Notes: generated from the letters alone by a model not told the origin. A DNA stretch of 64,000 nt from an uncultured Nitrososphaerota archaeon (GCA_963799845.1 CAWCYI010000004.1:992001-1056000); one strand, 5' to 3'. Counted from the stretch's first letter, positions 1 to 64,000 are shown. Numbers and translations: made by a program.

Positions 1-715
1 TTTGTTTGTACCTCAGGACTGAAGTGCGGGAGATGACCTTCAGCCCACGAATTTTAGATAGCGTCGAAATAAGTTCCTCAGTCATGCCGTCTGCGAAATA
101 TTCATCATTAGGATCAGGACTGATGTTTGAAAAAGGCAGAACCGCTATTCTACGTTTGTCTGGATTTCCTTCGTGCTCCGTTATTCTCCAAGGAAGGACT
201 ACCTTGAACACTTCGATTGGAAGTTCTATGTTTTTCAGTTGTTTCTTGCCCAAACTGACAAATGGAAATTCGAACTTGTTTCTCACATGATCGTAAACTT
301 GCCCCGAAATGCATATCCCACCGGGTTCGGCGAGGGGCTCTATTCTCGAGGCAACGTTCACGGCGTCGCCGTACATATCTTTCTTTACATCGTGAACGAC
401 ATCACCGAGGTGTATTCCCATCCTGATATCAATTCTGCTGTCCGGAACGCGGGAATTGTTTCGTTCGTGCAATGCGTGCTGTATTTCGTAGCCACATCTC
501 AAAGCTTCCAAGGCGCTTGCAAATTCTACCAGAAATCCATCGCCAATTGTCTTGATTTCCCTTCCGTCGTGCTTACGAAAGAAGGGGCGAATTAGTTTTC
601 TGTGTTCTTCAAGCAATTCTAGTGCAAGGGCTTCATCCTTTTGAGAAAGAGAGGTGTAGCCAGTAATGTCGGTGAACATTATCGCGGCTAGTCTTCGAGC
701 CGATCTTACTGACAT
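1..715 (-). CDS. Class III adenylate/guanylate cyclase + TolB-N-like domain protein (3' end runs off the window; probably TPR-containing)
   Basis: Not in the ORF track. Manual minus-strand translation from ATG at 715: [21 protein letters not shown]...[13 protein letters not shown]...RMGIHLGDV...[13 protein letters not shown]...[30 protein letters not shown]. Confidence 0.9.
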
Positions 716-730
716 CCAGAGTTGCTCCGT

Positions 731-771
731 CAAAGTGACGGTAAGGGAGAGATAAATTCCTTTGGCACGTT
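731..771 (-). promoter_or_regulatory. Conserved upstream block of cyclase gene 1 (TTTATC TATA-like element on minus strand)
   Basis: 33/41 nt identical to 3915-3955, upstream of cyclase gene 2. Confidence 0.6.
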
Positions 772-926
772 CCGAAGCGTAGCCTGAGGTAAGATATCTC
801 AAACTGATTTCTCTTAGCTAATGAAAATCCCGCTCAACATCAAAGCAGAAAAGTCAAAATTCTACGAATAGCTGATTTTCGAGTGAAAAGAAAATTTATT
901 AGAGCTTCACGCATTCGGCGATAAAT

Positions 927-1295
927 ATGCAAAGTCATGAGGTCAAGAATATGTCCACCTCTTCCGAGGTTCGAAAATTTCAGAATGCGAAGATCGAATT
1001 GGTAAACGTCGCGGGGGGCACGGTCGGTCGGTTTGTGTTGCAAAAAGGATGGAAGTGGTCGAACGATATCAAGCCCATAGTCAAAACAGAGTGGTGCGAG
1101 GCTCCGCACATCCAGTATGTAATCTCCGGCAAGTACCGTGTAAAAATGAAGGATGGAACCGAGTTTGACATCGGGCCGGGTGATGTGGCGTCAGTACCCC
1201 CAGGACACGATGCATGGGTCGTCGGCGACGAGCCCACTGTGGGGATCGAGTTTATCGGTGCGAGAATCGCCACTGAGGGGCCAAAGAAAACTTAG
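927..1295 (+). CDS. Cupin domain protein
   Basis: GWKWS...CEAPHIQYVISG...GPGDVASVPPGHDAWVVGDEP cupin motifs; TTTATTA about 26 nt upstream. Confidence 0.85.
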   Translation: MQSHEVKNMSTSSEVRKFQNAKIELVNVAGGTVGRFVLQKGWKWSNDIKPIVKTEWCEAPHIQYVISGKYRVKMKDGTEFDIGPGDVASVPPGHDAWVVGDEPTVGIEFIGARIATEGPKKT

Positions 1296-1303
1296 GCAGC
1301 CCG

Positions 1304-1906
1304 ATGGCGGTTTCGCAAAAACGTATTTCTAAGCCCCGTTCGAACGAATCCTTACGAGACTATACAAAAATGACAGACAAACCTGGTGGTAGAACGGAAC
1401 TAGATTCGTTAAAGGAATTCTTTCGATACAATTCTTATGTCAGGAAGAAATATCTTAAGGCACTGGAAAAACTGCCGCGCGAAGAACTGATGCGGGATAG
1501 AGGCGCCTCATATCCATCTATGCTTGACATTTTTGTTCACGTCCTTGGGGCGTACGAGTATTGGTTGATGAATAGGTACCCGGCTCTTCCTAAAGAGGGC
1601 TTCGAGAATGAAGTGAATACTCTCGAAGAAGCAGCGGAGGAGGAAAGGAAGCTGGATCTCCTTATCCTGAATTTTGTTGAAGGACTGGACGACGAGAAAA
1701 TTGAAACACCCTTTGAGACCGCCGATGATCAAACTAAGATTAGATGGAGATTTACAGTGAGGCAGATGCTGTGGCATCTGGTCGAAGAAGAACTGCAGCA
1801 CCGGGGAGAACTCAACGCTCTTTTTTGGCAGATGAACATTGATCCTCCGGTTACCGATTGGCTTGACTGGAAAATTGAAATCGGGGAGATAAGAAGACTA
1901 TCGTAG
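1304..1906 (+). CDS. DinB/YfiT family protein (start may be 1370)
   Basis: SMLDIFVHVLGAYEYW and HLVEEELQHRGE DinB metal-site motifs. Confidence 0.85.
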   Translation: MAVSQKRISKPRSNESLRDYTKMTDKPGGRTELDSLKEFFRYNSYVRKKYLKALEKLPREELMRDRGASYPSMLDIFVHVLGAYEYWLMNRYPALPKEGFENEVNTLEEAAEEERKLDLLILNFVEGLDDEKIETPFETADDQTKIRWRFTVRQMLWHLVEEELQHRGELNALFWQMNIDPPVTDWLDWKIEIGEIRRLS

Positions 1907-1908
1907 TT

Positions 1909-3902
1909 CTACTTGACCAAACCAACTTTCTCGCTCTCCTTCCCAAATCCGATCTTTTCTAAGAGCGCTTGGAACCTGGGTTCTGAATGCAGATTTTGAA
2001 AAGTGAAGTCGTTAAGAATGGAAATCAAGTAACCAGAGCGTTCTTCGTAAGCTCTTTCTAGCCATTCGAGAGCATTGTCGATTTCACCCAAGTTCGAGTA
2101 GATACCTGCGATCGCCGTGGCAGCTCGAGGTTCTTTGTTTTTCTCGCGCATTTCCAGCAATTCCGACAGAACATCTCTTGCCTCCCTTATCTTTCCTGCC
2201 TTTACATACGCGTACGCAAGATCGAGCTTCTGAGCTGGGTCACTCCCATGGGAAACCTCAATTGATTTCTTGATTTCGGAAATCCCAGTGTCGAACATAC
2301 CTTTTTGCGCGAAAGCAACCCCAAGATTGTCACGGGCAAGCGTCATATCAGGATTTATTTCAAGCGCTACCTTGAAGCATTCGATAGCATCATCGTATCT
2401 GCCGGCGTATAGAAAGGATGTACCAGCGACGGAACAGGTCCTTGGAGATTTCGGATCGAGTTCAAGAGCCTTCCTTGCCTCTGAGATAGATTCTTCATAC
2501 TTTCCAATCATCATCAGTCTGACTGAAAGTGCATTGTGGCCCATCGCAAGATTTGGATTGAGCTCTACAGCGCGTCTTGATTCTGCCACGGCGTCTGCAA
2601 AGTTCCAAGAATTCGCAAGAACAATCGAAATCACAACGTGCGCCTCGGGAAGCAGGGGATCGAGAGCGAGAGCTTTTTCCGCATACTCTTTTGCGTTACG
2701 AAACGCTTCGACTGATGGATGTATTTCAAAGAATCCCAAGAACGAGTAACAAGAAGCAATCTCAGCATACGCCAGAGAGTATTTTGGATCTTTTTCGATG
2801 GCTCCTTCAAAACACCGTATCGCCTGTTCAAATCCCTCCTTGGTAACTCTTTCCCTAAAGAATAGCCCTCTTAGATACATATCGTGGGCCTCAACGTTTG
2901 AAGTAGGAATTTTTTCTGTTCTCTCCTTTTCCTTAGCAAGTAATTTTACTTTGAGAGATTCAGCTACATTCCGTGCAATTTCGCTTTGAATTGTGAAAAT
3001 ATCTTCTAGACTTGCATCATAGCTGTGTGACCAGAGATGCTTATCGTTTTCAACTTCGATTAGCTGAACGGCTACTCGAACATGATTACCGGATTTACGA
3101 ACGCTGCCTTCAATGAGACATCCAACATTCAGCTCTTTTCCAATATCTGCGACGTGTTTGCTTGTGTTCTTCTTGTATTGCATGACAGAGGTACGCGAAA
3201 TAACAGCGAGATCGCTAATTTCAGAAATGATCGAAATTAGTTCTTCGGTCATACCATCAGAAAAATATTCGTCATTTGGATCGGCACTGATGTTAGAGAA
3301 AGGAAGAACTGCAATTCTTTTCTTGTCCAGAATGAATGCCACATCCATCTTTTGCTCTCCGTCTCCTCTTTTGTTCTGCCAAGGCATGACAATCTTATAG
3401 ACTCCTGTTGAAAATTTGATATTCTTCAGCTCAGCACGCTCTAATTGTTCGAAACTATAATCCACCTTGTTTCTTATCTGGTAGTAGACTTGTTCCGATA
3501 CACAAACTCCTTCGGGTTCAGCTAACGGTTGAATCCTTGAAGCAATGTTAACCGCATCTCCCAGGATATCATTGTCGCGATGTACGACGTCGCCAAGGTG
3601 TACCCCGATTCTGAGCTTTATCTTCCAATCCTCATGGGTTGATGTATTATAGTCGTGCAGGTATTCCTGGATCTTTACGGCACAGTTCGCGGCATCCAGC
3701 GCACTTTCAAATTCCACAAGGAAAGAGTCTCCGATAGTTTTGATCTCTTTTCCGTTGTATCTGGGAAAGAACGGTTTCAGTAGCCGGTTATGTCTTTCTA
3801 GTACTTGCAGAGCTAGAGATTCATCTGATTGGTGAGAGCACTGTAACCCACAATATCAGTAAACATTATCGCAGCAAGTCTTCGAGTCGAATTCACTGAC
3901 AT
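1909..3902 (-). CDS. Class III adenylate cyclase-TolB-N-like-TPR protein (indel near 3830)
   Basis: ATG at 3902 reads [24 protein letters not shown]; one extra base rejoins QSDESLALQVLERH..KTIGDSFLVEF and the 1909..3717 ORF ([20 protein letters not shown], many TPRs). Confidence 0.9.
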
Positions 3903-3914
3903 CTGGGACTATTC

Positions 3915-3955
3915 CAAAGTGAGAGTAGGGGATAGATAAATCACTTTAGTACGTT
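3915..3955 (-). promoter_or_regulatory. Conserved upstream block of cyclase gene 2
   Basis: 33/41 nt identical to 731-771. Confidence 0.6.
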
Positions 3956-4020
3956 TCAGTGAAGACGGCGATCTAGAATCTGCGCATCGATTTAACTAAT
4001 CGGGTATTTTCATCTGGTTT

Positions 4021-4962
4021 ATGAAATTTGGAATAAAGACTGGACAGGGTTTAAGCGGGTACACATACGATGAGTTGTCATCGGTCTGGTATAAATCAGA
4101 AGAACTGGGATTCGAATCGGCGTGGCTGCACGATCATTTCGTTTCATCCACCAACAGATTATCTGACCAATGCCTCGAAGCCTATACGACCCTTGCGGCT
4201 CTTGCGACAGATACTAGAAATCTTCATCTCGGAGTAATGGTAACCTGCGTCGGTTATCGCAATCCGGCTTACCTCGCCAAGATCGGCGCGACAATCGATA
4301 CGATTTCCAAGGGCCGTTTCATCATGGGAATAGGGACTGGATGGTTTGAGGATGAGTTTAGATCGTACGGGTACAAATTCCCTTCGATTCCTGAAAGGTT
4401 AGGGCAATTGAGAGAGGCATTGAAGATTCTGAGACTGATGTGGACTGAGGATAACCCATCCTTCGAGGGGAAACATTACATCATTCAGAACGCCCCGTGC
4501 TATCCCAGACCAGTCCAAAGGAGCATACCCATTTGGATCGGCATCTCAAGCGGAACGAAGACTCTTCCTCGAATGTCCATAGAACTGGCCGACGGGCTCA
4601 ACACCACCGCCAAGCCAGACTTGTGCAGCAAAATCATAGCGCGAGCCGAAGAAACTCGTATTGGAATGGGCAGAGAAAGAAGCGGGATAACATACTCTGC
4701 CCAACCCATCTTGCTCGTCGGAAATGATCCAGAAATTGAGAGTATAGTCCTACAGGAGGCAAAAAGATGGGGCCTATCAGCCCAAGATTACTTGAACGGA
4801 TTGAAAGAAAAAGGTTGCATCATCGGAACGGCTGAACGATGCGCCGAGGAACTCAAAGCTTTCAGTAACGCGGGAGTGGATTATCTGATACCAACGATTA
4901 TTGGCGATAGACTTCTCTGGCCTCTGGAAAATATCAAGGACAAACTCCTTCCTCTGCTCTGA
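4021..4962 (+). CDS. LLM-class flavin/F420-dependent oxidoreductase
   Basis: GFESAWLHDHF, LGVMVTCVGYRNPAYLAKIGATID..SKGRFIMGIGTGW. Confidence 0.88.
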   Translation: MKFGIKTGQGLSGYTYDELSSVWYKSEELGFESAWLHDHFVSSTNRLSDQCLEAYTTLAALATDTRNLHLGVMVTCVGYRNPAYLAKIGATIDTISKGRFIMGIGTGWFEDEFRSYGYKFPSIPERLGQLREALKILRLMWTEDNPSFEGKHYIIQNAPCYPRPVQRSIPIWIGISSGTKTLPRMSIELADGLNTTAKPDLCSKIIARAEETRIGMGRERSGITYSAQPILLVGNDPEIESIVLQEAKRWGLSAQDYLNGLKEKGCIIGTAERCAEELKAFSNAGVDYLIPTIIGDRLLWPLENIKDKLLPLL

Positions 4963-4972
4963 AAGACTTCCA

Positions 4973-5422
4973 CTAGTTTTTGCTATTTTCTTTCCATCGA
5001 CTTACGTTTGAGACTCCATTGGCGTAATTGTTGGTCAGACAGTTTTCTATTTTGAACTCAAAAAGAATGTACCGATCTTTTGGTTCGTAAGGACAAGATT
5101 GGACCGCCATGTCTCGGCAGGCTAGGTCAGTCAAGAGAAACGCTTTCCCTCCAATTTGAAATTCCCCATTAGTTCCGCGCATGTCAGTAACCAGATAATG
5201 AATCGAATACTTGCCGTTTCTCTGCAGATCCTTTCCTTTCGGCGAAGTAGGTTCCATGAATGCGAATAGTCTGCCCGAGCCCACAAAAGGAGTAAATGGA
5301 TGAATCCTTGGATAACCGTCCAGTTTTATAGTCGCGATGTACATGACGCCGTGAGCGAGTCTTTCCTGGCCAAATTTCGCCATTTCCGGTTTGACTGAAG
5401 CAAACTCTCCCCAGCTCAGCAA
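4973..5422 (-). CDS. Pyridoxamine 5'-phosphate oxidase-like (split-barrel flavin/F420-binding) protein
   Basis: YIATIKLDGYPRIHP...SPKGKDLQRNGKYSIH. Confidence 0.8.
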   Translation of the reverse strand: MLSWGEFASVKPEMAKFGQERLAHGVMYIATIKLDGYPRIHPFTPFVGSGRLFAFMEPTSPKGKDLQRNGKYSIHYLVTDMRGTNGEFQIGGKAFLLTDLACRDMAVQSCPYEPKDRYILFEFKIENCLTNNYANGVSNVSRWKENSKN

Positions 5423-5616
5423 TTCCTAAGAATGCCCTCCTGCCCTTGTTTCATCGTGCCAGTAATAATTTGATATTGATACAATTTTTCTTTCCGCAAT
5501 CCCAGTGAAAAAAGCAAGATGGGAACGGAACTTCTGATGATTCCATTTCATCCCTTACCGGAAGAAACAAGTCTTATCTGAATGTTGGTCCCGAAATAAA
5601 AAAAGCTAGAAAGATT

Positions 5617-5967
5617 TTGTCTATTCAACCGTCGAGAAATTGCCGTTACTGCGGTCATCCCATCATCTATCCTATCGAAAGTGAATACTGTACGAACTGC
5701 GGAAAACCGATGGGGACAATGGTGGCAAATTTGGAAACCGCTACTCCCAGAAAGGAATTCTTCCCGTCCGTCACAATCATTTGCACTTTTACAGCATACA
5801 GCATATTGTCTTATTATTTCCCAGCTGATCTGCTTTACTTTACCGCGGGCTGGTTCGCGTTCGCCATACCTTTCTCGATATACGCGCTGCCATCGCGGAG
5901 GAATAACCGAAAGCTTCGGCCAAAAGATGAAACGAAGAAAAATAGGGAGCTGCAACCAACAAGTTGA
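5617..5967 (+). CDS. Zinc-ribbon membrane protein
   Basis: CRYCGH...CTNCGK followed by two hydrophobic segments. Confidence 0.55.
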   Translation: MSIQPSRNCRYCGHPIIYPIESEYCTNCGKPMGTMVANLETATPRKEFFPSVTIICTFTAYSILSYYFPADLLYFTAGWFAFAIPFSIYALPSRRNNRKLRPKDETKKNRELQPTS

Positions 5968-6071
5968 CTTATCCGGAGAGTACTGGGACATTTCGAGAAA
6001 TTCATTTCAAATTGGCTAAGACTGTGACAGCGAAAAGTGTTTAACGTCATTATGGACGTAGTTTTGATCGA

Positions 6072-6263
6072 ATGAATCGCTTACATTTGTTTGTTTACGT
6101 CATCGTTGCGATCTGCATTCTTGGCGCTTTATTCACGAATGGGCAAGCGCAGCAATGGTTTGAGGATCTTTTGGGTTCAGCGGTAGTCTTTATTCTCGTG
6201 GTCGAGCTTGTACCCCAATTCATAGTCGCGGATGAAAAGGAATCCGTTCAAAAGGCGCAATGA
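6072..6263 (+). CDS. Small two-TM hypothetical protein
   Basis: Two hydrophobic helices; TTTAA about 30 nt upstream. Confidence 0.55.
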   Translation: MNRLHLFVYVIVAICILGALFTNGQAQQWFEDLLGSAVVFILVVELVPQFIVADEKESVQKAQ

Positions 6264-6367
6264 AAGCAACGCCGAACGTTTTGAACTGGTCTACTTCGTG
6301 AGTGTGAAACCGTTGATACTTTGACACAGCTGTCCTTCGGTCAATTCTGTCTGAAGCGATCCTATCG

Positions 6368-6379
6368 AACGCTTATAAT
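6368..6379 (+). promoter_or_regulatory. Candidate BRE/TATA (AACGCTTATAAT)
   Basis: About 42 nt upstream of 6421; the ACGCTTATA core recurs at 10724 and 23961. Confidence 0.5.
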
Positions 6380-6420
6380 CACAATTTGAAGATGGATAAT
6401 TTCTCTAGTGCTCTTCGAGT

Positions 6421-7053
6421 TTGAAACTCCGGCCGGTAGTCAAACTTTCAATTATCTACGTGGTGCTGTCCTTTGCATATAGCGCCCTCGGGTTCCTGCA
6501 CGGCCTCCCGCACGGGAATGGGTCGGAGTACACAATTTCATTCCTCATTCCTGAGATAGGTGGTCACATCCTGTTTGCCGTTGTTGCGATTTTACCGTTT
6601 CTAGATGTGCAGCTAATTTTTCTTTCAGCAGTCGTTGCAGTCTTCATTGACATGGATCACCTGCTCGGGATTTTTACTACTCTACCGTTCGTTGGCAGGC
6701 CGAATCATTCGCTTCTGTTTACCCTCGTCTCCGCTTCAATTCTTGTTTATGCAACAAGAAGGATGAACCTCTCGCAAACATCCCAAATCAAGGTCGCGTT
6801 CGTCGTCCCGGTTGCCATTTTGTCCCACCTCTCGTTCGACGTTCTGGCTGCATACGACATCTTCGGCGGAGGATCTTACGCCTTTCCACTCTTCTACCCT
6901 TTCAGTTCGACGCTGATCGCGTTTCCGCTGTACAGTTTCGTGATCCTCGAAGCCGCCGCGTTTGGAGTAGCAATTATTGGAAGTCTGATTGTCAAGAGAT
7001 ACAAGAAGCCAACTAGGACACCAATGTTACCCAGCACGAGCCCCTCGATCTGA
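6421..7053 (+). CDS. Membrane-bound metal-dependent hydrolase (YdjM-like)
   Basis: Multi-TM protein with GH, DMDH, NHS, SHLSFD motifs. Confidence 0.65.
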   Translation: MKLRPVVKLSIIYVVLSFAYSALGFLHGLPHGNGSEYTISFLIPEIGGHILFAVVAILPFLDVQLIFLSAVVAVFIDMDHLLGIFTTLPFVGRPNHSLLFTLVSASILVYATRRMNLSQTSQIKVAFVVPVAILSHLSFDVLAAYDIFGGGSYAFPLFYPFSSTLIAFPLYSFVILEAAAFGVAIIGSLIVKRYKKPTRTPMLPSTSPSI

Positions 7054-7169
7054 GCATAGTCCCCTTTTTCCAAGGTGTATAGTAACTTGCTGTGATTACT
7101 CTTGGTAATTTTCCAACGAGAGTCGGGCTTAAGTTTCACAGTTGAAATTCTATCTTTTTAGAGCATTAA

Positions 7170-8166
7170 TTGGCAAACATAATTCAGGCAAAAGGTCTTA
7201 CGAAAAAATACGAAGAAAAGGTCGTAGTTGATCACGTGTCGTTTGAAATCGCAGAGGGAGAGCTGTTTGGATTTCTGGGTCCAAACGGCGCTGGCAAAAC
7301 AACAACGATCAAGATGTTGACCACGATAGCTTCCGTTAGCGAGGGTACAGCGACTGTCGTCGGACACGATGTTTCAAAAGATCCTGGCGCGGTCAGGGCT
7401 AGCATAGGAGTCGTACCGCAACAGTTCATCGCGGATGACGAGCTGAAAGGGGATCGAGAACGTGCTGCTCTCAGCCAAACTCCACCACGTTCCAAACGAA
7501 AAAGCCCGGAGGAGAGCCTCTGAACTCCTGCAGCTTGTCGATCTCCAAGGTTCAGCTGAGAAATTGGTAAAGACGTACTCAGGTGGTATGAAGAGGAGGC
7601 TTCAGCTAGCGATGGGCTTGATTCACGACCCGCTCGTCCTGTTCTTGGACGAACCCAGCCTCGGCCTCGACATCCAGACCCGGAGCAAGATGTGGGATTA
7701 CGTTCGAAAGTTGAACGTTGACAATGGGATCACGGTATTCATAACCACGCACTACCTGGAAGAGGCGGACGCCCTGTGCGATCGCGTGGCGATAATAGAC
7801 GGCGGAGTGATCAAAGTATCCGGACCCCCGGATGAGCTGAAGGCGAAATTGGGCGGCGATATACTTTCCATCAGCGTCACTGACGGCGCGGATCTGACTA
7901 ATTTTCTTGAAGAAGTGCAAGACGTAAAGGAGGTTATGAAACTCGGGCTCTCATCCTACAGGATCAAAGTCCCAAGAGTTGAAAAAGCGCTGCCCGAGAT
8001 CGTGGATGGCGTTGTCCAGAGAGGACTAAAAATCTCCGATATCTCTTTCACGAGACCAACCCTCGATCAGGTGTTCCTCCAAGTGACTGGTCGGAAGTTG
8101 AGAGACGGCGATGACGGATCCAGCGCTCCTCTTGAGGCCTCAGTTCTATTGGAACAGGTGAATTGA
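7170..8166 (+). CDS. DrrA-type ABC exporter ATPase (indel near 7450)
   Basis: GPNGAGKTT in ORF 7170; YSGGMKRRL and LFLDEPSLGLD in ORF 7462. Confidence 0.9.
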
Positions 8167-8167
8167 G

Positions 8168-8998
8168 ATGCTGAGTGACACACTCGCACTGAGCGGGAGA
8201 TCCTTGAGAAAATGGATTCGCAACCCCTTCTCGCTTATACCGATAGTAATCCAATCGATTGTCTGGCTCCTCTTATTCGGAAATTCGTTCAATCCCGGAA
8301 ATTCACTCCCGTCGTCAACAGGAGGATCTCTAGGATTGTTAGCGCATTCTTTCGGGGGCGCGCCTAATTACATCACCTTCCTCACTCCCGGAGTGATCGG
8401 CATGCTGGCTCTTACCGGTATGACCTTTCTCGGCGTGGACTTTGTCATGGATAGACTCAACGGATACCTCGACAAGCTAAAGACCAGCCCGATATCGCGA
8501 TCATCTATCTACTTTGGCGGCGTTTTACAGAACATTGTGAAGGCAATCGTGACATCGGCAATCACTCTGGTTGTCGCACTACTGATTCCAAACGGACTTA
8601 AGCTCGCGGGCAGCTTTGGCATTCTAGATCTTGTCGGTGTTTTCGTCGCCATCATCTTTCTTACCGCTGTCTTCGCATCTCTGTTCACCGGAATATCCAT
8701 AGCCGCGAAAAGTACTGACAGTTTCTTCGCAGTCGTCAACTTCCTCTTCTTCCCCGTTGCTTTCACGAGCACCGCGTTATTCCCGATCAGCTTCTTTCCG
8801 GCGTGGCTGGAACCCATAGCTCGCGCAAACCCCATCTCACTGGCAAGCGAAGCGATCAGACTCCTCGTGGTGAACGGAACGCTCTCGATTGCGCAACTTT
8901 GGACATTTGCAGAGTATATCGGTGGCCTGTTCGCTTACACGATCATCTTCGTCGTGTTCGGAACGTTACTGGCAAGAGATGCTTTGAAGGCCGAGTAG
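8168..8998 (+). CDS. ABC-2 type permease (DrrB-like)
   Basis: 6 TM; YITFLTPG, DRLNGYL, PAWLEPIARANP. Confidence 0.9.
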   Translation: MLSDTLALSGRSLRKWIRNPFSLIPIVIQSIVWLLLFGNSFNPGNSLPSSTGGSLGLLAHSFGGAPNYITFLTPGVIGMLALTGMTFLGVDFVMDRLNGYLDKLKTSPISRSSIYFGGVLQNIVKAIVTSAITLVVALLIPNGLKLAGSFGILDLVGVFVAIIFLTAVFASLFTGISIAAKSTDSFFAVVNFLFFPVAFTSTALFPISFFPAWLEPIARANPISLASEAIRLLVVNGTLSIAQLWTFAEYIGGLFAYTIIFVVFGTLLARDALKAE

Positions 8999-9051
8999 TA
9001 ATCACAAAACGTGAGCGAGGCTTTTAGGCACAAGGAGCTAAATTGGGAACC

Positions 9052-10296
9052 ATGCCAGACTATCACGTCCCCCGAGGGAGCAACGCTAAGCTCGACGGAA
9101 TCGAAGGAGAGCTCAAGGTCGGGTCCAGGGCAAGAATCGAGGCAATCAGCGGAAATCTCGTCCAAGTCTCTGAAGGAGCGTACTTTGACGGGGCCGCCGA
9201 AGTCAATTGCGACTTCGAGTGCGATTCCCTCAGGGTAGGATCCGGAGGCATTCTCCACATCAACGGCAATCTGACAGTACACAAACTGCTAGACGTGAAC
9301 CACTCGATAGAAGTGAGCGGCGCCATCAAGGCAGGGCAAATCGACGTGGGGGGGAAAATCCGAGCGAAGGTTTTGAGCTGCGCGAGGATGAGGGTGGGAG
9401 GACAGGTGGAGGCCGAAGAGCTGCTTGAAGTCGAATCCATCAACGTAGGCGGTAAAATCGAAGCTCCAGGAACCGTGATGATTGGAGACTTTGAAGTCGG
9501 AGGGGCCGCCGTGATCGGAGGAGGGAAAATCTCCGGCAAAATAAGAGTTGGTGGAAAATTCGAAGCTCGGTCGAGACTTGAGTTCGGAGATCTCCAGGTC
9601 TACGGCAAAACCAGCCTCTCAGCCGACAGCAAGGGCAGCAAGATCTCAACTACCGGACAACTTTCCGTTTCGGGAGATATCGATTGCGATGAAATCTCTG
9701 TTTTTGGGAGGACGGAGATCCATGGTAGTTGCAAATCCAAGCAGATCAAAGTAAACGGGAGTCTCGAAGTTTCCGGTTCGCTGATGACGGCCGACTTGCT
9801 CGAGATCTATGGATCAACCGAAGTTGATGAAGATTTTGAAGGAACGGATGTTCGGGTAGGAGGGAAATTTGAGGCAAGGAAGATACTGATCAGGAATGAA
9901 ATAGATGTTACCGGGCGGGTCGAAGCCGGCCAGGGACTGAAAGCAAAAACCGTCAGAGTTGGAAGCGGATCTCGAGTGGAGGGAGTAATCGTCGCTCAAA
10001 ACGTCGATGTCGGCGGAAGCTTCGAAATCGTAAACTGGCAGAAAAATTGGATGGGACAAATTGCCCGAGCCAGGCTCGTGGGAAAATTGACAAGAGTGGA
10101 CGACATCTACGCAGACGAGGTACGACTAGGAAGGAACTCAAGGAGCGAAAGAATTTTTGCAAGAATCGTGGAAGTGGAAGACGATTGCACCGCCGGGGAG
10201 ATCACCTATACGTATGATTTGAGGGGCGACCTTGAACGCGTTCATATTGAAAAACCGCCTGTAAAAGTTTCCAGACTACCGGAGCCACCGATCTGA
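9052..10296 (+). CDS. Multi-repeat bactofilin-like (polymer-forming cytoskeletal) beta-solenoid protein
   Basis: Regular ~16-17 aa repeats of the type I.VGG.I.A / L.V.G.I.C..I.V.G throughout; Gly/Val/Ile rich; no signal peptide. Confidence 0.65.
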   Translation: MPDYHVPRGSNAKLDGIEGELKVGSRARIEAISGNLVQVSEGAYFDGAAEVNCDFECDSLRVGSGGILHINGNLTVHKLLDVNHSIEVSGAIKAGQIDVGGKIRAKVLSCARMRVGGQVEAEELLEVESINVGGKIEAPGTVMIGDFEVGGAAVIGGGKISGKIRVGGKFEARSRLEFGDLQVYGKTSLSADSKGSKISTTGQLSVSGDIDCDEISVFGRTEIHGSCKSKQIKVNGSLEVSGSLMTADLLEIYGSTEVDEDFEGTDVRVGGKFEARKILIRNEIDVTGRVEAGQGLKAKTVRVGSGSRVEGVIVAQNVDVGGSFEIVNWQKNWMGQIARARLVGKLTRVDDIYADEVRLGRNSRSERIFARIVEVEDDCTAGEITYTYDLRGDLERVHIEKPPVKVSRLPEPPI

Positions 10297-10327
10297 AAAG
10301 CAAATCTGCGAGGCGCGGCACACACCG

Positions 10328-10639
10328 ATGAAAAGCAAGAGTTCCAAGAGATCACGAGTGGAATTGTACGCGACAGTCCTAGAGGTTATCAAGCGCTACC
10401 CCGAAGGTTCGCGGATTACCAAAATGTCATACGGAGTGGGGATGCCGATCGACAGGCTGAAGACAATCCTCGTCGATCTGACGTCCTTTGGACTCGTCCA
10501 GACCATAACCGACGAAGAAGAGGAAGGAATTTTTTACACTCTGACGCCGAGAGCTTTTGATTTCCTGGAGACCTACTGGAAGATGAAAAGTTATCTCGAA
10601 ACATTCGGAAATTCTGGGAGCAATTCTTTCACTTTCTAA
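10328..10639 (+). CDS. Archaeal winged-helix DNA-binding protein
   Basis: KRSRVELYATVL...RITKMSYGVGM...LTSFGLV...YTLTPRA. Confidence 0.8.
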   Translation: MKSKSSKRSRVELYATVLEVIKRYPEGSRITKMSYGVGMPIDRLKTILVDLTSFGLVQTITDEEEEGIFYTLTPRAFDFLETYWKMKSYLETFGNSGSNSFTF

Positions 10640-10723
10640 TCGGTGCCATAAGAGGAAAATCCGATCACACCAATTTTATCCGATTCATCTATCATCATTG
10701 AGGCCTATACTTAACATTCCAGT

Positions 10724-10735
10724 TACGCTTATATT
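10724..10735 (+). promoter_or_regulatory. Candidate BRE/TATA (TACGCTTATATT)
   Basis: About 29 nt upstream of ATG 10764. Confidence 0.55.
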
Positions 10736-10763
10736 GACTATCCAATATTGGATATGCGATGTT

Positions 10764-11165
10764 ATGAACTCCAGAGAAGTAGCTAAACTCAGCGAAATCC
10801 CGATGGGAAAGATGAAACACGTAAAGGCGTTTGACGAGGACATTTTGCTCTCCAATGTGAATGGCACGATTTATGCAACCACGAATCGTTGCGGACACCA
10901 GAACGCGTCACTTGCAAAAGGAACTCTCAACGGAGATGTTGTTACCTGTCCTCTCCACGCGGCAACTTTCGACGTCAGGACCGGGAAAAATCTCACAGGC
11001 CCACAGCTGATGATGCCGCCGGAAGTAATGCAAAAACTTCCCCCGGAGATGCTCGTGATGTTCAAGAAGACCGGGGAAATTCTCTCGGAAATAGAAGTCC
11101 AGCCTCTGAAGACCTTTGCCGTCGATGTCAAGGGCGATTCAATTTTCGTGAGCCGGCCCGAGTGA
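10764..11165 (+). CDS. Rieske [2Fe-2S] ferredoxin
   Basis: NRCGHQ and TCPLHAATFDVRTG Rieske motifs. Confidence 0.9.
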   Translation: MNSREVAKLSEIPMGKMKHVKAFDEDILLSNVNGTIYATTNRCGHQNASLAKGTLNGDVVTCPLHAATFDVRTGKNLTGPQLMMPPEVMQKLPPEMLVMFKKTGEILSEIEVQPLKTFAVDVKGDSIFVSRPE

Positions 11166-11353
11166 GATGGTAAATTCCACGATTACTTGTCAGTCTCAAG
11201 TAGTCGGAGGATGTTTCTCTTTCGTAACGTCATCCATATATGCCCAATACTTTAGATTGCTAACGTAAGATTGCGTAACGCTTAAAGTATGTCGTGGCTA
11301 ACAAAGTTATATGCATCTAAATTTCGCAGATTGAAAATCAGTAGTGAACAAGC

Positions 11354-12367
11354 TTGACGGAAATTATCAATGTTAAAGATCTCGTGTTAACCTATGCCGA
11401 CGGTACGAAGGCTGTCCAGGGAATTAGTTTCTCTGTAAACGAGGGAGAGTTTTTCGGCTTCCTTGGTCCCAACGGTGCAGGAAAAAGTACTACAATCAAG
11501 ATTCTAACGACGCTTCTTCACAAGACTTCAGGAACTGCATCAGTTTTGGGCTATGATGTTGAAAAGCAGGCGGGAGAGATTAGAAAGTTGATGGGCGTCC
11601 AGAGCCAGGAAAGCTCCGTTGATCCAGAACTAACCGGTCGTGAAAACATGATCCTCGAGGGAAATCTTCAGCAGATGCACGGCAAGGAGCTTGAGGAGAG
11701 GGTGGATTCTCTTTTGGAAATAGTTGGACTAAAGGATGCTGCCAACAAGCGGGCGGGTAGGTACTCTGGTGGAATGAAAAAAAGACTGGATCTCGCTTCA
11801 ACTCTGGTTCACAAACCGAAGATTTTGTTTCTGGACGAGCCGACGACGGGACTCGATCCTCAATCCAGGGCGACCGTGTGGGATTACATGGAGGAATTGA
11901 ACAAGAAGGAGGAGATCACGATTTTCTTGACCACCCAGTACCTCGAAGAGGCAGACAGGTTATGCCAGCGCCTCTGCATTGTGGACGTAGGAAAAATAGT
12001 TGCTCAGGGCTCGCCTGCTGAGTTAAAGGCGGAGATCGGAGCCGACGCGATCACAATCACGATGAAAGACCCCCAGGGCAAGAGCGATGAATCTGTCCGC
12101 GCCGCTGGTAGGCAGTTAGTCTCGACTCTTCCGAACGTCGTGAACGTCGTGGATTCCGGCGACGGACTAACAATTTATGCAAAAGATGGAGGGTACTTCA
12201 TCCCGGACCTTGTCAGAGCATTTGACAAATCCAACATCAAACTCGTTTCGATTAACCTCTCATCGCCAACACTTGATGACGTTTTCCTGAGACACACCGG
12301 CAAGAGAATCAGAGTGGAGGAGCTGCAGAAAGCCGTGCCTACTATGTTTGCGAGGGGACGGAGGTAG
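11354..12367 (+). CDS. DrrA-type ABC exporter ATPase
   Basis: GPNGAGKST, YSGGMKKRL, LDEPTTGLD, PTLDDVFL. Confidence 0.92.
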   Translation: MTEIINVKDLVLTYADGTKAVQGISFSVNEGEFFGFLGPNGAGKSTTIKILTTLLHKTSGTASVLGYDVEKQAGEIRKLMGVQSQESSVDPELTGRENMILEGNLQQMHGKELEERVDSLLEIVGLKDAANKRAGRYSGGMKKRLDLASTLVHKPKILFLDEPTTGLDPQSRATVWDYMEELNKKEEITIFLTTQYLEEADRLCQRLCIVDVGKIVAQGSPAELKAEIGADAITITMKDPQGKSDESVRAAGRQLVSTLPNVVNVVDSGDGLTIYAKDGGYFIPDLVRAFDKSNIKLVSINLSSPTLDDVFLRHTGKRIRVEELQKAVPTMFARGRR

Positions 12368-12374
12368 AAAGAAA

Positions 12375-13148
12375 ATGACGCTTCTATTCGACACTCGAAA
12401 CCTGTTCATAAGGGCATTGAAGAAGCTGACCCGAAATCCGATCTTGATATTCTTCTCGCTTTTTCAACCCATAATATTCCTCGTCTTGTTCACCCAGCTG
12501 TTTCATTCGTTCAATCTCTTACCTGGTTTCCCAAAGGGCGTGTCTTACCTTCAGTATGCGGCGGCGGGTATTCTTTTACAGAATGCGTTCAGCAGTGCGC
12601 TTCAAGCGGGAACTTCGATTGTAGACGATATTAACTACGGCTTTTTATCGAAGATGCTTGTAACGCAGGTAAGTCGACCAGCGATTTTGCTTGGAAGGCT
12701 TTCGAGCGACGCGTTCAGGGTCACGGTACAGTCGATCATAATTCTCGTGCTGGCGTACCTTCTAGGATTCAGAGTAGCTACTGGTTTGCCCGGAATCCTA
12801 TTGATGATTTTCATAATCGCGTACTTCGGACTGGCCTGGTCTGGCATTTCCCTCGCGCTGGGGATGAAGACGAAGAGCTCGGAGACCGTGTTTGCAATCG
12901 GCGGGTTCCTGACATTCCCCCTGCTATTCGCGAGTACTGCTCTGGTGCCAGTCAGTTTTATGCCGCAATGGATGCAGGACGTTTCCATGGTTAATCCGAT
13001 AAGTTATGCGGTTAATGCCGTGAGAGATCTTTCGCTCCCGGGCTACTTCTCGGCCAGTGCCGAATTAACTTCCTTAGGAGTCATTACGCTCATCGCGGCT
13101 ATCACATTGTCAGCGACGCTCTACCTTTTCAGGAAAGTCGTTTCCTGA
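12375..13148 (+). CDS. ABC-2 type permease
   Basis: 6 TM; SLFQPIIFL, MPQWMQDVSMVNPISYAV. Confidence 0.9.
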   Translation: MTLLFDTRNLFIRALKKLTRNPILIFFSLFQPIIFLVLFTQLFHSFNLLPGFPKGVSYLQYAAAGILLQNAFSSALQAGTSIVDDINYGFLSKMLVTQVSRPAILLGRLSSDAFRVTVQSIIILVLAYLLGFRVATGLPGILLMIFIIAYFGLAWSGISLALGMKTKSSETVFAIGGFLTFPLLFASTALVPVSFMPQWMQDVSMVNPISYAVNAVRDLSLPGYFSASAELTSLGVITLIAAITLSATLYLFRKVVS

Positions 13149-13205
13149 GCTTTCTGACCAAAGATTAGATCGGTCTATCCGTTGGAAGAAAAGCCCCGAG
13201 TGGTC

Positions 13206-14735
13206 CTAAAGGAGGAATCGTGCCACTTTACCCAGTGGAGACGGGAGAAAATCTTCCAAGTAACGCTTGTCGTCTTCATCTAAAAGTCCGAAGGCGCGCA
13301 CGCACATCAGAACTACTGCCTCCCCGATTAGAGCGTACGGGATCAGGGTTATCGTGCTATCTGATACAAACGTGGACAGTGAATACAACACAGCGAACAT
13401 GATGAATGAAATAACAAACACCTTGGCGTAGAATCCATAGTCAGCCACGCCTTTCAGATAGTACTTTGTCAAGTATACAGCCATAAGAAATCCTACGATA
13501 TCAACAAGGATTCGGCTAGCTGTTGCTCCCAGTAAACCAAGACTGGGAACCATCAACACGGACAAAACAATATCCAACACTACAGTCACGATTCCTATTA
13601 GCAGAACTTGGGTTGTTTTCCCGGTTGAAAGAAGTAGTGAAGTGGGTATTCCCTGCATCGCAACAAAAATAAAGAAGACAGACATCAGCTGCAAGGAGAA
13701 ATTGGCAGCAAGATAACTTACGCCTCCTCCAGTAAACAAATTAATCATTTGAGTAGAGAGAGCCGCAAGCGCAAAGGACACGGGAATCAGAGCAAGTAGG
13801 GAGTACCTGAAAGCTAGCCTCAAACCGGTGGAGAGCTGCTTGTGATCTCCCGAGCTTGACGAAGTTTCTGGTAAGAATGCTGTATTGAGTGGCGTAAAGA
13901 ACACCACACCAAGACCACCTACAATAGAAATCACGGCGTTGTACGCCCCCAGTTGGGTTTCGTTTAGCAACCCACCCACAACTAGTGGATCAGCCGCACC
14001 AGTAGCGACTGTAACAATTCCTGCAATACCAAGAGGGATAGAGTACCTAAGCACTTGCCTGAATGCCTGTTCCTGTGTTTTCGTGGAATCCGCTGGCAAA
14101 AGGCCCTTGCGAGTGATCGCTAGAGACCAAATACAAATCACAGCACCATATACGACCCAAGCAATGATGGGAACAATTACACTTTGAAACTCGAGCAGTC
14201 CGAGTACTGTGAGACCAACCATCGCCAGACTCGCACTCATGAGAATCTTTGCGAGAGAACCATATTTCTTCATCCCCTGGACGAGACCCTGAAATATCCC
14301 TGAAATTGTACTGGAGAAAATCCAGGCCCCTGACGTCGCAAAGATCCAAGCTGAGCCTGTACTTTTTGTAAAATAGAAAGAAAGTGTTGGCGAGAGCAGC
14401 AAAACCACAATCGTAGCGGCAGAAGAGAAGATCAATGAAAGAACTAGTATTGACCTTGAAATCATTCTAGACTCTCCTTCATTGTACGCCATAAATGCAA
14501 CGAACCTTGTCGCAGCAATTTGCAGCCCAAATGAAGCAACGGATGATCCAATCAAAGTTACGAGCACAACTCCAGAATAAAGACCGAACGCGGAAGGCGA
14601 CAAGATATGAAGGAGCAAAGCAAGGAAGGCAGAGCTAAGAATACTATTGACTACATTCTGAATCGTTAGAGATCTGATACCGGAGACGATGTTCTTTGCC
14701 CTTTCTGATGTGGTCACAACACTCTGTCCGGACAA
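13206..14735 (-). CDS. Oligosaccharide flippase (Wzx/MOP family)
   Basis: About 14 TM; FGLYS, LRYSIPL, LGAYNA, MVPSLGLLGA. Confidence 0.85.
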   Translation of the reverse strand: MSGQSVVTTSERAKNIVSGIRSLTIQNVVNSILSSAFLALLLHILSPSAFGLYSGVVLVTLIGSSVASFGLQIAATRFVAFMAYNEGESRMISRSILVLSLIFSSAATIVVLLLSPTLSFYFTKSTGSAWIFATSGAWIFSSTISGIFQGLVQGMKKYGSLAKILMSASLAMVGLTVLGLLEFQSVIVPIIAWVVYGAVICIWSLAITRKGLLPADSTKTQEQAFRQVLRYSIPLGIAGIVTVATGAADPLVVGGLLNETQLGAYNAVISIVGGLGVVFFTPLNTAFLPETSSSSGDHKQLSTGLRLAFRYSLLALIPVSFALAALSTQMINLFTGGGVSYLAANFSLQLMSVFFIFVAMQGIPTSLLLSTGKTTQVLLIGIVTVVLDIVLSVLMVPSLGLLGATASRILVDIVGFLMAVYLTKYYLKGVADYGFYAKVFVISFIMFAVLYSLSTFVSDSTITLIPYALIGEAVVLMCVRAFGLLDEDDKRYLEDFLPSPLGKVARFLL

Positions 14736-14994
14736 AGAATTCGCTGTTCCGACAGGTGCGCCAGAGTCAAGATATATGTTATCTCATTCCCACCGGTAAC
14801 TTGGGATCTGGGGCGTCGAATTGTCGTGGAGACCAAAACAGCATAAAACGGCTATAAGGAAACTGGGTTACGTGACCACGGAAAGCGATGTCATGATAGG
14901 CAAGACTACCGCTAACGATGCGATATGGCCATCCAGAAAGTACCGGCCAAAATAGGGAGTAGTTAATAGTGTATCCAGTGGAGTTAATACCAGA

Positions 14995-16504
14995 GTGCCA
15001 TTACACAAGCTGTTGATTATCGGAATCGACGCTGCAGATTTTCAGTTAACACAAAGTTTCATGGATAGCGGAGAGTTGCCGCGACTTTCTACTATCCGGG
15101 ATAAGAGTAACTTTTCATGTTTGAAGTCGGTTATCCCTCCGAACACGGCTCCCGGATGGACGTCAATTACCACCGGTGTGAACCCCGGCAAGCATGGAAT
15201 ATACTATTTCTATAATTTTTCAACTTCTCCGCTCACGATAACTAACGCCACCCATACTTCTACTCCAAGGATCTGGAATTACGTTGAAGCTCTTGACGAA
15301 AGATCAGTAGTTGTCAACGTTCCGGTCACTTATCCAGTGCACGAGATCGCAGGCTCTATGGTGACAGGGATCCCTCCCTGGTACATCGACCAAAGATCCG
15401 TTTACCCCGATGATCTTCTGAAGAAGTTGAAAAGCGCGGATTACGAAATCGATACTCCGATGAGCAGAGGCCTCGAAAAACGACCCGACGCCCTGGTCTC
15501 TCGTCTTTTGGCGACGGAAGAAAAAAGAGTGGATGTTTTCCTCGATTTGCTCAGGGAAAAAGAATGGTCGTTTGGCATGATAGTTCTAACCGCTCTGGAT
15601 CGGCTTCAGCACAAACTGGTCGGGAAGGGGGAGATTGAAAGTAAAGCCGTCAGGCGCGGCTATCATGAAATCGATGGGCTGGTCGGAAAAATTATTGATT
15701 CATTGGGAGGCGAAATCAATGTTCTTGTAGTTTCGGATCATGGTTTTAATTCAACGCCAATTGCATTTTATCCGAATGCGTGGTTGCACGAGCAAGGTTT
15801 GTTGCAGAGGAAGTCTTCTCTTCGCTACCGTACCTCAAAGGTTTTGCATGATTTGTTTGACGGACACCTGCTTTGGTTACCTCAAAGCATGACAAAGAGA
15901 TTTCAGGGAGCAGCAGTAGTCGTGCAGACTATCGACGCTGTGGATCTTGCAAAATCGCGGGCCTTCGTGCCGGGTACTGACGGAATAATCGTCGTGAAAT
16001 CGAAGGAGGATGAAAAGTCAATCATTTCAGGTCTTTCGGAACTGAAGGACGAATCTGGAAGGAAAATTTGCAGCATTTACACCCGAGATCAGGTCTTCAA
16101 AGGAGCTGAGACTCGATTCCGCTCCTGAATTGCTGATTGTTCCACGCGACGATGTCAACATTAGATCCGATCCATTCAACGACAAGGTTGTCTCCGGCCT
16201 TGGAAATTTCCCAAAGGGAAATCATGGGCCGAATGGAATATTTCTAGCAACAGGCCCGAGTATCAGGAAATCTGCAAGCCTTGAAGTTTATCTGGAAGAC
16301 GTGGCTCCTACGTCGCTTACATTAATGGGAATAAAACCGCCAGATTCCATGGATGGGCACGCTCTTCAAGATATCATGGTTGCGCTGAATTATTCTGACT
16401 CTCTCAAGCCAGCGAAGGTTATCGGTGACGATCGCGACTTTGCATTCTCGGAGAAGGATGAAAAAAACGTTATGGACAACTTGAGGCGTCTTGGTTATAC
16501 GTGA
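14995..16504 (+). CDS. Alkaline phosphatase superfamily (type I phosphodiesterase/nucleotide pyrophosphatase-like) protein (indel near 16105)
   Basis: IIGIDAA, SVIPPNTAPGWTSITTGVNPGKHG, DRLQH, SDHGF, GNH..GIFLATGP, C-terminal NLRRLGY. Confidence 0.88.
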
Positions 16505-16534
16505 TGCCGGAAAGATCATGGAGGCAAGATAGAT

Positions 16535-17734
16535 TTGCGGAAAGATAGCTCCACGCTCAAGCCGGAATTTCTCGGGAAGAAACTAGATCATGTTCGAAAA
16601 GAGATGGAAGATTCGGACATCGATCTCTGGATTACATTTACAAGAGAAGGAAATCCTGATCCCGTATCGACCGATCTCGGGCTGGAAAACGCAGTCTGGA
16701 AAGCGGCAGCGCTTCTCGATGCCCGGGGAGGAATGAATGCAATTGTGGGCGGTCTGGACTCCGAAGCTGTGCGTCAGAGGGGAATCTATGATCAGGTCTA
16801 CGGTTACGGGAAGGAAGGACACGCCCCCAAACTCGTGGAGTTTTTGAAGAAATCAAAAGCGAAGAAAATTGCGATTAATACTAGCGACGATTTCGGTTTC
16901 TCAGACGGCCTCACTCCCGGAATGCTCAGCTACCTGAAAAAATGTGTCCTAAGAGCAGGCGGGAAAAGAAAGCTTGTCTCTGCGGAAGATCTGATTATCA
17001 CGTTGCGTGCCCGTTTGATTCCCGAGGAAGTCGATCTCATGAGAAAGGCGGTGGAGCAGTGCGAGGCAGTTTTCGACGTCGCGGAGAAAGATATTATCAA
17101 GGCGGGGAGGACCGATAAGCAGATCCACGAGATGTTTCAAGTGGAAGTGAGAAACAGGGGCCTCGAGCTTTCATGGGGAGAGGATCACTGCCCGGCGGTG
17201 GTTGTCGGGAACGATGTCTTCGGACATTCGGGATTTTCAGGGCGTACTCTTGAAGACGGTGATTTGATTCACTTCGACTTTGGTGTGAAATATGAGGGAT
17301 ATTGTAGCGATCTTCAGCGGGTTTACTTCGTTGGAAAGAGTTCTCCTACCGAATCAGTCCGAAAGCTGTTCAAGGCAACGAAAGATGCGACAGATGCGGG
17401 AGTGGACGCGATTAGGGCATGGGTCAAAGGATACATTGTTGACAAAGCTGCCCGTGATTCTGTGATAGCATCGGGGTACCCGGAGTACCTTCACGGGACG
17501 GGTCACCCGATCGCTCGCGCGACCCACGAAATAGGTCCAAATATCGGCCCGAGGTGGCGAGAAAGGTACGGCAGGTCCATGGAGAAAAAACTCGCTCCAG
17601 GCATGATTTTCACGGTCGAGCCATCTGTCGTGGGAGATGACGGGACGATGAACATTGAACGAGAAATTCTGGTAACAGAGAACTGGAAGGAATCATTTTC
17701 GACGGCGGAAGAGGAACTCTACCTGCTGGGCTAG
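16535..17734 (+). CDS. M24 family Xaa-Pro aminopeptidase
   Basis: DFG...YCSD, HGTGH..HE, TVEP, IERE metal ligands. Confidence 0.9.
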   Translation: MRKDSSTLKPEFLGKKLDHVRKEMEDSDIDLWITFTREGNPDPVSTDLGLENAVWKAAALLDARGGMNAIVGGLDSEAVRQRGIYDQVYGYGKEGHAPKLVEFLKKSKAKKIAINTSDDFGFSDGLTPGMLSYLKKCVLRAGGKRKLVSAEDLIITLRARLIPEEVDLMRKAVEQCEAVFDVAEKDIIKAGRTDKQIHEMFQVEVRNRGLELSWGEDHCPAVVVGNDVFGHSGFSGRTLEDGDLIHFDFGVKYEGYCSDLQRVYFVGKSSPTESVRKLFKATKDATDAGVDAIRAWVKGYIVDKAARDSVIASGYPEYLHGTGHPIARATHEIGPNIGPRWRERYGRSMEKKLAPGMIFTVEPSVVGDDGTMNIEREILVTENWKESFSTAEEELYLLG

Positions 17735-17820
17735 ATCAAAGTTTTTCTTATTACATACGAAGATGAAAGACGTCCCACCTTACTTTATTTATGGAACTGC
17801 GGGATTGAGCTTTCAAAGAA

Positions 17821-19842
17821 ATGTTCGAAAGACTTTTCTCGCCGATCGAAATCGGTCCGATCAGAGTAAAAAATCGGATTCAGCTTCCGCCGCACTCGCT
17901 CCACTATTTTGAGAATGGACTTCCAACCGACACTTTTCTCGAATATTATCTGGAGAGGGCCAGGGGCGGAGCCGGTCTGCTTGAAGTGTCGCAAATTTAC
18001 ATCAAATCTCCTACCGGAGTATTCTACCCGGAATGGGAGTACGACAACAAAAAAACGTGGCCGATGGTAAACAAACCGGAAATTGTGCAGAGCCTCAAGA
18101 AGCTCGCGGATGCCGTTCACGAGTTCGAGTCCAAGATTTTCATGGAGGTTTCTGCGTGGACTTTTCTTTACGGACCGGTTTCGAGCGTCCCCTTCGAAAC
18201 TGGCGTTAACCTGAACGAACTTACAATCTCGGATATTCACGAGATCGAGGAGGGATTTGCCGAAGCCTCTGGGTATGTGAAACAGAGTGGATTCGATGGA
18301 GTAGATCTGCATGGAACACACGGTGCCATGATCGAGCACTTTTATTCGCCAGTGATGAATCGGCGTGATGATCGATACGGTGGAAGTTTCGAAAACCGGA
18401 TGCGCTTTCTTCTTGAGTTGATCGAGATTGTAAAGGGGACAATCGGAGACTCCGTGGCTCTCGGAATGCGGCTCTGTGCCGATGAACAAATCCAAGATGG
18501 GGTGACTCCTGATTATGCCGCGAAGATAGCCGAAGTATTGGATGGACGCCTCGACTTCATCAACGTGGATCGAGGGTCGATGTACAACTACGATGTTCTT
18601 GATCAGAACGCACTCCAGACCGAACCGTTATACTCTCCCATCGGCTACGGAACTTACTTGTCCGAACCTATCAAGGCGAAGGTTAAGGAGACCAAAATCG
18701 GCCTCGCCGGAAGAATAACCGATGCCCTAATTGCTGATACGATCCTGGAAAGAGGTCAGGCGGATTTCGTTGGAATGACGAGAGCACTGATAGCGGATCC
18801 GTATTTCCCGAAGAAAGTCTTGGAGGGCAGAGTGCAGGACGTGAGGTCGTGCATTGGAACGCTTGAGGGATGCTGGGGAAGATCAGCAGCCCACGACTAC
18901 CCGATGAGATGCTCAGTGAATGCCGCAGTCGGGAGGGAATCTGAAAGAGGAGAAATGAAGATTCGACAGACTACAGTCCGGAAAAAAGTTCTTGTGATCG
19001 GCGCGGGCCCCGCAGGACTTGAAGCTGCACGCGTGTGCGCTCTCAGAGGACACGAGGTCGTCGTCTACGAGAAAGAATCGAAAGCTGGAGGACAGGTGAA
19101 TATCGGAAAGCTCATTCCGGGTAGATCAGACATTAGCTCGCTAGTCACTTGGCTAGAAAACCAGCTAAGATCTCTGAACGTCCGGATAGAGTACAATCGA
19201 GAAGTCCCTCCGTCGGAGGAGGTCGTGAAGTTTCTCGTTGAAGAGGAGGAGAAGCCCGACGTGATCATTCTCGCGACCGGTTCAACTCCGATCAAGAGCG
19301 GTATCCAGATGATTTCATTCCAGGAAGTTCCTGGATGGAAGGAGGCTGATGTTCACTCCGTCGATGAGCTTCTCTCAAGGCAAGTCCAGATTTCGGGAAG
19401 GAGGTTCTTAGTTGCTGACAGCACTCCGTACCTTCAGGGCCCGGGCGCTTGTCAGATGCTCGCACGAAACGGAGCTTCAGAAATTACCTTCGTAACTCCC
19501 CAGACGGAGATTTCCCCAGAGATGAACGACTATAACCAACTAATATACACAGTCAGAAGCTTGCGAGAAAATCATGTGCGCGTCCTAACATATTCCTGGA
19601 TCAGAAGAATAAACACTGACGGTGATAAGAAGGTCCTTGTTTACGACATTCCCACGGGCCAGGAAACAGAAGTACTGGTTGACGAGGTAATATTCTATAC
19701 GGGTCGAAAGCAGAACAATTCTCTTCACTCGATGTTCAAGAGTCTCGTCGAAGAGGTCTACGAAGTCGGAGACTGCCACATCGCTGGGGGCAAAATCCTG
19801 TCTGCGATAGACGAAGGGTTCAGCGTTGCAATGAAAATATGA
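17821..19842 (+). CDS. NADH:flavin oxidoreductase (OYE barrel + FAD/NAD domains; FadH/TMADH-like architecture)
   Basis: YYLERARGGAGL, NRRDDRYGGSFENRMRF, RALIADP, VIGAGPAGLEAA. Confidence 0.9.
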   Translation: MFERLFSPIEIGPIRVKNRIQLPPHSLHYFENGLPTDTFLEYYLERARGGAGLLEVSQIYIKSPTGVFYPEWEYDNKKTWPMVNKPEIVQSLKKLADAVHEFESKIFMEVSAWTFLYGPVSSVPFETGVNLNELTISDIHEIEEGFAEASGYVKQSGFDGVDLHGTHGAMIEHFYSPVMNRRDDRYGGSFENRMRFLLELIEIVKGTIGDSVALGMRLCADEQIQDGVTPDYAAKIAEVLDGRLDFINVDRGSMYNYDVLDQNALQTEPLYSPIGYGTYLSEPIKAKVKETKIGLAGRITDALIADTILERGQADFVGMTRALIADPYFPKKVLEGRVQDVRSCIGTLEGCWGRSAAHDYPMRCSVNAAVGRESERGEMKIRQTTVRKKVLVIGAGPAGLEAARVCALRGHEVVVYEKESKAGGQVNIGKLIPGRSDISSLVTWLENQLRSLNVRIEYNREVPPSEEVVKFLVEEEEKPDVIILATGSTPIKSGIQMISFQEVPGWKEADVHSVDELLSRQVQISGRRFLVADSTPYLQGPGACQMLARNGASEITFVTPQTEISPEMNDYNQLIYTVRSLRENHVRVLTYSWIRRINTDGDKKVLVYDIPTGQETEVLVDEVIFYTGRKQNNSLHSMFKSLVEEVYEVGDCHIAGGKILSAIDEGFSVAMKI

Positions 19843-19952
19843 TTCTACGATAGACTCGCAATTTTCTTATTGAAGTCTCGAACGTTAAAAAAAATTCTAA
19901 TTTCATGGAGTCTGAAAGGGTTATCAATCAGGCTGAGGTGGGCGGTAAACAA

Positions 19953-20711
19953 ATGAGAGACTTTTCGGGAAAAACCGTTCTTGTGACCGGTGGATCGAGA
20001 GGAATAGGCAGGGCGTGCGTTATCGCCTTTGCCCGCAACGGGGCCGACGTTGCGATAAATTATAACAAGAACGAGGGAGAGGCGCAGAAAGTTCTCGGAG
20101 AGGCGCGGGCTCTGGATGTAAGATCAGAGATTTTTAGGGCAGATACCTCAAAGTCGGACGAAGTCAACAAAATGGTTAAGGATGTGGTAGAATATTTTGG
20201 AAAAATTAACATCCTGGTCAACAATGCAGGGGTCCTTAGAAGGACTCCGTTTCTCCAGATCACCGAAAGCGAGTGGGACTGGGTGCTCGACATAAACCTC
20301 AAAGGATATTTTCTCGTGGGACAGGCGGTCGCAAAGCAGATGGTCGAGCAAAACACGGGAGGGGCAATCGTGAACATTTCGAGCAACAACCAAGAGAGGG
20401 CGGCAGCTCTCTTGACTCATTACAACGTATCCAAAGCAGGAGTCGCGATGCTGACCAAGACGATGGCCAATGAACTCGCTCCGTACCGGATACGAGTGAA
20501 CAACGTAACTCCAGGCCTAACTGAAACCGACATCAACCGGAAGGACATTGCAAATAAAGAGTGGAGAGATGCGCGAATGGCGAGGATTCCCTTAAAGATA
20601 ATCGCTACGCCCGAAGATATTTCCAGCGCCGTGCTCTTTCTTGCTTCTGAGGATGCAAAGTTGGCTACAGGTACGACTGTCTGGATGGATGCGGGCGCGA
20701 CGATAAGCTGA
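19953..20711 (+). CDS. Short-chain dehydrogenase/reductase
   Basis: TGGSRGIG, NNAG, YNVSK. Confidence 0.92.
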   Translation: MRDFSGKTVLVTGGSRGIGRACVIAFARNGADVAINYNKNEGEAQKVLGEARALDVRSEIFRADTSKSDEVNKMVKDVVEYFGKINILVNNAGVLRRTPFLQITESEWDWVLDINLKGYFLVGQAVAKQMVEQNTGGAIVNISSNNQERAAALLTHYNVSKAGVAMLTKTMANELAPYRIRVNNVTPGLTETDINRKDIANKEWRDARMARIPLKIIATPEDISSAVLFLASEDAKLATGTTVWMDAGATIS

Positions 20712-21211
20712 TGCAATAATTCTATTCATTCGACTCACAGATTTCTACAACCCTTTGTCGAAGCAGAGACCTTTGACTATTATTGTGAGGTCATTGTGTT
20801 GGAGAAAGGAGTAACTGGAGCTCAGAAGCCGGAAGAGTAGAACTTATATCGCTCGGATTCAAGGCCTTACCAGTCTGGTTCTCCAGAAAGGGCGTTAATT
20901 CAATTCTACGGTAGATTCCTCAGGACTCTTTTCCTGTTTCTTGGATTCCTCACTATCGTTTGAAGCCTCAAGCAACTCGCGTCTCATTTTTATCAACCTG
21001 TATCTATTTCCTGCATTCAATTTTGTTCACTGAAGAAATAATGATTCGATGGCATCGTTGAAAAGAGTTTTCATCCACAAATGAAAACTCACGATGCAAG
21101 GTTGGAAACTCCAGATCCAGAGTACGGTTTGAGACGTACATTAATTACAAACTCGAAAAGTAGAGTGCAAATTTGGAAAAATGTCAATCTAGAATATTTT
21201 TGTTCGGCCCA

Positions 21212-21490
21212 TCAAAGGGCTCTTAACGATGAATTTCCGTTGATATTGTTGGATCTGCCTTTTTGTTTGAGATACTCTCTTCTTGCGAACAGATAAAATC
21301 CAATATCGACCAGACCGGTACCGCCAAATATTATTGCTGCACCGTTCAAATACGAAGTATAAGCGCCGAAGAGGTTAATTCTGAAAGAGAAAAGTGCGAA
21401 GGCAGCAATCCCTAGAGAAAGGACTGTCGAGAAAAGATAACCTCTAGTCCTTTTCTCGGCTAATTTGAGTTCTCCCTCCTGAGCTAACAT
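21212..21490 (-). CDS. Small two-TM hypothetical protein
   Basis: Two hydrophobic helices; TTTAG/CTTAG upstream context is weak. Confidence 0.55.
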   Translation of the reverse strand: MLAQEGELKLAEKRTRGYLFSTVLSLGIAAFALFSFRINLFGAYTSYLNGAAIIFGGTGLVDIGFYLFARREYLKQKGRSNNINGNSSLRAL

Positions 21491-21660
21491 TAAGGATTTG
21501 ATGTGAAAGGTAGGATTTAGACTTTCTTAGTTTGGAGTATACTTCGGTAAGAGAGCGCAATGGATCTCAAAGGTCGATCCTGTTGATTTTCAAATCACCT
21601 GGAGAACCAATATCACCGCTATTGCCCAGCCCGCAGCAGATCGGGTGGAAGCTCTCATAT

Positions 21661-23937
21661 CTACGTGAGAGCCGCGAAGTACTCTATCGTCCCGAATATT
21701 CCAGGGTTGTAAGTCAGTCCGTGGACGTTGGATGTGACCGGCTGGAAGAACTCTGGATAGTTAGTCCAAAGATACATGACTAACTGGTTTCCGAGTGAGT
21801 TCATTGCGTCACTCGCCCTAACTACGCCTGTGATATTGCCTGTTGCCGTAGCTTCCACGGCTTGGTTGTAGAGATTCCCCATCTGTGCGAGATTCCATCC
21901 GGCCGGGAAGGTGAATACGTTGTTGGGAGCGAAGAGCGGTCCCAAGAAATCGATTGACCAAGGATAGTCTGCAACGGCGAACGACTTCCACATGTAGAGG
22001 TAGCTAGAGAACCCGTCGATCGTCAGCTGTCCCAGCGGAATCGGAACTACCGTCACCGTGAGACCCATGTTGTACGTCGCGCTAACGTTGTTGACCGCGG
22101 TCGCGATATCTTCCATTACTGCCTGATCGACTAGGTCCCCTGCGGGGAAATCAATCGCGAATGTCTGCGAAACCGGTTTGGTGCACGTCCCTCCATGTGA
22201 GGTCAGTGCAGCCGAAGAGCATCCGAAGGTATTGTTAAACAGTCCCGCCGGAGCTGCAGTTCCGTTCTCAAAATTAAATTGAGTAATGGGCGTCTCCATC
22301 GCGCTAACCAGCAGATCCTGAACCGCCGTCAGATTGAAGCTGTACCGAGGAACTATGGACGTGTTGTAAGTCCCCGGTGGCGGGAATCCGGGCGGCATTC
22401 CGTTGATGGCCACCTGCCCTAAATTATTGTTCTCGTTGATGTTGATACTAGTCATATTGACCGCATCCGCAAATGCGAGCCTGAAGCGCAGGTCTGCGAA
22501 CGGCTGGAACTGGTAAAATGAACCCGTTGCTGGATTTGTTACGTTCGTCGCAAACAAATTCAGGTTGGTCTGGTACCCGGTGTACGGTCCGTAGAGGGTG
22601 ACGCCAGGGATAGTCGAGACCAGAGTACCGTTGTCCAGCCAGGCGTTTCTGCTCGCTACGTCGTACAGGTTTGTGTTAGGAACGTCCACGCTCATAGCCT
22701 GGCCAGACCTCGCAGCGGCCTGGAGGTCTACTTCCCTCGTCGTTAGACTGGACACGACGCTGATGTCAACGGTTGTGAATGTAGGACTTATCTTCGCGCC
22801 ACCATCGAACTGGTAGGGTCCGCCCCAATATGTCGGGTTAACCTGCAGGACGATGTCATTTGTAGAAGGGCTCACGCTCTGGATTGTGTATGGGCCAGTT
22901 CCGGCGAGCGATCCTTGATACGAGCCGTCCAGGTATGTCGTCCCGCACCCGCTCGGAGTCGCGCCATTGTCGCACGTCGCTATTTCATCATACAGGTACT
23001 GGTTGATCATCGTGGTAGCGTTTCCGCTGAACGCAGCATAAGGAAGGGTGTACCCATTGCTGGACTGATTCCATAAAGCGAGGTCATGCTGCATTACGAA
23101 ATCAGGTGCGACAAGCGCAGACCACTGGTTCGCGAAAAGATACGGAAAGGCCGCGTTTGGATTCTGTATGTGCAACGTGAAAGTCAGAGGCCCCGTTATC
23201 TGCACGAAATTTTGCGCCAGCACTTCCTGCGCATACTGCTGGGTGTACTTGTGGGGTCCCGTCAAAACGTAGCTGAGACTTGTGTTGAGCAGTTGCTGTA
23301 CGATCCACGAAGCCTGAGTACCGTGGCTGCCGGGAGCACTGTTATCCTCAATCAGCAGTTTGTTTAATGCAAAGTAGACATCGGTCGAGTTCAAAGTCTC
23401 GCCATCTGCGAACTTTATTCCACTTCTCAAGGTAAAATTAGCCGTCTCGCCGTTCGCGGAGAGTGTGTAGTTTTGTGCAAGCCAAGGAATTACGGTTGTG
23501 CCGTTAGTCCCAGTGTACCACAGGAGCGTTTCGTAGACGTTTTGCATGACGTTGTAATCGTAAGCCGCGTAAGAGACCTGAGGATCGAGTTGGCGCGGGG
23601 TATTAACCGTCTCCCAAGTAAAAGTCGTCGGAGTTGCAGCGGTCGAGGAAGTGGATGTTGTCGAACTCGAGGTCGTAGAAGTAGTTGACGAAGTCGAAGT
23701 TAGGCTGCTGGTGGAAGAAGTTGGCGATGTTGTCGGAGAACTGGTACTTGTCGTAAAAGACGAGGTTGAAGTAGGAGGGATTGTCGGAGAGGAAGTGGAT
23801 GTTGTGGTAGGGGATGTAATGCTTGTGGTCGAAGACCGAGTGGCAATGTAAGCTCCGGCCGCTATGAGAACGATGATAACAACTACAACAACTATGATTA
23901 AGCTTCGAGCTAGCGCCCGCTTGAACGACTTTGACAT
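21661..23937 (-). CDS. Archaeal family 5 (peptide/nickel) ABC substrate-binding protein with N-terminal anchor and Ser/Thr stalk
   Basis: TM anchor, ~65 aa S/T/P linker, LDPQVSY..NVYETL, FTLRSGIKFADG, AGTGPY. Confidence 0.88.
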   Translation of the reverse strand: MSKSFKRALARSLIIVVVVVIIVLIAAGAYIATRSSTTSITSPTTTSTSSPTIPPTSTSSFTTSTSSPTTSPTSSTSSLTSTSSTTSTTSSSTTSTSSTAATPTTFTWETVNTPRQLDPQVSYAAYDYNVMQNVYETLLWYTGTNGTTVIPWLAQNYTLSANGETANFTLRSGIKFADGETLNSTDVYFALNKLLIEDNSAPGSHGTQASWIVQQLLNTSLSYVLTGPHKYTQQYAQEVLAQNFVQITGPLTFTLHIQNPNAAFPYLFANQWSALVAPDFVMQHDLALWNQSSNGYTLPYAAFSGNATTMINQYLYDEIATCDNGATPSGCGTTYLDGSYQGSLAGTGPYTIQSVSPSTNDIVLQVNPTYWGGPYQFDGGAKISPTFTTVDISVVSSLTTREVDLQAAARSGQAMSVDVPNTNLYDVASRNAWLDNGTLVSTIPGVTLYGPYTGYQTNLNLFATNVTNPATGSFYQFQPFADLRFRLAFADAVNMTSININENNNLGQVAINGMPPGFPPPGTYNTSIVPRYSFNLTAVQDLLVSAMETPITQFNFENGTAAPAGLFNNTFGCSSAALTSHGGTCTKPVSQTFAIDFPAGDLVDQAVMEDIATAVNNVSATYNMGLTVTVVPIPLGQLTIDGFSSYLYMWKSFAVADYPWSIDFLGPLFAPNNVFTFPAGWNLAQMGNLYNQAVEATATGNITGVVRASDAMNSLGNQLVMYLWTNYPEFFQPVTSNVHGLTYNPGIFGTIEYFAALT

Positions 23938-23960
23938 AAAGGTTGACTGCTAAAGTATCA

Positions 23961-23972
23961 GATATAAGCGTA
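23961..23972 (-). promoter_or_regulatory. Candidate BRE/TATA (TACGCTTATATC), leaderless
   Basis: About 25 nt upstream of ATG 23937. Confidence 0.6.
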
Positions 23973-24185
23973 GTTACCAGCGCTGATGTTGCGCCTTCTT
24001 CGAAAATTCGAATTCCTATTTCGAAAGAACTAAGAAATTGCGTGTTCTACTTTTCTGGATTATTGAGGATCTAACCAAATGGATGAGGGTGGCTTTTTAC
24101 GAAAAGTCGCTATCGAACGTTTCGATACTGCTCTAACTGTGGGGATCCTCGGGGTAATCGACTCTCAGACCTATGACTCATATCT

Positions 24186-24460
24186 TCAATAGTATATTCC
24201 GTCTTTCTTGAAGACTGAAGAGATCCTGAAGCTTATCAACCTGGCTCTTATCTCATCAAGATCGTGACTGGAAAAAGCTCGTAATCATTTTCTTTCGGAC
24301 GACGAGAGAGAATCACACGCAATACATACGTCATGTAATCAGTGGCTGATATGAAGCCTCCTTGAGTAATTACTAATTTTTCAATCCGTCGCATCAAGGG
24401 AACTGGAATGTTGACAGCGACGTACTTGGCTTGAGCATTCATCGGGTTCATCTGGCTCAA
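24186..24460 (-). CDS. Archaeal ribbon-helix-helix (CopG-like) regulator (probable indel near 24272)
   Basis: YVAVNIPVPLMRRIEKL...GFISATDYMTYVLR; adding one T in the T5 run gives ELFSSHDLDEIRARLISF... Confidence 0.65.
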
Positions 24461-24474
24461 GTCAAGTTCCGAGT

Positions 24475-25320
24475 CTAGTTTGTGAACTGGTTGATTAATC
24501 CACGCTTTGACCTTACGCTGTCCTCAAGTCGCTGGAAAACGAGCCTATCAGCCACAAAGCCGATCACGAATATTACGATCATCGTTGCGATAACCTGATT
24601 CATCTCCGCGAATTCGCTTCCGTAGTAGAGCAATTCACCTAGACCGACGGAGATACCGAACAGCATCTCGGCTCCGATTAGGGCGTGCCAGGAGAAGGAC
24701 CAGGTCTGTCTGAGCGCAGTGACCATCTGCGGCATCGACGCTGGGAGCATAACGCTTCTCAGCAGAGAAACTCTCCTGACCCCCATGTTCTTTGCAACCT
24801 TGAGATATATCGGCGGGATGTTCCGGACGCTGTTGTAGGTCGAGATCATCATCGAAAAGACCGAGCTCATTATCATGACGAAAAGGAGTCCAAAGTCGTT
24901 TAGACCTATTATCAGGATTGCGAACGGAACCCAAGCTATGCTCGGGAATGATTGCAAGCCCAGACAGAATGAGCTCATAGTTTTTCCGAACCGGCGAAAA
25001 TTGGCCATCAGAAGACCGACCAGCGTGCCCAGGATCACCGAGAGACCAAACCCTGCAACCAGTCTTTCAAGGGTGGCGCTGATCGCAAGGGCGAGCGCTC
25101 CGTCTTCAGCCAGAGTCAGTAACCTAGCGAACGCCATCGCCGGAGACGGGAGCAGAAACGACGGGTAGAACTTTAGGTCGAATACTAGCTGCCAGAGTCC
25201 GAGAAATATCCCGATCGCTATCGCGATGTCGAGATACGTCGTGTAGCTGCGTTTCTTCTTCTGACTAGACTGTGATTCTGACTGGACTATTTTCTGTTGG
25301 CTGTGATTTCTCCCCATCAA
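24475..25320 (-). CDS. ssuC: SsuC/TauC-type ABC permease
   Basis: LLPSP, LQSFPSIAWVP, VMLPASMP, LIGAEM. Confidence 0.85.
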   Translation of the reverse strand: MMGRNHSQQKIVQSESQSSQKKKRSYTTYLDIAIAIGIFLGLWQLVFDLKFYPSFLLPSPAMAFARLLTLAEDGALALAISATLERLVAGFGLSVILGTLVGLLMANFRRFGKTMSSFCLGLQSFPSIAWVPFAILIIGLNDFGLLFVMIMSSVFSMMISTYNSVRNIPPIYLKVAKNMGVRRVSLLRSVMLPASMPQMVTALRQTWSFSWHALIGAEMLFGISVGLGELLYYGSEFAEMNQVIATMIVIFVIGFVADRLVFQRLEDSVRSKRGLINQFTN

Positions 25321-26110
25321 GGGCGATCTCCTCCTTAATTTCTCTCATTATCGAATTGATTATTCCAATAAGCGCCGGATCCTCAGAGTCCCGCGGTCTT
25401 GGCAGATCAACTATGTACTGCTGCTTTATTCTGGCGGGCCTGTGAGTAAAGACGATTACCCGGTCGCCAAGAGAAACTGCTTCCCGAACGTCGTGGGTAA
25501 CAAACAGTATTGTTTTCTTTGTTTTTTCATGAATCTCCTGAACCTCGTTCTGCAGGATCTGTCGAGTGCGCGCGTCAAGCGCTCCGAACGGCTCGTCCAT
25601 CAAGAGAATTCTGGGATTCAGGGCGAGCCCCCTGGCAATTGCAACCCTCTGCTTCATCCCTCCCGATAACTGGTGTACTCTGGACTGGGCGAAAGGCGTC
25701 AATTCTACCAGTTCGATGTACTCGCTCGCGATCCTCTTTCGCTCCTCCTTGGAGATACCTTTTTGTTTCAGACCGAACTCGACATTTTCTTCGACGGTTA
25801 ACCAAGGGAAGAGAGACTCCTCCTGAAAGATTATGACAATGTCTGGACCGGTTGATCCGATCCTGTGACCCTTTACCACAATGTCTCCGGAGTCGTAGCT
25901 CTCCAGACCGGCGATAATGCTGAGGAGGGTGCTTTTGCCACAACCCGAAGGACCGATGATTGTGACAAACTCTCCTTCCTTGACGTCGAAGCTCACGTTA
26001 TCGATCACCGTGAGGTCCTCCTTGTTCGCTCCGTCGTGATTCGGATGGCTCTTTCGGAGCTTATCCACCTCGAGTATCTTGTCGGACTTTTCACTCAGCG
26101 TATACGCCAA
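25265..26110 (-). CDS. ssuB: SsuB/TauB-type ABC ATPase
   Basis: GPSGCGKST, FQEESLFPWLTV, LSGGMKQR, DEPFGALDA. Confidence 0.88.
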   Translation of the reverse strand: MAYTLSEKSDKILEVDKLRKSHPNHDGANKEDLTVIDNVSFDVKEGEFVTIIGPSGCGKSTLLSIIAGLESYDSGDIVVKGHRIGSTGPDIVIIFQEESLFPWLTVEENVEFGLKQKGISKEERKRIASEYIELVELTPFAQSRVHQLSGGMKQRVAIARGLALNPRILLMDEPFGALDARTRQILQNEVQEIHEKTKKTILFVTHDVREAVSLGDRVIVFTHRPARIKQQYIVDLPRPRDSEDPALIGIINSIMREIKEEIALDGEKSQPTENSPVRITV

Positions 26111-26127
26111 TCTTGTTGCGCCTCCGT

Positions 26128-27363
26128 CTAACTCGTGATCTGTGGAAGTCCGTCCTGTTGCAGTACTTGATTCAGCAATGTCAGGTCGAACAGGCCGTTC
26201 AAGTTAGGCGCTGAAGTGCCCAGGAATCCCAGTTCGTAAGCATTCTGAGCTTGCTGTGTCACTGAGGCTTCCAGTGGATCGTAGGTGAACGTGAGATACT
26301 GGGTTGCGTTGTTGAATATGGTGGAGTTTGTCGGTGTGGTAGTTGTGAGGTTCGCGATCCTATTGTCGATAAGTGTAGCTGCCTGCACGGGGTTCTTTGT
26401 GATCCACATAGTGTCGTTGACATCAGCTTCGATGATTTTCTTCACGACGTCTGGGTGAGCATTCAGGAACGATGTGCTCACAACGAGTTCAGCGGTCGAA
26501 AAGTTTCCTCCAGGCCACAGACTCCTTTCGTCAAGGAATACATGGCAGTTTGCCTCAAAGATTAGCTGTGAGGCAGTTGGCTCCGGCACCCAGGCTCCAT
26601 CGAGCTGACCTTTTTCCATCAAAGTCAAGATGTTCGAGTTTGAGGTGTCCACTACCGAGACGTTGGTTCCCACGACGTAGTGATTTCGAAGCAAGAACGA
26701 CCTCAGAGCGATATCTTGGGTGTTGCCTAACTGTGGTGCTGCGAATGTCTTTCCAGTGAAATTCGCGACAGAGGTAATTCCATCGTTGTTCCTTACGACG
26801 AATACTGCTCCCCCGTTTGAAACTCCTGCGACAATCCTTAGCGCGGTACCGTTGGACTGGATGAATGCATTAACCGCAGGACTTGGTCCTACGTAAGCCA
26901 TGTCAAGTTGGCCTGCCAATAGGGCTGTCATCTCGGTCGGTCCTGCTGTGAACAGAGTTGTCTTGATTGTAGTTGTAGGTCCTAGATACGCCTGAAAGTC
27001 ACCATCAGAAAGGCCGACGATTGCCGGTGCGTGATTCAGGTTAGCAAAGTAACCTATCCTAACGAGATTAATGGAATTTGTTGCATTAGAACTTGAACTA
27101 GTCGTTGACGAGGTTGATGATACTGTGGTTGTGACTGGAACGAGAGACGTTGTTGTCGCCGTTGAGATGAGAGATTGTGTGCTAACTAGGGATGTTGTAG
27201 AAACTAGAGAGGTTGTACTCACCAACGTATTCGTTGTGGTGAGCGTCACCGTGCTTGCTTGTTCTGTTGTAGTCTTAGATCCGATACTTGACGCGGCGTA
27301 CGCTCCGCCAGCGATCAGCGCGATAATTATTACCGCGACTATAGCTATCATTGAGCTTTTCAA
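26128..27363 (-). CDS. ssuA: SsuA-type (aliphatic sulfonate-like) ABC substrate-binding protein with Ser/Thr stalk
   Basis: RIGYFANLNHAPAIVG, YVGPSPA, PQLGNTQDIALR, AWVPEP. Confidence 0.85.
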   Translation of the reverse strand: MKSSMIAIVAVIIIALIAGGAYAASSIGSKTTTEQASTVTLTTTNTLVSTTSLVSTTSLVSTQSLISTATTTSLVPVTTTVSSTSSTTSSSSNATNSINLVRIGYFANLNHAPAIVGLSDGDFQAYLGPTTTIKTTLFTAGPTEMTALLAGQLDMAYVGPSPAVNAFIQSNGTALRIVAGVSNGGAVFVVRNNDGITSVANFTGKTFAAPQLGNTQDIALRSFLLRNHYVVGTNVSVVDTSNSNILTLMEKGQLDGAWVPEPTASQLIFEANCHVFLDERSLWPGGNFSTAELVVSTSFLNAHPDVVKKIIEADVNDTMWITKNPVQAATLIDNRIANLTTTTPTNSTIFNNATQYLTFTYDPLEASVTQQAQNAYELGFLGTSAPNLNGLFDLTLLNQVLQQDGLPQITS

Positions 27364-27401
27364 AACTTATCACGTAATAGAAATCCAATTCGTTTTCACA
27401 G

Positions 27402-27417
27402 TAATTATACATAATTA
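27402..27417. promoter_or_regulatory. Perfect palindrome TAATTAT-AC-ATAATTA at the ssuA promoter
   Basis: 7-bp arms, overlapping a minus-strand TTTAAT, about 40 nt upstream of the start. Confidence 0.4.
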
Positions 27418-27639
27418 AATCCGTAACTGAAATGCACTTATTGCGTGTATTATGGAGGGATTTGGCCATCCTTTACGTATAATTGGGCCTTTATTTCGAC
27501 CATCGATATGGCCCCTGAAAAATCATTTTGTAACCGTTTTTAGAGACTTTCGAGGGATATATCGAAAGTCTAGTATTGTAAAGGGCAACGACACTTCTCT
27601 CGATTGCCCTAATTTGAAATTAAGTATCTTGTTTATTTT

Positions 27640-28116
27640 TTATCTGACAGTATTCTCAAGCTCTTGTCCTTCGTCGACCCTGAGCTGGCAGAAGCTGTAG
27701 AGAGCATCATAGAGCGGAAACTGAAGATTCATGTTTTCTTTGTCGTCTGGCGCGATCATCCTGAACCCGGTCGCAGCCGCTTCGAGTCCCGCAGATTCGG
27801 GAGCCGAATCAGTTGGCCCGGTTACTCTGGCATCCGCACCCCTGACTATTTTTGCAAGCTCCAGCAGAGGTTTATCTTTCAAATTGTACTTTTTTATTAG
27901 CGCGTCGAAGGTCACATGCTCCATGCCGTTGTCAAAATAATGAGACAATTCGACTCCCGGAACGTCGAAGGGAATCGCTCCCTCGTTCTTCGCAATCTCC
28001 AGGACTTTTTCCTTCGGGGCGAAGATGAATTGAGCATCCTTGTCTATGAATTTCCTGATCAGCCACGGACAGGCAATACGGTCAACCTTCGCTTTCTCTC
28101 TGGTAACCCATCTCAT
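27640..28116 (-). CDS. Chromate resistance ChrB C-terminal domain protein
   Basis: MRWVTREKAKVDRIACPWLIRKFID...GAIPFD...IVRGAD...YDALY. Confidence 0.88.
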   Translation of the reverse strand: MRWVTREKAKVDRIACPWLIRKFIDKDAQFIFAPKEKVLEIAKNEGAIPFDVPGVELSHYFDNGMEHVTFDALIKKYNLKDKPLLELAKIVRGADARVTGPTDSAPESAGLEAAATGFRMIAPDDKENMNLQFPLYDALYSFCQLRVDEGQELENTVR

Positions 28117-28217
28117 CGTCGAATAAACCTAGTGCGCTCGGTCTAAGCGGCTGTTCTCATAAGATTATTGAAAGAGTTCTAATCCTGAGTAGGCATTCCA
28201 GTCATCGAGTCTGGTAA

Positions 28218-28541
28218 TCAGAGTTCAATCATCAAGATGATGGTTGCATTTTCTTTCACGACCGAGCCGCCTTGGGAAACACTGGAGTACACCGAATCTT
28301 CATTCACAAAGAAGACGAAGCCAACGTCGTCACACCATTGTTTTGAATCAGAAACAATTCGTTTCATATCGTCAGGCTGAACGTCTTTGAAAGAAATCAG
28401 GACCGTATCTGGATCGAGATCTTGAGCTGGAGTATCGACTTTCAGATCTCCCTTTTCAATTAGATGTTTCAGAAGATCAACAGCTTGCGCATCAGATTCT
28501 CTCGGTTGAACAATAATGTAGATCGATGTCAATTTGATCAA
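28218..28541 (-). CDS. Hypothetical protein
   Basis: 107 aa ORF with globular alpha/beta composition. Confidence 0.5.
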   Translation of the reverse strand: MIKLTSIYIIVQPRESDAQAVDLLKHLIEKGDLKVDTPAQDLDPDTVLISFKDVQPDDMKRIVSDSKQWCDDVGFVFFVNEDSVYSSVSQGGSVVKENATIILMIEL

Positions 28542-28822
28542 TTGGGTAATTCAGTCCTCATTTACGCTTTTCATCCAAGAAAAATTTGGATAGGTCTCGA
28601 CAAGCGCAATTCGAACTCTCAATCGCTTCTTGTTCAGCTTCAAAAAAAAGCTCAGATGCGATTTGCTCGCAAGCTTGGTCCAGGCATCGATTCCTTGACA
28701 TTACATCGCAACAATGATCGGATTGATAGAGGGTTGATGGGAGTTTGCCCAGATTCTCAGAGATGATAAACGTCTCCCCAATTTAATATCGTCTTTCGAG
28801 TAAAATAGTACGTGAAAAAGTT

Positions 28823-30616
28823 ATGACGCAAGATAATAATCATTCTAATGAATCACCATCCAAGAACGGCAAAGGAGTCTCGAGAAGACAATTTCTCGTT
28901 GGCGCCGGAGCCGGCCTGGTAGTCGGAGCTGCGGTCGGTGCGGGGATCGGATCCCTAGGTTTCCCTCAAACCATTACAAAGAACCAGACTGAGACGACGA
29001 CGCAGACGACTGAGGTGCAGCCTTGGATTCCCGCGAGCTGGGATCAAACGGCTGACGTCGTGGTGCTCGGATATGGAGGCGCTGGCGCGATAACCGCAAT
29101 TACAGCGCATGATGCTGGGGCAAACGTGCTGATCTTGGAGAAGACTCCGAGTCTTGCCTCGCTCGCTGTTGCTGGCGCAAATATTTCCGGCGGTGGTGGT
29201 AACACTCACATAAATGGAGGACTCGTGGTCATTCCGGTTGACGCTACTAACGGGGCTACCGATGCTTACTCCCTTTGCTGGGGTACCACGCCCATGCCGG
29301 TTTGCCAAGCTTGGGCAAATGGCGCCGTCAACATCCCAGCCTACCTTGACGGATTGGGTCTTACTTACACTACGGCGCAGAATGCCGCTGAGCTCCCGAA
29401 TCTTCCCGGAGCTTCAACGATAACCGCGGCGACGATTAGCGGTGGAGGCACCGCTCTGTTCCATGCCCTCGATCAGGCTGTCCAGAGCAGGAAAATTAAC
29501 GTTCTTTTCAATACCCCAGCTACTGGTTTGATTCAAGATCCGGTCTCGAAAGAGATTCTGGGGGTCACTGCAATATCTAATCCCCCTCCCTCGACATCTT
29601 CGACATCATGGTGGACGGAGCCCGTAAGCGGAGGCACGGTAATTAACGTCAAGGCGAACAAGGCAATCGTTCTTTGCACTGGCGGGTTCGAATACGATGA
29701 CCAGATGAAGGCAAGTTATCTCAAAATGTATCCGGTCCATTTCTATGGCTGGCAGTACAACACTGGAGATGGGCTGCGTATGGCCACAAGAGCTGGTGCT
29801 AGTCTCTGGCACCTGAACATGTTCTCCGGGAGGTGCGTGCCGTGGTTTCCAGATCACGATATGGCGTATGGCTATTTCATTAACGCCGCCGGGACCCCGA
29901 TGATACTGGTTGACAAACACGGCAACCGTTATGCAGACGAAAGCTCAACGGCCGCCGGGCATAACTGGTGGGTGCTGCTCGATGATTTCGACATCAAAGT
30001 TCCAGAGTATACTCGCATCCCGACATTCATGATTTTTGATGGAGCAAGATTGAAGGCAGGTCCCATCAGTAGCTATGGAGGCGTCGCTTTACCGACCCAG
30101 CTTGGAGGTCTCACATGGAGCTCCGACAACAGTGCCGAGATTTCAAAGGGATGGATACTACAGGGCAGTACACCCGCAGATCTTGCTGCAGCTATAAACA
30201 GCACCACATTCGTAGGTTGGAATACCGACGATTCGGTACAAGTTCCGGAAGGCATCAACGTAAACATAGACGCGACAGAGTTGACAACAACCATTACCAA
30301 TTACAACAACTACTGTGCTGCCGCAAGCGATCCCGACTTTGGGAGAAATCCCAAGACATTGCTACCGTTTCAAACTCCACCATTTTATGCACTCGCGCTT
30401 TGGCCCGGAGGCCCTAATTCACAGGGAGGCCCCGTCAGAAACGAAAACGCGCAAGTCCTCGACACCGCAGGCAACCCCATCCCTCGCTTGTACAGTTGCG
30501 GCGAGCTGGGTTCCATGTGGGCCCTTTATCCGACGGGCGGGGGTAACAACAGCGAGCTTATCGTATTCGGCCAAATTGCCGGCAAGAATGCGGCAGCGGA
30601 GACCTCACAGTCTTGA
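28823..30616 (+). CDS. Tat-exported FAD-binding oxidoreductase (fumarate reductase/KstD/flavocytochrome c flavin-subunit superfamily)
   Basis: SRRQFL + TM; DVVVLGYGGAG, ILEK, LCTGGFE, NTGDG, IPRLYSCGE. Confidence 0.88.
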   Translation: MTQDNNHSNESPSKNGKGVSRRQFLVGAGAGLVVGAAVGAGIGSLGFPQTITKNQTETTTQTTEVQPWIPASWDQTADVVVLGYGGAGAITAITAHDAGANVLILEKTPSLASLAVAGANISGGGGNTHINGGLVVIPVDATNGATDAYSLCWGTTPMPVCQAWANGAVNIPAYLDGLGLTYTTAQNAAELPNLPGASTITAATISGGGTALFHALDQAVQSRKINVLFNTPATGLIQDPVSKEILGVTAISNPPPSTSSTSWWTEPVSGGTVINVKANKAIVLCTGGFEYDDQMKASYLKMYPVHFYGWQYNTGDGLRMATRAGASLWHLNMFSGRCVPWFPDHDMAYGYFINAAGTPMILVDKHGNRYADESSTAAGHNWWVLLDDFDIKVPEYTRIPTFMIFDGARLKAGPISSYGGVALPTQLGGLTWSSDNSAEISKGWILQGSTPADLAAAINSTTFVGWNTDDSVQVPEGINVNIDATELTTTITNYNNYCAAASDPDFGRNPKTLLPFQTPPFYALALWPGGPNSQGGPVRNENAQVLDTAGNPIPRLYSCGELGSMWALYPTGGGNNSELIVFGQIAGKNAAAETSQS

Positions 30617-30656
30617 ATGGTAAAGACTGCTCGGGCAGAAGGGAGATAACCGCAAA

Positions 30657-31587
30657 ATGTCAACCAAAGGATTTTCATTCTTTTTCAGGCGTTCATTAGC
30701 TGTTTGCTTAGCCCTAATTTTTCTGGCCAATCTAATCCTGTTTGTGCCTGCAAGTGAAGCAGCGACAACTATCACCGTGTACCAATCCCAGCATCCGGTA
30801 GTACTTGACGGCATTGTACAGCCCGGTGAATGGACCGACACGCCAATCATTACCGATTCCGGTTCCGGGTTAACTTACGCGTTCAAGCAGAACGGAACCG
30901 GGCTGCTTTTCCTGATGATTTGGAGCGAACCGACTCCCTGTCCAACGTGCTTTGGCGGGATTGAACTTGGCCATCTCAACAACACGGCGCCGATGGGAAG
31001 TTCATCAACTCCTACCATCATGATTCTTTCAAGTCCGTCGTTCAAAGGCAACGTCGATGAATTTATCTCGACGGGAGAATTCACGCCGACTTCGGTCGAG
31101 CAGGACGGTTACAAAACGCAATCCACATGCGGGGTCACTTACGCAAACGGCCAGTATACCGCAGAGTGCTATCGTCCGTTCAAGCTAACGGATGCATCGC
31201 CATATGACTTTCCGAATCTAACCGTTGGGTCTACTATCGAAATCGCGTTCGCAGTTGGACTCTTCAATCAACCAGGAAATCATCTGGCTACAGATATGTC
31301 AACATACGTCCTGACAATAACAAACCAGACTTATACGTCCACCGCGACGAGTACTTCCTCTCAGCTCCACATCATCAAGCCAAGTCTCAACTTCTACAAG
31401 CTCAAGTGGATCATTTTCTCCGACATCTACGTCCTCCAATAGTTCAACGTCGGTTTCAACATCAACGCAATCATCATCGGTGTCCACGACAGCGCAGGCG
31501 AATTACTACGCCGAGGAACTTCTAGTAATCATGGTGGGATTCAGTGTACTTACCATAATTGTGCTCATAAGATACGAAGGAAGTTGA
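30657..31587 (+). CDS. Secreted DOMON/CBM9-like beta-sandwich protein with Ser/Thr stalk and C-terminal TM anchor (indel near 31360)
   Basis: Signal peptide; VLDGIVQPGEW, ECYRPF, IAFAV; frame shift continues SSTSSSQVST...YYAEELLVIMVGFSVLTIIVLIR to TGA at 31585-31587. Confidence 0.6.
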
Positions 31588-31595
31588 GAACATAA

Positions 31596-32226
31596 ATGAT
31601 CGAAGTCTTCGGGATACCTATTTCGGTTGTACACGGTCTCTTCGTGGAGTTACATACCGGAGTCGCAGTCTTCGCATTTCTTGCACTGGTGGCGATGCTT
31701 CTGACAGACCTATCTTTGAGAGGAAAGCCTGCGACCACAAGTGTAGAGATCATCAGACGTGATGCCGACGCTATCGCCTATATCGGCGCCATCGTCGCCG
31801 TTTTCTTTCTCATTTTGTCCGGAATAACTGGATATCTGATCGAGCCGTATTCGACAATGGCTACTACTCCACTGCTCTTGAACAAAAGCCTGACCGCTCT
31901 CAGCTGCTCTCTACTTCTGGGCTGCCTATGCTTTCGTAAGATACTGGTGTGGGCCTGGATTGTGGCGAAAGGCAGGATTGTACGCGCTTGCATTCATCAC
32001 CTCTGTTTTCGCGATACTCTTCACAACGATCGCCGGTTCGATCGGGGCTGAACTGAGCGCTTACGGAGAATCCGTCCTGGATCCGGTGTACAGAGCGCTC
32101 GGGATTAGCTTCAACACTCTCGTGCTTACCCAAGTCGATGTTTATGTTACTGCCGGGGCAATGGTGGTAGCAGTGGCTGTGGTTGGTGTCGCCGCGCGGT
32201 TGTCGGAATCTCGTAGGCATTCATAA
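31596..32226 (+). CDS. Polytopic membrane protein, DUF2231-like/putative heme b (indel near 31900)
   Basis: HGLFVELHTG, LSGITGY, AGSIGAEL; about 5 TM after joining ORFs 31596 and 31960. Confidence 0.55.
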
Positions 32227-32325
32227 ACATTTGAATTGTCGAGGCTGGATAACTATAGATTCTTACCGGGATAGCCTGACGATTCTGCGACAGGAATCTT
32301 AAGCCTTCACCGCTAAGCGATCGAA

Positions 32326-32733
32326 CTATCGACCGACAACCAAGTAGGCATACTTTAGCTGCTTGACGCCGCTGAGTTTTCTGACGTCCTGCTCAAGTTC
32401 CAGAATCTTTCTGACCTTTCCGCGCACGACAATGATGTTGAGGCAGTTTTCTTCGTCAAGATGCTGATGGAGCGAAGAGACAATTACGAGCCTGTGCGCA
32501 TGCCCGATGTCAGTAATCTTGCTGTCGATGTTCCGCGTATCGTGCTCGTAGAGTATCAGTATAGTACCGGTCGCAGATTTGTCAGGATCCTCCTTCAGCT
32601 CAAACTCATTTATGAAATTTTGAATCGCTAGCTGCAAGGCTTTAGATCGCTCGTCGTATCCCATCAACTTGGATACGCGATCCAATTCCTTCTGCAATCT
32701 CGGCTGCAACGAGAAACTGATTCCGGGAAACAC
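32326..32733 (-). CDS. nikR: Nickel-responsive regulator NikR
   Basis: RHH N-terminus (ISFSL...RSKAL); YEH, GHAH, LHQH...NC Ni-ligand pattern. Confidence 0.85.
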   Translation of the reverse strand: MFPGISFSLQPRLQKELDRVSKLMGYDERSKALQLAIQNFINEFELKEDPDKSATGTILILYEHDTRNIDSKITDIGHAHRLVIVSSLHQHLDEENCLNIIVVRGKVRKILELEQDVRKLSGVKQLKYAYLVVGR

Positions 32734-32803
32734 CTTCCCTTTCTTCCTCTCGTTGCGACGTTGGCAATTGAGTATTACCGAAAACGCAATTTTTTCTTAA
32801 AGA

Positions 32804-32831
32804 GTATTACTGACTGTGAGAAGTTTAACAC
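32804..32831. promoter_or_regulatory. NikR operator GTATTA-N16-TAACAC overlapping the NiCoT TATA (TTTAA)
   Basis: Same 6-16-6 geometry as the E. coli NikR site GTATGA-N16-TCATAC; extra GAGTATTAC half-site at 32770-32778. Confidence 0.65.
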
Positions 32832-32900
32832 TGATTATGGCTGAATTTGGGTCATCGCTAATATAGCTCAACTCTGCCCGCGCTCTCAAGGAAAGCGATC

Positions 32901-33966
32901 ATGACCGAGAGAGCATTCCAGGCTGAAAGAAATGTTTCTGGTCTCGGGCTTTCCCCCGGTGAGAAGATCAAGATCCTCGGAATTTTTGTATCGATAATTT
33001 GCGCGACCGCCTTTGGTTTCATAGCTTCCACAATAATTGGCAACATGTCGGTCGTTCTTGCAGGCCTGGGAGTTGTCGCTTTCGTTTTCGGGCTGCGTCA
33101 CGGAGTAGACGCGGATCACATCGCGGCAATTGACAATACAACGAGGAAACTAATGCAGGAAGGAAAAAGACCACTCACCGTAGGGACATGGTTTTCGCTG
33201 GGACACTCGACCATCGTCGTAGGTCTGATAGTTGCGTTGGTTCTGTCGACCCGTGCAATCACAGGCACGATCCCAGCTCTGCAAAACACGGGAGCTATCA
33301 TCGGCACGGCGGTTTCTGGAACGTTCCTGTGGTTGATTGGTCTGATCAACGTAGTTATCGTATTGGGAATATACAAGATCTACAAGCAGCTTAGGACGGG
33401 TCAGCTGAAATTCCGAACAGCTTGAGGAATTGTTGAACAAGCGGGGTTTCCTGAATCGCTACTTCTCTCCTCTTTTCCGGATAATCAGAAAGCCCTGGCA
33501 GATCTACCCCATTGGCGTTCTTTTTGGACTCGGCTTTGACACCGCCAGTGAAGTCGCCCTGATTGCAATAAGTGTGGGAGTTGGGGTGTCCTCTTCGGTC
33601 CCACTCTGGATGATCCTTGTGCTTCCGTTCATGTTCACCTGCGGGATGGTTCTCGTCGATACGGCCGATGGAATCACTATGCGCATGGCCTACGGCTGGG
33701 CATACCTCAAACCGATCAGGAAGATATACTATAATCTCACCCTGACGATAATTTCCGTCCTAGTCGCTTTTTTGATCGGCGGGGTTGAAGTCCTGCAAGT
33801 ACTTTCGGGAGAGCTCAACCTAACCGGCGCATTCTGGAACTGGCTCAACAGCCTGGATTTCGAAACTCTGGGTTACGGAATAGTGGCAGTTTTCATAGTC
33901 TCCTGGTTTGCCTCGATTGCAATTTACAAGTTCAAGAAAATTGAAACTACTGGATTCCAACCATAA
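32901..33966 (+). CDS. hoxN: HoxN/HupN/NixA (NiCoT) nickel/cobalt permease (indel near 33410)
   Basis: GLRHGVDADHIAAIDN, FSLGHSTIV, GVLFGLGFDTASE. Confidence 0.9.
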
Positions 33967-34195
33967 TCCATTTTCTGAGCTTGCTGAAGATTTGCACTTT
34001 TATCCATGCATAACCTTACCGTTATCGCTAGGTGGTTGTCTTCGGATTGAAATTACCATCATAGTTCAGTTTATTGCATGCTTTCATCGACGCTTTCCAA
34101 ATCTGAGAATCGTCTACATGTCTTAATACGCGAACTAGTAAAATAAATCATCGACTTTGTGCAACTTGCTCTGCAAGTGTTCAAAGCTCTGAAGT

Positions 34196-34660
34196 ATGTT
34201 TCATAAGGAGAAGAAACTAAATTTGCATTACGATGGCTCGTTTGAAGTCTCAGCATCTAAAGAGGCATCCTACGCTTTTGCGACAGATCCTGCAAAGGTC
34301 ACTACCATATTCCCTGATGTTCAAGATGTCAGGATAGTCGATTCGGAAACCTTCGAGTTGAAAACGAAAATAGGAATTTCTTTCATAAAAGGGATCATGA
34401 ACGTCAAGGGAAGTATTGCAGAAAAGATTCCATCCAAATTTGTAAAGCTGAAAGCAAAGGCAAATGGGTTGGGAAGCTCGATTGATTTGGAAAGTGGCTT
34501 TTCGATGGAAGATGGAAAAAATGGCGGAACTCTCGTAAAGTGGACTGCAGATGCCATAGTGGGCGGTCTAATTGCGCGGGTGGGTTCTAGACTAATCGAT
34601 TCTGCGGCGCAGAAGTACATCGAACAGATAATTACTTCGCTAAAACAAAAGCTCTCTTAG
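34196..34660 (+). CDS. coxG: CoxG/SRPBCC family protein
   Basis: DPAKVTTIFP...GGLIARVGSRLIDSAA. Confidence 0.8.
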   Translation: MFHKEKKLNLHYDGSFEVSASKEASYAFATDPAKVTTIFPDVQDVRIVDSETFELKTKIGISFIKGIMNVKGSIAEKIPSKFVKLKAKANGLGSSIDLESGFSMEDGKNGGTLVKWTADAIVGGLIARVGSRLIDSAAQKYIEQIITSLKQKLS

Positions 34661-34675
34661 CATCTGGAGTGACAT

Positions 34676-35641
34676 GTGATTTTGATAATTGATGTATTTA
34701 ACCACTTTTACCCGAAGGAATACCTGGACGCACTTTCCAAACCGCTGCCCGAGCAAGTAGTCTGGATTTCTTCAACAATGAGAGGAATCAACGACCTGGA
34801 GTATCGATTGACCCAGATGGACAGGTTCGGAGTTGACATGCAGGTTTTATCTCTTCCCATGCCAACGCTTGATGACCTTTCGAATATTCCAGTGCACGAA
34901 TTCGAAAGGATAACAAAGACTGCAAGCGATGGCATCGCGAGGATCGCCGAGCAATCGCAGGGACGTTTCAAGGGAATAGCCACTGTTTCTCTTCTCGACG
35001 TCGGAAAGGCGATCGACGAGGTTGAAAGGGTTGTGAAAGATCTCGGTCTGCTTGGAGTCCAAATCCTTTCGAATGTGAGAGGGAAACCTCTTGACCTGCA
35101 AGAGTTCGAGCTGTTCTATTCCAAGATCAGTCAGCTGGGTTGCGGCTTGTGGATTCATCCTACTTTCATGAGAAAAATATACGACTGGATGAACGACGAA
35201 TACAACATGAACATGATGATGGGCTGGGGCATAGATACGTCCCTTGCAATGTTTCGCATTTTCAGGGGAGGAGTACTAGAAAGGCATTCCGATCTAAAAA
35301 TCATACCGCACCACATGGGTACCCTGATTCCGCTCATGGCCGGGCGAATCAACGGTTTCGTAATGGGACAGGGAAAGAACGGCCTTCCTCCTTCTCCGCT
35401 CAAGAAGACCCCGATGGAGTACATGAAAATGTTCTACGTCGATACTGCCGAAGGGATGTGGAAGCCAGCCATGGATCTTTCTCACGATTTCTTTGGTTCT
35501 TCCCACATGCTTTTTGGCACCGACTATCCCTGGGGTGATACACCCAAAATCATCGAGAACATCGGGTCACTCAATATTCCGGAAGAGGAGAAGAAAATGA
35601 TATTGGGCGAGAACGCGGTTAAGCTCTTGGGGATCAGGTAA
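34676..35641 (+). CDS. Amidohydrolase_2 family protein (decarboxylase/hydratase-like)
   Basis: IDVFNHF, MDRFGVDMQVLS, WIHP, HHMG, LFGTDYPW. Confidence 0.88.
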   Translation: MILIIDVFNHFYPKEYLDALSKPLPEQVVWISSTMRGINDLEYRLTQMDRFGVDMQVLSLPMPTLDDLSNIPVHEFERITKTASDGIARIAEQSQGRFKGIATVSLLDVGKAIDEVERVVKDLGLLGVQILSNVRGKPLDLQEFELFYSKISQLGCGLWIHPTFMRKIYDWMNDEYNMNMMMGWGIDTSLAMFRIFRGGVLERHSDLKIIPHHMGTLIPLMAGRINGFVMGQGKNGLPPSPLKKTPMEYMKMFYVDTAEGMWKPAMDLSHDFFGSSHMLFGTDYPWGDTPKIIENIGSLNIPEEEKKMILGENAVKLLGIR

Positions 35642-35677
35642 GGAAGAGATGATTCGGCGAAAAGGGGTAAATCCATC

Positions 35678-38195
35678 ATGATGACTACAGTTCTGCGACA
35701 AGAGGAAAAGGAACAACCCAAGGGTAGAGTAGAAGATCCGAGACTTCTCACGGGCAAGGGACGCTTTGTTGATGATCTTAATGCTCAAAACCAGGCATAC
35801 ATGGGCCTCGTCCTCAGTCCATTTGCGCATGCTAAGATCAAGTCTATCGATCTTTCGAAGGTTCGCTCTTCGCCCGAGTTCATTGCATCGCTTACCGGGG
35901 AGGATCTGTTGAAGGAGGGCGTGCACCCTGTAGCACAAAATCCGTGGCCTCCGCAGAAGCATGCGAAACGGTACCACCTAGCGGTAGACAAGGTGAGGTT
36001 TGCTGGCGAACCGGTTGCGGCGATACTTGTGAAGAACAAGAGTTCCGTTGAGGATCTTATCGATCTGGTGGAAGTGGAGTACGAGCAGCTGCCGGTAATT
36101 ACTACAATCGAAGAGTCGAAGGAAAAAAAGGCACTGCTTTACGACGACTGGAAGGATAATCTTTCTCAGACAAATAAAGAAAAGAAGGGCGATGCAGCTA
36201 AAGCAATCTCATCGGCTTCTTACGTGGTCAACGCAAGATTGGGAATAAAGAGGCAGGAGGGCGCCCCGATCGAAACGCATGCCGTCCTCGTATCTTATGA
36301 CGAAGGGAAAGATATGTACGAAGTTTATTCTACAGTTCAGTCCGTGCACGGCCTCCAGGGTCAGCTGGCTTCCGAGCTTGGGACTCCAAAGAAAAAATTT
36401 CATGTTAAAGTGATGGATGTAGGAGGTGGATTTGGGAGCAAGGGAGGTCCGTCCTATCCCTGGCCTCTGCTTGCGTGCCTGCTTGCAAAAAGAACGGGCT
36501 TACCAGTCAAGTGGACTGCGAGCAGGACGGAGGAGTTTCTCGAAGCAGCAGCCGGAAGAGACGAGTATTGCGATGTGACCCTTGCTTGCGACCAAGACGG
36601 AAGGATGGTCGCTTTGCAGGCAAGCGTGGAGTGTGATGTCGGTGTATCCGGCACGCAGACCCATATGCCGTCCTTGACGATGTGGACGATGCCGGGACCG
36701 TACAACATACCCAATTTAGATACTCAAGGTAGCAGCCTACGTGACGAATAAGATGCCGATAGGGCCGGTCAGGGGAGCTGGAGCACCCGAGGGATGCTAC
36801 TTTATCGAACGGGTCATAGAAATAATGGCGAAGAAAATTGGGCTTGATCCTATAGAATTTAGGCGCCGCAACCTGGAAAAGCCAAGAAAGCCAGGTGAAG
36901 AAGATTACCAAGTTCTACTGGATACTCTAGTCAAATCTTCAAATTATGACGCTCTTTTGCAGTGGAGGCTCGGCCTGCTGTCCAAATTCAGACAGGAAGG
37001 TTCCGCTGCTTCAAAGGTTTTGGGAGGAATAGGGATTTCGGTACGCGGCAGCAGTGAATCGGAAGATGAGGAAGAGGATTGGGGCGGCGAGGGAGAGGGG
37101 TTCCAGGGCGGGGGTGACGAAGATAGAACTGCATCGTGGCAGAGCTCGGGGAATTCTAGTGGGTCAGCAAGCAATGCAGAAGCGAAACCAGGATCTTCAT
37201 CTTGGCAAAGGGGTGATAACAACGGCGATTCCTCTGAACAATGGAAATCTGGAACCGATGATGACGATGGTGGTGGTTTTTCCTTCATGACCGAGTCAGC
37301 CAAGGTCGTATTGGACTCCAATGGAGATGTGACCGTGTACACCGGCTCGTCGCCCCATGGACAGGGGGAAGAAACAACGTTTGCTCAGCTTGCCTCAGAT
37401 GAATTAGACGTCCCTCTCGAAAAGGTTCACGTCGTTTGGGGCGACACCTTATTGATTCCTTTCGGAATCGGAACATTCGGTAGCCGCTCAGCAGCTACTG
37501 GTGGAAGTGCAGTAGTTGATGCCACACGTAAGCTGAAATCGCACCTTCTCGAAAAGGCGTCCAAGGTTCTTGGGGTCGATGCGAAATTACTTGGGATACG
37601 AAATGGGACATTTGTGAATCTTTCAAATCCAAACACACCGCTATCGACTTTAGGGCAGACTCTCCAAAAGCTCGGAATGAATGAGATTTCGGCTGATTCG
37701 AAGTTTACTTTGAGCGCAATGAGTTATTCTAGCGGAGTTCATCTGTGTGTGGTAACTCTGGACGTCGAAACAGGTAAGGTGAAGGTCGAAAAGTATCTAG
37801 TCGTCGAGGACTGCGGACGAATGATAAACGAATCCATAGTTGAAGGGCAAATTCATGGCGGTGTGGTTCATGGGATTGGCGGGGCACTGCTTGAGCAACT
37901 GGCATACGACGAATCTGGGAACCTCTTAACTTCCACTTTCATGGACTACAGCATTCCAACATCTGTGGACAGCCCAGATGTCGAAATCTTCCACAGAACA
38001 ACTCCATCAACTGTTACACTCGACGGTGTCAAGGGCGTCGGAGAAAGCGGTACGATTGGTTCTTACGGGGCAGTCGTGAATGCTTTGAACGATGCTCTCT
38101 CGCAGGTTGAAAAGAGCAAAGAAATCAATGTTGCGCCTATAGTGCCTGATATCATTTATTCCGCTGCCCTAAATAACAAAGAGCATCACTTTTGA
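35678..38195 (+). CDS. Xanthine dehydrogenase family molybdopterin-binding large subunit (CoxL/CutA-like, not form I CODH; indel near 36722)
   Basis: RVEDPRLLTGKGRFVDD, DVGGGFGSK, VRGAGAPE, GQGEETT, TFGSRS, KGVGESG. Confidence 0.88.
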
Positions 38196-38914
38196 ATAAG
38201 AATGTGCTGAAGCTTATCGAGAAAAGACAGTCTACAAGGATTCCCTTTAATTCTCGTCGACAAGTGGATAAAAGAGATCTCAAACAGATTATCGAAGCAG
38301 CGCGATGGTCACCGACGGCTCATAACATGCAGAACTTTGAAATTGTCGTGGTGGATGATACTAAGATCTTGAAAGCAATTGGGAACATCAAGTCTCAGAT
38401 TTCGGAGGATTTTCTTCGAGAGAACTATCAACAGCTCTCGTTCTCGAAGAAAGAGTTGCTCAGTAAGAAAGTGGGAATTCTCGGTTCCGGTTTTCCTCCT
38501 TCGTGGCGAGATCCAACAAAGCTGGACGCGGTCGCTAAAGAGAGTCCGCCAAGGCCTTTGAGCCAAACGATTCAGGGCAGCCCACTGCTGTTGGTAGTTG
38601 TCTATGATCCTCGTAAGAGGGCCCCCGCATCTAAAGGAGATTTCTTGGGTATTTTGAGCCTCGGCTGCGCAATGGAGAACATGTGGCTCATGGCCCAGTC
38701 TTTGGGGATAGGTTTTCAGGTAATGAGCATCTTCAGCAGTGTGGCCGTTGAGAAAGAAGTGAAGCGAGTTCTAAATATTCCTGGGCACATGAAGATTGCA
38801 TATGCCATTCGCTTGGGATATGCCCAAGGCAAGTCGACAGAATATCTTAGAGTACGCCGGGATCTGGAAACGTTAGCTCACCACAATCAGTTTGGAAATC
38901 TGGGTCTAGGATGA
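38192..38914 (+). CDS. Nitroreductase family protein
   Basis: KRQSTR, ARWSPTAHNMQ, ENMWLMAQSLGIG. Confidence 0.88.
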   Translation: MNKNVLKLIEKRQSTRIPFNSRRQVDKRDLKQIIEAARWSPTAHNMQNFEIVVVDDTKILKAIGNIKSQISEDFLRENYQQLSFSKKELLSKKVGILGSGFPPSWRDPTKLDAVAKESPPRPLSQTIQGSPLLLVVVYDPRKRAPASKGDFLGILSLGCAMENMWLMAQSLGIGFQVMSIFSSVAVEKEVKRVLNIPGHMKIAYAIRLGYAQGKSTEYLRVRRDLETLAHHNQFGNLGLG

Positions 38915-39013
38915 ACGAATCTAATACGAAGGATATTGGTCTTCTTCTCGGATTTGATAATCGTGTCCGGGGGTTAAGTATCTGAAGCGCCTCAACTGTC
39001 CCGTTGAGGAAGT

Positions 39014-39499
39014 TTGGCAGAGAAAGAAAGTTCGAATTCCGATCTATTTCATTTATCGAAGATTCTAGTTCCAACTGATGGCTCCGCAAACGCTAGCCGG
39101 GCTGTGAATGGTGGGATAGATCTCTCAAAAAAGTACGGTTCCGAACTTGTCGTTCTGTGCGTAATACCTTCTCCAACTCTTCTTGTAGAGGCCTCCGTTG
39201 GTCTAGGGATGGCGCCTGGGGGACTGGATTCCTATTACAAGCAGCAAGAAATGAGGGCCAATTATTTCATTGATGAAGCCGTGACCCTTGCCAAGACACA
39301 AGGCATCAAAGTGAGGAGTGAAGTGTCTCGTGCCGACAAGTCGATAGTTGGGGAAATAATTGAGATATCCATTCATGAGAAAATTGACTTGATAGTTATA
39401 GGCACGCGGGGCCTAGGTGGGTTTAGGAAACTGCTTCTAGGCAGCGTTTCAAGCGGCGTTGTAACTAATGCTCAGTGTAATGTTTTGGTCGTCAGATAA
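39014..39499 (+). CDS. Universal stress protein
   Basis: KILVPTDGS...DLIVIGTRGLGGFRKLLLGSVS. Confidence 0.92.
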   Translation: MAEKESSNSDLFHLSKILVPTDGSANASRAVNGGIDLSKKYGSELVVLCVIPSPTLLVEASVGLGMAPGGLDSYYKQQEMRANYFIDEAVTLAKTQGIKVRSEVSRADKSIVGEIIEISIHEKIDLIVIGTRGLGGFRKLLLGSVSSGVVTNAQCNVLVVR

Positions 39500-39517
39500 G
39501 AGGGAAATTGACCCGTC

Positions 39518-40564
39518 ATGTCACAACAAAAATCATTGGAGCTATACCAAATAACGACATCCAAGGAAATTCTGAACCTCCAAAAACTGACGAAGAGTTT
39601 TGATGACAAGACAAATGTCGTCGATGATGTTTCGTTCACTGTATCGGAGGGTGAGATTTTTGGCTTTCTCGGCCCCAACGGTGCGGGAAAAAGTACCACG
39701 ATCAACATGCTGACAACGATTCTTCGTCCGACATCGGGAGACGCAACAATATGTGGTTATGATATAATCAAAGATCAAACCGCGGTGAGGAGAAGCATCG
39801 GCGTTGTTCCTCAAGAATCGACAGCTGATGAGGATTTAACTGGTCTTGAAAACGTGTTACTCTGCGCTGATTTTTATGGAATCCCAAGGAAAGTCTCAAG
39901 GCCACGTGCCTGGGAACTTCTCGAACTAGTAGAACTCTCCAAAGATGCGAAAAGAAAAGTCAGCACCTATTCCGGCGGCATGCGAAGGAGGCTTGAGTTA
40001 GCTTCAGGTCTGATAAATCGGCCTAAGCTACTGTTTCTCGACGAGCCGACCCTCGGTCTTGATGTTCAGACAAGAGCAGCAGTCTGGGAATACATACGCT
40101 TACTCAAGGCGGAATTTCACATGACTCTCTTTATGACCACCCACTATCTCGACGAGGCTGACAACCTTTGCGATCGAATAGCGTTGATAGATCACGGAAA
40201 GATTCTGACAATCGGTTCACCTGACGAGCTCAAGGAAAGCCTTGGCGGGGACATAATTGAAGTCGAAGTGCAAGATGGAACAGCCGATCTCTCAGAATCA
40301 ATACGGCGGGTTGAACACGTAGTTGATGTTAGAAAGACAAATTCCGACTACAGGATCAAGACAGAACTCGGAGAAGAGACAGCTCCAGCAGTTATGGAAG
40401 CACTGAGGTTAGCCGGTGCAAAGGTTGTTAGGATTTCAATTGCCAAGCCATCTCTCGATCAGGTGTATCTGGAATACACAGGAAAGTCCATCAGAGAAGA
40501 GCACGCTGATAGTAGCTCTCAGATCCCGAGACACGGAAGAATGTCGATGGGAATGCGAAGATAG
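39518..40564 (+). CDS. DrrA-type ABC exporter ATPase
   Basis: GPNGAGKST, YSGGMRRRL, DEPTLGLD. Confidence 0.92.
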   Translation: MSQQKSLELYQITTSKEILNLQKLTKSFDDKTNVVDDVSFTVSEGEIFGFLGPNGAGKSTTINMLTTILRPTSGDATICGYDIIKDQTAVRRSIGVVPQESTADEDLTGLENVLLCADFYGIPRKVSRPRAWELLELVELSKDAKRKVSTYSGGMRRRLELASGLINRPKLLFLDEPTLGLDVQTRAAVWEYIRLLKAEFHMTLFMTTHYLDEADNLCDRIALIDHGKILTIGSPDELKESLGGDIIEVEVQDGTADLSESIRRVEHVVDVRKTNSDYRIKTELGEETAPAVMEALRLAGAKVVRISIAKPSLDQVYLEYTGKSIREEHADSSSQIPRHGRMSMGMRR

Positions 40565-40581
40565 ATGGAGGTTGGATAGAT

Positions 40582-41556
40582 GTGACAGAATCAGTAACAA
40601 CAAGCAACAAGAAAGATCTAGCCAAACAAGAATTGAGTGAAGTCCCGACGTTGGAACGAACGAGCCAACACATGTCGGCATTCGAGCAAGAGACCGCCCT
40701 CAACCAGAGCTCGCTTCATGGCTTGTGGGCCCTTACAAACAGAGAGCTAAAGAAATGGTACAAGGCCCCGATAATACTGATCCTCTCTCTAATTCAGCCC
40801 GTCATCTGGCTCGGATTATTTGGCAAAGCGATGAACTTCGGAGCGATCTTCACCGGTAGCTCGTTCAACATACCTGGGCTTAACATCCCGAAAAGTGTGC
40901 TCGACACGCTTTCAAGCCAGATTATGCAGAACACGTTCGGTACAAGTGATTATTTCTCGTTTCTTGCAGTTGGCATGTTATCTTTCATTTCACTCTTCAT
41001 GGCCATGCAGAGCGGCATGTCCGTAGTTTGGGACCGGCGGCTGGGCTTCCTGAACAAGGAATTAAGCACGCCGCTTGCACGAGGTGCTTTTCCCATTGGT
41101 AAGGTCTTCTCTTCAATCCTGAGAGGACTCACTCAAGCGGCTACCGTGCTCATCATAGCGATATTGTTGGGGCTCGATGTCTCTCACATCACGGTCGTTG
41201 CAATACTTGGCACTTTTTCCGGGATCTTCCTAATGGTGATGGGCTTTTCTTCATTGTTTGTGATGCTAGCAGTTCGCTCCAGCAATCAGGACACCCAGAT
41301 GATGATAGTAAATCTGTTGAACCTTCCCCTGCTTTTTGCGAGCAATGCTATGTTTCCAGCAAAATTCATGCCGAGCTGGCTTCAGCCTGTGGTTCAGGCA
41401 AATCCGGTCAGCTACGCGACTGATATTTCTCGTCAGCTTCTTCTCGGTTCTACAGGCATGGCAAGTCTGGGTTTTGACTTTCTATATCTGGGAGCGTTCG
41501 CCGTGGCGATGCTGATACTTGGAACATACATATCATGGAGATTCCTTTCGAAGTAA
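40582..41556 (+). CDS. ABC-2 type permease
   Basis: LIQPVIWL, WDRRLGFL, MPSWLQ..NPVSY. Confidence 0.9.
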   Translation: MTESVTTSNKKDLAKQELSEVPTLERTSQHMSAFEQETALNQSSLHGLWALTNRELKKWYKAPIILILSLIQPVIWLGLFGKAMNFGAIFTGSSFNIPGLNIPKSVLDTLSSQIMQNTFGTSDYFSFLAVGMLSFISLFMAMQSGMSVVWDRRLGFLNKELSTPLARGAFPIGKVFSSILRGLTQAATVLIIAILLGLDVSHITVVAILGTFSGIFLMVMGFSSLFVMLAVRSSNQDTQMMIVNLLNLPLLFASNAMFPAKFMPSWLQPVVQANPVSYATDISRQLLLGSTGMASLGFDFLYLGAFAVAMLILGTYISWRFLSK

Positions 41557-41658
41557 GAATTTAACTTTCGAACCAAATGTCCATTGTCCCTTACACTTAA
41601 GGCAGCTTCAACTCAATCAAATGGCGATCGTTCTTCGACCTCGATAGGCCAAAGCGCT

Positions 41659-42438
41659 TTACTCTATTATTCTTCTCAGCGCCATCGAAGCAAGCGCGAT
41701 AAATGCGAAAGTCGAGATGAGGAGTACACCAATATCCACTGGAAGATTCGAATAATTTCCAGTCAAAAGCATGGCACGCATGGCGTCAACCACATAGCTA
41801 AGTGGGTTGAACTTTGATACATACTGAAGCCAAGTCGGCATTATGGAAGTTGGATAGATTGCATTGCTTGCGAAGAAAAGTGGCATGGTAATTGCCTGCC
41901 CAATCCCCATCATTCGGTCACGAGTCTTGAAGAACGAGGCGAGCAGCATGGAAAGGCTCGAAAAGCACATTGCAAATAATATGATTACCACGAACACACC
42001 TACAACATCAAACACATCGAACCGGAGGTTCACTCCGATTATCAATGCGAGGGCGAATATTACAACTGCCTGAAACACTCCTCTGATGCTTGCCGCTAGG
42101 GCTTTCCCGATTACGATTGAAGATATACGTGAAGGCGTTGAAAGAAGTTTCGTTAGTAGTCCCATATCCCTCTCCCAGACTATGGTTATGCCGTAGAATA
42201 TTGCCACGAACAGGACAGACTGCGCAAGCACTCCTGGAGTTAGATACTGAAGATACGTGTACCCCGGAGGTGCAAGTCCGTGAACCGCATTGAAGACTTC
42301 TCCGAAGATAAGGAGCCAAAGGAGCGGCTGTATTGTTCGTATCCAGAGCTCGGTGGAATCATGTTTGATTTTCCTTGCCTCCATCTTTGCGATTGTGAGC
42401 GAATCTTCGACTGACTCTACTGCTGCGCTCATAACCAC
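41659..42438 (-). CDS. ABC-2 type permease
   Basis: IQPLLWL, WERDMG, MPTWLQ..NPLSY. Confidence 0.9.
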   Translation of the reverse strand: MVMSAAVESVEDSLTIAKMEARKIKHDSTELWIRTIQPLLWLLIFGEVFNAVHGLAPPGYTYLQYLTPGVLAQSVLFVAIFYGITIVWERDMGLLTKLLSTPSRISSIVIGKALAASIRGVFQAVVIFALALIIGVNLRFDVFDVVGVFVVIILFAMCFSSLSMLLASFFKTRDRMMGIGQAITMPLFFASNAIYPTSIMPTWLQYVSKFNPLSYVVDAMRAMLLTGNYSNLPVDIGVLLISTFAFIALASMALRRIIE

Positions 42439-42441
42439 TTG

Positions 42442-43416
42442 CTACCTTCCAAAGCTCCGCCTTGTGGAGCGCACATCTTGAATTGTCCCCGATTCTAGAC
42501 TCCTCCCTCCGTACTTGAGAAAGACGTCGCCCAATGTCGGTCTAGCAAGAGAAATTGACGCGATTACAATGCCGTTCCTCTCAAGATAATTAACGACAGG
42601 TGCAATCTCTACCTCCCCATTTGCAGTCTGTATCTCAAGCAATCTGTCTTCTGATTTTACTAGCGTACCAATCTCGGTTGGCAAAGTTGAAGGTATCTTT
42701 CCCTCCCTGATCTTGATCGTCAGGATGTCGACGTCCACGGTCCTTTTCAAATCCTCGGGTGAACCGGTTACTGCTATCTTGCCGGAGTTCATGATTGACA
42801 GTCTCTGACATAATTCATTGGCTTCTTCCATATCGTGAGTTGTGATGAGAATCGTAGTTGCGAACTCGGTGCTCAGTCTCTTCACGTAATCCCAAACCTG
42901 CGTCTTGGAAGCAGGATCAAGCCCTATAGTCGGCTCGTCGAGGAAGAGAACTCTTGGTCTGTTAACTAGTGCTTGTGCTATTTCCAGCCGCCTCATCATT
43001 CCCCCAGAATAATGCTTAGCAAGATCATTTGCCCTAGATGTCAAGTCCATGTACTCGAGGGCTTGATCTATTCGCGCATGCCGTTCCTTTTTGTCTACGT
43101 GAAATAACATCGCGAAAATCAGAAGGTTCTCATAACCAGAAAGGTCTCCGTCAACAGAAACAGCCTGAGGAACATACGCTAGCTTTTTCCTGACTTCTCT
43201 CGGCGACTTGATCGCGTCCATCCCCAGTACTCTAATAGAGCCCGAAGTCGGTTTCGCAAGGGTTGTAAGCATCTTTATTGTGGTAGTTTTTCCAGCACCG
43301 TTTGGACCAAGCAGCCCAAAGACCTCCCCTTCTTCGATCGAAAAAGAAATCCCGTCAACTGCTTTTGTACCTTCGCCATAGACCTTTGTTAACGACTCAA
43401 CCTCGATAGCTTTCAA
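42442..43416 (-). CDS. DrrA-type ABC exporter ATPase
   Basis: GPNGAGKTT, YSGGMMRRL, DEPTIGLD. Confidence 0.92.
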   Translation of the reverse strand: MKAIEVESLTKVYGEGTKAVDGISFSIEEGEVFGLLGPNGAGKTTTIKMLTTLAKPTSGSIRVLGMDAIKSPREVRKKLAYVPQAVSVDGDLSGYENLLIFAMLFHVDKKERHARIDQALEYMDLTSRANDLAKHYSGGMMRRLEIAQALVNRPRVLFLDEPTIGLDPASKTQVWDYVKRLSTEFATTILITTHDMEEANELCQRLSIMNSGKIAVTGSPEDLKRTVDVDILTIKIREGKIPSTLPTEIGTLVKSEDRLLEIQTANGEVEIAPVVNYLERNGIVIASISLARPTLGDVFLKYGGRSLESGTIQDVRSTRRSFGR

Positions 43417-43555
43417 TGTTCTCTACAAGACTTGTTGAGCGCAATCATTCTAAAGGGTGAAGACGATCTTCATATGTGAGAATTAGTGGGAATCGGAATC
43501 ATCCTAGGCATTTTATGAAATTCAAGAAAGGCGAAAGTACTCTCTTTTAGACCGG

Positions 43556-44797
43556 TTAATCCCATAAAATTCGAGGTGCCTCAACAGTACAGACATCCTC
43601 GACGGCTTTCATTGTCCTGTTCCTCAACTCATCAAGCCCAATGAACTCTCGCACTAATCTTCCATCTCGGATGAGCGGTTTTAACAAGGGCCTGTATTCA
43701 GCAGAAGGTGATTTTTCATCGAGTGTGACGATATCTTCGAAAGTTTTCTGATTCCGAAATACATTCTTTCTTCCGGAAAGGTCGCCCCTTTTTGTGATGA
43801 GCATCCGCTTTCCATCCTCGCTTTCTTTCTCGACAATCTTGTCGCAAAAATCGATTATCGGAGCGGCCGAAATACCGGCCCCAATTCCAAAACCATCCAC
43901 GAAATCTCTCAATTCTACGACGTCTTGTTCGTCTAAACCACCAGAAACTATTATCTTAACTTCCCCAGCATTCCGGACTTTGAGTTCCCACTTTACTTCT
44001 TGGACTAGTTTCCTCATGTCACCCCTCCTTGAAGTTGGAGTGTCAAGCCTAACTCCGTATAGTTTGTTTCCCAGAGTCTCGTAGGCTTTTATGGCTGCCA
44101 TCTTTTCGTCGCTCAGAGTATCAATTAGAGCAATCCGTGGGACTTCGGGTGGTAACGCTTGATCGAAAATTTTCCAGGCTTGAGCTTCATCTCCCACGCA
44201 TAAAATGAAGGCGTGTGGCATCGTTCCGCTAGCCTTCTTATTCATGAGTTTTGCTCCCAGGACATTTGAAACACTAGTTACTCCTCCAATGTATGAGCAT
44301 CTTTCGACCAGAGGTGCAAGCGCTGGGTGAACGCGCCGGGTACCGAAGCTGATAATCATTCTGCCTCTCGCAAGATGAACAAGTCTTGCTGACTTCGTAC
44401 AGATTCCACTAGACTGAGCCAGCAAACCTAGTATCGGGTTTTCATAAATTGCAATATCTTGGTATCGACCTATTATTCTTAGAACAGGCTCATTCACTGC
44501 AACTGTCGGGTCAGTAAGAAAGACTTCTCCCTCTTCCATAGCATCGACATCCACCGGAAGACCTTGCAAGAGTTTTGCAATTTCGTAAATGCCACAAGCA
44601 ACGGCCCAACGTGCACCGAAAGGATTCGTTCTTGTAAAGACCTCCATTGTTACTTTCGGATTTATGCCAGCAAATCTCAGAGCGTCACGAGCATATTCAA
44701 AGTAGATGTCCGTCGTGAGTCCATCTTTGATCTCTTGCTCCTTCGGCATCCAGAAGAGACGGTCATGGAGATCGCTTCTTAGATTGCTATCAATCAT
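43556..44797 (-). CDS. pncB: Nicotinate phosphoribosyltransferase
   Basis: TTDIYF, SFGTRR, GTMPH, LIDT, GVRLDT, VSGGL. Confidence 0.88.
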   Translation of the reverse strand: MIDSNLRSDLHDRLFWMPKEQEIKDGLTTDIYFEYARDALRFAGINPKVTMEVFTRTNPFGARWAVACGIYEIAKLLQGLPVDVDAMEEGEVFLTDPTVAVNEPVLRIIGRYQDIAIYENPILGLLAQSSGICTKSARLVHLARGRMIISFGTRRVHPALAPLVERCSYIGGVTSVSNVLGAKLMNKKASGTMPHAFILCVGDEAQAWKIFDQALPPEVPRIALIDTLSDEKMAAIKAYETLGNKLYGVRLDTPTSRRGDMRKLVQEVKWELKVRNAGEVKIIVSGGLDEQDVVELRDFVDGFGIGAGISAAPIIDFCDKIVEKESEDGKRMLITKRGDLSGRKNVFRNQKTFEDIVTLDEKSPSAEYRPLLKPLIRDGRLVREFIGLDELRNRTMKAVEDVCTVEAPRILWD

Positions 44798-44813
44798 TTA
44801 GGCCATCCACACA

Positions 44814-44839
44814 TTGACAATTCCGCATTTTGACAATTC
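44814..44839. repeat. Direct repeat TTGACAATTC x2 (each containing the palindrome TTG-A-CAA) upstream of pncB
   Basis: 44814-44823 and 44830-44839. Confidence 0.7.
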
Positions 44840-44840
44840 G

Positions 44841-45344
44841 TTATCTTCGTATGATACTGCGTGGAGGACTTAGCTTTACTACGGCCAATATCGAATCGAC
44901 AGTTTTTTCGGTCGACAATGGTTTTTTCAAAAACAATTCTATACCCGTGTTCTCTACTTCCCTAGAGACCCCCTCGTTTCCAAGGATCATGATTATTTTT
45001 GTCGCGGATCTCTTTGACAATATTTGCTTGGCAGCCTGTATACTATCGCCAATGGTGTAATCCAATACGACGACGTCTGGGTGTTTCTTGGAAGATTCTG
45101 AAATGGTTGATCTTACACCTCTTGTGACAATTACTGTGCAACCTGCTAACTTAAGTGCAAGTGAGAGAGAGTCAGACTCAGATTGATTCAAAGCTAGGAG
45201 AACGGTGTGATGTTTGGTCAAACTGTCTGACTGACCCCCGTCGGAGAGAATCGAACCTCTCTCTTGTTTAGGACGAGAAAATGACACATTTTTGTCGACA
45301 GTCGGGACAGTATCTTTCTCGTCAGAGGAAGTATTGTCAGCCAT
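44841..45344 (-). CDS. Atypical stand-alone receiver (REC) domain protein
   Basis: HPDVVVLD...KIIMI...FLKKPL; the acidic pair after beta1 is absent. Confidence 0.65.
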   Translation of the reverse strand: MADNTSSDEKDTVPTVDKNVSFSRPKQERGSILSDGGQSDSLTKHHTVLLALNQSESDSLSLALKLAGCTVIVTRGVRSTISESSKKHPDVVVLDYTIGDSIQAAKQILSKRSATKIIMILGNEGVSREVENTGIELFLKKPLSTEKTVDSILAVVKLSPPRSIIRR

Positions 45345-45538
45345 TTCGCAATAACACCTCTTCGGTGCTGTTCTTATTAGATCAAGCAATAAGAACACAG
45401 CAGACGATTATCAATCCTGAGAATTATTGCACCTGAATCTTGATTATGAACAAAAGTTAGAGCAAAGACTGGCCGGTTTGGATTTCGGGCTCTCGGGTCG
45501 CTGCAGTCTTTTTGGTCCGAATATGCTGAGAGTCATTT

Positions 45539-46372
45539 CTAAAATGAGGAATACGCAAACGCTTCGACTAGATCTCTTGCAGTGACGATTCCGACGATCT
45601 TGCCAGAATGAATCAAAGGGAGTCGCTTGATCCGACGCTCGATCATTATTTTTGCAGCATCTAGACCGTCAATCCCTTGCTCGGCTGTAATCAGATAGTG
45701 AGTCGAATAATTCTCGACACTCGAATGCATGGTGAATTCTGAAGTCAGAATTGATCTGAGAAGGTCTCTTTCCGTAAAAATTCCCCTCGAAAATCTCCCT
45801 TCAGAAACTATGACGCTGCCGACGCGCCTCTTGTCCATAAGTTGGACGATTAATTCCACTGTCGACCGAGGCCCTTCCTCATAAACAATCCCGGAATAAG
45901 CACTCTTGAAATCAAAACGTCTTCCGAATTTGCCTATCTCTCTGACGATATCAGTTGCAGTAACGATGCCAATTGGTTTTTCACTTTCGAAAACCACCAG
46001 CCTCCCCTTTTTCTCGCGCATGATCTTGGCGGCGTCTCCTAGAGTTGCATCGGGACTCAGAATGTTGAATGATGGTGTCATGACTTCCGTGAGAACCGGT
46101 TCCTCAAGTTTCCTTTGACGAGCAAGCACTTTGCTCAAAAGATCACGCTCGGTGAAGATGCCAACCGGCCGTCCACCGTCCTCCACTATCACGCTTCCTA
46201 TCCCGTACTCAACCATCGACTTCACAGCCCAGCTGACATTTGAGCTGGAGTGGCCCAGAACAAGTTTCTTGCTCATGAATTGCTGGGCGGTAATAATTTG
46301 GGATATCATAAGTGAAATAGACGAGAGGCTATCCATTATATTGATAGGACGATTCTCAGAATTGAGAATCAA
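45539..46372 (-). CDS. Four-CBS-domain protein (start uncertain)
   Basis: GIFTERDLL x2, GIVTATDI, IKRLP..GIVTARDL. Confidence 0.9.
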   Translation of the reverse strand: MILNSENRPINIMDSLSSISLMISQIITAQQFMSKKLVLGHSSSNVSWAVKSMVEYGIGSVIVEDGGRPVGIFTERDLLSKVLARQRKLEEPVLTEVMTPSFNILSPDATLGDAAKIMREKKGRLVVFESEKPIGIVTATDIVREIGKFGRRFDFKSAYSGIVYEEGPRSTVELIVQLMDKRRVGSVIVSEGRFSRGIFTERDLLRSILTSEFTMHSSVENYSTHYLITAEQGIDGLDAAKIMIERRIKRLPLIHSGKIVGIVTARDLVEAFAYSSF

Positions 46373-46463
46373 AAATCACCGTTTGAGTCGACGTATTCAA
46401 TCACAGAGGGTGAAAACGAAGGGCGACAAAACTGACATTAAAGACGATCCTTTGTTTGACTTT

Positions 46464-48197
46464 CTAACCTGCGACCAGCACCGCCGATTTGAGCGTTTTC
46501 AAGAAATCTCCTAATTTTCTTGAATTGAGTATGTCACTAGCGGTAGCCCAGCCTCTTCTTGCCTGGGCTATCCCAAGCTCCAAGAAATGAAAGTTGATCT
46601 TCGCATGAGAATCCGAACTAATGCCGAGTTTGACGCCAATTTCGATTGCTTTCTTTATGTGTTCGTCCTTCAAATCCAATCTGTCCGGATACGAGTCGAT
46701 ATCGAGCATCGTACGATTTGCTTTCGCCGCTTCCATAACTTTCTCGATGTCGAGTTCTATTGGATCCCTCTTCTGCAGCTGCCTTGCAGTAGGATGATAG
46801 ATAATGTCGACATCTGGATTTTCAATCGCTGCTATCACTCTGCGAGTCATTTCTTCCTTGGTCAGGTTAAAGTGTGAATGAACGGCCGCCCCAACCACAT
46901 CTAGTTTCCGGAGAGCCTCGCTGGCAATGTCCACGGTTCCATTCTTCATTATATTCAACTCAACACCCTTCAGAATGCGAAATCCACTAAGTTGTTTATT
47001 CAATTCGTCAATCTCCGCCGCTTGTTTTGAAAGCATTTTCTCATCCAATCCTCCTGTCATGGCAAGGGACCGCGAGTGGTCAGATATGACAATGTATTCC
47101 AATCCTATCTTCATCGCTTCTTCAGCCATTTCCTTGATGGAATTTGAGCCATCCGTCCATGTGGAGTGAACTTGTAAATCACCTTTCAATTCATCGTAGC
47201 CAATCAGTTTTGGTAATTCGTTTTTCGCTGCCGCTTCGATCTCGCCGGTATTCTCCCGGAGCTCTGGAGGTATCCACGAGAGTCCAAGTTTTTGATAAAC
47301 CTCCTCCTCGTCCTGCCCCGCGATCATTCGAGTTCCATGAAACAGACCGTACTCATTCAACTTCCATTTCTTCTCTTGGGCGATTTTTCGAAGTGCAACG
47401 TTGTGATCCTTGTTGCCAGTGAAATATTGTAGAGCAGCGCCAAAGCTTCCGATCGGAACAACTCGCAGATCCGCGTGTAGTCCTGTGTCCAGCTTCACAG
47501 AAGACTTTGTCTCTCCCTTCATCATGACCTCAGCGACTTCTGGCATCCCCACGAAGAAATTCATGACTTCTCCAGGTCTCTCAGAGGCAACGAGAAAATC
47601 GACATCACCAATAGTTTCCTTCATCCTCCGAACTGATCCTCCTACCATGACCTTGCTTACTTCATCATGATTCTTCAGACGGTTCTCGATCTCTCGAATG
47701 AATGCGAGATTGAAACCCAGGATGAATCGCCCCTTACTTTTCTTCGCAAACTCGATTCCTTTCAGGATGTTCTGCTCGGTCTTTTCTTGAAAGCCTGGAA
47801 TCTTGCACACTTTGTGCGTGGTGCAAGCACTCTCGAGATCGTCTATATTCCTGATTCCAAGTTCTTGCCATAGAGTTTTGATCTTTTTTGGACCGAGCCC
47901 TTCCACTCCGGAAAGACTACCAAGATCAACGGGGACTTTCTCTTTCAGTTTCTCGTAGTAATCGAGTCGTTCAGTTTTGATGAGCTCTTCAATTTTCTCC
48001 GCTATACTTTCGCCAATTCCAGGAATCTCCATGAGTGCCTTAATTCCGCCTCTTCTGTATACGTCCTCGACATCCTCCTCCAAAGCCTCGATTGATCTAG
48101 CAGCTTTTTCATAGGCTCTTGGCTTGAATTGAATGTCGTCCATTTCCAAAAGGATTGCAATGTTGTTTAGAATGTGTTCGACTTCCCAGTTTCTCAT
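46464..48197 (-). CDS. polX: DNA polymerase X with PHP exonuclease domain
   Basis: HhH IPGIGE, GSVRR..TIGDVDFL, YFTGNK.HN, LNEYG; PHP motifs VHS, SDH, SSDSH. Confidence 0.93.
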   Translation of the reverse strand: MRNWEVEHILNNIAILLEMDDIQFKPRAYEKAARSIEALEEDVEDVYRRGGIKALMEIPGIGESIAEKIEELIKTERLDYYEKLKEKVPVDLGSLSGVEGLGPKKIKTLWQELGIRNIDDLESACTTHKVCKIPGFQEKTEQNILKGIEFAKKSKGRFILGFNLAFIREIENRLKNHDEVSKVMVGGSVRRMKETIGDVDFLVASERPGEVMNFFVGMPEVAEVMMKGETKSSVKLDTGLHADLRVVPIGSFGAALQYFTGNKDHNVALRKIAQEKKWKLNEYGLFHGTRMIAGQDEEEVYQKLGLSWIPPELRENTGEIEAAAKNELPKLIGYDELKGDLQVHSTWTDGSNSIKEMAEEAMKIGLEYIVISDHSRSLAMTGGLDEKMLSKQAAEIDELNKQLSGFRILKGVELNIMKNGTVDIASEALRKLDVVGAAVHSHFNLTKEEMTRRVIAAIENPDVDIIYHPTARQLQKRDPIELDIEKVMEAAKANRTMLDIDSYPDRLDLKDEHIKKAIEIGVKLGISSDSHAKINFHFLELGIAQARRGWATASDILNSRKLGDFLKTLKSAVLVAG

Positions 48198-48524
48198 ATC
48201 ATTTCACAAAATGCACTCGGCAATCATTTCAACACGTTTTCACTAACATACTGACGAAATTCAAATTCTTCCAATGAATGCGCTCTCAAAGGAGATGACA
48301 TTCTCACTCTCGAAAGAAGGGACAACATTACCAGAAGATTCCCGAAAAATCCTACTGCGACTTTTTCCGTCTTTGATGCTACTCAGGTAAGCACCTCATG
48401 TATGACGAACAATCAAATGTTTGTCGGACAAATCCGCAAACAGCGCACCTTAATTCCGGTCTCATCTTCACCTTTTTCATCGGTTTGTTACAATGGTAAC
48501 TTGCAGTCAAATTCTATTTCTCAC

Positions 48525-48941
48525 CTAAACAATGCAATCTATCGGCAGTGGCGGCTCAAAATCGGTATCAGGTGCTGCTTCTTCCTTCTCGGCCAAATTC
48601 GCAGGTTTCCTCTTACTCAACAGTACGCTCGATCCGAAGACAATCGCAAGAATAACCGCGAACCAAAACAGATAGTCGAGAATCATATTTGGGGCGTTCG
48701 TGCCAATTGGAACGACGTCAGCGCTTGAGGGACAGACCAATGTTGAATGTGTCTGCGGCGGACTAAGGGACTCTCTATTCATTGAATAAAAAAAGGGCTC
48801 AGGAAAACCATACTCGGTTCCGGCTACACAAGGTTGGCCATTCCAGCGAACAGTATGAGTTCCAGAAACAAGAAAGGAACTTAACAAAAGCAGAACTCCA
48901 ACGCCACAAGAGAGAAGTGGCAGCTTAACGTAGTTTCTCAA
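48525..48941 (-). CDS. Hypothetical membrane protein
   Basis: N-terminal TM, YGFP, second TM. Confidence 0.55.
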   Translation of the reverse strand: MRNYVKLPLLSCGVGVLLLLSSFLVSGTHTVRWNGQPCVAGTEYGFPEPFFYSMNRESLSPPQTHSTLVCPSSADVVPIGTNAPNMILDYLFWFAVILAIVFGSSVLLSKRKPANLAEKEEAAPDTDFEPPLPIDCIV

Positions 48942-49360
48942 TTCAACTTCACTTGAGATGGATCTTGCAGCGTTCGTGCATATATCTTGAGAAGACGATT
49001 ATCAAATTTGGTAATACCTCAGCCCTTCTCGTCTGCTATGGTTTGAAGTGTATTCGCGTTATCCATCCAATCCGTCCAAGGGATCTTTGCCCGTTAAGAG
49101 GGCTTTCGATCCGCGTCTAAACAATTTTCGCCAGATCGTCTTCTGGTTTGATCTCCCCTGCGCACCTTATTTCTTTTTAGGATCTTCGTCGTCGACACAA
49201 AATTAGGATAAATCACTCGCGATTTTTTCGCCGGCGTCACTTAGAGGACACGTATTGAAAGCATCCCGTATCATATGACATCTCGACGCCGGCATGCTTA
49301 ACGCATTTGAGAAACCTGTTGACTTGGATTAATTCAAGAAACAAAAAGTATCTGTCGTAA

Positions 49361-50042
49361 TTAAGCTTGAACAACGTTTCCCGGATTCTTTGGTCGTGTC
49401 CTTCTCTCGGTTAGATCAATTTCTTTCAGTGCGTTTTTCACTTCATTGTCTTCTACTTGTTCAAACCGTTCATAGAACTCGCCTATTGCATAGAATGGTT
49501 CGGGAGTCTCAAGACAAATTACTTGGTCTGCCACACTTGAGAGCCGCCCAACTGTTTCGGATGGAGCCACTCCTAATGCAAGAATAATTTTCGCTGGTTT
49601 TTTCCTCTTAACAGATTCGATTGCCGCCAGCATTGTATTCCCAGTCGCTACTCCGTCGTCCACAATTATTACGGTCTTTCCTGTGAGATCTGGATACGGC
49701 CTCTCTCCCCGATATTTTTGCATCCTATCTGTAATTTCTTTTTTTTGCCTCAGCTGATTCTTCTTTCAGGTACTCTTTGCTTATTCCGTATTCTCTCACG
49801 ATATTTTCGTCTAAAATCAGCTCACCATCTTGAGTAACCGCTCCTATGGCGAACTCCTCCTGACCTGGAAATCCTATCTTCCTCGTGATTACGAGATCCA
49901 GCTTGGCTCCGAGAGAAAGTGCAATTTCTTTTGCAACCGGTACGCCTCCTCGTGGAATCGCCAGCACAATCGGATTCTTGAACTTCATTCCAATAATCCT
50001 GTCGGCAAGAAGTTTGCCTACTTCAGTTCTATCACGAAACAA
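49361..50042 (-). CDS. Phosphoribosyltransferase (Rv0571c/Rv2030c N-terminal type; indel in an A-run near 49740)
   Basis: FRDRTEVG, LAIPRGGVPVA, RKIG.P..EFAIGAV, IVDDGVATG, FYAIGEFY..FEQV. Confidence 0.88.
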
Positions 50043-50049
50043 AGTTTTC

Positions 50050-50709
50050 TCACAGATACTCCTCAAACCAATTTGAAGCATGCCTTGCTACTTGAGCAAG
50101 TGTTCCGGGCTCTTCGAAGAGATGAGTTGCATGAGGGACGACAATCAGTTTCTTTTTCCTAGAGGCTATCAGAGCCAATGCAGAACGATTCAATTCGAGG
50201 ACCTCTTCATCATTTCCTCCAACAATCAGAAGAGTTGGTACGTTCACTCGAGCAAGATGGGAGCCTGCCATGTCAGGTCTACCTCCTCTTGAGACAACAG
50301 CGCAAACTTCATTCGGCCCTAAATCGGCTGCCGCTCTGAGCGCCGCTGCTGCGCCGGTGCTCGCTCCAAAATACCCCACTCGAAGTAAACGTTTCTTGAT
50401 GTTATGTTTGACCCAGTTCGATGTATCTTCAAGCCTCTTTGTGAGCAGGTCGATGTCAAACCTCGTCTCATAATTCTCGTCCTCATTCTCCGTCAGAAGG
50501 TCGAAAAGCAGGGTGCCGAATCCAGAATCTTGAAGAACTTCAGCAACGTATCGGTTTCTCGGACTGAGTCTACTACTTCCGCTTCCATGGGCGAAAATCA
50601 CCAAACCCTTCTTGTTCGAACGTGGCTCGACCAGATCTCCGTGCAAAGTCGTGGAATCGATTCTAATTGTTACTGATGTATTGGCGGATCCTTGCATTTC
50701 TTTTCCCAT
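50050..50709 (-). CDS. Dienelactone hydrolase-family alpha/beta hydrolase (Rv0571c C-terminal type)
   Basis: FAHGSGSSRLSPRN, GYFGASTG, VSRGGRPD, ATHLFEEPG. Confidence 0.9.
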   Translation of the reverse strand: MGKEMQGSANTSVTIRIDSTTLHGDLVEPRSNKKGLVIFAHGSGSSRLSPRNRYVAEVLQDSGFGTLLFDLLTENEDENYETRFDIDLLTKRLEDTSNWVKHNIKKRLLRVGYFGASTGAAAALRAAADLGPNEVCAVVSRGGRPDMAGSHLARVNVPTLLIVGGNDEEVLELNRSALALIASRKKKLIVVPHATHLFEEPGTLAQVARHASNWFEEYL

Positions 50710-50751
50710 ACTTCCCGATCCGATCCTTTGATGTTACGAACTATTTCCGCC

Positions 50752-51099
50752 TCAGCATGTCAAGTGCAGAACGGCGTTCGTTTCCTCAGGGTTCTTCATC
50801 AACTGAGCAATAGCCTCCGACGTTGGGAGGATGGACAACTCGATTTTGCGACGCTTAGCTTCTCTCTTGACTTCTTCCATTACTGGAAGGGCTCCACCAC
50901 CAGTTCCGATCACCAAGTGATTACACTTCCAAGGTATCTCCTCTTCTAGGGAGAGTGGAGTATGGCCAAAGGCATCACGAAACTTCTTGGATTGCTTCTT
51001 TTTGCGCTTGAATACCTTCCCACGATCTATAACGACATCGTGATCATATTTGATCCCATTAATGCAGATTGAACCAAAGGAAAATTCTTCAAATTGCAT
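50752..51099 (-). CDS. MTH938/NDUFAF3 family protein
   Basis: FSFGSI.ING..Y.HDVVI, LVIGTG, AVLHLTC. Confidence 0.85.
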   Translation of the reverse strand: MQFEEFSFGSICINGIKYDHDVVIDRGKVFKRKKKQSKKFRDAFGHTPLSLEEEIPWKCNHLVIGTGGGALPVMEEVKREAKRRKIELSILPTSEAIAQLMKNPEETNAVLHLTC

Positions 51100-51295
51100 T
51101 GCGCTTCACTCGCGTTGACATTGCAACATTCGTTCGACCGATATGCGAACTGCACGAGTCGTATTTAATGATCGGGCACGATTTTCAGAGTTGGGAATCA
51201 TACCTTCTTAAGAAGGAGGCATTTCAGTGCTCGAACGATAATAGAAAACAAGGCCTTATCTGAATCTTGGATGAAAATGTCTATACGTGCACAAC

Positions 51296-52279
51296 TTAAT
51301 TGCGAACTATCGCTTCAAAACAACCTTCGGATTTCTTCAGAACTAATCCAGTACCAAGCTCCGCGCATAATTGGCGCATCTTGTTTCCTATCAATCGAAT
51401 CTCCAGTCCTTTAACAAGATTTGCTTGAAACTTCTCAATCCTAGTTGGATAGAGTTCTATCCTATCGATTTTATCGTCTTCGCCTTCTAATGAGAATACA
51501 AAAGACTCGTCGTTGCGTTCGACTGGATCAATAGCGTAATCATCGATGAAATCACCGGTGCAGTAAAGAATCGGCCGACGCTTGAAAATCTCAATTCCTC
51601 TGAAAACATGGCCGGAGTGCCCGAACACAATATCTGATCCAGCTTCCACCAAAGCATGTGCAAATCGAGTGCGCTCCTCTGGCGGCTCATATCCCCAGTT
51701 TGGTCCCCAGTGAGCGGAGACTATGAGTAAATCGACCGACTCTTTGGAGCGTTTGACAAGATCTAGAAAGCGAACTGACCGCTCATCCGTCAACTCGGAT
51801 GGGACAAAGAGTACTCCACGTCTGATGGATGTGGCTTCCCACTCAGGTTCGTTGTCCGTGAAAGCAACGACACCAATTTTCTTATGATGAGTATTCAGAA
51901 GTGCGAGTCGTTCTGCTTCGTTTAGGGAACTGCCCAGGCCAGCATGCTTGATGTTCGCGTTATCTAGTAGTCTCAACATGTCTTCAGCAGCTTCATAACC
52001 GTAATCTAACGAATGATTGTTGGCTGAAGAGATCACATTGATATCTCCAGCGGACAGAACTCTGACATTCTTGGCGTCTGAACGAAAGTGGAATTCCTTT
52101 ACTGTTGCAGACCATGGTTTTCCTATGTTAGAAATCACGCACTCTAGGTTGCACATTCGAATGTCGGCGGAATGAAAAAGAGAGAGTGTGTTGCCCCACG
52201 GATAGTCTGGTGATCTCTGTCTTAGAACTTCATTGACAAGTCGACCCAGCATGACATCACCGACCAATACAATTCGCAT
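51296..52279 (-). CDS. CapA (PGA_cap) family metallophosphatase-fold protein
   Basis: VGDVMLGR, NLEC, ANNHSLDYG, HWGPNWG, GHSGH, GDFIDDY. Confidence 0.9.
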   Translation of the reverse strand: MRIVLVGDVMLGRLVNEVLRQRSPDYPWGNTLSLFHSADIRMCNLECVISNIGKPWSATVKEFHFRSDAKNVRVLSAGDINVISSANNHSLDYGYEAAEDMLRLLDNANIKHAGLGSSLNEAERLALLNTHHKKIGVVAFTDNEPEWEATSIRRGVLFVPSELTDERSVRFLDLVKRSKESVDLLIVSAHWGPNWGYEPPEERTRFAHALVEAGSDIVFGHSGHVFRGIEIFKRRPILYCTGDFIDDYAIDPVERNDESFVFSLEGEDDKIDRIELYPTRIEKFQANLVKGLEIRLIGNKMRQLCAELGTGLVLKKSEGCFEAIVRN

Positions 52280-52342
52280 AAAACGATCAAACCTGACTCT
52301 TATGATTTAGTTGAGTTATTCGTAAAGTGGTCAAGCGAAAAT

Positions 52343-52471
52343 TCATTGGCCCGGACCGTCAGCCTGATAGATCCTATTGCAGATGCATCCCCTGCATGTG
52401 CATCGTTTCATGGTGCATTCTGAAGCGCTCATGTGACCACATTGGCTGCAATGCTTTTTTTGGTTGTTCAT
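52343..52471 (-). CDS. Unannotated 42-aa Cys/His-rich microprotein
   Basis: Manual translation MNNQKKHCSQCGHMSASECTMKRCTCRGCICNRIYQADGPGQ*; ATG 11 nt after the RNR stop, same strand. Confidence 0.6.
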   Translation of the reverse strand: MNNQKKHCSQCGHMSASECTMKRCTCRGCICNRIYQADGPGQ

Positions 52472-52482
52472 ACTAATATCGC

Positions 52483-54581
52483 TCAATAAGGGCAGGTGCT
52501 CCCCACGCACCCTCCGGAATATTCAGAATCAGCTACGACGTGTTTATCTCCATGTTGCTTTTCTAGCGCGTTAATTGTAAGTACCTGTTGAGACTTGCTT
52601 CCGTATCTGTAGACTGTAATTCCTTTGCAAATCAACCGCCAAGCCAGCAAGTAAGAATGCCTAACATCTTCGAGGCTGGCGTTCTGGGGCAGATTTACGG
52701 TCTTTGATACCGCGTTGTCAACATATTTTTGAAATTCTGCTTGAATTCGGACGTGCCACTCCGGAGAAATATCTAGGGCCGTCCTAAAAACATTCTTCAC
52801 ATTGGAGGGAATTTGATCAGAGCCCTGAACCGAGCCAGTTTCGGCAATCTTGAATATAAGATCCGATGAAAAGAAACCGCTTTCAATTGCAAGTTCTTCG
52901 AAGAGCTTATTGACTTCCAAGAGCTTGGTTCCCTCCATAATGTCCCTCACGAATGAAACAGCGAATAGAGGTTCGATTCCTGATGAACAGCCAGCAATGA
53001 TACTTATCGTTCCTGTTGGCGCTATGGTTGTGGTTGTCGCATTCCTCATCGCCTTGTAACCTTCTGCGTACCAAATGCTTTTTTTGAAATTTGGAAATGA
53101 TCCCCTTGACTCAGCTAGTTTCTGCGAAGTATCGTGTGAAGTTCCTTGAATCAATTTCATTAATTTGCGCGCCACCAAGAGCGCGTCTTCAGAATCATAT
53201 TTCACTCTAAGCATGATCAACATTTCCGCAAAACCCATAACACCCAAACCAATTTTTCTATTCGAGAGCGTAATCTTTGAGACTCGATTAAGCGGATATC
53301 TGTTTGCGTCAATTACGTTGTCCAAGAAGTGGATTGAATCGCGGACGACTTTTCGAAGTTTCTCCCAATCTAAGTCTCCATTTTTCACGAATTTTGTGAG
53401 GTTGATGCTCCCCAGGTTGCAGGATTCGTAAGGCAGTAACGGCTGCTCCCCACATGGATTGGTGGCTTCTATTGGCCCGACTCCTGAAGTTGGATTCGCT
53501 CGATTTATTGCATCAATGAATATCAGACCCGGGTCTCCGGTCTCCCAAGCTTTCGAAACAATCATTTCAAATATTTCTGAAGCCGAAATTTTTGCGACAG
53601 CTTTAGAGTTCTCGGATTAACAAGATCAATCTTTTTCCCGTTTAGCACTGCTTTCATGAACTTGTCATCGACGGCTACAGATATGTTGAAGTTTTGGAGA
53701 AATCCTGGTTTTGATTTTGCAGTTATGAATTCCATTATGTCTGGATGGTAGGCTGATAGGATTCCCATGTTTGCTCCGCGTCTTCTACCCCCTTGCTTGA
53801 TCTCCTCAGTGGTTGCATCGAATATCTTCATGAAGGAAACTGGACCGGATGCCACTCCTCCAGATGTTTTCACGTAATCTCCACGCGGTCTCAACCGGCT
53901 GAATGAGTAGCCAGTCCCGCCCCCGCTCTGATGGACTAGAGCGGTTGCCTTGACCGCGTCGAATATGCTAGAGAGATTATCTTCGATAGGAATCACAAAA
54001 CAGGCAGATAGCTGCCCCAACCGGGTGCCCGCATTCATTAGCGTGGGGGAATTCGGTAGAAATTCTAGTTTTGCCATCATGTCATAGAATAAATGTTCAG
54101 TTTCCTGAACATCAGTGGATGAATTGTATCTTTTGTCAACCTCCGCAATCGTACGAGCGACTCGCCTGAACAATTGACTCGGTGTTTCAACGACATTTCC
54201 GTTTTCGTCCTTCTTCAGGTAGCGTCGCTCTAAAACCTTGATGGCGTTCAGTCCCAGCTTGAGGTCGTCGACAACGCCAACAAGCTTTTTGGAGTCTCGA
54301 ATACGTGCTCGCTCATTTCTGTAGAGTATGTACGCTTTTGCGGCACGATCAAACCCATTCTTGATCAAGCAATCCTCTACTATGTCTTGAATATCTTCGA
54401 CCGACGGAATCCGGCTCCGATACTTTGCGTTGAGGTCTGAAACAACTTGATTGGTCAGACTTTCAACTGTGGACTCAGAGTACTGATTCACTGAACGAAA
54501 TGCTTTGCCTAGGGCGTTTGCAATTCTATCTTTGTTGAAAGCCTGGATACGGCCGTTCCTTTTCTTTATCCTAGAAATCAA
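52483..54581 (-). CDS. nrdJ: Class II (B12-dependent) ribonucleotide reductase with ATP cone, NrdZ-like (indel near 53600)
   Basis: ATP cone IKKRNG..SVEDIQD; FLPNSPTLMNAG, SACFV, TNPCGEQPL..CNLGS, IAPTGTIS, C-terminal GGCVGSTC. Confidence 0.93.
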
Positions 54582-54634
54582 CTAAAATTCGCCACTTTTC
54601 CTTTATCGCCAAAGGCCGATGATGAGCAAAAGAA

Positions 54635-55075
54635 TCATTCGAAGATAGTTTGGTATTCAGCTCTTGCAGCCGCAGCAAGCATCGGCTCTTTTCTTGCCTT
54701 CGCACTCAAGAACTTTGCAAAGTCAGTAGTAGTGAGCATTCCGACAACTCGTGAATGGTCTCTAACTGGGAGCCTCCTAATTCCATTCTTTATCATGAGC
54801 TTCGCAGCCTCGGAAACCGGAGCCCGAGGTGAGATAGCAATTACGGGTGTAGTCATGATCTGCGACACTTGGGTCTTTTGGAATGATCTTCCTTCGGCAA
54901 CAACTCTGTGAACGATGTCTCTCTCTGTAACTATGCCAACAAGAATACCTCGATTCATCACAACTAGACATCCGCTGTGAACCTCTTTCATTCTCTCGGC
55001 TGCATTTTTGACGGTTGCATCAGGACGAATGGAATGTATTACATTTTTCGTCATCAGGTCCGTTACATTAACCAT
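54635..55075 (-). CDS. CBS-pair protein (Hrp1/Rv2626c-like)
   Basis: GIVTERDIV, IRRLPV, GMLTTTDF. Confidence 0.9.
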   Translation of the reverse strand: MVNVTDLMTKNVIHSIRPDATVKNAAERMKEVHSGCLVVMNRGILVGIVTERDIVHRVVAEGRSFQKTQVSQIMTTPVIAISPRAPVSEAAKLMIKNGIRRLPVRDHSRVVGMLTTTDFAKFLSAKARKEPMLAAAARAEYQTIFE

Positions 55076-55428
55076 AACCCAAAGACACTCTCCCGTAAGC
55101 AAAGACGGGATTCAGAATAAAGGTGAGCTAGACGATCATCAATAATGAGAACGCAATTTCTCTTGGCAAAACTCAGTTTGTGAAAGAATTACTCAATCAC
55201 GATTGGCTTTTGCCCAAACTGTCTTAATTCAACTAATTCCTCTTTTGCCAATTCATCCAGGTAATGGAGAGCCAACAAGGTATCATCTCTGTTGACAATA
55301 TCAAGTGCCATTTCAAGATTGGTTGTTATCCTGATTTGCAGCTCCTTTTTCAGTATTGATAATCGTCTACCGGACTTAAATCCCCGGGCTATCTTTGCAA
55401 ATCCTTGGAAAAGAGAGAATCATCGGAG

Positions 55429-57289
55429 ATGGCCAAAGTGAGCGATGCCGGTCAAAGTCAGAAAATCCTTGGAATAGATCTCGGAACGACAAATTCTGCT
55501 GGTGCCATAATGGAAGCTGGTCGTGCACTCACGATACCCAGTGCTGAGGGTCCAACTATAGCTGGAAAAATGTTCCCCTCAGTTGTGGCATTTACGAAAG
55601 AAGGACAACTGTTAGTGGGCGAACCCGCAAAGAGACTTTCTGTCTCAAACCCGGAATCTACAATATTTGAAATCAAGAGGAAAATGGGTACCGATTACAA
55701 AGTCAGAGTGGCTGGAAAAGAATTCACCCCACAGCAAATCTCGGCTTTTATTCTTCAAAAGATCAAGAAAGATGCAGAGAGTTATCTTGGATTTCCTATA
55801 AAAAAAACAGTAATTACTGTCCCTGCCAATTTCAATGATAATCAACGCCAAGCTACCAAGGACGCGGGGGAAATAGCGGGGCTTGAAGTAGTAAGGATAA
55901 TCAACGAGCCGACGGCAGCTTCTCTTGCCTACGGTCTTGACAAAGCTGGTAAAGATCTCAAGATAATGGTTTTCAGCTTTGGAGGAGGGACGAACGATAC
56001 AACTCTGATGGACTTTGGTGGAGGAGTCTTCCAAGTCGTTGCGACGAGTGGAGACACGCAAACTGGGGGAACAGACATCGACAGCGCAGTCGTAGAGTAC
56101 CTCATCGAAAGTTTCCGCTCCCAGACTGGCCTCGACCCTCACAACGATGTCACAGCCATGGTCAGATTAAAGGAAGCCGCCGAGAAAGCCAAGATCGAAC
56201 TTTCGAACCTCTTCACAACTGAGGTCAACCTGCCCTTTCTCTTAGCAGATTCGAATGGGCCAAAACATCTGCAGCTCACCATGAGCAGGGCAAAATTAGA
56301 GCAGCTCTCTCTTCCGATTGTGCAAAAAATACGCGAACCAATATTCAAGGTCCTGTCTGACGCAAAGATAGAACCGAAAGATATCGACAAAATAATCCTG
56401 ATTGGAGGGATGACGAGGATGCCATTAGTTCGAAGGACCGTGGAAGAACTGATGGGAAAGGTTGTTGAAAGTGGAGTTGATCCAATGGAGTGTGTAGCCA
56501 TCGGTGCTGCAATCCAAGGAGCCATTCTTGCAGGCGAAGTTCGTGATATCGTTCTCTTGGATATCACTCCCTTGTCTTTGGGGGTGGAGACGCTTGGAGG
56601 CGTGATGACCAGACTCATAGATCGAAACACAACCATTCCGACGAAGAAAAGTGAACTATTCACGACCGCAGCGGACTCTCAGACGGCAGTAACTATTCAA
56701 GTGCTTCAAGGCGAACGGCCGATGGCGTCAGACAATGTTTCACTTGGAATGTTCAACCTCATGGGCATACCTCCAGCGCCGAGGGGGATACCGCAGATCG
56801 AGGTTACATTCGATATTGATGCGAATGGAATCTTGAATGTCGCCGCCAAAGACCTTGCAACCGGAAATCAACAGAGAATAGCCATAACTGCATCGACAAA
56901 GCTTAGCGAAGAAACAAAGTCAAAGATGATTAGAGAAGCCGAGCAATTTGCTGAGCAAGACAAATTCAAGAGGGAAGAAGCCGAGATCCGAAACAATGCA
57001 GATTCTCTACTTTATTCAGCCGAGAAAACAAAGAAGGACCTTGGCGAAAAGATTAGCAAGGAGAATTTGGAACGCCTAGACAAAGTTTCATCAGAACTGA
57101 AACAGAAACTATCAGGAAAAGATGTCAGACTTATCCAAGCTGAAGATGGAAGAGCTCAACAAAGTGTTACAGGATATAGGTACTGCAGCTTATCAAAGAG
57201 TGGGCGAGCAACAGCAACGAAGATCTACAGATCAACCTTCGACTGAAGACAAGAAAGTGATCGACGCAGACTATCAGGTAGTCTCATAA
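55429..57289 (+). CDS. dnaK: Hsp70 chaperone DnaK (indel near 57140)
   Basis: [38 protein letters not shown]; shifted frame ends [11 protein letters not shown] at 57289. Confidence 0.93.
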
Positions 57290-57473
57290 ATTGTCACACC
57301 CAGCCAGCAACAGGGAAGATCAGAACAGTCTCTTGCACATTGAAAGGACTGAGCTGCTCAAGTTCCAATAACTTGTTTTATCTTTTCTGTGTCTGATTGT
57401 AAAGTCGCCTCCGCTACGATGAGAGAACAATTAAGGCGACTCACGTGATTCGGGACTGAAAATCCTTCACGAG

Positions 57474-57527
57474 ATCTTGAACGTCACCTTCAAAGACCTT
57501 GCAATGGGAAATCAACAGAGGATATCC
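57474..57527 (+). repeat. Degenerate 54-nt copy of dnaK segment 56830-56883
   Basis: 46/54 nt identical, no gaps. Confidence 0.75.
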
Positions 57528-57773
57528 AATCGTGGACTGACGGGCATGAGTTCTCTTTCTCCATTTTCAATTCACATAGGATCGGTTCTCTTAGAGACAT
57601 GTTGTAGCAGCTGAGAACAAATTTTGATCCGCGCCTAATCATTGTTTCCTTATCCAGTCATTTGAGGGACACAATCATGAGACACTTTTCGATTCATATT
57701 TGCACAAATTATTACAAAAAATACATATCCTATAACTAAGATCAACTCGCTATCGAAAAAGACAGGGAAAAGT

Positions 57774-58001
57774 ATGACTGACAGTCACGCTTTCGTAATC
57801 TTAAGGATCCATACCAATTCTCCAATCAGAACTTCAAATTATGACAGAATTGAGGAAGGAATAGCTGGCTTAATCGGGGTTAAGAATGTTCAAATCAATT
57901 ATACAACGAATTCGATAAAAGTGGGCTATGATCCTAAATTACTTAATGTCGAGACGATAAGAGAAAGATTAGAGGAACTCCAAAAATCAGCTTCTCGGTA
58001 A
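57774..58001 (+). CDS. HMA-fold-like protein lacking CxxC
   Basis: RIEEGIAGLIGVKNVQINY..IKVGYDP..IRERLEE; no Cys. Confidence 0.6.
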   Translation: MTDSHAFVILRIHTNSPIRTSNYDRIEEGIAGLIGVKNVQINYTTNSIKVGYDPKLLNVETIRERLEELQKSASR

Positions 58002-58075
58002 CTTTCAAGGAAAAATTTATGGCATGGGCACGAGTTATGCCGTCGGCATAATTACTGGTCGTCTCTATTTTAGGA

Positions 58076-58672
58076 ATGCATATAGCACGAACCACTAATG
58101 CGATTCCACCCTTGAAGCAGAGCAAATCTGACCGTACGATTACTAGGTCATTTCGAATTAGTGAGCACGCGCTAAAGGCGATCGAAGAAGAAGCAAAGAC
58201 TCACAACCTTAGCGTCAGTACCGTCATAAACCAGCAGCTTCTTGCTTTTGCCGATTTTGACCGCTTCGTCCGAAGGTTGGGTCTCATCAAAATCTCCTCT
58301 GGCACGTTTCAAAGACTCATCCAGGTAGCTCCGGACAAGGAGATAGAGGAAGCTGGCAAGGATGCAGGAGCGGATACGCCAAAATCCATCATACTTTCTA
58401 AAGAGGGGTCTCTCAACCTTCAGACTGCCATAACTTTCTTGCAATCGGTTTCAGAGTATGCAAACCTGTTTGAATACGGCGAAGTTGATTCTGGAGGCAA
58501 GAAAATAATCACCCTACTTCACAGACTTGGACCGAAGGGAACGCTGTTTTTCTCCAGTTACGTACGCTCGCTATTCGAGCAGATCGGCTATGTCCCGAAG
58601 ATCTCTGGATCGGAACATTCTGTCACAATCGAGATTGTCCTAGAACAAATGACGCGAAACGGTTCGTTTTAG
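58076..58672 (+). CDS. RHH-domain protein of a type common in Nitrososphaerota
   Basis: TITRSFRISE..EEAK..SVSTVINQ, followed by an alpha/beta C-terminal domain (H.LG.K.TLF). Confidence 0.65.
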   Translation: MHIARTTNAIPPLKQSKSDRTITRSFRISEHALKAIEEEAKTHNLSVSTVINQQLLAFADFDRFVRRLGLIKISSGTFQRLIQVAPDKEIEEAGKDAGADTPKSIILSKEGSLNLQTAITFLQSVSEYANLFEYGEVDSGGKKIITLLHRLGPKGTLFFSSYVRSLFEQIGYVPKISGSEHSVTIEIVLEQMTRNGSF

Positions 58673-58752
58673 CACGTTCTCTTGCAATTTGTTGCCGAAA
58701 ATACATCAGCCTATTATATCGACGTACTTCACACGTGAATCGGTGGTGGAGT

Positions 58753-59172
58753 ATGGCTCTGGTTCAAGAAGTTGAAAGAAAAGATGCGGTCTTGCTTGCG
58801 ATGTCGGACGAATACATGCTAAAGATTTTGTGTTCAATAATGTCTGAAGCAAAATCTGTCGAGAAGATTAGTAGCGAAAATGGGATTCCATTGAGCACTT
58901 GCTACCGGCGGATTCGAGAGCTTCTTGCTTTCAGGTTAGCCAGAATAGAGCGCACGATAATCACCCCTGGAGGAAAAAAATACGAAACTTTTAGAAGTTT
59001 GATTTCTGACGCAAAGGTCAGTTTTTCGGCAGCAGACCTATCTGTTGAGATTACCCCCCTGAAGATTAGTCCCGAAGATAAGTTGCACAACATGTGGAAG
59101 ACGGCGAAAGGGATTGATCAAGAATCGTTAGAGCAGCAATCTCTGTCGGTCCTCGAAGTGAGAGCCCAATAG
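58753..59172 (+). CDS. ArsR-like winged-helix regulator
   Basis: KIL..I..AKSVEKIS.ENGIPLSTCYRRIREL...GKK. Confidence 0.8.
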   Translation: MALVQEVERKDAVLLAMSDEYMLKILCSIMSEAKSVEKISSENGIPLSTCYRRIRELLAFRLARIERTIITPGGKKYETFRSLISDAKVSFSAADLSVEITPLKISPEDKLHNMWKTAKGIDQESLEQQSLSVLEVRAQ

Positions 59173-59187
59173 AAGGGTAGAAGCAAG

Positions 59188-59382
59188 ATGTCACAGATAC
59201 AAGTACAAAAAACCGTGCGTTTGAGCTATGCTCCCTGCGCCAAGTGTGAAAAACATCCAAACTATCCGGAATTGCTACCCGTGACTCTCCATAAGGGCGA
59301 CACATGCCTAAATTGCGAACAACTTCTTGAAACAATGCCAGTCTCTAATAAAACTAATCGAGTAGATTCCATTTTTGAATAA
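59188..59382 (+). CDS. Small CxxC...CxxC zinc-finger protein
   Basis: CAKC and CLNC; operonic spacing after the wHTH gene. Confidence 0.6.
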   Translation: MSQIQVQKTVRLSYAPCAKCEKHPNYPELLPVTLHKGDTCLNCEQLLETMPVSNKTNRVDSIFE

Positions 59383-59553
59383 GGATGGTCAGCTGGTTCG
59401 TCGGAGTTTGTCCTGCGATACACAGATATTTTCATAGGGAATTCAATTCGTATTCGAGACCAAGCTGGACAAGTATGTGAATTGTAAGTCGTCAGCAGCT
59501 CTGTCGCAGTTAGCTGCTATGGCTATTCCAGATTCCTATAGCGCGTTCATTTT

Positions 59554-59751
59554 TCAAAAACCAACTTTCTCCAGCAGTTTGAGCATTTCTTCGTCTCCTC
59601 CGGCCGGTGGCTTCCAGTCCACATTAATCACCTCAATGTTCTGAGAATGCAGGTCATCTGCGAATGTCGATATCCCGATATTCACGACTTTCAGTTGTTC
59701 TGCCAATAGATTCGTTTTTTTCTCCTCTACTCCCTTCTTACTTTCAATCAT
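59554..59751 (-). CDS. Stand-alone FdrA C-terminal/YahG N-terminal-like domain
   Basis: LKVVNIGISTFADDL..Q.IEVINVDWKPPAGG. Confidence 0.75.
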   Translation of the reverse strand: MIESKKGVEEKKTNLLAEQLKVVNIGISTFADDLHSQNIEVINVDWKPPAGGDEEMLKLLEKVGF

Positions 59752-59776
59752 CTTAATCCAAACCTTTCCTCTGGAA

Positions 59777-61336
59777 TTACGATTCAATGCTCCTTCCGGT
59801 CGCAATGAGACCCGCGAGCTTTGAAGCCTGAACGTTGCTTGGCATGATAAGTACGTCAGCATCAACGAGACTTTTCTCTTGTTTTGCAAGATCCTGAAAG
59901 TCACCATCCGTCCCAACAATGGAAGCAACAAAGACTAGATGGCGGCCGTTATTTTCTGCCAGATCTCTAGCTTTGAGGATAACCGGAACAAGCTGCCCCG
60001 CAGGATCGGGATTCGAACCGTATCCTAGTTCCACATCGAGAAGAATGACCGCGGTCTCCGGATCCTTGGCTTCTTGGAGAATCCGCATGTTCCGCACGGT
60101 AAAGTCCATCATTGGATGCGCCCTTCCCACGACAAACTCCTCGGCGCCCATATCTATGCATGTGTGCTTCTTGCTCGGCGCATCGCCAGGTACTTTGTTC
60201 TCCGCGTTGATTGGCGCATTCGAGTACACGGTGCCGATTAGCGGTTCGAGAACAACCTGTGATTCATAGCAAAGGGTTCCGCCCGAAAAAAGACCGCGAA
60301 CGTATCTTTGGCTCCCAGCGAGCTTTTCATGTTCCCCCAACCCGAGAAGGACTATTTCCTTTGAAAAACGGTCTACTTCACCGAAGGACTTTACACCGGA
60401 GAGTTCACAAGCAACTCTTGCTGCATCTTCAAGAGTATTTGCGAGTCTAAGCTGCCCGAGCATTCTTTGATCTACATTTGCTCCAAGAAAGTTCACGAGA
60501 ACAGGCTTCTTGCACTGTTGGGCGACTGTCAGAACTTTTTCCATCGCGTTCGGACCGGGCGGCTTTGAGATGAGCACTATCATTTTTGTTTGTTCGTCTG
60601 CCTCGAGCATCTCAATCCCCTGAATCATTGTTATTCCTCCGACCACTTCTGAGAGGTCTCCCCCGCCTGTACCGATAGCTTGCGATATCCCGAAACCGCT
60701 CTTATGAATTAGAGTGGCAACTTCTTGCAAGCCGGTTCCAGACGCGGAGACTAGCCCAATTGAACCTTCGCGAATTGTGTTTCCAAATCCCAATACTTTG
60801 TGATTGATTATGGATGTTCCGCAATCGGGACCCATGACTAAGAGTCCCTTGTCCCGTGCCACTTGCTTGAGATTAAGTTCGTCTTCGCGTGAGACATTGC
60901 TGCTGAATAGGAAAACATTCAGACCTCTTCCCAGCGCCTTCGAGGCTTCCCTCTTCGCGAACTGACCCGGTACCGAGATCACGACCAAATTAGCATCTGG
61001 CATCAACTCAAGCGCATCATCGAGCGACGCTGGAAGTGCTTTCTCCCCAGCCGGTTTCTCGCCTGAAGAAAGAAGCATTTTATCTGTCTCTACTAGAGCA
61101 GAGTCAAGCGATGCCTCGTTTTTGGCCCCGATTGCTATGATCATATCGTCGCTCGCTGCCCGATCGATCGCGGGATCTTTGAACCCGGCTTCCGATAACA
61201 CACGACGGTTCAACTCGGTAGCCATCACAACAGCAGCCTGCGTGACCCCTGGCAGTTTGGACAAACCGTCCGAGATTTTCATTAGACTGATTGAGTCTCT
61301 GTAAGTCGCTTTCTTCACGAGTACTTTGGTTGTCAT
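59777..61336 (-). CDS. fdrA: FdrA/YahF family (succinyl-CoA synthetase alpha-like) protein
   Basis: YRDSISLM, ISVPGQFA, MGPDCGT, ASGTGLQE, GLFSGGTLCYE, GRAHPM. Confidence 0.9.
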   Translation of the reverse strand: MTTKVLVKKATYRDSISLMKISDGLSKLPGVTQAAVVMATELNRRVLSEAGFKDPAIDRAASDDMIIAIGAKNEASLDSALVETDKMLLSSGEKPAGEKALPASLDDALELMPDANLVVISVPGQFAKREASKALGRGLNVFLFSSNVSREDELNLKQVARDKGLLVMGPDCGTSIINHKVLGFGNTIREGSIGLVSASGTGLQEVATLIHKSGFGISQAIGTGGGDLSEVVGGITMIQGIEMLEADEQTKMIVLISKPPGPNAMEKVLTVAQQCKKPVLVNFLGANVDQRMLGQLRLANTLEDAARVACELSGVKSFGEVDRFSKEIVLLGLGEHEKLAGSQRYVRGLFSGGTLCYESQVVLEPLIGTVYSNAPINAENKVPGDAPSKKHTCIDMGAEEFVVGRAHPMMDFTVRNMRILQEAKDPETAVILLDVELGYGSNPDPAGQLVPVILKARDLAENNGRHLVFVASIVGTDGDFQDLAKQEKSLVDADVLIMPSNVQASKLAGLIATGRSIES

Positions 61337-61338
61337 TT

Positions 61339-62347
61339 TTATCTCACAATCTTTCCTAAACTCAAGAAATTGCAACTTGTGCAGAGCATTGCCCCTAGAA
61401 CAATTCCTAATACGCCATCCGTTCCCGAAGTCTCCCCGACCGAAAGTAGGCGCCTAGTTTCTAAGCAGACTGAATTGATTTCCTTTGTAAGTATCGCTTC
61501 GCAGAGTCTTGTCACCGATTCATTCCCCCTTCCCAAAGCTGCCTGCGCCAAGTATTCTTCGCTAAGTTTCGTCGTTCGGTTCTTGATTTCTCTTGATATT
61601 GCCTCCGCAATCAGGCGACTTTCATGCACAGCTCCGCCGGTATTTTTGGAATAGAGAAACAGAAGAAGAATGAGAGCAGCGAGCATGTCATCGGAGGAAG
61701 GTGTCAGCCCCGGGCCGAGGCCGATGAGTTCGCGCACCGACGCTCTTCAGCTCGTCTTCATTCAGCAACTTGATAGCATGTAGAAACCCAACTATGCGGG
61801 GCAGAGCCGAAGATGCAAAAATATTGAGACTCTTAGTGTGTACGGTATCCGCAGCTGCATTTGACTGGAACAGCGGAAGTAACTGCCCCAGCCCCGCCAT
61901 CTTTCCAAAATTAAGAGCAGTTTTCGCAGTAACCTCGATATTCGATTCAATCTCACTCCTCGGGAGTACTGGGTGAGAAAATGTGGTTATTGGTGAGTAG
62001 ATTTCTGCAGAACGATATGAAAGCCAGCATCGATCACCGAGCTTCAGGGCATGAGCCTTCACCGATACTTCGTCGCCCGCCCTAACTCCGAGCTGAGACA
62101 TTCGACACGCCCAAATTGGAAGCTGCAAAACGACGTTTAGAGGCCCCCTTTCCACCGAAGGTGTAACCAAGCTCACGAGCTTGCCATGAAAAAGTATATT
62201 GATGGCTGAATCAAACACCCCGTGAACCACGCCTTTCCTCGCTCTTTCGATGCGCGAATAAGCGACCTGTCCGATAGATGATGCTTCAAGAATGGGAGAG
62301 GCATTGGCATGTTGAGTTTCCTTGAATGTTAGGGCATTGGACATCAT
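61339..62347 (-). CDS. DUF2877 (YlbF/YahE-like) protein (indel near 61740)
   Basis: VHGVFDSAINI, LIGLGPGLTPSSDD, GETSGTD. Confidence 0.82.
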
Positions 62348-63849
62348 TTTTTCGCAATTCCTCCCATCATCAGACCAATTTCCTCCAGCTTGGCTGACGC
62401 GGCTGGTACGATTCCCATGATCTTTCCCTCGGAGATGCACGCTATTCTATTGCTCAGTGACATGACTTCACTCAAGTCACTCGATATCAAGAGTATTCCG
62501 ACGCCGAGGGCCTTCTGCTCTTCGATTTTTTCGTGAATGAACTCCGTAGATCCAACATCTAAGCCAGACGTGGGTTGTGCCGCGATCAGTACTCTTGGAT
62601 GTCTTGAAAGAATTTTCGCTAATATCAGCTTCTGCATATTGCCACCCGACAGAGTTCTGGCAGGGGCGTCGACGCCTCCACATGTTATGGAAAATTCTTT
62701 GACTAGACTTTTGGCGTTCTCGTTGATATGATCATTGTCCAACACGTATCTTTTCTCAAATCGCCCATCTGTCCTTTGTTCAAGAATCAGGTTCTCGGCT
62801 ATGGACATGTCAAGAACCAGACCGGCACCAATTCTATCTTCAGGTATGTGGCCTACGCCGTGTTCAATTATTTCATTAGGTGAACGATTAGTAAGATCCA
62901 GCCCTTGAACTATAACCCGGCCGTTGGAAACCTTTCTCATCCCGCTCAGAACCTCGGCAAGCTCTGTTTGCCCATTCCCAGCTACACCAGCTATTCCGAG
63001 GATTTCGCCTTCACGAAGCTGAAAGGATACATCATTGAGTGCTAGCGCTCCCTTGTCATTCCTTGCGGAAACCTGTCTGACTTCTAGGGCGACCTTTACC
63101 AAAGGCTCCCCTCCGAGTCCCGCTTCCTTGTGCGAGATCGCTCTTCCGACCATCTTTTCGGCCAGCTCGTCTGGGTTGGTTTTCTTGGTCTCGAGCCTTG
63201 CGACTACCTCGCCACGCCGCAGAACGGTTACTCTGTCGCTGACGTCCATCACTTCGAGTAACTTGTGCGTGATTACTACCACGGCCCTTCCACCCTTAGC
63301 CATTGAGCGAATAAATTGGAAAAGACCTCCGGCCTCCTGCGGAGTTAGGACAGAAGTCGGCTCGTCGAGTATGAGCAATTCTGGCTCGCGATATAGAGCC
63401 TTAATTATTTCTACCCTTTGTCTCTCTCCGACGGAGAGCTGCTCTACCTTCGAGTCAGGATTTACAAGAAGGCCGTACTCTTTCGCGAGCTCATTTATCC
63501 TCTTGACAACATCGTCGAGATTAAGGTAAGGCTCTCTCTTAGCCTTGAGACCCAGTCCAACATTTTCAGCAACTGTTAGCGTCTGGACAAGTTCGAAGTA
63601 CTGGTGAACCATCGCAATCTTTAGAGCAATCGCGTCTTTGGGCGACCTTATATTGACTGGCTCTCCGTGCACGAGAATTTCGCCTGAGTCTGCTTTGTAC
63701 AGACCGTAAAGTATGTTCATCAGTGTCGTCTTGCCCGCTCCGTTCTCGCCTAGCAGAGCGTGGACCTCGCCCTGATAGATCGTGAAGTCGATGGAATTAT
63801 TGGCCACGACCCCCGAGAACCTCTTTGTAATCCCCTTCATCTCAATCAT
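62344..63849 (-). CDS. Nucleoside/purine-type (NupA/YufO-like) double-domain ABC ATPase
   Basis: GENGAGKTT, LSVGERQRVEI, GVAGNGQ, LSGGNMQK, QPT.GLDVG. Confidence 0.9.
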   Translation of the reverse strand: MIEMKGITKRFSGVVANNSIDFTIYQGEVHALLGENGAGKTTLMNILYGLYKADSGEILVHGEPVNIRSPKDAIALKIAMVHQYFELVQTLTVAENVGLGLKAKREPYLNLDDVVKRINELAKEYGLLVNPDSKVEQLSVGERQRVEIIKALYREPELLILDEPTSVLTPQEAGGLFQFIRSMAKGGRAVVVITHKLLEVMDVSDRVTVLRRGEVVARLETKKTNPDELAEKMVGRAISHKEAGLGGEPLVKVALEVRQVSARNDKGALALNDVSFQLREGEILGIAGVAGNGQTELAEVLSGMRKVSNGRVIVQGLDLTNRSPNEIIEHGVGHIPEDRIGAGLVLDMSIAENLILEQRTDGRFEKRYVLDNDHINENAKSLVKEFSITCGGVDAPARTLSGGNMQKLILAKILSRHPRVLIAAQPTSGLDVGSTEFIHEKIEEQKALGVGILLISSDLSEVMSLSNRIACISEGKIMGIVPAASAKLEEIGLMMGGIAKK

Positions 63850-63913
63850 GGGAAGAAGTGATGGAGGTCGTGACGAGGAAACATCGCTCAGTTGCAGATC
63901 AATCCTTTCGAAT

Positions 63914-63967
63914 CAAAAAGAGGGGAGGCGGGGACCCTGCCCGACTACCTGACTAAGGGGTAGTCGG
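63914..63967 (-). terminator. Stem-loop CCGACTACC/GGTAGTCGG spanning the stop codon, followed by a pyrimidine/T run
   Basis: Arms 63941-63949 and 63959-63967; CCTCCCCTCTTTTT downstream on the minus strand. Confidence 0.4.
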
Positions 63968-64000
63968 AGGGCTCGCAGTATTGTTGAATGGGACTTGGAT
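63953..64000 (-). CDS. 3' end of the upstream gene (possibly a BMP-family substrate-binding protein)
   Basis: ...IQVPFNNTASPPTTP*; position ahead of the Nup-type ATPase. Confidence 0.35.
   Translation of the reverse strand: MQVPFNNTASPPTTP

Follow-up and report, generated by a model that had tools for sequence, protein, structure and literature searches.

Does a co-oriented gene block in a soil non-ammonia-oxidizing Nitrososphaerales archaeon, with families recalling the DosR (DevR) dormancy locus of Mycobacterium tuberculosis, share descent with that locus, or did the two assemble separately? The block lies in the window, the 64,000-nt stretch of DNA that was analyzed, and a sequence-only reading had proposed that it is a conserved, cross-domain low-oxygen module. 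Gene roles in the mycobacterial block Rv0569-Rv0574c and in Rv2623-Rv2631 are described in portions of three reports (PMC3177182, PMC5309233, PMC4428469). We consider it fairly likely that a transcriptional regulon responding to an O2 or energy-limitation signal has its densest island here, with the archaeal block as that island's core, and that the block's DosR likeness arose by repeated recruitment.

Gene content of the block

Profile matches confirmed the ten genes first proposed (NAPRTase, receiver, 4xCBS, PolX, PRTase, DLH, DUF498/MTH938, CapA-like, RNR, and CBS pair), all at 43556-55102 and co-oriented on the minus strand (Table 1). The USP and nitroreductase 4-5 kb from the block are also present; the nitroreductase had been likened to Acg enzymes and falls outside that family (38 bits versus a cut-off of 199). 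Also nearby are ABC, XDH-like large-subunit (split ORFs), oxamate-carbamoyltransferase-like, and carbamate-kinase genes.

Table 1. Genes and putative operator copies in the window
Feature	Coordinates	Strand	Match or score	Remarks
NAPRTase (nicotinate phosphoribosyltransferase), archaeal PRK08662 type	43556-44797	-	NF006415, 454 bits (cut-off 243)	
Receiver-like gene	ORF 44841-45398	-	PF00072, 26.4 bits (under cut-off 30.2)	Likely ATG 45344, giving 44841..45344
4xCBS protein	ORF 45539-46372	-	PF00571, 143.6 bits, 4 domains	Start probably ATG 46309 or 46276; taken as 45539..46309
PolX DNA polymerase with PHP 3'-5' exonuclease domain	46464-48197	-	NF006375, 498.6 bits (cut-off 426)	
orf138, predicted membrane protein, 138 aa	48525-48941	-	No family match	
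PRTase, orphan type I phosphoribosyltransferase	49361-50081	-	PF00156 on both halves	
DLH-type alpha/beta hydrolase	50050-50709	-	PF01738	
DUF498/MTH938-like protein	50752-51099	-	PF04430, 44 bits	
CapA-like (PGA_cap) metallophosphoesterase-fold protein, cytoplasmic	51296-52279	-	PF09587, 241 bits	
Class II RNR, accessory	52483-54581	-	TIGR02504, 281 + 435 bits	N-terminal ATP-cone, Cys-x-Gly-x-x-Cys tail
CBS pair, stand-alone	ORF 54635-55102	-	PF00571, 99.8 bits, 2 domains	Likely ATG 55075 (54635..55075), 55 nt past operator
FAD_binding_2 flavoprotein, 597 aa	28823-30616			Operator-led
Nitroreductase	38192-38914			
USP	39014-39499			
ABC transporter genes	42442-43416, 41659-42438			Operator-led
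DnaK	55405-57246			Operator-led
Operator	28752..28775	+	27.8 bits	Heads flavoprotein
Operator	34092..34115	+	24.4 bits	Heads CoxG, amidohydrolase, XDH-like large subunit (split ORFs), nitroreductase
Operator	38943..38966	+	27.6 bits	Heads USP and downstream ABC genes
Operator	43461..43484	-	22.5 bits	Heads both ABC genes above
Operator	45402..45425	-	32.7 bits, exact 13-mer	Heads receiver-like gene, then NAPRTase
Operator	46347..46370	-	26.4 bits	Heads 4xCBS gene
Operator	48993..49016	-	33.3 bits, exact 13-mer	Heads orf138, then PolX
Operator, weaker	51176..51199	-	16.4 bits	Heads DUF498, then DLH, then PRTase
Operator	55130..55153	-	32.1 bits	TATA-like box 8 nt downstream; heads CBS pair, then RNR, then possibly CapA
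Operator	55345..55368	+	30.9 bits, exact 13-mer	Heads DnaK; divergent from CBS-pair copy

The receiver-like protein, in which NQ replaces the acidic DD pair, is by its residues a degenerate single-domain receiver. The 4xCBS protein has its best PDB matches in M. acetivorans 70S-Sri complex chains (9znf/9zni), and it shares four tandem CBS domains with the Sri/Dri/HibA archaeal ribosome hibernation factors; the part of the source on which we draw also describes a "SriC-short" clade centered on Nitrososphaerales (PMC13454478). The 4xCBS gene, like Sri, lies in a stress or energy-limitation setting, but its E-values (1e-15 to 1e-17) are no better than generic CBS similarity gives, as with MJ1225, and the protein is a candidate Sri-like hibernation factor. 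The CBS pair matches Rv2626c in the PDB (E 7e-9), with about 29 better matches headed by M. acetivorans Sri chains.

The PRTase and DLH match PDB entries 1wd5 (TT1426; E 4e-16) and 2o2g (E 1e-62), and in these matches and their adjacency they resemble the stress-linked PRTase-DLH(-CapA) pair. The archaeal unit differs in adding DUF498, in running DLH then PRTase, and in having an archaeal operator. The DLH subfamily is very conserved (50-61% identity in Actinomycetes, Proteobacteria, and Chlamydiae). CapA homologues at 55-60% identity occur across bacteria and archaea and are rare in the archaeon's relatives.

Two genes are interrupted. The PRTase occupies two ORFs (49725-50081 and 49361-49723), split by one surplus base at 49751. 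Independent contigs from two runs lack this base, as does a relative with 94% identity, so the frameshift is an artifact of assembly. The RNR is also in two ORFs (53562-54581 and 52483-53565), with an A missing at 53609/53610. One low-depth contig matches the window at this break and another contig stops exactly there; a congener's RNR gene is unbroken, and intact 698-aa relatives are 88-89% identical. This strain may carry the RNR only as a pseudogene.

Relationship to the mycobacterial DosR locus

The families common to the block and the M. tuberculosis DosR regulon are an NrdZ-type B12 class II RNR, PRTase and DLH, NAPRTase, a CapA-like protein, a CBS-pair protein, USPs, and a nitroreductase-fold protein. 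Both systems place repeated sites near promoters across a regulon, and both have a tie to non-replicating survival. On one reading, a single ancestral dormancy locus was transferred as a whole between archaea and Actinobacteria, and the archaeal block and Rv0570-Rv0574c would be homologous as a locus.

Both peptides quoted earlier as NrdZ-like signatures were found in the block's RNR, and sequence comparison indicates that it and the NrdZ-like RNR from one mycobacterial genome are one ATP-cone, Cys-x-Gly-x-x-Cys-tail subfamily. It is 51% identical to this mycobacterial enzyme but only 33-38% identical to the archaeon's housekeeping RNR; the latter, whose existence had been raised as a point to check, is encoded elsewhere in the genome, and the block RNR is a second copy. 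The proposed rationale of O2-independent dNTP synthesis is weak here: the housekeeping enzyme matches the RNR barrel family and can be aligned to the class II query at 33-38%, a difference from the DosR setting. Among 401 Actinomycetes genomes sampled, 2 carried an NrdZ-like RNR (51-52% identical to the window's RNR), which was placed inside the archaeal 700-aa group, where branching is loose. Excerpts from one report likewise describe mycobacterial NrdZ as clustering with archaeal NrdJ and as patchily distributed (PMC4428469).

Transfer of the whole locus would also accommodate the DLH (53-59% identity). The archaeal pncB, earlier set beside pncB2 (Rv0573c), is of the PRK08662 type and only 25-32% identical to bacterial NAPRTases of look-alike clusters; it is an analogue rather than an orthologue. 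CapA shares only 33% identity with its actinomycete counterpart, and CapA and RNR are each patchy in the archaeal order and unlinked there. Gene order, strand, and PRT/DLH arrangement all differ: the archaeon encodes PRTase and DLH separately and in the opposite order to the PRT-DLH fusion, and because of this reversal the pair is not the simple split Rv0571c that had been suggested. The archaeal block also adds PolX, DUF498, the 4xCBS protein, and DnaK. We regard en bloc movement as the least probable of the explanations weighed here.

Recurrence of the gene families across phyla

Of the proposed cross-domain module, the co-occurrence of the families in other phyla held, but a conserved operon did not, with the sub-blocks already lying apart in the archaeon's nearest relatives. 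At distances of up to 10 kb from 80 CapA homologues we counted DLH 17 times, PRTase 10, RtcB 8, Hsp20 8, USP 6-7, CBS pair 6, HPF 5, NAPRT 4, PolX 4, and RNR 3, versus 0-1 for six of seven unrelated control proteins; these counts, from single-query tblastn and related genomes, are lower bounds and non-independent. PolX adjoins CapA at three loci (L043, L036, and L048) and USP/PRT-DLH/CapA at L125. PRTase neighbored 26 of 40 sampled actinomycete DLH genes, CapA 2, and PolX, pncB, and RNR none; on metagenome contigs with DLH, PRTase was adjacent in 14 of 35. PRT-DLH-CapA runs in one direction in Parachlamydia and Actinomadura, and a CapA-PRTase fusion was found (P0209). A Thermodesulfobacteriota MAG has RNR-PRT-DLH-HPF-CapA|USP-NAPRT, and a PE/PGRS-bearing mycobacterial genome combines in one island HPF, RtcB, archease, PRT-DLH, a WS/DGAT enzyme, Hsp20, NrdZ-like RNR, a CBS pair, an M50-CBS protease, and a USP. 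Near-replicas of the block occur in L042 and G379. Judged from these neighborhoods, the association is a mosaic.

A putative operator common to the sub-blocks

The 18-bp inverted repeat ATTATCA-N4-TGATAAT, followed by CGTCT, stands ahead of almost all transcription units in the block and of USP and DnaK, with a TATA-like box 5-8 nt further downstream. The 13-mer core has 5 exact copies in the genome (0.18 expected) and 28 copies with at most one mismatch (6.8 expected; 3 in the reversed genome). A 24-nt matrix found 83 sites at ≥14 bits, its 29 seed sites included, versus 1 in the reversed genome, and 58 versus 0 at ≥20 bits; on other organisms' loci it matched once in 1.37 Mb and not at all in 0.87 Mb. 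A TATA-like box lies at +3 to +18 for 58 of the 83 sites, and an ORF starts 25-80 nt downstream for 54, compared with 24% at random positions. The units headed by the ten copies in the window cover all block genes, USP, DnaK, and the nitroreductase operon. No separate operator precedes CapA.

The motif is kept at orthologous promoters in two genera: CBS pair (G153, L130, 28.2 bits), DnaK (G153, 24.2 bits), DUF498 (L084, 18.8 bits; the protein is 98% identical), 4xCBS (G154, L129, 24.1 bits; G157, L226, 22.3 bits), DLH-PRTase (genus g79, 25.8 bits), USP, orf138 (G157, L228, 44% identical), and receiver (G157, with Lys at the acceptor Asp position when aligned by eye). The exact pattern occurs in 4 of 6 congeners and in all 5 genomes of the sister genus g79; elsewhere in the order, the 28 remaining genomes have 0-1 copies, except one with 4, and reversed controls have 0-1.

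These data bear on whether common genes are juxtaposed by chance, the likeness to Rv0569-Rv0574c being coincidental and the block no functional unit. The separation of sub-blocks in nearest relatives, PRTase as the sole frequent neighbor in the 40 actinomycete DLH loci, and the abundance of CBS, USP, and ABC genes everywhere would fit such a juxtaposition. It does not account for the block's ten operator copies, their retention across genera, the enrichment around CapA, or the near-replicas. A 49-kb island holds 18 of the 83 sites where 0.9 were expected, and because of the operator statistics the chance reading is largely refuted; we judge it very improbable.

As this motif analysis indicates, the sub-blocks are tied together by a common operator distinct from DosR/DosS control. 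DosR and DosS are absent from the window, as first claimed, and the block has, in place of a Dev box, a different palindrome beside an archaeal TATA box. The TrmB-family glycolytic motif of Thermococcales is an inverted-repeat operator beside BRE/TATA that serves a multi-operon regulon. The present operator has similar TATCA/TGATA-like half-sites at promoters and a multi-operon regulon, but differs in its 4-nt spacing, the extra conserved CGTCT, lineage, and gene set, and no TrmB-type regulator was identified for it. The best candidate regulator is a 118-aa HTH_20 protein that is operator-led in both genera; it lacks conserved Cys or His, and its family occurs throughout the order.

Probable function of the regulon

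Operator targets in the archaeon's own genome, G000, include NrdG-NrdD (class III RNR and activase), two flavodoxins, three USPs, six CBS proteins, a cupredoxin, carbamate kinase/AllG, and a nucleoside-binding ABC protein; cytochrome bd oxidase was not detected in G000. Those in g79 include cytochrome bd subunit I, a Nar-like Mo-oxidoreductase, a NarJ-like protein, three ferredoxins, five radical-SAM enzymes, a carbamate kinase, and two carbamoyltransferases. NrdZ-type RNR, CapA, PolX, and pncB were all absent from the g79 loci fetched.

We think it unlikely that the regulon serves stress or the stationary phase in general (proteotoxic, nutrient, or energy stress), with no specific oxygen link and with the island as a generic survival kit. 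In favor of this reading, the targets include DnaK, USPs, CBS proteins, hydrolases, ABC transporters, and an amino-acid permease; DnaK, permeases, and hydrolases would suit such a regulon just as well. Portions of two reports describe the mycobacterial PRT-DLH protein Rv0571c as marking carbon-starved as well as hypoxic cells (PMC12090744) and Sri CBS factors as responding to energy limitation (PMC13454478). However, many targets are oxygen-sensitive or low-oxygen functions, among them the class III RNR and its activase, cytochrome bd, the Nar-like enzyme and the NarJ-like protein, ferredoxins, flavodoxins, and the five radical-SAM enzymes. We infer that the island is co-regulated under low oxygen or energy limitation and is analogous, not homologous, to the DosR locus; its gene content points to hypoxia induction of the block.

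Under this oxygen- or energy-limitation regulon, a dimeric regulator would bind the inverted repeat and CGTCT just upstream of the TATA-like box, the zone where archaeal activators and repressors affect TBP/TFB recruitment, and would switch some 60-80 promoters jointly. The signal, as read from gene content, would be oxygen and/or energy limitation, and the island would fit out a non-growing cell. The tightly regulated ATP-cone class II RNR, together with the class III RNR elsewhere, would supply small dNTP pools, PolX would fill repair gaps, NAPRTase would salvage NAD, the CBS-pair and 4xCBS proteins would sense adenylates, and USP and DnaK would protect proteins. Nearby ABC, XDH, oxamate-carbamoyltransferase-like, and carbamate-kinase genes may provide purine import and fermentation for ATP. 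PRTase, DLH, DUF498, and CapA would form an enzyme set linked to stress across domains and probably dependent on PRPP. The resemblance to the DosR block would then reflect repeated recruitment of the same families, some horizontally exchanged, rather than descent from a single locus.

One repeated DNA switch appears to stand before repair, nucleotide, NAD-salvage, and stress genes and also before anaerobic genes, and because the switch is shared, the block seems to belong to an archaeal survival program not described before.

Gene content of the block and its interrupted genes

The block of co-oriented minus-strand genes that a sequence-only reading had likened to the DosR locus of M. tuberculosis (Rv0570 to Rv0574c) was called from an ORF listing and from Pfam and NCBIfam scans of the window. 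The claimed families were recovered in that arrangement. The reading of one protein as a pseudo-receiver also held, with a score of 26.4 bits, below the cut-off of 30.2, and a broken acidic pocket in which DD reads NQ. The nitroreductase had been compared to Acg, but it does not belong to that family, as it scores 38 bits against NF047509, for which the cut-off is 199. Rfam gave no match between positions 43000 and 56000.

Genes of the block and its surroundings, and operator copies in the window (DLH, dienelactone-hydrolase type; PRTase, phosphoribosyltransferase; USP, universal stress protein)
Feature	Position	Strand	Transcription order	Remarks
CBS pair	54635-55102	minus	1	
Class II RNR with ATP-cone	52483-54581	minus	2	two ORFs
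CapA-like PGA_cap protein	51296-52279	minus	3	
DUF498/MTH938	50752-51099	minus	4	
DLH	50050-50709	minus	5	
PRTase	49361-50081	minus	6	two ORFs
Membrane-protein ORF (orf138)	48525-48941	minus	7	138 aa
PolX	46464-48197	minus	8	
4xCBS protein	45539-46372	minus	9	PF00571, 4 domains, 143.6 bits
Receiver-like protein	44841-45398	minus	10	Pfam score below cut-off
NAPRTase	43556-44797	minus	11 (last)	
Nitroreductase	38192-38914	opposite to block		
USP	39014-39499	opposite to block		
DnaK	55405-57246			divergent from CBS pair
Operator	start 55130			ahead of CBS pair-RNR
Operator (weak)	start 51176			ahead of DUF498-DLH-PRTase
Operator	start 48993			ahead of orf138-PolX
Operator	start 46347			ahead of 4xCBS
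Operator	start 45402			ahead of receiver-NAPRTase
Operator	start 43461			ahead of ABC transporter
Operator	start 55345			ahead of DnaK
Operator	start 38943			ahead of USP
Operator	start 34092			ahead of CoxG-amidohydrolase-XDH-nitroreductase
Operator	start 28752			ahead of FAD flavoprotein

The split in the PRTase gene is an assembly error. It arises from one surplus base at 49751 that is absent from L084, a 94%-identical metagenome relative, and that is omitted by independently assembled contigs of two runs (depths 6 and 3). The RNR split reflects a missing A at 53609/53610, relative to an intact 698-aa homologue. One contig, of depth 3.6, spans this site and matches the window, a second contig stops exactly at 53608, and the gene is unbroken in the congener G153. 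An XDH-like large subunit (window 36741-36751) and a USP gene elsewhere in the source genome, G000 (C4:330350-332730, locus L194), are likewise split. Together with the PRTase case, these last two splits suggest that single-base consensus errors are frequent in this assembly.

An operator shared by the block and other promoters

Comparison of upstream regions yielded a common 13-mer, TTGATAATCGTCT, that is present in 5 exact copies in the genome versus 0.18 expected. Allowing up to one mismatch gave 28 copies (6.8 expected, 3 in the reversed genome), and allowing up to two mismatches together with a TATA-like box gave 25 versus 1 in the reversed genome. In 29 aligned sites the left arm was also conserved, so that the element reads as an inverted repeat, ATT(A/C)TCA-N3-(T)TGA(T/G)(A/G)AT, followed by CGT(C/G/A)T, 5 to 8 nt, and a TATA-like box. 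A 24-nt matrix found 83 sites in G000 at ≥14 bits versus 1 in the reversed genome, and 58 versus 0 at ≥20 bits, counts that take in the 29 seed sites. The same matrix matched once in 1.37 Mb, and not at all in 0.87 Mb, of loci from other organisms. An ORF starts 25 to 80 nt downstream of 54 of the 83 sites, compared with 24% of random positions. The densest island in the genome, C4:1,020,000-1,069,000, holds 18 of the 83 sites versus 0.9 expected. CapA had no operator copy of its own in the matrix scan of the window.

Exact copies of the pattern TCANNNTTGAKRATCGT number 18 in G000, 2 to 10 in each of four of the six congeners, and 6 to 19 in each of the five genomes of the sister genus g79. 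It was not found in the single g80 genome, and the other 28 genomes of the order have 0 or 1 copy each, with one exception that has 4; a reversed-pattern control gave 0 to 1. The operator is retained at the orthologous promoters of the CBS pair and DnaK (G153), DUF498 (L084), and the 4xCBS gene (related genome G154). In the g79 genome G157, one island has operators ahead of a CBS pair, a USP, DLH-PRTase, a receiver, and a 4xCBS gene, and its DLH and PRTase are 61% and 65% identical to those of the window. The orf138 homologue of G157 also has an operator, elsewhere in that genome.

The 1.16-kb 'gap' at 48197-49361 was considered as non-coding or mobile DNA, a possibility that was rejected because it contains the operator-led orf138 ORF, which has the G157 homologue. 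It was also considered that the motif might be the general promoter consensus of the host, and this too was rejected: its 4.6 Mb contain no more than 83 sites, and the ammonia-oxidising families of the order lack the motif. An element that is over-represented, promoter-proximal, palindromic, and kept at orthologous promoters has the sequence properties expected if these genes formed a single-operator regulon.

Genes for small HTH_20, RHH, and AsnC-type regulators are themselves operator-led in G000 and are candidates for the regulator. The phyletic profile of HTH_20 is uninformative because paralogues of this family occur throughout the order. Just downstream of DnaK, window positions 58735-59172 encode a 36%-identical paralogue of the operator-associated HTH_20 protein; this paralogue had no Pfam match at default settings. 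In each of two paralogous operator-led operons (C4:304950-307200, locus L173, and C8:47050-49430, locus L190), a gene for a 190-aa multi-pass membrane protein precedes one for an RHH/CopG protein, and one of these operons is divergent from the HTH_20 regulator candidate, a 118-aa protein encoded at C4:304534-304887.

Content of the putative regulon

A separate housekeeping RNR, for which the sequence-only reading had proposed a search, is present in G000 (C4:97409-98821) and is 33 to 38% identical to the cluster copy. Another operator-led locus (C7:32550-34930, L188) encodes an NrdG-like activase and a true class III NrdD (353 bits), and thus G000 has three RNRs. Strong NrdD matches were restricted to 2 of 41 related genomes, G000 itself and G176. 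A ~700-aa ORF with weak similarity to the NrdD family (55 to 130 bits; C4:95834-96562 in G000) is found in 35 of 41 genomes of the order, a few kb from the housekeeping RNR in G000 and several relatives (e.g., G158, G170, and G175).

Other operator-led genes in G000 encode two flavodoxins, three USPs, six CBS proteins, a cupredoxin, carbamate-kinase-like and AllG proteins, a PnrA-like nucleoside-binding ABC protein, a Zn-ADH, an SDR, a VKOR, and two paralogous hydrolases. Among the 55 ORFs scanned in g79, operators precede genes for cytochrome bd subunit I, an 860-aa molybdopterin oxidoreductase, a NarJ-like protein, ApbE, three ferredoxins, five radical-SAM proteins, a carbamate kinase, two carbamoyltransferases, four USPs, and four CBS proteins. 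This gene content points to oxygen or energy limitation as the probable signal.

FdrA/AllF-like, AllH, AllG, and carbamate-kinase-like genes lie in the operator-rich island (window 59777-62440 and C4:1056001-1072000, locus L206), which they share with XDH-like, amidohydrolase, and PnrA-type ABC genes. This combination suggests a possible purine/oxamate fermentation that would yield ATP.

For both CBS proteins of the block, the best matches among solved structures are chains of the M. acetivorans 70S-Sri complex, with E values of 1e-15 to 1e-17 against the PDB for the 4xCBS protein. The available text of PMC13454478 describes Sri proteins as 4xCBS ribosome hibernation factors and centers a 'SriC-short' clade on Nitrososphaerales. 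The 4xCBS protein of the window has four tandem CBS domains, as Sri/Dri/HibA do, and may be a factor of that kind.

Host organism

The G000 assembly, in which the window occupies C4:992001-1056000, comprises 4.6 Mb in 9 contigs and is 86.7% complete; cytochrome bd was not found in it at that completeness. Among the matches listed, the nearest relatives of the RNR and CapA are labelled Nitrososphaerales or Nitrososphaerota. Searches for archaeal AmoA (PF12942) were negative for G000 and for three members of its family with genomes 87 to 96% complete, and positive for two control genomes from the same order. The stretch was detected in soil metagenomes; a peat run, with a share of only 0.06, was not counted as habitat evidence. 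The AmoA negatives and the soil occurrence place the host among those soil members of the order that do not oxidise ammonia, possibly in Group I.1c/Gagatemarchaeaceae, for which aerobic versus anaerobic lifestyle is debated, according to the available portion of PMC10640624.

Distribution and linkage in relatives

Cluster-type RNR (at least 55% identity) occurs in 12 of 40 related genomes, which represent one of the six congeners and several other families of the order; six genomes drawn from the family's other genera had none. CapA matches were found in 1 of 150 other sampled genomes of the phylum (31% identity) and in 3 of 40 relatives, two with in-frame stops and one only 29% identical. In a large protein database, among the best 120 of 3721 CapA matches, one metagenome protein was 91% identical, and the next tier, at 55 to 60%, came from Geotalea, Eisenbacteria, Doudnabacteria, Nanoarchaeia, and Nitrososphaerota. 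This patchy distribution indicates that both genes are accessory in the lineage. The unpublished genome G151 is counted in the relatives' tallies for CapA, RNR, NrdD, the operator pattern, and HTH_20, none of the claims depends on it alone, and the related genomes are not independent samples.

The block had been presented as a conserved module, but the synteny survey showed its sub-blocks to be separate in relatives. CapA-DUF498-DLH-PRTase is kept in L084 and L085, where the sequences part just downstream of PRTase. The CBS pair and RNR remain together in G153, and CBS...USP-PolX (G154) and pncB (related genome G155) are on other contigs. L085 is 91% identical, and after its PRTase block comes (L085:2540 versus C4:1062795 in G000) a homologue of a promoter region that is ~21 kb away in G000, a placement that indicates rearrangement inside the island. 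In L132 (G172:C44), from another family of the order, a CapA homologue in pieces with several stops adjoins an intact DLH gene, indicating that the CapA-DLH link outlasts the decay of CapA. CapA-like domains also occur fused to a PRTase domain (P0209, 560 aa) and to PF22745 (P0235, 451 aa). The PRTase matches PDB entry 1wd5.

Relationship to the mycobacterial locus

The gene list of the DosR block was taken from the available portions of PMC3177182 and PMC5309233, and the mycobacterial-side comparators were Actinomycetes genomes, such as G379 and G520, rather than named M. tuberculosis proteins. A scan of genome contigs anchored on CapA returned no Mycobacterium among its loci.

The assignment of the RNR to the NrdZ type was confirmed: its two ORFs score 281 and 435 bits against TIGR02504, it is 51 to 52% identical to actinomycete NrdZ-like RNRs, and it has in common with them the ATP-cone and a Cys-x-Gly-x-x-Cys tail. 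In the RNR tree, the actinomycete NrdZ-like RNR groups with an archaeal 700-aa set, at a joining point that is ambiguous, with long branches and composition bias. This likeness agrees with the resemblance of NrdZ to archaeal NrdJ described in the available text of PMC4428469.

As for the proposed split Rv0571c, both domains are present and belong to the expected families, with 53 to 59% (DLH) and 37 to 41% (PRTase) identity to the actinomycete fusions, and the archaeal genes are separate and run DLH then PRTase, opposite to the domain order of the fusions. The supposed pncB2 counterpart is an enzyme of the PRK08662/QRPTase-fold type, alike in function but different in type. The bacterial look-alike loci have PF04095-type NAPRTases that are 25 to 32% identical to that of the window (28% in the mycobacterial-side comparison). 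CapA belongs to the same Pfam family as its actinomycete counterparts and is 33% identical to a copy beside PRT-DLH and 47 to 53% identical to Arthrobacter copies. Against the Rv2626c structure, the CBS pair gives an E value of 7e-9, a match that is surpassed by ~29 other PDB sequences. As had been noted, DosR and DosS are lacking here: no LuxR-type regulator or kinase was found in the block, and the degenerate receiver is its sole two-component relic. Whereas the DosR regulon uses Dev boxes, the archaeal block carries a different operator.

Recurrence across domains

Neighbors were surveyed within 10 kb on each side of 80 CapA homologues from many bacterial phyla and some archaea, by single-query tblastn, so that the counts are lower bounds. 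DLH (50 to 60% identical) was found at 17 of the 80 loci, PRTase at 10, RtcB and Hsp20 at 8 each, USP at 6 to 7, the CBS pair at 6, HPF at 5, NAPRT, nicotinamidase, and PolX at 4 each, and LonC and RNR at 3 each. Six of seven unrelated window proteins used as controls scored 0 to 1, and the seventh, the ABC ATPase, scored 16. The best replica, L042 from a Thermodesulfobacteriota MAG, packs RNR-PRTase-DLH-HPF-CapA and, on the opposite strand, USP-NAPRT into 7 kb; RtcB is close by. A LonC-type protease, HPF, Hsp20, and an NAPRTase-nicotinamidase pair recur at proteobacterial CapA loci (L046, L043, and L036).

Among 401 sampled Actinomycetes genomes, the DLH subfamily has a match in 126, a count that takes in the unpublished genomes G216, G222, and G496. 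The NrdZ-like RNR has a match in only two, G379 and G520. G379, which bears PE/PGRS genes and is thus a Mycobacterium, has an island with HPF, RtcB, archease, a PRT-DLH fusion, WS/DGAT, Hsp20, RNR, a CBS pair, an M50-CBS protease, and USP. In G520, PolX-USP-(PRT-DLH)-CapA and USP-RNR...pncB-DLH are found on separate contigs. Forty further actinomycete DLH loci were taken from the top of the 401-genome DLH search, leaving out the G216, G379, and G520 matches and six that were less than 9 kb from the start of a contig. In these 40 loci, PRTase is adjacent in 26, USP in 3, and CapA in 2, with no PolX, pncB, RNR, or RtcB. Thus, the firm unit is DLH-PRTase. Across the CapA and DLH surveys, the broader association is real but mosaic in composition.

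Implications

To our knowledge, hypoxia and dormancy regulons have been much studied in Actinobacteria and hardly at all in archaea. Our tentative proposal, which we consider slightly less likely than not, concerns a whole family of Nitrososphaerales that live in soil and do not oxidise ammonia, perhaps Group I.1c/Gagatemarchaeaceae. These archaea would use a single palindromic operator, and a regulator that binds it, to control a hitherto undescribed 'dormancy' regulon for oxygen or energy limitation, and this regulon would have independently gathered a DosR-like set of NrdZ-type RNR, PRTase-DLH, CapA, NAPRTase, CBS proteins, and USPs. Neither this operator nor the cross-domain cluster was described in any paper that our searches found; what is already in print, judging from the available portion of PMC4428469, is the archaeal affinity of NrdZ only.

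By marking ~60 to 80 candidate promoters, the cis-element makes the physiology of this uncultured and abundant soil lineage testable by metatranscriptomics. In a second domain of life, the putative regulon would bring the orphan PRTase-DLH-CapA genes together with those for alternative RNRs, PolX, NAD salvage, and CBS proteins. Such independent grouping would support a real role for PRTase-DLH-CapA in non-growing cells and narrow the hypotheses on its chemistry. If the proposal is correct, PRTase-DLH-CapA and the 4xCBS protein would be core cross-domain parts of non-replicating survival, and the regulon would offer a direct way to study the contested oxygen physiology of an abundant soil lineage.
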